Positions 1 to 32,000 of a stretch of 32,000 nt of DNA are shown here, one piece after another. The stretch comes from Paeniglutamicibacter terrestris. Its GTDB lineage: Bacteria > Actinomycetota > Actinomycetes > Actinomycetales > Micrococcaceae. The notes under the pieces were generated by a model, which was not told the DNA's origin, searched no databases, and saw only the letters and a list, made by a program, of their open reading frames with translations. Within the stretch, counting starts at the first letter, position 1; every line of letters starts with the position of its first letter. Location of the stretch: positions 9,843 through 41,842 of the forward strand of contig NZ_JAAWVT010000012.1 in assembly GCF_012271785.1 (NCBI RefSeq), in the 5' to 3' direction. The translations under genes were made by a program, and so were the position numbers.

Positions 1-2
1 GA

Positions 3-197
3 GTAAAAGCCTTCAAATACTCCGACGATGAGACCGATATGTGGTTCGCTGCCGAGGGTGAACCCTTCCTCCTAAAGATGTCTAGCGACGGAACGGCCGG
101 AGACGACGCGGGAACCATGACCTTTAGCGATTGGAATGCAGTACCACTGCATGCCGCCCCGGATTCTTCGGAAACGGTGACGATCCCCGGACTCTAG
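3..197 (+). CDS. C-terminal fragment of a hypothetical protein (5' end lies outside the window)
   Basis: Frame 3 is open from the window edge to TAG at 195-197 (...GTMTFSDWNAVPLHAAPDSSETVTIPGL*). A 13-bp-stem hairpin follows at 216-257. It is absent from the ORF track because it has no in-window start. It competes with minus ORF 72-266, which I treat as a shadow frame. Confidence 0.4.
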   Translation, partial: VKAFKYSDDETDMWFAAEGEPFLLKMSSDGTAGDDAGTMTFSDWNAVPLHAAPDSSETVTIPGL

Positions 198-215
198 GCC
201 GAAGCGTTCCATCAG

Positions 216-257
216 GGCTGTGACGGCACGTTCGCTTGCGAAGCTGCCGTCACAGCC
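216..257 (+). terminator. Hairpin (GGCTGTGACGGCA / TGCCGTCACAGCC, 13-bp perfect stem, 16-nt loop), candidate terminator between convergent genes
   Basis: Perfect inverted repeat read directly at 216-228 and 245-257. It lies 19 nt after the TAG at 195-197. No clear U-tract. Confidence 0.4.
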
Positions 258-327
258 GAAAATCACCGGGCCGTCTCCGAACAGCTTTCATAAAATACCC
301 CGACGAGATGTGCCGCTCGCGGGATAA

Positions 328-621
328 CTAGGCGCGGCGATCTCCTCGCAGCTGATTGATGAATTGCGAGACAGGGGCCAAGCCCTCCACCACCGTCTCA
401 AAAACTGTCTCCCGACCGGTTCGGTTTCGCTTGACCAAGCCCGCCTCCAAAAGGATTCGCAGATGCTTGGCTACCGCTTGGCGGCTGATCCCCAGTGGAA
501 CACTCAATCGTGAAGCACTGGAGGCGCTTTCACCTAGGAGATTAAGCAGCCGAATTCGGGTGGGGTCCGCAAGTGCGGCAAAGACCTGCCGCGTCGCCTC
601 GGGAACCGACCAAGAACTCAT
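328..621 (-). CDS. ArsR/SmtB-family winged-helix transcriptional regulator
   Basis: 97 aa. LADPTRIRLLNLL...SRLSVPLGISRQAVAKHLRILLEAGLV is the typical ArsR HTH. Its ATG overlaps the upstream stop (ATGA at 618-621). Confidence 0.85.
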   Translation of the reverse strand: MSSWSVPEATRQVFAALADPTRIRLLNLLGESASSASRLSVPLGISRQAVAKHLRILLEAGLVKRNRTGRETVFETVVEGLAPVSQFINQLRGDRRA

Positions 622-1058
622 GAATCGCTCAAATATCTCTGTGCTGCAAGCATCTCTGCCGCCCAGCCCCGGGCATTAGCTCCGATGACGCGGTCGTACT
701 CCTCATCACCAAACGCGGTAAAACCACTTTCCATCACCCGTAGTCGGACGTCGCCGGAGTGGGTGGTTTCGACCCAAAACTCAATCAGGGTATTCGGGAC
801 CGGGTCGTCCCATTCGTCCCCGCCCAATGAGCGGAACGCTGCATACCCAGGTTCCTCCAGCCGAACAGTTTCAAATTCAAACGTCCCGTAAATGGCGTCG
901 TGCACGGTGGAAAACGCCCCCCGCTGCTCAATGCGGTGCTCGGTAATGACGCCACCATTGATAAACCATCCGGGTTCGCTGACAAGCTTCCACACCGATG
1001 CCGCGGTGGAGTGAATGTCGATGGACGCCTCAATAGCATCTTGGCGTTTAGTGTCCAT
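618..1058 (-). CDS. SRPBCC (Aha1/START-like) domain protein, co-operonic with ArsR
   Basis: The ORF track gives 618-1079. I prefer the ATG at 1058 (MDTKRQDAIEASIDIHS...) because GAGGGGGA sits 4 nt upstream. ASIDIHSTAASVWKLVSEPGWF is a typical SRPBCC N-terminus, and ArsR-SRPBCC pairing is common. Confidence 0.75.
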   Translation of the reverse strand: MDTKRQDAIEASIDIHSTAASVWKLVSEPGWFINGGVITEHRIEQRGAFSTVHDAIYGTFEFETVRLEEPGYAAFRSLGGDEWDDPVPNTLIEFWVETTHSGDVRLRVMESGFTAFGDEEYDRVIGANARGWAAEMLAAQRYLSDS

Positions 1059-1079
1059 CAGATCCCCCTCAAACGGCAA

Positions 1080-1113
1080 AGCCCCTATGCAACATCATGG
1101 TTGCATAGGGGCT
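1080..1113 (-). terminator. Perfect 14-bp-stem hairpin (AGCCCCTATGCAAC-6 nt-GTTGCATAGGGGCT); terminator of the small membrane-protein gene and/or ArsR operator
   Basis: The inverted repeat was read directly. On the minus strand it starts 15 nt after the stop at 1129-1131 and is followed by TTGCCGTTT, then the SD and start of the SRPBCC gene. Confidence 0.45.
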
Positions 1114-1128
1114 GGAGCCACACAAGAC

Positions 1129-1308
1129 TTACCGACCGGTAGCTGCGAGTGCTTCCCGCGCCTCCGCGTGGGCGTTGAATCCGGACGTCACGGTAGAGAT
1201 CGCATTCAGCGCGCCGAGGACACCGACGATGATGGCCACGGCGATGAGTAGCAAGAGAAGAACAAGCACAATGGAGCCCACGACAACCGCTATCTTGGAA
1301 GTTGCCAT
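1129..1308 (-). CDS. Small single-pass membrane protein (hypothetical)
   Basis: The ORF track gives 1129-1326. The second ATG at 1308 is preceded by GGAGGGGG. The product MATSKIAVVVGSIVLVLLLLLIAVAIIVGVLGAL... has one strongly hydrophobic helix. It lies directly downstream of argR on the same strand. Confidence 0.5.
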   Translation of the reverse strand: MATSKIAVVVGSIVLVLLLLLIAVAIIVGVLGALNAISTVTSGFNAHAEAREALAATGR

Positions 1309-1355
1309 CGGCCCCCTCCGTTTCATCGGGTCAACTACTCGTCGTTTCGACTCTT

Positions 1356-1871
1356 TTACTGCGGGTCCGCCAACGCCAGGAAGCGGGCCGCGACATCGGC
1401 ACCGCCATCCACATCTCGGGTCACCAACATGACCGTGTCGTCTCCTGCGATGCAGCCCAAAATCTGCGGCATGGTCGAGTGGTCAATAGACAATGCCAGG
1501 AAGCTCGCTGCGCCCGGTGGGGTGCGAAGCACCACAATGTTTCCCGAGGCCTCGGCGGTAATCAACAGTTCCGCACATTGCTTGGCCAGCTTGGCATCAT
1601 GCACTTCTTGAGTGACGCCTGCCTGTGGGCTGCGATCTCCACCTTCCTGACGGACGGCATATACCAAACCGCCATCGACACCGCGAACCCGCACCGCACC
1701 CAGTTCCACGAGGTCGCGCGAGAGCGTCGCCTGAGTGACGGCCATTCCCTCATCGGCCAACAAGGCCACCAATTCGGCCTGTGAACGAACGGTTTTGGTC
1801 GATAAAATGGCGCTCACCCGAGCTTGGCGGGCGATCTTGGTGGTGGGCTGGAACGATGCGGGGGTGCTCAT
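1356..1871 (-). CDS. argR: Arginine repressor ArgR
   Basis: 171 aa. The N-terminal winged helix (KIARQARVSAILSTKTVRSQAELVALLADEGMAVTQATLSRDLVELGAVRV) and a C-terminal oligomerisation/Arg-binding domain (GCIAGDDTVMLV) are present. ATGA overlap with the argF stop at 1868-1871. Confidence 0.92.
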   Translation of the reverse strand: MSTPASFQPTTKIARQARVSAILSTKTVRSQAELVALLADEGMAVTQATLSRDLVELGAVRVRGVDGGLVYAVRQEGGDRSPQAGVTQEVHDAKLAKQCAELLITAEASGNIVVLRTPPGAASFLALSIDHSTMPQILGCIAGDDTVMLVTRDVDGGADVAARFLALADPQ

Positions 1872-2836
1872 CGCTTGGCGCTTACTCCGGCGACCTCGGC
1901 CAGGTTTGACTTGGCCATCAGCCAGCCCATGATCGCCTTCTGCGCATGAACTCGGTTTTCGGCCTCATCAAAAACGACCGACTGTGGGCCGTCGATGACG
2001 TCCGCGGAGATTTCATAACCGCGGTACGCCGGGAGGCAATGCAGAACTACTGCGTCCTTATCGGCGTGGGCCATTGCAGCGGAATCAACAGCGTACTCAC
2101 GGAACAGTTCCATGCGTTGCGCCTTCTCATCTTCCTGCCCCATGGACACCCAGGTGTCGGTGGCCACGACGTCGGCACCCGCTAGCGCTTCTGCCGCATC
2201 GGTGGTGATGAGCACCGAACCGCCGGTTTCTGCCGCACGCTCCTGAGCTGCAGCGATAATCTCGGCGCTGGGCAGGTATCCGGCGGGGCCGGCGATACGT
2301 ACGTGCATACCAGCGGTGACGCCGGCCAGCAGGTACGAGTTGGCCATATTGTTGGCCGAGTCACCCAGGTAGGCCATGGACAGGCCGTCAAGCGCACCCT
2401 TGTGCTCGCGCACGGTGAGCAAATCCGCCAGCAACTGGCAGGGGTGGTAATCATCGGAAAGCGCGTTAATGACCGGGACACTGGAGTTCTCGGCCATTTC
2501 TTCGAGCCCCGACTGTGCGTAGGTACGCCACACGATGGTGGAGACCATCCGCTCAAGAACCTTTGCGGTGTCGGCGATCGATTCCTTGTGGCCCAGCTGG
2601 GATTCACCGGAGTTGACGATCAGCGGGGACCCACCAAGTTCGGCAATACCAGCGGCGAAGGACACCCGGGTCCGCGTGGAGGTCTTATCGAAGAAGACAA
2701 CGACCGTCTGCGGACCGGCATACGGCTTGTATCCGTATTTGTCTTTTTTCATGGCCAGGGCCAGATCAAGGACCTCGGTCTGTTCGGCCTGCGTGAGGTC
2801 GAGGTCGGTCAGGAAGTGGCGAACTGAATTGCTCAT
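1868..2836 (-). CDS. argF: Ornithine carbamoyltransferase
   Basis: STRTR carbamoyl-phosphate motif, HPCQ and HCLP motifs. The track ORF extends to 2872 and would overlap argD. The ATG at 2836 (MSNSVRHFLT...) has AAGGAA upstream and leaves a 13-nt gap after the argD stop. Confidence 0.93.
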   Translation of the reverse strand: MSNSVRHFLTDLDLTQAEQTEVLDLALAMKKDKYGYKPYAGPQTVVVFFDKTSTRTRVSFAAGIAELGGSPLIVNSGESQLGHKESIADTAKVLERMVSTIVWRTYAQSGLEEMAENSSVPVINALSDDYHPCQLLADLLTVREHKGALDGLSMAYLGDSANNMANSYLLAGVTAGMHVRIAGPAGYLPSAEIIAAAQERAAETGGSVLITTDAAEALAGADVVATDTWVSMGQEDEKAQRMELFREYAVDSAAMAHADKDAVVLHCLPAYRGYEISADVIDGPQSVVFDEAENRVHAQKAIMGWLMAKSNLAEVAGVSAKR

Positions 2837-2849
2837 GGTGCGATGTTTC

Positions 2850-4094
2850 CTATTCCTTGGTATCGGCAACAACGCCGGCGTAGAGCGCCGGCAGGGCTGC
2901 GACGAAGGTGTCGAGTTGTTCGGTGGTGACGATCAGTGGCGGTGCAAGGCGCAGCGTATGCGGGCCCGGCGCGTTGATGATGAACCCGGCATCCAGTGCC
3001 GCGTTGACCACGGTGGGGGCCACTGCCTGTTCCAAGTCCAAACCGATCAGCAGACCGCGTCCACGAACGTCGGTGACGAAGTCGAGGGCCGCGAGTTTGC
3101 TGCGCAGATCCGCACCGACGGTTTCGACGTGGGCCAGCACGTTTTGGGACTCAATCACGTGCAAAGTGGCCAGCGAGGCCGCGGTGGCCACCGGGTTCCC
3201 GCCAAAGGTCGTTCCGTGTTGGCCGGGGGTCAACAGCGTGGTGGCGCGAGTCCCGAAGACGATCAACGCACCAATCGGGAATCCGCCGCCCAGACCCTTG
3301 GCCAGGGTCATGGCATCGGGAAGTACGCCGGCGGAGGCAAACCACTGCCCGGTGCGACCGATACCGGTCTGGACCTCGTCAAAGACCAGTAGGGCTCCGG
3401 CCTCTGCGGTGATCTCGCGAGCCGCCTGAAGGTAGCCGGGCGCAAATTCGATCACCCCGGCCTCGCCCTGGATCGGTTCGATAAATACCGCGGCGGTGGT
3501 CTCATCAACCGCCGCACGCAGCGCCTCGATGTCCCCGGCCGGAATCCATTCAACGCCACCGGGAAGCGGCTCGAAGGGTTCGCGGTAAGCCTGTTTCCAG
3601 GTCAGGGCCAAGGCACCCATGGTGCGGCCGTGGAAGGCATGCTCGAGCGCGATGATCTTTCTCCGCGGAACCTCCGGGGTACCGGCGTTGCGCCGCGCGA
3701 GCTTAAAGGCCGCTTCGTTCGCCTCGGTTCCGGAGTTGGTGAAGAAGACTTTGGAGCCCTCCGGGGCTTCACTCAGTGCCAGCAGTTTCTCGGCCAACGC
3801 GATCTGTGTGGGGCTGGTGAAGAAGTTGGAAATGTGGCCCAGCGTGGCCAGCTGGGAGGAGATCACGCTGGAGAGCAGCGGGTGGGCATGGCCCAAGGCG
3901 TTGACGGCAATGCCGGCGAGCAGATCAAGGTATTCCTTGCCGTCGGCATCCCATACGTGGCAGCCGGCCCCGCGAACCAGGACTCGCTGCGGGGTACCGA
4001 AAACACCCAGTAGTGAATGGTTGTAGCGGGCCAAAAGCTCACTGCCCTGCAGCGCGCCGAGCTCCCCGGTTTCCTGTTCAATAATCTGGTTCAT
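2850..4094 (-). CDS. argD: Acetylornithine aminotransferase (class III PLP aminotransferase)
   Basis: 414 aa. [19 protein letters not shown] and TLAKGLGGG (PLP-lysine region) motifs. ATGA overlap with the argB stop at 4091-4094. Confidence 0.93.
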
Positions 4095-5017
4095 GCCCGG
4101 TCCTTCGGAGTAACTTGGGTGCCCACGCCCGCGGAGGTGAAGACCTCGAGCAGCATGGAATGTGGTTGGCGTCCGTCGACGATGTGGGCCTGACCCACGC
4201 CCTCGTCCACGGCCTTGAGGCAGGCAGCCATCTTAGGGATCATGCCCGATTCGAGCCGCGGCATCAAGGCCCGCAATTCCTCGGTATCAAGAGAGGTGAT
4301 CAGCGAGGATTTATCGGGCCAGGCACCATAGAGACCTTCAACGTCGGTGAGGATGACCATCTTGGAGGCACCCAACGCGCTGGCCAGGGCCGCTGCTGCG
4401 GTGTCGGCGTTGACGTTGAGCACCTGACCGGTCGGGTTATCGTGTTCGTCGACCTCGGGGGCCACGGTGGAGATCACCGGGATCTTCCCCGCCGCCAGCA
4501 AGTCAAGAATCTGATCGGGCTTCACACCCGTCACCTCACCCACGAGTCCGAGGTCTACGTGTTGGCCGGCAATGTAGGTCCCGGTTCGCACGGCGCGCAG
4601 CAGCGCACCGTCTTCCCCGGAAAGCCCCACCGCGTAGGGTCCGTGCGAGTTGATCAAACCGATCAGCTCGCGCTGCACCTGTCCGGTGAGCACCATGCGC
4701 ACCACATCCATGGCCTCGGGCGTGGTGACGCGCAGTCCGCCTTTAAACTCGGAGGTGATGCCCAGCCGGGACAGCATGGAGTTGATCTGCGGACCGCCAC
4801 CGTGCACCACCACCGGGTTGATACCCACGTGGCGCAGGAAGACGATATCTTCGGCAAAGGCGCGGCGCAGATCCTCGTTGATCATGGCGTTGCCGCCGTA
4901 CTTGATGACCATGGTGGAGCCGGCAAAGCGCTGGATCCAGGGCAGTGCCTCGATCAGGGCTTCGGCCTTACGTTGCGCCACGTCCATGGGTGTTGGCGTG
5001 GGTTTCTTCTCAGACAT
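4091..5017 (-). CDS. argB: Acetylglutamate kinase
   Basis: [19 protein letters not shown] and NVNADTAA motifs. The track start at 5035 is a GTG. The ATG at 5017 (MSEKKPT...) has GAGGAA 10 nt upstream. Confidence 0.93.
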
Positions 5018-5059
5018 GCTCGGGGTGTTCCTCACTGAAACATTTGAGCCAAATGGGAG

Positions 5060-5104
5060 TGCCGGTGGGGGTCGCGGGTTCGAATCCCACTAGCCCATCC
5101 GGCA
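5060..5104. other. Imperfect long hairpin whose apex copies a tRNA T-arm (GCGGG-TTCGAAT-CCCAC), in the argJ-argB spacer
   Basis: TGCCGGTGGG (5060-5069) pairs with CCCA-T-CCGGCA (5094-5104). The inner stem-loop at 5074-5090 contains the GGTTCGAATCC T-loop consensus on the plus strand, which is antisense to the arg operon. Confidence 0.5.
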
Positions 5105-5114
5105 GCTGTGGCAC

Positions 5115-6293
5115 TTAGCTGCTGTAGGCCGAATTCTCGTGGACGTAGTCGTGGGTCAGGTCATTGGTCCAGAGGCTGGCTTCATCAATTCCCGCGTTCA
5201 GGTCAATTTCCACCAGAACGTTACGGCCCGTTAGATCCACCAGATTCCGGTCATCGCCCACGCCACCTAAGCGGCAGACCTGAATCCCGTTGATGCTCAC
5301 GTTGAGTTCATCGGGTTCGAAGGCGGCCTTGGTGGTGCCCACCGCGGAAAGTACCCGACCCCAGTTGGGGTCCTGGCCGAAGATCGCGGTCTTAAACAGG
5401 TTGGAACGCGCCACGGTCCGGGAGACCTCCACCGCGTCATCTTCCGTGGCGGCGTTAAAGGTGCGGATGGTGATTTCGTGGGCGGCGCCCTCGGCATCGG
5501 AGATCAGCGCCTGAGCCAATTCGACACAGACTCCCTTGAGACCGTCGGTGAATTCGGCGATGTCCGGAGTGGTTTCGCTCGCGCCGGAGGACATCAGGAT
5601 GACGGTGTCGTTGGTGGACATGCAACCATCGGAGTCCGCCCGGTCAAAGCTCACGCGGGTGGCTTCGCGCAGCGCTGCATCAAGCTGTGGCGCATCAAGG
5701 ACCGCATCGGTGGTGATGACCACGAGCATGGTGGCCAGCCCGGGGGCGAGCATGCCCGCGCCCTTGGCCATGGCACCAATGCTGTAGCCGGTGCCGGCGA
5801 ACCCGGCCTGCTTGCTCACGGTGTCGGTGGTCATGATGGCGGTCGCCGCCGCCGCTCCCCCGTCGAACTCATTGCCGGTGTCCAAGGCCGCTGCCGCGGC
5901 GTCAACGCCGGGCAGAATCTTGTCCATCGGCAGCTGCTCACCGATCAATCCGGTGGAGCAGACCAGTACGTCCCCGCTGCCAACACTCAAGACCGCGGCG
6001 ACGTGTTCGGCGGTTGCGTGGGTATTGGCAAAACCTTCGGGTCCGGTGCAGGCATTGGCGCCGCCGGAGTTCAGCACCACGGCGTCAGCGCGGCCATCTG
6101 AAATGGCTTGGCGGGACCAGTGCACCGGAGCCGCTGCTACGCGGTTGGAGGTGAATACCGCGGCTGCGTCAAAGCGTGGTCCGTTGTTTCGCACCAGGGC
6201 CAGATCGGGGTTGCCCGAGGCCTTGAGGCCAGCGGTGATGCCGGAGGCGCTGAATCCTGCCGGAAAAGTGATTCCCTTAGTGGTCGTGCTCAC
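5115..6293 (-). CDS. argJ: Bifunctional glutamate N-acetyltransferase / amino-acid acetyltransferase (ornithine acetyltransferase)
   Basis: 392 aa. The ATML autoprocessing region ([13 protein letters not shown]) and the C-terminal ...[10 protein letters not shown] are typical of ArgJ. The GTG start overlaps the argC stop (GTGA at 6290-6293). Confidence 0.93.
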
Positions 6294-7321
6294 GGTGCTA
6301 CTCCTTCGTAGGCCAGCCCGGCGGTTTCGTTCAGGCCGAGGGCAATGTTCATGGATTGGACGGCGCCGCCGGCGGTGCCCTTGGTGAGGTTATCGATCAC
6401 GGAGGTGACGATCACCCGGTTGGTGTGGGCGTCATAGGCCAACTGAATTTGCGCGTGATTTGAACCCATGACCGAGGAGGTGGCGGGCCACTGGCCCTCG
6501 GGCAGCAGGTGCACAAAGGGTTCGTCACGGTAGGCTTTTTCCCAGGCCGCGCGCAGCATCACCGCATCTACACCTGGCTTAACCTTGGCCGTGGCGGTGG
6601 TCAGGATGCCGCGGGGCATGGGGGCCAGAGTCGGGGTGAAGGAAACGCGCACCGGGACACCCGCCGCGTTGGAGAAGCCCTGCTCCATTTCCGGGGTGTG
6701 GCGGTGACCTCCGCCGACACCATAGGGGTTCATCGAGCCCATGACCTCTGAGCCAATGAGATTTACCTTGGCGCTTTTGCCGGCGCCCGAGGTTCCCGAT
6801 GCGGCAACAATCACCACATCATCGGGTTCCAGGAGGTTTGCTGCGAAACCGGGGACAAGGGCCAGCTGGGCGCTGGTCGGGTAGCAGCCGGGCACGGCGA
6901 TGCGCTTGGCTCCGACGAGCTTGGCCCGGGCACCGGGTAATTCCGGCAATCCGTAGGGCCAGGTGCCGGCGTGGGAGGATCCGTAGAATTTTTCCCAGTC
7001 TTCGGCAGATTCCAGACGGTGGTCGGCACCCGCATCAATCACCAGGGTGCTTTCGGGCAGCTGAGCGGCAATTTCTGCGCTGGCTCCGTGCGGCAAGGCG
7101 AGGAAGACGACATCGTGGCCGCTAAGCTGCTCCACGGTGGTCTCCACCAGGATGCGGTCGGCCAACGAGTGTAGATGCGGGGCGAGTTCGCCCAGTCGCT
7201 GTCCGGCGTTGGAGTGAGCGGTGATCGCTCCGATGGTCACGTCTGGGTGGTTCGACAGCAAGCGCAAAACCTCGCCGCCGGCATACCCACTGGCTCCGGA
7301 TACAGCTACTGAAAACGTCAT
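6290..7321 (-). CDS. argC: N-acetyl-gamma-glutamyl-phosphate reductase
   Basis: 343 aa. N-terminal Rossmann motif [16 protein letters not shown] and catalytic-Cys region AVPGCYPT. First gene of the operon. Confidence 0.93.
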
Positions 7322-7334
7322 AAATCAATCCTAC

Positions 7335-7371
7335 TACGCATTTATGCATCCCGGCTAATAAATATTCACGC
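7335..7371 (-). promoter_or_regulatory. Two tandem ARG-box-like operators overlapping the probable argC promoter
   Basis: The minus strand reads CGTGAATATTTATTAGC-CGGG-ATGCATAAATGCGTAG. The distal box resembles TGAATAnnnATTCA, and the proximal box is an imperfect palindrome ATGCATAAATGCGT. The centres are about 20 bp apart and lie 14-50 nt upstream of the argC ATG (7321). An ATAAAT -10-like hexamer sits inside the proximal box. Confidence 0.55.
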
Positions 7372-7474
7372 GCAGTGACTTCTTCCGCAATACTTCCGCA
7401 CAGCTTCTGCGATCTTGAGAAGTCACACCGCTATGGTGGAAGCTGATCCAGAGGTCGACCAAGGAGTAAAACAC

Positions 7475-8443
7475 GTGAGTTCCCATGCAATTATTGCCCG
7501 TCAGGCCGGCGGACCGGAAGTATTCGACTATGTTGCCTCCACTCTCCCCTCCCCCAGAGCCGGACAGCTGCTGATCAAGGTCGCCGCCGTCGGCGTGAAC
7601 TTTATCGAAACGTATCAGCGCTCGGGCGTCTATCAGGTCAAGTACCCCTTCACCCCGGGCAGCGAATGCGCCGGAATCGTCGAAGCGGTAGGTGAAGGTG
7701 TCACGGATTTTGCCATTGGAGATCGGGTAGCCACCACCGAGGGCTCGAAAACCTATGCCACCCACACCCTGCTAGATGCCGATAAAGCTCTGCCCGTTCC
7801 CGAAAACGTGTCATTGGAAACCGCCGGGGCACTCCCGCTGCAGGGCATCACCGCCCACTACCTCATCAATTCCAGCTACAACGTGCAGCCCGGTGACACG
7901 GTACTCACCTACGCCGGAGCCGGAGGAGTCGGACTGCTCCTGATACAGCTGTTGAAGCTACGCGGTGCCACCGTGATCACCACGACCTCAACGCCGGAAA
8001 AGGCGGAACTGGCGCGCACCGCCGGAGCCGATCACGTATTGACCTATGACGAAGTAGCCACCCGGGTCCGCGAGATCACCGGCGGCCGGGGCGTGGACGT
8101 CGTCTACGACGGCATCGGCAAAGACACCTTTGACGGCTCCCTGGCTGCCCTGAAGATCCGCGGCACGTTGGTGCTCTTTGGCGGAGCCTCGGGCCAGGTC
8201 CCACCCTTTGATCTCCAGCGCCTGAACGCGCACGGATCGCTGAGCGTGACTCGCCCCAAAATTGCCGATTTCTTGCTTAATGCCGAAGAACGACGCTGGC
8301 GCTCCGGCGAGCTCTTTGAACTGGTCTCGAATGGCAAGCTTGATGTTCGTATTGGCGCAAAGTTCCCGTTGGCCGAGGCCGGAGCCGCCCACACCGCGCT
8401 CGAATCGCGCTCCACGACGGGAAAGACGATCCTCATTCCCTGA
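7475..8443 (+). CDS. qor: NADPH:quinone oxidoreductase (zeta-crystallin/MDR family)
   Basis: Collinear with E. coli Qor from memory (GVNFIETYQRSGVY, AGAGGVGLLLIQ, ITGGRGVDVVYDGIGKDT, GSLSVTRP, ...ALESRSTTGKTILIP). The track start is 7415. The GTG at 7475 follows AAGGAG (7461-7466). Confidence 0.85.
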   Translation: MSSHAIIARQAGGPEVFDYVASTLPSPRAGQLLIKVAAVGVNFIETYQRSGVYQVKYPFTPGSECAGIVEAVGEGVTDFAIGDRVATTEGSKTYATHTLLDADKALPVPENVSLETAGALPLQGITAHYLINSSYNVQPGDTVLTYAGAGGVGLLLIQLLKLRGATVITTTSTPEKAELARTAGADHVLTYDEVATRVREITGGRGVDVVYDGIGKDTFDGSLAALKIRGTLVLFGGASGQVPPFDLQRLNAHGSLSVTRPKIADFLLNAEERRWRSGELFELVSNGKLDVRIGAKFPLAEAGAAHTALESRSTTGKTILIP

Positions 8444-8465
8444 TCGATCATCGCTTTTCCCGAAA

Positions 8466-8511
8466 CCACGGGCCGCACTTCACCTTTCTGAGGCGAGAGT
8501 GCGGCCCGTGG
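8466..8511. terminator. Bidirectional terminator hairpin between convergent qor and the DUF1990 gene
   Basis: Perfect 14-bp inverted repeat CCACGGGCCGCACT (8466-8479) / AGTGCGGCCCGTGG (8498-8511). Confidence 0.6.
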
Positions 8512-8588
8512 CCGTTAAACAGTTGGCTGCTGTCCAGTCACGGCGACTCAATATCACCAAGGACCTTATGTTGAGTTTCTACGTGCAG

Positions 8589-9062
8589 TTAACGAAGAGC
8601 TCGGAGATACCTTCGTCGAACAATTTGCTGCACGATCAGCAGCAGTGGGTACAGCGCTCGCCAAGGCTGCTGCGGAGCAGCCCGGGTCAGGGATCGAATG
8701 GTGATATGTACCGCGTCACCATGGCGACTGACGATAAATGCTTCCTCTCCCGACACCGGATGTCCGGGAAGCGTTCGGTAGGAAAAACCGACGCGGTCTA
8801 CTTCTTTTACAACAACAACGACTTCCACTGGTTCAAGGATCCGCAGACCAAATAGTTCCGCGGTGACCTCTATCCGGTCCCCCGGCGTCACCGCAGCGGA
8901 TGAGCTCACGCTAAAACCGCTGGCAGTCTTTACGCCCCATTCCAGCACACGGGTTGAGGCTCGCTCCCAAAAGAGTTGACCGCTGCCAATCTGCGCCGAA
9001 ACTTCGGAACGGCGATATTCGTTTCCCGTGGGCGGCCAGACCTCAAGGTTCGGTTTTGTCAT
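8589..9062 (-). CDS. DUF1990-family protein
   Basis: GFSYRTLPGHPVSGEEAF...RRRYLRAL matches my recollection of the DUF1990 signature. The ATG at 9062 (MTKPNLEV...) is preceded by GAGGGGAAG, so I reject the track start at 9083. Confidence 0.72.
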   Translation of the reverse strand: MTKPNLEVWPPTGNEYRRSEVSAQIGSGQLFWERASTRVLEWGVKTASGFSVSSSAAVTPGDRIEVTAELFGLRILEPVEVVVVVKEVDRVGFSYRTLPGHPVSGEEAFIVSRHGDAVHITIRSLTRAAPQQPWRALYPLLLIVQQIVRRRYLRALR

Positions 9063-9291
9063 GTTTCGTCTTCCCCTCATCATTCCGAGCAGACATTCAA
9101 ACGCGGCTGCCTGCGTCTACTCTGAGGGTCAGTGCGCCTCCGCGGGCTACCGCCACGCCGATCCGGTGCCCTGCAGGTCATCGCGCGTCGAGGGACATCA
9201 CCCTGGGGAGGGCCGATGATTGCGCTTTTGCTGACTTCAAGAAATAACGCAATTGATTAATCTTGTGTTCATCTCTTGACCGCAAGCATAT

Positions 9292-10503
9292 ATGTCACGC
9301 ACGCTACTAGACATGGGTCCAGATCAACGCAGCTCCCCCACCGCGATAAACCCCGGCTCGCAGTCGGCGCTACGCGAATTAAATGAAGAACGAATCCTTG
9401 CCATGCTGCGCAGCCATGGGACGCTGACGCAAGCCGCATTGGCCCGCTCCACGGGCTTATCCACCGCTACGATTTCAAACATCGTCAAGTCCCTTGTGGC
9501 CACACAGCGTGTGGAGACCGCCCCCACGACCAGCTCGGGGCGTCGGGCGATGGGAGTGAGCATCATTGACGCGGCGGATGTCGCGGTAGGCATCGATTTC
9601 GGACGTAGCCACGTTCGCGTTGTCCTCGCCCGCGCCGGGTTCCATCTGCTCGGTGAGGACCATACGGCATTGCCAGTGGGCCACCGCGCGGAAGAAAGCA
9701 TTTCGATTGCCGCATCGATGCTCAAAAAGCTTTGTGCGAATCTCGGCGTCGACCACACCCAGCTCCTCGGCGCGGGCATTGGCATCCCCGGGCCCATAGA
9801 CCACCGAACCATGACCGTCATCAGGGGCGCCATCCTCCCGGAATGGGTGGGTATCAATATCGAATCCCAGCTCCAAGCTGCCCTCAGCTTGCCCGTATTC
9901 ATTGACAATGACGCCAATTTGGGAGCCCTGGCCCAGGTGACGTGGGGTGAGCATCAAGAAAGCTCAAATCTCTGTTTCCTCAAGATTGGCAGTGGCATCG
10001 GCGCCGGTTTAGTTCTCAACGGGTCGCTGTACTACGGAAGCCTAGGCATCACCGGAGAAATCGGGCATTCAACGATCTTCAATCAGGGATTGATCTGCCG
10101 CTGCGGAAATCGAGGATGCCTTGAGACCGTGGCTTCCACGGGAGTCATCATCGATCTCCTCAGCCAAAGCGAGGGCACCCCGATCGGCATCGAGGCGGTG
10201 ATTGAGCGCGCGCAATCCGGGGACTCGGCAACGCTTCGCATCCTTGGAGACGTCGGCGCGGCTGTCGGCCATGCATTGGCCAACGTTTCCAACTTACTCA
10301 GCCCCGAGGTCATTGTCATCGGAGGACCACTGGCACCGCTGGGTGAGCTACTCCTCGAGCCCATTCGTCGTGGCCTTTTCCGCCACGCCATCCCCATCAT
10401 TGGTGAGAACACGGTGGTGCGTATGGCGGCGCTGGGCGACCGCGCCGAAGCACTCGGCGCGTCAGCACTGGTGCTCCGCCAAGGCCAACCACGTCAGATT
10501 TAG
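9292..10503 (+). CDS. ROK-family transcriptional regulator (N-terminal wHTH plus ROK sugar-kinase-like domain)
   Basis: 403 aa. wHTH (LTQAALARSTGLSTATISNIVKSL), ROK glycine-rich segments (GIGIPGPID, DNDANLGALA) and the Zn motif GHSTIFNQGLICRCGNRGCLE. An alternative start at 9313 is possible. Confidence 0.85.
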   Translation: MSRTLLDMGPDQRSSPTAINPGSQSALRELNEERILAMLRSHGTLTQAALARSTGLSTATISNIVKSLVATQRVETAPTTSSGRRAMGVSIIDAADVAVGIDFGRSHVRVVLARAGFHLLGEDHTALPVGHRAEESISIAASMLKKLCANLGVDHTQLLGAGIGIPGPIDHRTMTVIRGAILPEWVGINIESQLQAALSLPVFIDNDANLGALAQVTWGEHQESSNLCFLKIGSGIGAGLVLNGSLYYGSLGITGEIGHSTIFNQGLICRCGNRGCLETVASTGVIIDLLSQSEGTPIGIEAVIERAQSGDSATLRILGDVGAAVGHALANVSNLLSPEVIVIGGPLAPLGELLLEPIRRGLFRHAIPIIGENTVVRMAALGDRAEALGASALVLRQGQPRQI

Positions 10504-10640
10504 GCCTCCATTTTGGCAACGATTCGGGAAAGTTTGCGTTAAGTAGTTGACGACAAACTGTGACGTAGGCAACCATTAGGTGATCCCTGACACATCACTC
10601 GACAAATTCTCACATTTTCAAACAACTTTTGGAGGCAAAT

Positions 10641-11933
10641 ATGCGCCGTCGTCTATCGCTCATCGCAGCGGCCGCAACATTGGGACTGACCCTAGCTGGG
10701 TGCGGCGGTGCAGCCGAGACTCCCTCGAACACCGCGGCTCCGGCCAGTGAGGCCACCGGCAAGGTCGGCGTGTTCACATGGTGGGCCGACGGTTCGGAGA
10801 AGGTCGGACTTGATGCCCTGGTGAAGGTATTCAACACCGACTACCCGGGTCTCACGTTCGACAATCTCGCCGTAGCCGGCGGTGCTGGTTCACAGGCCAA
10901 GAGCGTTTTGGCGGCCCAGCTGAAGGCGGGCAACCCGCCAGATTCCTTCCAGGCACACGCCGGTGCGGAGCTGCAGGACTACATTGATGCCGAGCAGCTT
11001 GAGGATCTCACCAGCTTCTACACCGACAACAACCTCACCGACCAGTTCCCCAAGGACCTGATCGACAGGCTCACCGTGGATGGAAAAATCTACTCGGTTC
11101 CCTCCAATATTCACCGTTCAAACGTCGTCTGGGCCAATGTTGAGGTCCTGAAGGACGCGGGCTTGGATCCGACCAAACCCGCCGAAGACCTCGATGCCTG
11201 GATCGCGGACCTGGAAAAGATCAAGGCCAGCGGGAAGACCCCGCTAGCGGTCGCCGGTTCTTGGACACAGGTTCAGCTCTTTGAAAACGTTTTGCTTTCC
11301 AGTCTTGGGGTCGACGGCTACAACGGCCTCTGGGATGGAGCAACGGATTGGAAGGGCGCCGATGTCACCAAGGCCATCGAGTCCTACAAGAAGGTCCTGA
11401 GCTACACCAATACCGACCGCGATTCACTCAGCGACTGGGCGCCAGCCACCCAGCTGGTCCAAGACGGCGCGGCAGGCTACAACCTCATGGGTGACTGGGC
11501 CGAGGCTAAGTTCGCTCAAGACGGAGACGTTGCGGGCACCGACTACACCTACTTCCCGATGCCGGGAACCAAGGGTGTCTTCAACTTCCTCGCCGATTCC
11601 TTCACTCTGCCGGTGGGCGCGCCCAACCCGGCCGGAGCCAAGGCATGGTTGACAACGATCGGTTCGGCCGAGGGCCAGGCAGCTTTCAACAAGGCCAAGG
11701 GATCAATTCCGGCCAACACCACGGCCAAGACGGATGACTTCTCCGAGTACCAGAAGAGCGCCATCAAGGACTTCTCGCAGGACAAGATCGTCTCATCCCT
11801 GGCACACGGCGCCGCGGTGCCAGTGGCCTGGCTCAACGATCTGAGCACGGCAGTCAGCAAGTTTGGTGGCGACAATGATGTGGCAGCCCTGCAGGAATCC
11901 GCTGCAACTACCGCAGAGAAGTTCGCCAAGTAA
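10641..11933 (+). CDS. Carbohydrate ABC transporter substrate-binding lipoprotein (CUT1 type)
   Basis: The ATG at 10641 follows GGAGG (10631-10635). Signal peptide with lipobox LTLAGC. The motif AVAGGAGSQAKSVLAAQLKAGNPPDSFQAHAG is typical of family-1 sugar-binding proteins. Confidence 0.88.
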   Translation: MRRRLSLIAAAATLGLTLAGCGGAAETPSNTAAPASEATGKVGVFTWWADGSEKVGLDALVKVFNTDYPGLTFDNLAVAGGAGSQAKSVLAAQLKAGNPPDSFQAHAGAELQDYIDAEQLEDLTSFYTDNNLTDQFPKDLIDRLTVDGKIYSVPSNIHRSNVVWANVEVLKDAGLDPTKPAEDLDAWIADLEKIKASGKTPLAVAGSWTQVQLFENVLLSSLGVDGYNGLWDGATDWKGADVTKAIESYKKVLSYTNTDRDSLSDWAPATQLVQDGAAGYNLMGDWAEAKFAQDGDVAGTDYTYFPMPGTKGVFNFLADSFTLPVGAPNPAGAKAWLTTIGSAEGQAAFNKAKGSIPANTTAKTDDFSEYQKSAIKDFSQDKIVSSLAHGAAVPVAWLNDLSTAVSKFGGDNDVAALQESAATTAEKFAK

Positions 11934-11950
11934 GCACTCTCCACCACGCG

Positions 11951-11995
11951 TTTGGGGGCGCTCACAACCACAACGGTTCGTGATGCGCCCCCAAA
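11951..11995 (+). other. Intercistronic hairpin after the binding-protein gene (TTTGGGGGCGC / GCGCCCCCAAA, 11-bp stem)
   Basis: The inverted repeat was read directly at 11951-11961 and 11985-11995. It lies between the SBP stop (11933) and the permease start (12030), a typical position for partial termination or mRNA stabilisation in ABC operons. Confidence 0.5.
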
Positions 11996-12029
11996 TGTTT
12001 GTGACGCGACTTTCCTCTGAAAGGAAACC

Positions 12030-12935
12030 ATGTTTGCGCGCGTAAAACACTGGGGCCCGGGGCTCTTACTCCTGGCACCCACCATCATCTTGGTTGGCGT
12101 CTTCGTCTACTGGCTCATCATTGAAAACTTCCGAGTCAGCCTCACCAACCAGCACACCGCAAAACCCAGCAACGATTACGTTGGATTCTCGAACTACAGC
12201 AATCTGCTGGCCGATTCGAACTTCCAACATTCGCTCTTGAACCTGCTCATCCTCACGGTCGTCTTCCTCGCCGGAACGTTGATTTTCGGATTCCTGTGGG
12301 CCTGGTTGCTGGATAAGCCAGCCAAGGGCGAAGGAATCTTCCGCGCCGTCTACCTGTTCCCGATGTCGATTTCCTTTATCGCCTCCGGTGTTGTCTGGCG
12401 GTGGTTGCTCTCCAGCCTGCAAACGGATCAACCCGGCGGTGAACGCACCACCGGCCTGAACCGTCTTTTGGATTCCGTTGGTCTGGGCTTTATGCAAAAC
12501 GACTGGTGGTCCAACCCCACCTGGGGCATTGCCGCCATCGCCGTACCCGCCATCTGGCAGCTCTCGGGCTACGTCATGGCCCTGTTCTTGGCCGGTTTCC
12601 GGGGCATTCCCGAGGAACTACGCGAGGCTGCCCGGATTGACGGCTGTAGCGAATGGAAGCTCTACCGCCACGTGATCTTCCCGCAGCTGAGCCCGGTGAT
12701 GCTCTCGGCCGTGATCATCATCGGACACATGTCCTTGAAGCTCTTTGACTTGATTCGTGCGATCGTCCCGGATGCCAACACCTACGACGTCCAGGTTCCG
12801 GCGACCATGATGTGGGTCAAGTACATTGGCAGCGACTACGCGGATGCCGCGGCCATCGGCATGATCCTGCTGGTGCTCGTAGCGATCGTGGTCATCCCGT
12901 ACCTCATGTACACCTCGCGAGCGGAGAAGCGCTAA
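12030..12935 (+). CDS. Carbohydrate ABC transporter permease (MalF/UgpA-like)
   Basis: 301 aa, multiple TM segments, EAA-loop region EELREAARIDGCSEWKLYRHVIFPQL. SD GAAAGGA upstream. Confidence 0.88.
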   Translation: MFARVKHWGPGLLLLAPTIILVGVFVYWLIIENFRVSLTNQHTAKPSNDYVGFSNYSNLLADSNFQHSLLNLLILTVVFLAGTLIFGFLWAWLLDKPAKGEGIFRAVYLFPMSISFIASGVVWRWLLSSLQTDQPGGERTTGLNRLLDSVGLGFMQNDWWSNPTWGIAAIAVPAIWQLSGYVMALFLAGFRGIPEELREAARIDGCSEWKLYRHVIFPQLSPVMLSAVIIIGHMSLKLFDLIRAIVPDANTYDVQVPATMMWVKYIGSDYADAAAIGMILLVLVAIVVIPYLMYTSRAEKR

Positions 12936-13822
12936 TGGCTACCTCAACATTGACCCGACCCCGCGACGCGGCCCCGCAAAGTGCAGCTTCGGCACCGAAT
13001 AAGGGACGCCGCCGCATTAACCGGACGTTGAAGTACGCGTTGCTGATCTTCTTCGTGATCATCATCCTGATCCCCGCCTACGTCCTGTTCATTACCAGCT
13101 TCAAGGGCACCTCGGATGCAGATCCATCACGCGCCTGGTTGCTGCCCCAGTCGTGGGAAACCGCCGGCTGGGACAAGGCCTGGACGACACTGGCCCCCGC
13201 CCTGGGCAGAACCTTCCTGCTGGTGATTCCTGCGGCGCTGATCTCCGCCACCCTGGGTTCCATCAACGGCTACGTGCTCTCCAAATGGCGTTTCCCCGGT
13301 GCCAATCTGGTGTTCACGCTGATCCTTTTTGGCATGTTCATCCCATACCAAGCAGTCATGATCCCGCTGACGCAGCTGATGAGCAATATTGGGATAGCCC
13401 AAGGCATTCCCTCACTGTTGTTGCTGCACATCGTTTACGGTTTGCCGATCTGTACGCTGATCTTCCGCAACTACTACGAGTCGGTACCCAACGAGCTGAT
13501 TGAGGCGGCCAGGATGGACGGCGCGGGAATCTTGCGCACCTATGCCTCGGTCATCCTTCCGATCTCGGCCCCCGGCTTTGTTGTCGTGCTGATCTGGCAA
13601 TTCACCTCGGCCTGGAACGACTACCTCTTTGCCGCGTTCTTCTCCTCGGGACGTAATGGCCCGGTCACCATCGCGCTCAGCTTCCTAGCCGGTGGTCAGC
13701 TCACCGACTACGCCGCCTCCATGGCAGGTGCGCTGATTGCCTCGGTTCCGACGCTGATCGTCTACATCCTGCTGGGCAAATACTTTGTTGGCGGCTTGAT
13801 GAGTGGTTCCGTCAAGGGCTAG
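12935..13822 (+). CDS. Carbohydrate ABC transporter permease (MalG/UgpE-like)
   Basis: The ATG at 12935 overlaps the upstream TAA (TAATG). The product begins MATSTLTRPRD... and has the EAA loop ELIEAARMDGAGILRTYASVILP. The track start at 12812 would lie inside the previous gene. Confidence 0.88.
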   Translation: MATSTLTRPRDAAPQSAASAPNKGRRRINRTLKYALLIFFVIIILIPAYVLFITSFKGTSDADPSRAWLLPQSWETAGWDKAWTTLAPALGRTFLLVIPAALISATLGSINGYVLSKWRFPGANLVFTLILFGMFIPYQAVMIPLTQLMSNIGIAQGIPSLLLLHIVYGLPICTLIFRNYYESVPNELIEAARMDGAGILRTYASVILPISAPGFVVVLIWQFTSAWNDYLFAAFFSSGRNGPVTIALSFLAGGQLTDYAASMAGALIASVPTLIVYILLGKYFVGGLMSGSVKG

Positions 13823-13846
13823 ACGACAACGGTAAACCACTCCCTG

Positions 13847-13891
13847 ACGCGGGGGCGCTTCGTCTATTCGGCGAGCGCCTCCGCGTTTTTC
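13847..13891 (+). terminator. Rho-independent terminator of the ABC operon
   Basis: ACGCGGGGGCGCT (13847-13859) pairs with AGCGCCTCCGCGT (13874-13886), with one G.U pair, and is followed by TTTTT. Confidence 0.65.
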
Positions 13892-13895
13892 CTTC

Positions 13896-14663
13896 TCATT
13901 TGGTGCTTCGCGGTGCCCAGAGCAGGGCGCCGACTAAGGTATCGGGCAAATGGCGGCCTAGAGAGTCTGGTGTGCGCGAATCCAGGGTGAGGGTCCGCGT
14001 TACGGGAGTGGACAGCAGTACGTGCTTACCGTCCCCCTCCACGATGGGGATACCGCCCTCCCCCGCAAGACCAACACCGCTGGCCTTGACCACGGCTTCC
14101 TTCAACGACCACCAGCTAGCTCGTTGGTGGATTCGTTGAGGTTGGTTCAATCTCTGCAGGTGGGAGCGTTCCTGGGGCGAAAAGGCATAGTCATCCAATA
14201 GTTCACCGGCTCCCGGCGCAAAGGCCGGATCTGCGGCATCTGCCACATCGATACCAAGCAGCTGTTCCGCACGCGATACCGCTACCACCAGCCAGCCACC
14301 GGTACGTGCATACGATAGGGCGAGGCTCCCCCCACGATCGGGAAGCCGCAGTCGCGGATTCCCGTGCAGTGTTGAGGCACATCCGGGACAGAGCTGTTCG
14401 ATGGTTAGATCGGCTGCGCTCAGTTTCGCGCTGTGTTCACGGTCGCGGTTGAGCATCTCCGCGGCAAGGACTTTAACCAAAATACGTCCGTTGCTAAAGT
14501 TCTGACGCGGTGTTCCTTCGTGGTAGCCCCGAGCGCGTTGCTGCTCGATGCTGTTCAGTAAAACCTCTGGGTACAGGGCCGCATCACTCAGCCGCCCAAC
14601 AGACCAGCAGGGTTCGGTGCCCGGGGTGATAGAACCCACTACGGAGTGCTTTTCACTGCGCAT
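13896..14663 (-). CDS. Sfp-type 4'-phosphopantetheinyl transferase
   Basis: 255 aa. PPTase motifs LLGIDVADA (GxD) and WWSLKEAVVKASG (W/FxxKEAxxK), plus the CPGCASTLHGNP segment common in actinobacterial Sfp-type enzymes. GGAGG lies 5 nt upstream of the ATG. Confidence 0.85.
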   Translation of the reverse strand: MRSEKHSVVGSITPGTEPCWSVGRLSDAALYPEVLLNSIEQQRARGYHEGTPRQNFSNGRILVKVLAAEMLNRDREHSAKLSAADLTIEQLCPGCASTLHGNPRLRLPDRGGSLALSYARTGGWLVVAVSRAEQLLGIDVADAADPAFAPGAGELLDDYAFSPQERSHLQRLNQPQRIHQRASWWSLKEAVVKASGVGLAGEGGIPIVEGDGKHVLLSTPVTRTLTLDSRTPDSLGRHLPDTLVGALLWAPRSTK

Positions 14664-14930
14664 CGGTGCCTCCGTCCGTGATGATCAGCCGCTTGGTTGG
14701 TCTCTTGGCTGCCCCTTGGGCAAATCTGCCATGGCTCTACATTACGGTGAACTTACCGTGTCTATCCGCTAGACACCTTCCGTTAACCTTTGCTGATTAG
14801 GTTTGACGCGTATGTGCCGACCGGGCGGTCGCGAACGCTTCGGCGGCGCGCTTCCGGCTCCTGGTTGGGTCCCAGCGTTTGGGTCGACCCCTACTTTGGG
14901 AAGGCCGAGCGCCACGTCAAGAAAGCCACA

Positions 14931-17900
14931 GTGGAATCGACTCGCAGCATTTCCGACCAAGTTACTCCTCCGCCAATTTATCTGCCCCAGTACCCCGGCA
15001 GTGACTTGGCCCCGGCTCCCCGCACCCTGCTGAACATCCTTGAAGCCAGTGCGGCTGCTCACCCCGACGCCTCCGCAATAGATGACGGCGAGCGCGCGCT
15101 CACGTATGCCGAACTCATGGTGAGTATCGATGAACAGGCCGAACGCATGCGAACCGCCGGCCTCGGGGCCGGCGACAGAGTCGGCATCCGTATTCCCTCT
15201 GGGACCCGCGAACTCTACATTGGCATTCTTGCCACGATGATGATTGGTGCTGCCTACGTCCCGGTGGATGCCGATGACCCGGAGGAACGAGCCCAGCTGG
15301 TCTTCTCCGAGGCCAATGTTGCTGCCGTCTTGGGCGTCAAGGGAGAAATCGCCGTACTGCGAAGCGAAGCCAATACATCACCGGCTCGGGAGGCAGAACT
15401 CGGTGACGATGCCTGGATCATCTTCACCTCCGGCTCCACCGGTACCCCCAAGGGTGTGGCCATCACCCAGCGCTCGGCCGCGGCATTTGTTGACGCCGAG
15501 GCAGCACTCTTCCTCCAGAGCGAGCCGATGGGACCCGAAGACCGCGTGCTCGCCGGCCTCTCTGTCGCCTTTGATGCGTCCTGTGAAGAAATGTGGTTGG
15601 CTTGGCGCCACGGTTCCTGCTTGGTGCCAGCTCCGCGTGCTCTGGTTCGTTCGGGCATGGATTTGGGGCCGTGGCTGGTAACTCGCGGTGTCACGGTCGT
15701 CTCCACCGTTCCCACCCTTGCGGCACTCTGGCCCGCCGAGGCCCTAGAAAATGTGCGCCTGTTAATTTTTGGTGGTGAAGCCTGCCCACCCGAGCTAGCC
15801 GCCCGTCTAGCCGTCACCGGACGCGAACTCTGGAACACCTATGGACCCACCGAGGCCACGGTGGTGGCCTGCGGTGCCCAGATGAACGGTATTGACTCGG
15901 TCCGTATTGGTCTGCCACTGACCGGTTGGGATCTCGCCGTGGTTGATACCTCGGGTATCCCGGTGGGTCCTGGTGAGAGCGGAGAACTGATCATTGGCGG
16001 AGTCGGTCTAGGGCGTTACCTTGATCCGGCAAAGGATGCGGAAAAATACGCTCCGTTCCCCACCCTCGGCTGGGACCGTGCCTACCGCTCCGGTGACTTG
16101 GTACAGGCCGACCCCGAGGGCCTAATTTTCCTGGGTCGTCTGGATGAACAGGTCAAGCTCGGTGGCCGTCGCATTGAGCTCGGCGAGGTTGATGCCGCGC
16201 TGCAATCATTGCCCGAGGTATCTGGAGCTGCAGCGGCGGTGAAGACCACCGCCGCCGGAAACCAGATCTTGGTCGGCTATCTGGCCGCCGATGCCTCCTA
16301 TGACACGATCGCTGCCCGCACCCGACTGGCCGATATGCTCCCGGCTGCGCTGATCCCCTTACTCACGGTTGTGGATACGCTACCGACAAAAACCAGTGGC
16401 AAGGTTGACCGTCACGCTCTGCCGTGGCCGTTGGCCACGGCAGCCGATACCTCCTCCTCGGTACTGCCCGAGCTGGGCGAGGACGCGAGCTGGGTCATCG
16501 AGCAATGGAGGCGGGTACTGGGTACCGAGGTCTCCTCCCTTGATGCAGACTTCTTTGCCTCAGGTGGCGGATCCCTCTCCGCCGCTCAACTGGTCTCCGC
16601 ACTACGCGTTCGCTACCGCACCATCACGGTGGGGGAAATTTACTCCCACCCACGCATCGGTTCCTTGCTTGAAGCCTTGGGCACCAGCACCGGGGTAGAA
16701 CCGGAGACTCGGATCGTGGCCCGGACCACCCGACGCGCCCAGGTCTTCCAGACGCTTATGGGCATCCCAACGTTCATTCTGGTGGGCATGCGCTGGCTGG
16801 TGTATTTGGCACTCGGCAACAACGTGCTCGACGCGCTGGGCGTCTTCACGCAGGCACCACGGCTGTCATGGTGGACGGTGCTGGTGCTCTGGTTGGTCTT
16901 TGTCTCCTCCCCGGGACGCATGGCCATCTCCGTGATCTCGGCACGCATGTTGCTGCGCGGAGTGAAGCCCGGAAATTACCCCCGTTCCGGCAAGGTGCAC
17001 CTGCGTCTCTGGCTGGCCCAACAAATTTCCGATTTGGCCGACCCCGTGTCCCTGGGCAGCGCCCACTGGATTCAGTTCTACGCCCGAGCCTTGGGCGCCA
17101 CCGTTGGCCCCGATGTGCAATTGCACTCGGTACCTCCAGTCACCGGTCTACTCACCGTTGGCAGCGGAGCGAACATCGAACCCGAAGTTGATCTGACCGG
17201 CTACTGGATCGACGGAGATCGTGTGCACGTCGGCGCCATCACCATTGGGGCAGATGCCAGCATTGGGGCCCGCAGCACGCTGATGCCCGGTGCCAGCATC
17301 GCCGAGGGTGTCACTCTGGCCGCCGGCTCTGTTGCTGCCGGTCCCACCCGGGCGTTCTCCGCCTACTCCGGTTCCCCGGCCACTCGCCTGGGAAAGGCCA
17401 AACCGGCCTGGCCCCAGACCATCACCACTGCCCGCCGCGTGGCCAGCACGTTCTTCTCTCTGGCTTCGATGGCTCTGGGCGCCCTGCCACTGGTTTCGAT
17501 CCTTGGTGCGCTGGTGATTGCCGCGTGGCTGCTGCGCGGGGGCACTTCGCTGAGCGATTCGTGGCTCACGTTGCTTTACGTGGTTCCCGTTGCCGCCGTG
17601 ACATGGTTTGTGCTGAATATGCTCCTGATTCTGGGCGCCACTCGCATCTTGGGCCTTGGCCTGCGTGAGGGATGGCATCGCGTCGATAGCCGCATCGGCT
17701 GGCAGGTCTGGGCCACCGAACGACTCCTGGACATGGCCCGGGATCTGCTCTTCCCGCTGTACGCATCGCTGTTTACTCCCGTCTGGTTGCGCCTGCTGGG
17801 CGCGAAGGTCGGACGCAACGTTGAGGCCTCCACCGTCCTGCTGATTCCCAAGATGACCACCATCGCCTCGGGTGCTTTCCTGGCCGATGACACCATGGTG

Positions 17901-18830
17901 GCCACCTACGAGCTCGGCGGCGGCTGGATGAAGGTGGGACGCGCCAAGATTGGCAAGCGCGCCTTCTTGGGTAACTCAGGTATCGCCGGTGCCGGGCGAC
18001 GGGTGCCACGTAATGGGCTCGTCGCTGTCCTCTCGGCAACACCTGCCAAGGCCAAGGCCGGGACCTCCTGGTTGGGCAGTCCTCCGGTTCGACTGCGCCG
18101 CACCACCGTTGATGCGGATTCCTCGCTGACCTATGCTCCGCCGCTACGCCTCAAGATCGCCCGCGCGCTGTGGGAATTGTGCCGTATTTTGCCGGTCATC
18201 ACCAGCGTCGCGGTAGCCACCCTGGTCCTGGTCCTGCTGGATATGCTGGCCACCCACTACGGTTACCTGGCTGCCGCCCTGCTCAGTGGCGCCGTCATGC
18301 TGCTCGCCGGCGCCGTTGCCGCCACCTCGGCGGTCCTTGCCAAATGGGTGCTGGTCGGTCCCATCCGTCCGGGTGAACATACCCTGTGGAGCTCCTTCAT
18401 CTGGCGCAATGAGGTGGTGGACACCTTCATCGAAATGGTGTGCGCTCCTTGGTTCGCCCACTCGGCGGCAGGTTCCCCTGCATTGGTCTGGTGGTTGCGC
18501 GCCCTCGGTGCCAAGATCGGCCACGGCGTCTGGTGCGAAAGCTATTGGCTTCCCGAAGCCGACCTGGTCACCCTCGGCGACTCCTCCACGGTGAATCGCG
18601 GAACGGTCATCCAGACCCACCTCTTCCACGACCGGGTCATGGCTATTGATACGGTAGAACTCTCCGCAGGATCCACGATGGGTCCCCACGGAGTCATCCT
18701 GCCGGCTGCATCGTTGTCGGAAGGCTCCACCGTGGGACCGGGTTCGCTGGTCATGCGCGGAGAAAACGTTCCCCCGTCGAGTTATTGGATGGGCAACCCC
18801 GTACAGCCTTGGAGCCAGCCGAACGCATGA
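14931..18830 (+). CDS. Pls/PosA-family single-module non-ribosomal peptide synthetase (A-T-6TM with three tandem C-terminal domains; homopoly(amino acid) synthetase-like)
   Basis: The frame is open from 14790 (TTG). I prefer the GTG at 14931, about 30 aa before the conserved APRTLLNILEASAAAHP, but the start is uncertain. A-domain motifs FTSGSTGTPKG, FDAS, NTYGPTE, YRSGD, GRLDEQVKLGGRRIELGEV, PTKTSGKVDR. PCP motif FFASGGGSLS (Ser codon 16572-16574). Three pairs of TM helices alternate with three paralogous ~160-aa soluble domains. No HHxxxDG or TE motif seen. Confidence 0.9.
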   Translation: MESTRSISDQVTPPPIYLPQYPGSDLAPAPRTLLNILEASAAAHPDASAIDDGERALTYAELMVSIDEQAERMRTAGLGAGDRVGIRIPSGTRELYIGILATMMIGAAYVPVDADDPEERAQLVFSEANVAAVLGVKGEIAVLRSEANTSPAREAELGDDAWIIFTSGSTGTPKGVAITQRSAAAFVDAEAALFLQSEPMGPEDRVLAGLSVAFDASCEEMWLAWRHGSCLVPAPRALVRSGMDLGPWLVTRGVTVVSTVPTLAALWPAEALENVRLLIFGGEACPPELAARLAVTGRELWNTYGPTEATVVACGAQMNGIDSVRIGLPLTGWDLAVVDTSGIPVGPGESGELIIGGVGLGRYLDPAKDAEKYAPFPTLGWDRAYRSGDLVQADPEGLIFLGRLDEQVKLGGRRIELGEVDAALQSLPEVSGAAAAVKTTAAGNQILVGYLAADASYDTIAARTRLADMLPAALIPLLTVVDTLPTKTSGKVDRHALPWPLATAADTSSSVLPELGEDASWVIEQWRRVLGTEVSSLDADFFASGGGSLSAAQLVSALRVRYRTITVGEIYSHPRIGSLLEALGTSTGVEPETRIVARTTRRAQVFQTLMGIPTFILVGMRWLVYLALGNNVLDALGVFTQAPRLSWWTVLVLWLVFVSSPGRMAISVISARMLLRGVKPGNYPRSGKVHLRLWLAQQISDLADPVSLGSAHWIQFYARALGATVGPDVQLHSVPPVTGLLTVGSGANIEPEVDLTGYWIDGDRVHVGAITIGADASIGARSTLMPGASIAEGVTLAAGSVAAGPTRAFSAYSGSPATRLGKAKPAWPQTITTARRVASTFFSLASMALGALPLVSILGALVIAAWLLRGGTSLSDSWLTLLYVVPVAAVTWFVLNMLLILGATRILGLGLREGWHRVDSRIGWQVWATERLLDMARDLLFPLYASLFTPVWLRLLGAKVGRNVEASTVLLIPKMTTIASGAFLADDTMVATYELGGGWMKVGRAKIGKRAFLGNSGIAGAGRRVPRNGLVAVLSATPAKAKAGTSWLGSPPVRLRRTTVDADSSLTYAPPLRLKIARALWELCRILPVITSVAVATLVLVLLDMLATHYGYLAAALLSGAVMLLAGAVAATSAVLAKWVLVGPIRPGEHTLWSSFIWRNEVVDTFIEMVCAPWFAHSAAGSPALVWWLRALGAKIGHGVWCESYWLPEADLVTLGDSSTVNRGTVIQTHLFHDRVMAIDTVELSAGSTMGPHGVILPAASLSEGSTVGPGSLVMRGENVPPSSYWMGNPVQPWSQPNA

Positions 18831-20230
18831 GCAAGACCACGCCAGTTGATACGACCACCGTCCCCAGCTTCATCCCGGATCCCTATGTGCCACGCTCCGG
18901 AAGCGCACACTACCTGGTGATGCACTACGACCTGGATCTGGATTGCAAACTCGGCGGTAATCGCTTGGACGGCAAGGCGACGATCACAGCGGTGGCCACC
19001 ACCAGACTCGATCGTATTAGCCTGGACTTTTCCGGCTTGCGTGCCTCACGCTGCCAGGTCAATGGCACCAAGATCGCCAAGTACACCCAGAAATCGGGAA
19101 AGCTGGTGCTCCACCTGCCCTCGGACGTGGCCAAGGGCGAGGAATTTAGTGTGGAGATCCGCTACGGGGGCGTGCCGAATGTTCGTCAAGGCATCTGGGG
19201 CGAGGTCGGCTGGGAAGAACTCACCGATGGGGTGCTGGTGGCGGGCCAACCAAATGGGGCTGCCACCTGGTTCCCCTGTAATGATCACCCCAGCCAAAAG
19301 GCCACCTACCGCATCACCGTAAACACCGATGCCGGATACCGCCCGGTCTCCAACGGCCAGTTGATAAACCGCCAACGTCGCTCACGTGGTGAGGCCTGGA
19401 CCTATGAGGTCCTTGAGCCGATGGCCACCTATCTGGCGACGCTGCAGATCGGCCGCTATGAGTTGCGTGCGTTAGCAGGCTCCGCCACGGCGGCCAGTGG
19501 CACCGGCGGTGCGCATGCAGATGCCCCAACCCCCGTCATCCAACGCGTGGCGGCAAATGGCTCGCAGCTGCGGCGGGCAGGTTCTGCCCTGTCCGACCAG
19601 CCACGAATGATGGAAACCTTTATCGAGGCTTTTGGCCCCTATCCCTTCGCCGACTACACCGTTGTTGTCACCCAGGACGATCTCGAGATCCCGCTGGAGG
19701 CCCACGGCCTCTCCATTCTGGGCAATAACCACCTAGCGCCGGGCTGGGAGCAACAGCGACTCATCGCCCACGAGCTCTCGCATCAATGGTTTGGCAACTC
19801 CCTGACCGCTGGAACCTGGCGGGATATCTGGTTGCACGAGGGCTTTGCCTGCTACGCCGAGTGGATCTGGTCCGAAGCCGCCGGCAACCTCAGTGCCGAT
19901 GAGCGTGCGCGAGATGCGTGGAGCCGCCTGGCTACCCTGGACTGGGACATCACCATCGGGGATCCCGGTGCAGCCGACATGTTTGATGACCGGGTGTACA
20001 AGCGTGGCGCACTAGCACTTCATGCGCTGCGATTGGCCGCCGGGGACCGCGCGTTCTTTGCGATGCTCCGGTCTTGGGTCGGTGCGCGGCGCCATTCGAC
20101 CGTCACCTGTGAGCAGTTCCTGGAGCACGTGGATGCTCATTTGCCGCTTTCCGTGTCGGCCGCCGATTTCCTGCGGCCATGGCTCTTTGAAACTGCCTTG
20201 CCGCAGCTTGCCGCGGAGAAAAACGCCTAG
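18827..20230 (+). CDS. M1-family zinc metallopeptidase (short, cytoplasmic type), translationally coupled to the synthetase
   Basis: The ATG at 18827 overlaps the synthetase TGA (ATGA). HELSH at 19769-19783, with Glu 19 residues after the second His (WLHEGFACYAEW), gives HExxH-X18-E. The GxMEN position reads IPLEAHGL (19688-19711). No signal peptide seen. Confidence 0.88.
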   Translation: MSKTTPVDTTTVPSFIPDPYVPRSGSAHYLVMHYDLDLDCKLGGNRLDGKATITAVATTRLDRISLDFSGLRASRCQVNGTKIAKYTQKSGKLVLHLPSDVAKGEEFSVEIRYGGVPNVRQGIWGEVGWEELTDGVLVAGQPNGAATWFPCNDHPSQKATYRITVNTDAGYRPVSNGQLINRQRRSRGEAWTYEVLEPMATYLATLQIGRYELRALAGSATAASGTGGAHADAPTPVIQRVAANGSQLRRAGSALSDQPRMMETFIEAFGPYPFADYTVVVTQDDLEIPLEAHGLSILGNNHLAPGWEQQRLIAHELSHQWFGNSLTAGTWRDIWLHEGFACYAEWIWSEAAGNLSADERARDAWSRLATLDWDITIGDPGAADMFDDRVYKRGALALHALRLAAGDRAFFAMLRSWVGARRHSTVTCEQFLEHVDAHLPLSVSAADFLRPWLFETALPQLAAEKNA

Positions 20231-20307
20231 CCAGAGACGGGTAGACCGATCCCACTAGGCCTCCAAATGTTCACCTTCCGTTCATGGCGTTCCGATAGCC
20301 TCACCCT

Positions 20308-21192
20308 ATGCAAATGCTTGATTTGGCCGCACATGGCTACTCCGTCCGCGACAATGACGACGACGACCCGGTGTTGTTAACGTCAGCCGGCGATGTAGTG
20401 GACACCTGGCGCGAAGACTATCCATATTCCTCACGGATGGACCGCACCCAGTACGAGATGGACAAGCGGCTGCTCCAGATCGAGCTGCTGAAATTACAGG
20501 TCTGGATCAAGGCCACCGGACACCGTTTGGTCGTGCTCTTTGAGGGCCGCGACGCCGCGGGCAAGGGCGGAACGATCAAACGTTTCACCGAGCACCTCAA
20601 TCCCCGTGGCGCCCGGGTAGTTGCCCTCGAAAAGCCCAGCGAACGCGAATCCACACAGTGGTTCTTCCAGCGCTATATTGCGCACCTTCCAGCGGCCGGC
20701 GAAATGGTCCTCTTTGACCGTTCTTGGTACAACCGCTCAGGTGTTGAACGCGTCATGCGCTTTTGCACCAAGGAGCAATTCGATAGGTTCATGAACCAGG
20801 CTCCGACCTTCGAGCAGCAATTGGTTGATGAGGGCATCACCCTGGTGAAGTTCTGGTTCTCGGTCTCGCGCCAAGAGCAGCTGACGCGCTTTACCATCCG
20901 TCAGATCGATCCGGTACGGCAGTGGAAGCTCTCCCCCACGGACCTTGCGTCGCTGGATAAATGGGAAGCCTACACCGAAGCCAAGGAAGAAACCTTCCGG
21001 AGCACCGACACCGAATGGGCACCCTGGACAGTTGTGAAATCCAACGATAAGAAGCGCGCTCGGATTGAGGCCATGCGCCATGTGTTGAGCCTCTTCGACT
21101 ATGAGGGCAAGGACCACGAACTGGTCGGCACCCCGGACCCGCACATTGTCGGACCTGCTTCGGCAGTTGTGGCGGCCGGCGAAGAGTTCTAG
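20308..21192 (+). CDS. ppk2: Polyphosphate kinase 2 (PPK2, class I-like)
   Basis: 294 aa. Walker A FEGRDAAGKGGTIKR, YFQRY-like FFQRYIAHLP, DRSWYNR, and lid region QWKLSPTDLASLDKW. Collinear with mycobacterial PPK2 from memory. Confidence 0.9.
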   Translation: MQMLDLAAHGYSVRDNDDDDPVLLTSAGDVVDTWREDYPYSSRMDRTQYEMDKRLLQIELLKLQVWIKATGHRLVVLFEGRDAAGKGGTIKRFTEHLNPRGARVVALEKPSERESTQWFFQRYIAHLPAAGEMVLFDRSWYNRSGVERVMRFCTKEQFDRFMNQAPTFEQQLVDEGITLVKFWFSVSRQEQLTRFTIRQIDPVRQWKLSPTDLASLDKWEAYTEAKEETFRSTDTEWAPWTVVKSNDKKRARIEAMRHVLSLFDYEGKDHELVGTPDPHIVGPASAVVAAGEEF

Positions 21193-21210
21193 TCACGACC
21201 CAGTAAAAGT

Positions 21211-21255
21211 GAAGGCCGGTAGTTTCCCTCGATCAGAGAGAAGCTACCGGTCTTC
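21211..21255 (+). terminator. Terminator hairpin after ppk2
   Basis: GAAGGCCGGTAG (21211-21222) pairs with CTACCGGTCTTC (21244-21255), with one mismatch. It starts 19 nt after the ppk2 stop. Confidence 0.5.
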
Positions 21256-21339
21256 CGGGTCTAAGGATCATCACCGATGAAGGGGTGGACATTCAGTCGC
21301 CGTCGTGCAGTTCACGTGTGGATGGCGAAACCGCCCGAA

Positions 21340-21381
21340 TGTGATGCCACCGTCCTCCTCGAGGCAGATAACGGCATCACA
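21340..21381 (-). terminator. Candidate terminator hairpin after the Ltp-repeat gene
   Basis: TGTGATGCC (21340-21348) / GGCATCACA (21373-21381), a 9-bp perfect stem with a large loop. It lies 12 nt downstream of the minus-strand stop at 21393. Confidence 0.35.
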
Positions 21382-21392
21382 TCCAAGAGCGA

Positions 21393-22382
21393 TTAGAGGC
21401 CCGTCTTACTCACTCCATATTCTGCCTGCTTCGCCGTGTAGCCCTCGAAAACAAGCTGATCTACGAGCCCGGATCGCGAGAATGCCGTGTACTCGAGATA
21501 GCTTTTGGCTGATTTGGCCGCTTGCTCGTTCCAGTCGACCGTCACTCGTTCCACCGCCCAAGTGGCATCCTTCGTTGAGTAGTCCTCGAACTCGAGTTGC
21601 GAGATAAGGCCCTTGCGAGAGAATGCAGTGTATTCGAGATAGCTTTCCGCGGCACGCAAGGCATTCTGCTGGCTCAAGGTCCCTGCCTCCGCTTTCGCCT
21701 TGGCACTGGCCTCTGCGGCAACCTTGGCTTGGGCTTCTGCTTCCGCCTTCTCGCTTGCCTCGGCCTTTTTGCTGGCTTCGACTTCGGCCTTAGCGCTCGC
21801 CTCAGCCTCCGCTTCCTCAATGGCGTTTGCACTGGCCACCGCTTCATCGCTCGCCTTGGCCTCCGCGGAGGTGAGAGCGGTAGAAGATGCTACGGCCGCG
21901 GCTGCCGGTGATTCGCTAGGTGTCGCAGTTGCTGACGCTGTTGGCGACGCGGTGCCAGCCGGTGCCGTCGACGGCTCTTCGCCAGATCCACCACAAGAAG
22001 CAATGAGGATGGCAAAAACAACAACGACTCCAGCGCCGATGCCGATTTTTTTACCCTTGCTCAGCGGTTTTTTCGATTCCAAAGTTCCCGGAGTTGAGAA
22101 CCCTGCGGCGGATGAATTTCCCACCGCGGCACTGGCAGCTATGGGTGATCCAGTTGCAGCCGCGGCTGCACCAAAATCGGGCATCACCGACATGTACAAA
22201 TATGGATTGGCAGAAAATTCTTCCGGCGGCATGGCCGGGGCGCCAGTCTCATTGTCGATCCACATGGGCCAACCGATGGGCGGTGCACCCCACGCCTTTT
22301 CCGGAACCCACGTCGGTGTGGGCCGGAACTCGGTAGGAAGATGTTGAAGCCAAAGCGGTGGAGGATTAAAACGAATAGACAT
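21393..22382 (-). CDS. Membrane-anchored protein with two C-terminal Ltp (phage lipoprotein Ltp-like, PF07553-type) repeats
   Basis: The ATG at 22382 (MSIRFNPPPLW...) is preceded by AGGGGAA; the track start at 22493 is rejected. There is one TM segment, KKIGIGAGVVVVFAILIASCGG, then an Ala/Glu/Lys-rich linker. Two repeats follow: NALRAAESYLEYTAFSRKGLISQLEFEDYSTKDATWAVERV and AAKSAKSYLEYTAFSRSGLVDQLVFEGYTAKQAEYGVSK. Confidence 0.8.
   Translation of the reverse strand: MSIRFNPPPLWLQHLPTEFRPTPTWVPEKAWGAPPIGWPMWIDNETGAPAMPPEEFSANPYLYMSVMPDFGAAAAATGSPIAASAAVGNSSAAGFSTPGTLESKKPLSKGKKIGIGAGVVVVFAILIASCGGSGEEPSTAPAGTASPTASATATPSESPAAAAVASSTALTSAEAKASDEAVASANAIEEAEAEASAKAEVEASKKAEASEKAEAEAQAKVAAEASAKAKAEAGTLSQQNALRAAESYLEYTAFSRKGLISQLEFEDYSTKDATWAVERVTVDWNEQAAKSAKSYLEYTAFSRSGLVDQLVFEGYTAKQAEYGVSKTGL
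21681..21869 (-). repeat. Low-complexity coding repeat (Ala/Glu/Lys-rich, AEAxAKAEA-like) inside the Ltp-repeat gene
   Basis: Encodes SAEAKASDEAVASANAIEEAEAEASAKAEVEASKKAEASEKAEAEAQAKVAAEASAKAKAEAG. The degenerate GCC/GCT/GAG/AAG-rich periodic DNA also generates long shadow ORFs on the plus strand. Confidence 0.6.
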
Positions 22383-22649
22383 GATTCCCCTAATGACGAT
22401 CGCGAATGTGCGGAGTTCCCGATCCCCCGGGTACCTCCTGATCCAGAGCGTAGGCGGGGCCACAGACATTTCGTCGTTTATCTCAATCCGCATTCACCAT
22501 AGTGCGGTTTATGGTTCCGCTAGGATCGTTCATGACTCAAATCCCGTCTCGAAACTTTCCCTAATTCAAACGGTGATTCTTACTACGCAGTATGCCAAAC
22601 CCGTTCAAAAGATCGGCGCTACTCAGTGCCCGAGCCGGGTGACCATGGC

Positions 22650-22695
22650 AGAAAAAGGTCGGCAGCCTTCCCGTGTGGGGAGGCTGCCGACCTTT
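22650..22695 (-). terminator. Rho-independent terminator of pheST
   Basis: Perfect 15-bp stem AAAGGTCGGCAGCCT (22654-22668) / AGGCTGCCGACCTTT (22681-22695). On the minus strand it is followed by TTTTTCT and begins 24 nt after the pheT stop. Confidence 0.75.
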
Positions 22696-22718
22696 GGTAC
22701 TACTACCCGCGGTGCTGC

Positions 22719-25259
22719 TTAGCGCTGCACGGCCGCGAATCGCTCGGCGGCAAGTGCCACAGCCGCGGCACGCGCCTCGGAGGCCTCATCGGCGGTCAAT
22801 GTGCGGTCGGTGGCGCGGAAGCGCAGGCCGAAGGCCAATGACTTTTTGCCGTCCTCGATGCCGGTACCGGTGTACACGTCGAAGAGAGCAATATCTTCCA
22901 ACAGCTCACCTGCACCCTCACGCAAGGTTTCGAGTACGTCCGAAGCCACCACGCTCTGATCAACAACTAGGGCAACGTCCTGAGTGGAGATCGGGAAGGT
23001 GGAGATTTCCTTGGCCACAATGACATCCGCTGCAGCTTCAAAAAGCTCGTCAACGTTGATTTCCATGGCCACGGTGCGGGCCGGCAGATCGAGTTCCGCC
23101 AGCAGCTTCGGGTGCAACTCACCGGCATAACCAAGGTGCGTGCCGTCGCGCAGTGCAAGTGCGGCGGTACGGCCCGGGTGGAAGGCCTGGTGGGCCCCCT
23201 GCGAGGTAACCACCTCAACGCCCAACACGTCGGCGACCAGCAGTGCGGTATCCAGGGCATCGGCCCAGTCGTAGACGCGCGGGGTGTGCGCTGCGGCAAC
23301 CGGCGAATCGTTGCCGCTGAGGACAGCCGCAATGTGCATCGGCTGGTGCGGCAGACCGCCGTACAGTGCCTCGAGCTCTGCCTCCGAGGGCTTGATGCCC
23401 ACCGGCGGGATCGTTGCCGTGCCCAGGGTATCTCCGGGCAGGAAGACCAGTCCGGCCTCGTAGAGTGCCAGATCGCGGAAGCCGCGACCGTGGTTGCGAC
23501 GGGCAATGCCCAGCAGCCCCGGCAGCATCGAGGTCCGCATGAATCCGAACTCCGAAGACATCGGGTTATTCAGCTTTACGGCCTTGACCTCGCCGGCCAC
23601 GGGCGCACCGAAGGTGTTGTTCTGCACTGCCGTAACGAACGGGTAGGAGAGCACCTCGGTTAGGCCCGAGTCGGCTAGGGCAGCAACCACACGACGGCGC
23701 TGGCCCTGCACCCGGGAGAAACCGCGGCCCGGAGGTGCCGTGGGAAGGGTGGAAGGAATCAGGTGGTAGCCCACCAGACGCGCAATTTCCTCCACCAGGT
23801 CCTGCTTGGTGGTGAGGTCCGGGCGCCATGACGGTGCCGTGACGCTGTAGCCGTCCGCTATGGCCTCAAGCTCGGCACCAATTTCCGTCAGTGCCCAGGT
23901 CACCTGTTCGGCGGTGTAGTCGATGCCGATCAGTGCCGAGGCGAAATCTGCGGGCAGGTTGATCACCGTTGGTTCCGGAGCGGTACCCGCATCGGTGATC
24001 TCGGTGGTGGCGGTGCCACCGGCCAGCTGAACCAAGAGGTCCACGGCACGCTGGGCGGCCTTGTCAGCCACCTGCCAGTCCACTCCGCGTTCGTAACGCT
24101 TGGAAGCCTCGGAAGGCAGCTTGTGGCGGCGACGCGAACGCGCAATCGAGATCGCTTCGAAGTGAGCTGCCTCGATGAGCACGTTGGTGGTGGTGCCGGA
24201 AACCTCTGTGGCAGATCCGCCCATGACTCCGGCAATGCCAATGGCACCGGATTCGTCGGTGATCAACAGATCCTCGACGTGCAGCTTGCGCACCTTGGCA
24301 TCGAGGGTCGTCAGCGTCTCACCCTCGGTGGCCCGGCGCACGGTGATACCACCGGTGAGCTGATCCGCGTCGTAGAAGTGCAGCGGCTGACCCAGTTCCA
24401 ACATGACGTAGTTGGAAATATCCACGATCAGGGAGATCGAACGCATGCCAGCCAGGTTCAGTCGGCTAGCCATCCACGGTGGGGTGGGCAGCGCCGCATT
24501 CACGTTGGTGACCTTGCGCGTGATGAAGCGATCGCAGCCGGCCTTGCCGTAGATCCCCGCGGCATCGGCCAGAGTCACCTGGTGACCCGGTGCGGTGGCG
24601 GTATCCACGGTGACCAAGGAGGCAGGATCGGTGAAGGGGGTGTTGGTGGCGTGCGCGTATTCGCGGGCCACCCCACGGATGGAGAACGCGTAGGAACGGT
24701 CGGGGGTGACGTTGATTTCTGCTGCCTGATCGTAGAGACCCAGCAGTTCCATCGCGTCGGTGCCGACCTCCGGGTCAAGACCCAGATTCGAGAGCACGAT
24801 GATGCCATCGTGGTCTTCGCCGAGGCCCAGCTCGCGTGCGGAGGCGATCATGCCGGCCGAAATATGACCATAGGTCTTACGCGGGGTAATCCGGAAGTCC
24901 CCGGGCAGCACGGCGCCCGGAAGCGTGACAACAACCTTGTCACCCTCCACGAAGTTGTGTGCACCGCAGATGATGCCCTGCACACCCGAGGGATCGATAC
25001 CCTCGTTGGTGAGGTTTTGTGTTGCGCCCTCGGGCACCACACGAACCTGGCACCAGTTAATGGTCTTGCCGTTGGTCTGCTCTTCCTTCACCAGGGAGAG
25101 CACCTGACCCACCACGATGGGACCGGAGATGGAATCGCTGGGACGGTGTACGTCCTCTTCCTCAAGACCGACCTTAACCAGTTCGGCCATAACGTCCTCG
25201 GCCGAAGCTTCGGCGGGAACCTGCGCGTATTCGCGCAGCCATGAAAGTGGAATACGCAT
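22719..25259 (-). CDS. pheT: Phenylalanine--tRNA ligase beta subunit
   Basis: 846 aa. N-terminal MRIPLSWLREY... tRNA-binding domain, B3/4 and B5 regions, and a C-terminal FDX-ACB-like domain (DVYTGTGIEDGKKSLAFGLRF). Confidence 0.95.
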   Translation of the reverse strand: MRIPLSWLREYAQVPAEASAEDVMAELVKVGLEEEDVHRPSDSISGPIVVGQVLSLVKEEQTNGKTINWCQVRVVPEGATQNLTNEGIDPSGVQGIICGAHNFVEGDKVVVTLPGAVLPGDFRITPRKTYGHISAGMIASARELGLGEDHDGIIVLSNLGLDPEVGTDAMELLGLYDQAAEINVTPDRSYAFSIRGVAREYAHATNTPFTDPASLVTVDTATAPGHQVTLADAAGIYGKAGCDRFITRKVTNVNAALPTPPWMASRLNLAGMRSISLIVDISNYVMLELGQPLHFYDADQLTGGITVRRATEGETLTTLDAKVRKLHVEDLLITDESGAIGIAGVMGGSATEVSGTTTNVLIEAAHFEAISIARSRRRHKLPSEASKRYERGVDWQVADKAAQRAVDLLVQLAGGTATTEITDAGTAPEPTVINLPADFASALIGIDYTAEQVTWALTEIGAELEAIADGYSVTAPSWRPDLTTKQDLVEEIARLVGYHLIPSTLPTAPPGRGFSRVQGQRRRVVAALADSGLTEVLSYPFVTAVQNNTFGAPVAGEVKAVKLNNPMSSEFGFMRTSMLPGLLGIARRNHGRGFRDLALYEAGLVFLPGDTLGTATIPPVGIKPSEAELEALYGGLPHQPMHIAAVLSGNDSPVAAAHTPRVYDWADALDTALLVADVLGVEVVTSQGAHQAFHPGRTAALALRDGTHLGYAGELHPKLLAELDLPARTVAMEINVDELFEAAADVIVAKEISTFPISTQDVALVVDQSVVASDVLETLREGAGELLEDIALFDVYTGTGIEDGKKSLAFGLRFRATDRTLTADEASEARAAAVALAAERFAAVQR

Positions 25260-25262
25260 GTC

Positions 25263-26351
<1,089 letters not shown>

Positions 26352-26503
26352 GGGGTTCTACGGCCCTTTTCACTGTTGATTGTCTTGTTGGCTTCTACTT
26401 CTCATTCTATGTGCTGGCCCCGGCGCAGCTTCAATCACCGCCCCGGTCGTCTTAGCTGTGGCGTTATGGACACCCACCGGGGTTTTACGCAATAGTTAGC
26501 CTT

Positions 26504-28411
26504 ATGTCACGCGTTCTTCGAAGAATTGTTCTGCCCACGGCCGCCTTTCTGATGCTGGGCTCGCTGGCAGCCTGCACAAATGCCGCCCCCACGCCCGATG
26601 CCACGGCAAATCAACTGGCGACCTCCCTGCAGTCCCTGGACTTCGCTGGCCTGAGCTTGGCCGGGGCCGATCCCACCACCGTATCTACCGAACTCGGCGA
26701 GGCGCTGGCACCCCTGGAGTCGATCCCACGCACCGTCACCTTGGAATCGGTGACCGAGGACGAGGGATCAAAGGACCCCAAGACGGCCACCGCCACGCTG
26801 AAAACGGTGTGGGACATTGATGCCAGCGACACCGACTGGAGCTATACAACCCAAGGCACCCTCGAACTTAATGATGAGTCCGATTCGTGGGAGCTGCGCT
26901 ACTCCCCCGAGCTGGCAGTCCCGGGCCTAGCCGCGGGTCAATACGTGGCCAAGCGCAACACCGCCGCTGCGCGGGGCGATATTCTCGGCAACAACAACCA
27001 GGGACTGGTCACCGAGCGGCCGGTGCTGCGCATCGGCATCGATAAAAACGCCCTGGACCCGTCCAAGTGGGAGACCTCGGCTAAAAAGCTGGCCGCCTTG
27101 GTGGAGATTGATGCGCCGGCCTATGCCAAGTCAGTCGCCGCCGCCGGGCCCAAGGCCTTCGTCCAGGCCATCGTGCTGCGTGATGACAAGGACCGAACCG
27201 TCACCGACGCTCAACTCGATGCGATCGACGGGGTGCTGGCCCAGCCGGGCACCGTGCCGCTGGCCAAGAGCCGCAACTTCGCCCGGGCCATTCTGGGCAC
27301 CGTGGGCGAGGCCAGCGCGGAGATCGTCGCCGAGTCCAAGGGAAGCATCAGCGCTGGACAACAGGTGGGCCTCTCGGGCCTACAAAAGGAGTACCAGGAC
27401 ACCTTGGCCGGTACCAAGGGCTACTCCATCTCGATCTTCGACAAGGACAAAAACGAAGTCTCCTCGCTGCTCACCGCCGAAGCCGTTGATGGCAAAAGCC
27501 TGAAGACCACCCTGGATCTGGACATGCAGACCCTGGCCGAGTCACTGCTGGCTGACTCGGCCAGCGACAGCGCGCTGGTGGCGGTGCGACCCTCGGACGG
27601 TGCCATCTTGGCCGCCGCGGCGGGACCGGAGACCAACGCGGCGAACACGGCACTACTGGGCAAGTACGCCCCGGGATCAACGTTTAAGGTCATCACGGCA
27701 CTGGCCATGTTGCGCTCGGGCGACACCCCCACCACGACTGTCGACTGCCCGGCGACCCTGTCGGTGGATGGCAAGGCGTTCAAGAACTACGACGGTTACC
27801 CCTCCAGCGCGCTGGGCAGCATCCCACTCTCCGAGGCCCTGGCACAATCGTGTAATACCGTGTTCCTGACCGGTGCCACCAAGGTGAAGGCCGCCGCCCT
27901 CTCGGACGCTGCCGCCTCGCTGGGTCTGAACCTGAGCCCCTCCACCGGTGCAGCAGCATTCCTCGGCTCGGTGCCAGATACCTCCACCGGCACCGAACTG
28001 GCAGCCAATGGCATCGGCCAGGGTGTTGTTGAAGCCTCCGCGCTAGGTATGGCCACGGTGGCAGCGTCGGTGAAAAACGGCGCGACCGTTTACCCGCATC
28101 TGGTGGTGGATCCGGCGCCGGCTAAAGCGCCGAAGCCCAAGAACCCACTGACCAAGGATGAGGCAAAAGCACTATCGGGCATGATGTCCGAGGTCGTAGA
28201 TCATGGCACGCTCAAGGAGCTCGCCAAGGTCCCCGGTGGCACCATCATCGGCAAGAGCGGAACGGCCGAGTACGACGAGGAACGCAACGCACATGCCTGG
28301 GTCATCGCTTCCCAAGGTGATCTGGCCGTTGCGGTATTCGTTGGCGACGGCAGTGGTGGCGCGCAGACGGCCGGCCCAATCGTGGCCGATTTCCTCACCA
28401 AGAGTCAGTAG
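26504..28411 (+). CDS. Class B penicillin-binding lipoprotein (PBP-lipo-like: NTF2/MecA_N-like N-domain plus transpeptidase)
   Basis: 635 aa. Signal peptide with lipobox LGSLAAC. Transpeptidase motifs STFK (GSTFKVITALAML), SCN (AQSCNTVF) and KSGT (GKSGTAEY). Confidence 0.88.
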   Translation: MSRVLRRIVLPTAAFLMLGSLAACTNAAPTPDATANQLATSLQSLDFAGLSLAGADPTTVSTELGEALAPLESIPRTVTLESVTEDEGSKDPKTATATLKTVWDIDASDTDWSYTTQGTLELNDESDSWELRYSPELAVPGLAAGQYVAKRNTAAARGDILGNNNQGLVTERPVLRIGIDKNALDPSKWETSAKKLAALVEIDAPAYAKSVAAAGPKAFVQAIVLRDDKDRTVTDAQLDAIDGVLAQPGTVPLAKSRNFARAILGTVGEASAEIVAESKGSISAGQQVGLSGLQKEYQDTLAGTKGYSISIFDKDKNEVSSLLTAEAVDGKSLKTTLDLDMQTLAESLLADSASDSALVAVRPSDGAILAAAAGPETNAANTALLGKYAPGSTFKVITALAMLRSGDTPTTTVDCPATLSVDGKAFKNYDGYPSSALGSIPLSEALAQSCNTVFLTGATKVKAAALSDAAASLGLNLSPSTGAAAFLGSVPDTSTGTELAANGIGQGVVEASALGMATVAASVKNGATVYPHLVVDPAPAKAPKPKNPLTKDEAKALSGMMSEVVDHGTLKELAKVPGGTIIGKSGTAEYDEERNAHAWVIASQGDLAVAVFVGDGSGGAQTAGPIVADFLTKSQ

Positions 28412-28439
28412 CACCGCCGCGCAACACCTCCGCTTAATG

Positions 28440-28472
28440 AGTGAAGGACCGGCCATTGGCCGGTCCTTCACT
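28440..28472. terminator. Bidirectional terminator between the convergent PBP and LppM-like genes
   Basis: Perfect 15-bp palindrome arms AGTGAAGGACCGGCC (28440-28454) / GGCCGGTCCTTCACT (28458-28472). Confidence 0.65.
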
Positions 28473-28516
28473 GGTTAAACCGCCCGATCAATCCGGGCAT
28501 TTGGTGCTCGTTATCT

Positions 28517-29173
28517 TTAGGCGTGCAGAGTTTCTGCTGTTTCGGGCTTGCGCATCATGACAACGCCCGCGACGGCGCCCAGCAGGGCCAGTCCGCCGAA
28601 TGCCAAGGACAGGTACAACGCGGTGTTGTCCTTTTCGTTGGCTACGGCCGTGAGGTCGCCCTTCGCGGTGAGCAGGTCGAAGGTCACGGTGTCGCCCTCG
28701 ATGTGGGCGCCCTCGGTGGCGGAAACAACTTCACCGGGGAATGTCACGGTCATGGTGGATTCGGTGACAGCGCTTGCCATTTCAGCGGCGAGACCCTGAG
28801 CGGCGAAGAAGTACTGGCCATCACGGAATTCCACGCTGACCTTTTGGCCCAAGGTACCGGAGGTGTCACTGATCTCGGTCAGCGACTTGTCCTGGAGGGA
28901 CAGCGTGTAACCACGGAAATCGCCCTCTTCGAAGGGCGAGGCGGTAACGCCTTCCGGAACGCTGGCTAGAAACGCTTCTTCGGTGGTCCCCATCTTGGTC
29001 AGGACCTCGGCAACACCAATGTCGCCAATAACCTTCTTGTCAAAGGCCATCACCATGTCGTAGGTTGCTTTTTCCGGGCTTGAAACGACCAGATCCACAT
29101 CCATCTTCATGCAACCGGTCAGGCTCAACACCAGTGCCACCATGACACCAATGATGGATACGATCTTCTTCAT
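28517..29173 (-). CDS. LppM-family (DUF3153-like) lipoprotein with C-terminal TM anchor
   Basis: The ATG at 29173 lies 5 nt after GAGGAG. Lipobox LSLTGC followed by MKMDVDLVVSS..., and a C-terminal helix ALYLSLAFGGLALLGAVAGVVMM. The family assignment is from memory of the LppM pattern. Confidence 0.65.
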   Translation of the reverse strand: MKKIVSIIGVMVALVLSLTGCMKMDVDLVVSSPEKATYDMVMAFDKKVIGDIGVAEVLTKMGTTEEAFLASVPEGVTASPFEEGDFRGYTLSLQDKSLTEISDTSGTLGQKVSVEFRDGQYFFAAQGLAAEMASAVTESTMTVTFPGEVVSATEGAHIEGDTVTFDLLTAKGDLTAVANEKDNTALYLSLAFGGLALLGAVAGVVMMRKPETAETLHA

Positions 29174-29311
29174 CAATACTCCTCAACAGTTGGGGCGCAG
29201 ATCGGCGTTCGACGCCCCCGGGTTCTGCCTTCAACTCTAGTGGTTGGGCGCCCCGGTCAGTAATTCGGCAGCTCTCGGCTCCCACCTCATCAATGACTAC
29301 ACTGAGAAATC

Positions 29312-29797
29312 ATGGAGAACCGGGAACGCCTACGCCAGGTCTGTAACGCGATAAATCTCAGCACGCTCAGCGGACTGGGCCTAGCCCGCGCCACCGGCTG
29401 CGAGATCGCTCGTGGTCCTCGGGGCCTCATCCTGGCCCGTTTTTACCGACCGGCCTTGCCCAAGGCCGGGGCATTCACGGTGGGGAACGTTATTTTTTTC
29501 CGTCCGTCCCTCAGCGGAGCGGAACCGCGTCGCGAATTGCTCAGTCACGAGGAAACACACGCTACCCAGTACGCCTGGTGTCTGGGCTTGCCCTTCCTCC
29601 CCTTGTACTTTCTGGCGGCAGGATATTCGCTCTTGCGCACCGGCGATCCAGCATCAAGAAATGTGTTTGAACGCGGAGCCAATCTGCAGGCCGGCGGGTA
29701 TCTGGAGCGGCCCACGCGTAAATTACTCCCGGTTATCGCTGCACGGTTACGCAGGCACCCGGTAGCCACCCCCACGAGCTCAGGAGACACCCAGTGA
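29312..29797 (+). CDS. Small HExxH (zincin-like, DUF4157-like) protein, hypothetical
   Basis: 161 aa. AFTVGNVIFFRPSL...RELLSHEETHATQYAW (HEETH at 29546-29560) resembles the DUF4157 pattern (AfTxGxxIxF...LLaHELtHvxQ). It is followed by a hydrophobic stretch LGLPFLPLYFLAAGYSLL. The stop overlaps the next gene's start (GTGA). Third-position GC is consistent with coding. Confidence 0.5.
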   Translation: MENRERLRQVCNAINLSTLSGLGLARATGCEIARGPRGLILARFYRPALPKAGAFTVGNVIFFRPSLSGAEPRRELLSHEETHATQYAWCLGLPFLPLYFLAAGYSLLRTGDPASRNVFERGANLQAGGYLERPTRKLLPVIAARLRRHPVATPTSSGDTQ

Positions 29798-30447
29798 ACC
29801 ACAACAACAGCATCACCGTGCAAGGCAGCGCCAGCGCCAGCGCCGTCCCGGATACGATGAGCCTTTCCCTTGCCGTAGAGAACCACCACGCGCAGGCGGC
29901 AGAGGCCTTCGAGCAGGTTTCCGCTGGTGCGCAATCGCTGATCACCGCGGTGCTGAGTGTCGCCCCGGAAACCAACTTGTCCACCAGCGGGGTCACGCTC
30001 TCTGCGCGGACGGCCTGGCGCGATGAGATGAATGTGCTGTTGGGCTACGACGCATCAACCACCCTCGAAGCCACGTCCGTTCCCCTCGACGCCATTTCGG
30101 CGGTCTTGGCAGCCGCCGTAGAGACCGGAGGCGATGCCCTGCGGATCCATTCACTGCGTTCGGAGGTTTCGGATCCCATCAGTGCACTGCGGGCCGCCCG
30201 CGAGCTGGCCTTCAACGACGCTCATACCAAGGCGGCAGAACTGGCACAGCTGGCCGGGCGGCACCTGGGGCAGGCGCTGCAGATCCGCGAAACCGGACCC
30301 GACTCGGCCGTGCCCCTGCAACGTGCCGGGCTCCGAGCCATGGCCGCTAAGTCCATGCCGGTGCTTGCCGGATCCCAGGAACTTGCGGTGAACTTAGAAA
30401 TACAGTGGGAACTTCTGGATCATGGGCAAGCTCCAGCGGAGGATTAG
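29794..30447 (+). CDS. SIMPL (DUF541) domain protein
   Basis: 217 aa. The N-terminus ITVQGSASASAVPDTMSLSLAVE and the overall pattern match the SIMPL/26-kDa periplasmic immunogenic protein family. The GTG start is coupled to the upstream ORF. Confidence 0.78.
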   Translation: MNHNNSITVQGSASASAVPDTMSLSLAVENHHAQAAEAFEQVSAGAQSLITAVLSVAPETNLSTSGVTLSARTAWRDEMNVLLGYDASTTLEATSVPLDAISAVLAAAVETGGDALRIHSLRSEVSDPISALRAARELAFNDAHTKAAELAQLAGRHLGQALQIRETGPDSAVPLQRAGLRAMAAKSMPVLAGSQELAVNLEIQWELLDHGQAPAED

Positions 30448-31055
30448 TCTTCTTTTCCGGCGCTGAGTCGTGGTTCGTTTGCGCCTGCTAAGGCAAGGAC
30501 GGCTATCTGCGCCACCGCCCGGGCGTGGACCAGCAATTGTGCCTCATGGGCAGCTACCCAAGGCACGTGGATGAAACCGGCTCGGATCTCTGGATCGGTC
30601 CGACTCTGGTGCATGAGCGAATAAAATATTTGGTTGCAGACATAGGTACCGGCCGAATAAGAGATTTCCACGTTTTCGGAGCCCAATTCTTGGAGCGCCG
30701 CCTTCAGCGGAAGAGTAGAAAAGTAGGCGGCTGGCCCGTCGGCGAGCACCGGGACATCGATCGGCCGAGCGCCAGCATTGTCGGCGATGCGGGCATCGAT
30801 CAGGTTAATGGCAACTTTCTCCATGCCCAGCTTTTCCCGACCCTGAGCCAAGCCCAGGCTGAGCACCACATGCGGGCGATGCAACGTGATCAGCTCGTGA
30901 AGCACGCGCGGAGCTTGCGCAAAAACACAGGGCAATTCCGCGGCCACGGCTTCGTGACCCTGTTCTCTCAGAATCTTCTCCGCGTGCCGCGCGATGACAA
31001 TTGATGGATTGAAGTCGCTGCTCGCAAATGGCTCAAAGCCGGTGAGCAGGATCAA
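30444..31055 (-). CDS. pcp: Pyroglutamyl-peptidase I (pyrrolidone-carboxylate peptidase)
   Basis: 203 aa. ILLTGFEPF N-terminus, catalytic Cys context SAGTYVCN and His context GFIHVPW. The TTG start overlaps the NUDIX stop (TTGA). Confidence 0.87.
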   Translation of the reverse strand: MILLTGFEPFASSDFNPSIVIARHAEKILREQGHEAVAAELPCVFAQAPRVLHELITLHRPHVVLSLGLAQGREKLGMEKVAINLIDARIADNAGARPIDVPVLADGPAAYFSTLPLKAALQELGSENVEISYSAGTYVCNQIFYSLMHQSRTDPEIRAGFIHVPWVAAHEAQLLVHARAVAQIAVLALAGANEPRLSAGKED

Positions 31056-31486
31056 CGAGTGGCCCCGGCCATGGTGTCGGCTAACACCGCACGCACGATG
31101 GGAAAATCGGCGGGAATCCAGCTGAGTGCCTCAAGGGCTTGTTTTTCCAGCTCGACCCAGGCTAATTGGTCGTGATCCTCCAAGGTATCGGGGACGCCGC
31201 CGGTGATCTGCGCAAACCAGACACGCATCGCTGCACTCTCATTGAGCACCCAGCCCTCGGGGATGGGGCCAAAAATCTCCGAACCAAGTTCCACCTCGAT
31301 TCCCAGTTCCTCGCGTAATTCTCGCTTCACGCCCTCGGTGCACTCCTCCCCCACTTCGAGCTTTCCTCCCGGAAACTCCCACATCCCGGCCAGTGCCGGC
31401 GGAGCTGTGCGACGGGCTGCCAACAGCTTGGTGGGTGCCACCAAGGAATCAACGATGGCAGCTGCAACAATTTGTTTGTAGGGCAT
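31052..31486 (-). CDS. NUDIX hydrolase (MutT-like (deoxy)nucleoside triphosphate pyrophosphohydrolase)
   Basis: 144 aa. Nudix box GMWEFPGGKLEVGEECTEGVKRELREELGIEV. Confidence 0.85.
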   Translation of the reverse strand: MPYKQIVAAAIVDSLVAPTKLLAARRTAPPALAGMWEFPGGKLEVGEECTEGVKRELREELGIEVELGSEIFGPIPEGWVLNESAAMRVWFAQITGGVPDTLEDHDQLAWVELEKQALEALSWIPADFPIVRAVLADTMAGATR

Positions 31487-31491
31487 GTCTA

Positions 31492-32000
31492 CTATTTTCC
31501 TTCCGTTTCGGAATTCTGGTTCACCATGATGTCGGGTTCGATGTAGATCACGCAGCTGAGCTTGACCGCCGCACGAATGCGTTCTTCCGCTTCATCGATG
31601 GCGGCGGCGATCTGGGAGCCGGTGGAGTTGAGCGGGACCGATACCTTTGCCGCCACCAAGACTTCTTCTGGCCCAAGATGCAGGGTCTTGAGGTGGATCA
31701 GTTTGGCCCCGTTGGCGGTAATGGCAGCTGTGATGGCCTGCACGACGTGGTCTCGCGCCGATTCACCGAGCAGCAGGGATTTAGTCTCAATGGCCAACAC
31801 GATGGCGATCATCACCAGCAGCAGGCCAATGCAGGCGGTGCCGGCCGCGTCGTATATCCCGTTACCGGTCAGCAGCGTCAAGCTGACGCCGCACAACGCC
31901 AGAACCAGGCCGATGAGGGCGCCGAAGTCTTCGAGCAGAATTACCGGCAGCTCGGGTGCCTTCGCTGTGCGGATGAATGATACCCAGGACTGTTTGCCGC
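31492..32000 (-). CDS. Cation diffusion facilitator (CDF) family transporter, 3' portion (5' end lies outside the window)
   Basis: The frame stays open from 31492 to the window edge, beyond the track's TTG at 31896 (...SFIRTAKAPELPVILLEDFGALIGLVLALCGVSLTLLTGNGIYDAAGTACIG...). The C-terminal cytoplasmic domain HLKTLHLGPEEVLVAAKVSV is typical of CDF. Confidence 0.8.
   Translation of the reverse strand, partial: GKQSWVSFIRTAKAPELPVILLEDFGALIGLVLALCGVSLTLLTGNGIYDAAGTACIGLLLVMIAIVLAIETKSLLLGESARDHVVQAITAAITANGAKLIHLKTLHLGPEEVLVAAKVSVPLNSTGSQIAAAIDEAEERIRAAVKLSCVIYIEPDIMVNQNSETEGK

What the first reader, a model, noticed from the sequence alone, without database searches (positions are those of the whole stretch)
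14790..18830. Single-module Pls/PosA-type NRPS: candidate synthetase for a cationic homopoly(amino acid)
Seen: one ORF of about 1300 aa carries adenylation core motifs, numbered from the 14790 frame: FTSGSTGTPKG 212-222, FDAS 261-264, NTYGPTE 349-355, YRSGD 432-436, GRLDEQVKLGGRRIELGEV 449-467, PTKTSGKVDR 532-541. A carrier motif FFASGGGSLSAAQL follows (Ser595, nt 16572-16574). After that I saw no HHxxxDG condensation motif and no GxSxG thioesterase motif. Instead there are six hydrophobic helices in three pairs (about aa 651-678/693-719, 884-915/924-956, 1123-1152/1158-1190). Each pair is followed by a soluble module of about 160 aa. The three modules are visibly paralogous (W-LRxLGAxVGxxV, hexapeptide/beta-helix-like turns, GSP/GNP near the end). 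Established: this A-T-(2TM-C1)-(2TM-C2)-(2TM-C3) layout is the hallmark of epsilon-poly-L-lysine synthetase Pls of Streptomyces albulus. Its relatives include delta-poly-L-ornithine PosA and the poly-Dap/poly-Dab/poly-beta-Lys synthetases. These enzymes iteratively polymerise one basic amino acid and extrude the polymer. Hand alignment to GrsA positions 235/236/239/278/299/301/322/330/331/517 gives D262 A263 E266 S305 I326 G328 T350 V358 V359 K538, that is DAESIGTVVK. From memory this is one residue away from the Lys code DAESIGSV. Inference: the locus makes a lysine-type polycationic antimicrobial polymer. Its product, linkage and chain length are unknown for this host lineage, and the block it sits in looks accessory.
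Basis: partly seen in the sequence, partly recalled or inferred. Interest (0 to 1): 0.85.

Follow-up and report, generated by a model that had tools for sequence, protein, structure and literature searches.

The report
Ordinary epsilon-poly-L-lysine synthetase operon
This is an intact membrane-bound enzyme of the well-known Pls family, predicted to string lysine into the antimicrobial polymer epsilon-poly-L-lysine. It sits with its usual partner peptidase in a Paeniglutamicibacter (Arthrobacter-like) chromosome, so it is a routine member of a known, widely annotated family rather than a discovery.

Summary
The ORF has one A domain, one T domain (Ser595), no condensation or thioesterase domain, six hydrophobic helices in three pairs, and three paralogous beta-helix modules.

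NCBIfam TIGR02353 (Pls/PosA family) matches end to end at 669 bits, against a cutoff of 423. The A domain is 66% identical to the crystallised S. albulus Pls A domain. Its 10-residue code, DAESIGTVVK, is identical to that of experimentally confirmed epsilon-poly-L-lysine synthetases. A zinc M1 peptidase (pldII-like) overlaps the stop codon (ATGA), as in S. albulus, and follows pls in 76 of 80 related genomes.

The host is Paeniglutamicibacter. A 99% identical protein is already in NCBI, and orthologues are named "Pls/PosA family NRPS". Pls homologues in Arthrobacter and Glutamicibacter were published in 2021.

Corrections:
- The true start is probably GTG 14928 (1300 aa).
- The locus is syntenic across Micrococcaceae, between argC-ADH and pheST, so it is not obviously accessory.

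Side lead: a PHO-box-like repeat lies upstream of both pls and the adjacent PPK2 gene. The exact PPK2 16-mer lies mostly upstream of pstS, pit, phoU and ppk in metagenomes, which suggests phosphate control.

Verdict: interpretation supported, novelty low.

The parts
14928..18830 (+). pls: probable CDS of the Pls-family synthetase (1300 aa). The maximal ORF starts at TTG 14790 (1346 aa). Residue numbers in this report use the 14790 frame.
   Evidence: ORF. Start: protein conservation with L005/L006 begins at KKATVE. NCBI orthologues P0017, P0019 and P0020 start at the V47 equivalent, and the 99%-identical P0016 reads 14812-14900 in another frame. With this start the offset to S. albulus Pls numbering is zero.
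15012..16442 (+). Adenylation domain (aa 75-551). Specificity code D262 A263 E266 S305 I326 G328 T350 V358 V359 K538 = DAESIGTVVK.
   Evidence: Pfam AMP-binding at E 1.3e-57. 7wew (S. albulus Pls A domain) at E 2.6e-195, 66.1% identity, all 10 code positions identical. Published Pls code.
16491..16679 (+). Thiolation (carrier) domain, aa 568-630. The phosphopantetheine-attachment Ser595 is at nt 16572-16574.
   Evidence: Pfam PP-binding at E 4.3e-10. GGGS motif at 592-595.
16743..18803 (+). Pls/PosA-type C-terminal polymerisation domain (aa 652-1338).
   Evidence: TIGR02353 NRPS_term_dom at 669.5 bits against a cutoff of 423.1, covering profile positions 1-695 of 695.
16731..16952 (+). TM helix pair 1 (TM1 aa 648-682, TM2 aa 694-721).
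   Evidence: Hydropathy. AF2 helices H12-46 and H58-85 of the model, block pLDDT 77-94.
16953..17435 (+). C1 soluble module (left-handed beta-helix type).
   Evidence: BLASTP to C2 at E 5e-11 and to C3 at E 8e-8. Pfam Hexapep at 817-848, E 3.3e-5, below cutoff. The C1 profile hits QdtC, GlmU, SAT and LpxA in the PDB at E down to 3e-8.
17436..17651 (+). TM helix pair 2 (TM3 aa 883-915, TM4 aa 925-954).
   Evidence: Hydropathy maxima 2.32 and 2.21. AF2 helices.
17652..18143 (+). C2 soluble module.
   Evidence: Paralogy. Most conserved part of the family alignment.
18144..18356 (+). TM helix pair 3 (TM5 aa 1119-1157, TM6 aa 1159-1189).
   Evidence: Hydropathy maxima 2.43 and 2.22. AF2 helices.
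18357..18827 (+). C3 soluble module.
   Evidence: Paralogy to C1 (E 8e-8) and C2 (E 3e-5).
18827..20230 (+). pldII-like M1 zinc metallopeptidase (467 aa). Its ATG overlaps the pls stop (ATGA), which implies translational coupling.
   Evidence: Pfam Peptidase_M1 and Peptidase_M1_N. HEXXH-X18-E at 315-338, no GXMEN, ATGA overlap. A homologue starts within 300 nt downstream of pls on the same strand in 76 of 80 genome loci. pldII is translationally coupled to pls in S. albulus (PMC9223678).
13896..14663 (-). Putative Sfp-type 4'-phosphopantetheinyl transferase, divergently transcribed. Likely primes the T domain.
   Evidence: Pfam ACPS at E 1.3e-9. A homologue sits at the same place in L005 and L006, and downstream of the peptidase in L009, L011, L012, L015, L017 and L019.
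20308..21192 (+). Polyphosphate kinase 2, a possible polyP-driven nucleotide regeneration partner. Association is inferred only.
   Evidence: Pfam PPK2 at E 3.4e-99. Identical to WP_210149937.1 of Paeniglutamicibacter terrestris. Next to pls-pldII in L005, L006, L009 and L016 only.
14771..14788 (+). Degenerate PHO-box-like direct repeat, AGACACCTTCCGTTAACC, upstream of pls.
   Evidence: The core CACCTTCCGTTMA occurs only twice in the window, and 0 of 100 shuffles gave 2 or more. Orthologous sites lie upstream of pls in 13 other loci. 23 of 79 pls upstream regions score 11/14 or better against GTTCACC-N4-GTTCACC, versus 25 of 1533 control windows. This particular site scores only 10/14.
20269..20286 (+). 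PHO box GTTCACCTTCCGTTCATG. The shared 13-nt core ends 23 nt upstream of the PPK2 ATG.
   Evidence: In metagenome contigs the exact 16-mer lies mostly upstream of PstS-type binding proteins (35 loci), a BPD_transp_1 ABC-transporter permease (10), PHO4 transporters (3), PhoU (2) and PPK1 (1). The S. coelicolor PHO-box core is GTTCACC (PMC4415409).

Best explanation
The ORF encodes an epsilon-poly-L-lysine synthetase (Pls orthologue) of a Paeniglutamicibacter chromosome. It is expressed as a translationally coupled pls-pldII operon.

Proposed mechanism, by homology to S. albulus Pls:
1. The neighbouring Sfp-type PPTase converts Ser595 of the T domain to the holo form.
2. The A domain adenylates L-lysine and loads it as a thioester.
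3. The membrane-embedded C-terminal domain has six TM helices and three beta-helix modules packed as a pseudo-trimer. It catalyses attack of the epsilon-amino group of free lysine, or of the untethered growing chain, on the Lys-S-T thioester.
4. Repetition yields an isopeptide polymer that is released outside the cell.
5. The M1 zinc peptidase trims or degrades the polymer, giving self-protection and an influence on chain length.

Shown here: domain architecture, family membership, substrate code, operon structure and synteny.
Inferred: lysine activation, epsilon linkage, chain length, export and actual expression.
For: - TIGR02353 matches end to end at 669.5 bits against a cutoff of 423.1.
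- AMP-binding and PP-binding domains are present, with no C or TE domain.
- The best PDB match is the S. albulus Pls A domain 7wew (E 2.6e-195, 66.1% identity). PosA 8G95 scores only 170.6 bits.
- The code DAESIGTVVK equals the code of S. albulus, S. celluloflavus, Epichloe and Claviceps Pls. It differs from the Orn (DMEHNGTVSK), DAP (DFEYVGTVTK), DAB (DFECLSAVTK) and beta-Lys (DGESVSVVNK) enzymes.
- The code is shared by 119 of 121 sequences (the 120 closest homologues plus the query) and by all 80 genome loci.
- Six hydrophobic helices and three paralogous modules are present.
- The C1 profile hits LbH acyltransferases.
- The M1 peptidase has an intact HEXXH-X18-E motif, overlaps the pls stop, and follows pls in 76 of 80 loci.
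- The same operon in C. variabile gave 26-35-mer epsilon-PL on heterologous expression (PMC8117764).
Against: - No biochemical data exist for any Micrococcaceae enzyme.
- Linkage and chain length cannot be read from sequence.
- The C. variabile orthologue was silent in its native host, so production by this organism is not assured.
- The AF2 model is only moderately confident (mean pLDDT 69.5), and Foldseek against the PDB gave no significant hit.
- TM helices were assessed by hydropathy and AF2 only, not by a dedicated topology predictor.
- No full-length tree with the DAP, DAB and beta-Lys synthetases was built here.
Confidence: 0.85

Rival explanations
1. It is a Pls-family synthetase that makes a different cationic homopolymer: another monomer (Orn, Dab, Dap, beta-Lys, D-Lys), or a different linkage or length class than classical 25-35-mer epsilon-PL.
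For: The family contains enzymes for at least five other polymers with the same architecture. Linkage and length are set by the C-terminal domain and its linkers, which cannot be decoded from sequence. The C-terminal domain was not compared directly with a characterised Pls here.
Against: The 10-residue code is identical to confirmed Lys enzymes and differs at 4-6 positions from every other characterised code. The A domain scores 655 bits against Pls and 171 bits against PosA. The pldII-type peptidase context is specific to Pls and absent from the DAP/DAB synthetase loci.
Confidence: 0.08
2. The enzyme does not release a free polymer. It uses the same chemistry to attach lysine or short oligolysine to a cell-envelope acceptor, with the peptidase as an editing partner.
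For: The locus is vertically conserved at a core chromosomal position in Micrococcaceae, which is atypical for a dispensable antibiotic. The native C. variabile enzyme gave no detectable free epsilon-PL.
Against: No acceptor-specific gene is conserved in the locus. Every characterised family member releases free polymer. The C. variabile orthologue made free 26-35-mers in S. coelicolor.
Confidence: 0.04
3. It is a conventional NRPS fragment or pseudogene: an A-T didomain fused by chance to unrelated membrane sequence.
For: NCBI names the 99%-identical protein only "AMP-binding protein".
Against: It is a single uninterrupted ORF with an end-to-end match to the curated terminal-domain model. It shows 65-85% identity over the full length to hundreds of orthologues with the same layout. 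Internal three-fold paralogy is significant.
Confidence: 0.01

Closest known systems
Epsilon-poly-L-lysine synthetase Pls of Streptomyces albulus NBRC 14147 (BAG68864.1; A-domain structure PDB 7WEW)
   Same: A-T-(2TM-C1)-(2TM-C2)-(2TM-C3) layout. A domain 66.1% identical. Identical DAESIGTVVK code. Downstream translationally coupled pldII-type peptidase. With the GTG 14928 start, the N-terminal numbering coincides.
   Different: The host is a non-filamentous Micrococcaceae bacterium. An adjacent divergent PPTase and a PPK2 gene are part of this neighbourhood. A PHO-box-like element lies upstream. The product has not been verified.
Corynebacterium variabile DSM 44702 Pls and the coryneform Pls homologues of Jiang et al. 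2021 (PMC8117764), including Arthrobacter sp. BW77/BW80 and Glutamicibacter arilaitensis JB182
   Same: Coryneform Actinomycetota. Same architecture, same code, same pls-peptidase operon. Predicted (and for C. variabile demonstrated heterologously) to make epsilon-PL of 26-35 residues.
   Different: Genus Paeniglutamicibacter was not in that survey. Direct sequence identity to those proteins was not computed here.
Delta-poly-L-ornithine synthetase PosA of Acinetobacter baumannii (ATY43264.1; PDB 8G95-8G98)
   Same: Same family model (TIGR02353) and overall architecture. PosA's modelled C-terminal domain also has six bent TM helices and three left-handed beta-helices.
   Different: The PosA code is DMEHNGTVSK, with Met rather than Ala at position 2. 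The A-domain match is only 170.6 bits, against 655 for Pls. PosA has no cotranscribed peptidase.
Left-handed beta-helix (hexapeptide-repeat) acyltransferases such as QdtC, GlmU, serine acetyltransferase and LpxA
   Same: The C1 profile matches them at E 3e-8 to 1e-4. These enzymes are trimeric, which mirrors the three tandem modules.
   Different: Here the three beta-helix units are fused in one chain, interleaved with TM hairpins. They use an aminoacyl-S-carrier donor rather than acyl-CoA.

Membership tests
Pls/PosA family (cationic homopoly(amino acid) synthetases; NCBIfam TIGR02353) | Curated terminal-domain HMM above its trusted cutoff, matched over full length | tested here: met
   669.5 bits against a cutoff of 423.1; aa 652-1338 cover profile positions 1-695 of 695.
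Pls/PosA family (cationic homopoly(amino acid) synthetases; NCBIfam TIGR02353) | Single N-terminal A domain plus one T domain with a phosphopantetheinylation serine | tested here: met
   Pfam AMP-binding and PP-binding. All core motifs and GGGS Ser595 are present.
Pls/PosA family (cationic homopoly(amino acid) synthetases; NCBIfam TIGR02353) | No canonical condensation or thioesterase domain | tested here: met
   No Pfam Condensation or Thioesterase hit. No HHxxxDG. The lone GTSTG lies in the linker.
Pls/PosA family (cationic homopoly(amino acid) synthetases; NCBIfam TIGR02353) | Six transmembrane helices arranged as three pairs | tested here: met
   Six Kyte-Doolittle peaks of 1.64-2.43 coincide with six long AF2 helices. 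No dedicated TM-topology program was available.
Pls/PosA family (cationic homopoly(amino acid) synthetases; NCBIfam TIGR02353) | Three tandem paralogous soluble modules of acetyltransferase (beta-helix) type | tested here: met
   Pairwise BLASTP E 5e-11, 8e-8 and 3e-5. The C1 profile hits LbH acyltransferases at E 3e-8. Foldseek on the AF2 model was not significant; its top five hits were serine acetyltransferases at E 0.14-1.
Epsilon-poly-L-lysine synthetase (Pls sensu stricto) | A-domain specificity code of confirmed Pls enzymes (DAESIGTVVK) | tested here: met
   10 of 10 identical to S. albulus Pls by alignment. The published code is in PMC10522769 Supplementary Table 2 and PMC8117764 Data Set S3.
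Epsilon-poly-L-lysine synthetase (Pls sensu stricto) | Closer to confirmed Pls than to Orn, DAP, DAB or beta-Lys synthetases | tested here: inconclusive
   For the A domain the test is met: 655 bits and 66% identity to Pls, against 171 bits to PosA. No full-length tree with the DAP, DAB and beta-Lys enzymes was built, because their sequences were not retrievable here.
Epsilon-poly-L-lysine synthetase (Pls sensu stricto) | pls followed by a translationally coupled pldII-type metallopeptidase | tested here: met
   ATGA overlap at 18827-18830 and an intact M1 zinc motif. The arrangement is conserved in 76 of 80 loci. S. albulus precedent and C. variabile precedent.
Epsilon-poly-L-lysine synthetase (Pls sensu stricto) | Adenylates L-lysine and produces epsilon-linked poly-L-lysine | not testable with these tools
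   Requires enzyme assay and product analysis.
Canonical modular NRPS | Condensation domain and a terminal release (TE or R) domain | tested here: not met
Actinobacterial Pho regulon (PhoP/RegX3-type control) | PHO box (11-nt phased GTTCACC direct repeats) in the promoter region | tested here: inconclusive
   The PPK2 upstream site is a 12/14 match. Its exact 16-mer lies mostly upstream of pstS, pit, phoU and ppk genes in metagenomes. The pls upstream site scores only 10/14 in this window. However, it is orthologous to better sites in relatives, and such sites are enriched upstream of pls (23 of 79 regions versus 25 of 1533 controls). Regulator binding was not tested.

The most novel reading that the evidence does not exclude
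In Micrococcaceae and several other non-Streptomyces Actinomycetota, the pls-pldII operon may belong to the phosphate-starvation (Pho) regulon, together with the adjacent PPK2 gene in this genome. A PhoP/RegX3-type regulator would bind an 11-nt-phased GTTCACC repeat placed at the -35 position of a promoter that looks leaderless in most relatives. Phosphate limitation would then be the missing trigger for the silent coryneform pls genes. In that case the natural pls-PPK2 pairing would link polycation synthesis to polyphosphate and ATP economy.
Probability: 0.35. Interest if true: 0.45.

Novelty: new member of a known kind. Interest (0 to 1): 0.18.

Why it matters
As a gene identification it matters little. 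The family, its architecture, its lysine code, its peptidase partner and its presence in Arthrobacter-like bacteria are all published, and both NCBI PGAP and antiSMASH (NAPAA) detect it automatically.

Its practical value is as one more candidate non-Streptomyces epsilon-PL producer, from a cold-adapted genus, for a compound used as a food preservative.

The more useful outcome is the regulatory lead. Pls genes of coryneforms are silent in the laboratory. A conserved PHO-box-like operator upstream of pls, with a canonical PHO box on the neighbouring PPK2 gene, gives a cheap and direct experiment: grow the cells under phosphate limitation. It also connects to engineering work showing that PPK2-based ATP regeneration raises epsilon-PL titres.

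Tried and rejected
- Rfam scan of the whole window at gathering thresholds: no family, so no lysine riboswitch or other known RNA upstream of pls.
- Folding the putative 5' leader 14808-14935: z-score +0.82, no unusual structure.
- Sigma-70 and terminator consensus scan of 13800-21500: nothing beyond chance, and nothing near the pls start.
- Exact look-up of the 1346-aa translation: not in the collection, because public gene calls use other starts.
- TTG 14790 and GTG 14814 as starts: rejected in favour of GTG 14928. The 99%-identical strain reads 14812-14900 in a different frame, and conservation begins only at KKATVE.
- "Accessory island" reading: rejected on synteny and GC.
- Literature search for PhoP control of pls, or for epsilon-PL production by Micrococcaceae: nothing found in the held library.
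- A full-length comparison with S. albulus Pls and the DAP/DAB synthetases was not possible, because their sequences were not among the returned hits. I judged a second 13-CPU-hour search unnecessary given the code, the A-domain identity and the operon evidence.

Full report
**Observation.** The window carries a 1346-codon ORF at 14790..18830 on the + strand.

It also confirmed that HHxxxDG is absent and that the only G.S.G string is GTSTG at 631-635, in the linker after the carrier domain.
- Pfam finds AMP-binding (aa 84-407, E 1.3e-57) and PP-binding (568-630, E 4.3e-10). A sub-threshold Hexapep hit lies at 817-848. There is no condensation or thioesterase domain.
- An AlphaFold2 model of aa 637-1346 was built on 47 homologues (mean pLDDT 69.5, pTM 0.78). 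It places six long helices at aa 648-682, 694-721, 883-915, 925-954, 1119-1157 and 1159-1189.
- The three soluble modules between and after the helix pairs are related well beyond chance: BLASTP C1-C2 5e-11, C1-C3 8e-8, C2-C3 3e-5.
- A profile of C1 from 28 genomes hits solved left-handed beta-helix acyltransferases (QdtC 3e-8, then WxcM, gamma-carbonic anhydrases, maltose and galactoside acetyltransferases, DapH, GlmU, SAT, LpxA).
- Foldseek of the model against the PDB was not significant, although its top five hits were serine acetyltransferases.

**What it is.** NCBIfam TIGR02353, the "Pls/PosA family non-ribosomal peptide synthetase" terminal-domain model, matches aa 652-1338 over its whole length. 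The score is 669.5 bits against a trusted cutoff of 423.1.

The best solved-structure match is the adenylation domain of S. albulus epsilon-poly-L-lysine synthetase (7wew, E 2.6e-195, 66.1% identity over 475 aligned residues). The PosA adenylation domain (8G95, identified) scores only 170.6 bits.

At the ten Stachelhaus positions the query and Pls are identical: D262/A263/E266/S305/I326/G328/T350/V358/V359/K538, giving DAESIGTVVK. This is the published code of S. albulus Pls (PMC10522769 Supplementary Table 2). It is also the code of the Epichloe, Claviceps and S. celluloflavus epsilon-PL synthetases (PMC8117764 Data Set S3).

The characterised enzymes for other monomers carry clearly different codes:

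| Monomer | Code |
|---|---|
| Orn | DMEHNGTVSK |
| DAP | DFEYVGTVTK |
| L-DAB | DFECLSAVTK |
| D-DAB | DFECLSCVSK |
| beta-Lys | DGESVSVVNK |

Position 2 is Ala here. It has been shown experimentally to track substrate side-chain length.

**Context.** The next gene starts at ATG 18827, overlapping the pls stop codon (ATGA). It encodes a 467-aa M1 metallopeptidase with an intact HEXXH-X18-E zinc site.

In S. albulus the epsilon-PL-degrading enzyme PldII is encoded next to pls and translationally coupled to it. It serves self-protection (PMC9223678). The same pls-peptidase operon distinguishes Pls from the DAP and DAB synthetase loci (PMC8117764).

Across 80 genomes holding relatives of this protein, a homologue of the peptidase starts on the same strand within 300 nt of the pls stop in 76. 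All 80 share the DAESIGTVVK code.

Upstream and divergent lies a 255-aa ACPS-superfamily phosphopantetheinyl transferase. Homologues accompany pls in eight Micrococcaceae loci, although at different positions. Downstream lies a PPK2 polyphosphate kinase.

**Host and distribution.**
- The PPK2 protein is identical to WP_210149937.1 of Paeniglutamicibacter terrestris.
- The synthetase is 99% identical to a protein of Paeniglutamicibacter sp. Y32M11 that NCBI names "AMP-binding protein".
- It is 82-85% identical to proteins of other Paeniglutamicibacter strains and of Arthrobacter sp. C2.
- It is 65-74% identical to scores of Arthrobacter, Pseudarthrobacter, Paenarthrobacter, Sinomonas and Kocuria proteins, most of them named "Pls/PosA family non-ribosomal peptide synthetase".
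- At least 597 species representatives carry a relative.
- Jiang et al. 2021 reported Pls homologues with this code in Corynebacterium, Brevibacterium, Arthrobacter, Glutamicibacter and others. They showed that the C. variabile gene makes 26-35-mer epsilon-PL in S. coelicolor while being silent in its own host.
- antiSMASH "NAPAA" clusters are reported in every Micrococcaceae isolate of PMC11078813.

This is thus an uncharacterised orthologue in a genus not individually described. It is not a new kind of system.

(a) Start codon.
- Protein conservation with the closest relatives begins at KKATVE.
- NCBI orthologues of 1298-1300 aa start at the equivalent of V47.
- The 99%-identical Y32M11 protein reads nt 14812-14900 in a different frame. 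That stretch is therefore not under coding constraint.
- GTG 14928, preceded by AAGAAAG, is the probable start (1300 aa). With it the numbering coincides with S. albulus Pls.

(b) "Accessory block".
- The window reads argF-argD-argB-argJ-argC (1868-7321, minus strand), ADH (7415-8443), ROK regulator, ABC sugar transporter, PPTase, pls, peptidase, PPK2, Ltp lipoprotein, then pheT-pheS.
- In 10 or more other Micrococcaceae genomes, pls-peptidase occupies the same slot between argC-ADH and pheT-pheS.
- The GC of pls (0.63-0.65) equals that of the arg genes.
- Only the ROK/ABC segment (shared with L005 and L006 alone) and the Ltp gene are variable. In 96-98%-identical metagenome strains, nt 21321-22605 is replaced by about 910 bp of other sequence.

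**Mechanism (by homology, not shown here).** The PPTase primes Ser595. The A domain forms Lys-AMP and then Lys-S-T. The C-terminal domain is modelled for PosA as six bent TM helices carrying three packed left-handed beta-helices. It joins the epsilon-amino group of a free lysine or of the free growing chain to the thioester carbonyl, iteratively. The polymer leaves the cell, and the M1 peptidase limits self-toxicity and influences length. I put 0.85 on this reading. The main residual uncertainties are product length, and whether the organism expresses the operon under ordinary conditions.

**Side finding: a PHO-box-like element.**
- The 13-mer CACCTTCCGTTMA occurs exactly twice in the 32-kb window. 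One copy is at 14774, upstream of pls. The other is at 20272 and ends 23 nt before the PPK2 ATG. None of 100 shuffles gave two matches.
- The PPK2 copy is GTTCACCTTCCGTTCA: two 11-nt-phased units with the GTTCACC core of the Streptomyces PHO box (PMC4415409).
- A metagenome scan for this exact 16-mer returned mostly high-GC contigs. The downstream gene is a PstS-type binding protein in 35 loci, a BPD_transp_1 ABC-transporter permease in 10, a PHO4 phosphate transporter in 3, PhoU in 2 and PPK1 in 1. The element therefore behaves as an actinobacterial PHO box.
- Related sites (GGACACCTTCCGTTCACC and variants) lie upstream of pls in 13 other loci. They usually sit 20-35 nt before the GTG start, after which a -10-like hexamer suggests a leaderless mRNA.
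- Against GTTCACC-N4-GTTCACC, 23 of 79 pls upstream regions score 11/14 or better, versus 25 of 1533 control windows.
- The site in this window is degenerate (10/14) and lies about 140 nt before GTG 14928. Control of this particular pls is therefore only a hypothesis.
- I found no paper linking PhoP to pls.
- The lead is of interest because coryneform pls is silent in culture, and because engineered PPK2-based ATP regeneration raises epsilon-PL titres in S. albulus (PMC10012588).

**Verdict.** Novelty is low: a new member of a known kind. Interest is 0.18, carried mainly by the phosphate-regulation lead.

Noticed in passing
window 14771-14788 and 20269-20286: A shared PHO-box-like direct repeat (core CACCTTCCGTTMA) lies upstream of both pls and PPK2 and occurs nowhere else in the window. 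In metagenome contigs the exact PPK2 16-mer lies mostly upstream of pstS, pit, phoU and ppk genes. Similar sites are enriched upstream of pls in 23 of 79 related genomes.
   Followed up: yes
window 14790-14927: The first 46 codons of the ORF are probably a 5' leader, not coding. A 99%-identical strain reads this stretch in another frame, and NCBI orthologues start at the GTG 14928 equivalent. The leader has no Rfam match and no unusual fold (z = +0.82).
   Followed up: yes
window 21321-22605 (Ltp lipoprotein gene 21393-22493, minus strand): In 96-98%-identical metagenome strains (L001, L002) this 1.3-kb segment is replaced by about 910 bp encoding three small unannotated ORFs. The flanks stay collinear, so this is a strain-variable cassette between PPK2 and pheT.
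   Followed up: partly
window 9292-13822: A ROK-family regulator and an ABC sugar-uptake system (binding protein plus two permeases) lie between the ADH gene and the PPTase/pls genes. This occurs only in this window and the two closest genomes (L005, L006). In other Micrococcaceae the ADH gene directly precedes pls.
   Followed up: partly
window 1868-7321 and 22719-26351: The pls block lies between argFDBJC and pheST. From memory, these two operons are adjacent in many actinobacteria, so pls-pldII looks like an old insertion shared by several Micrococcaceae genera.
   Followed up: partly
window 18827-20230: The pldII-like M1 peptidase has the HEXXH-X18-E zinc site but no GXMEN exopeptidase motif. 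It has no hydrophobic segment (maximum 19-residue hydropathy 1.12), whereas S. albulus PldII is described as acting outside the membrane. Its localisation here is unclear.
   Followed up: no
window 13896-14663 (minus strand); L009, L011, L012, L015, L017, L019 at about 13.4-16 kb: The Sfp-type PPTase travels with pls in Micrococcaceae but changes position. It is divergent and upstream here and in L005/L006, and downstream of the peptidase elsewhere. It evolves faster (45-55% identity) than pls (81-84%).
   Followed up: partly
L017 7880-7934: Pseudarthrobacter polychromogenes carries four GTTCACC/GTTCACT units upstream of pls, as two pairs at 11-nt spacing. This is the clearest multi-unit PHO-box arrangement seen in the set.
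   Followed up: no
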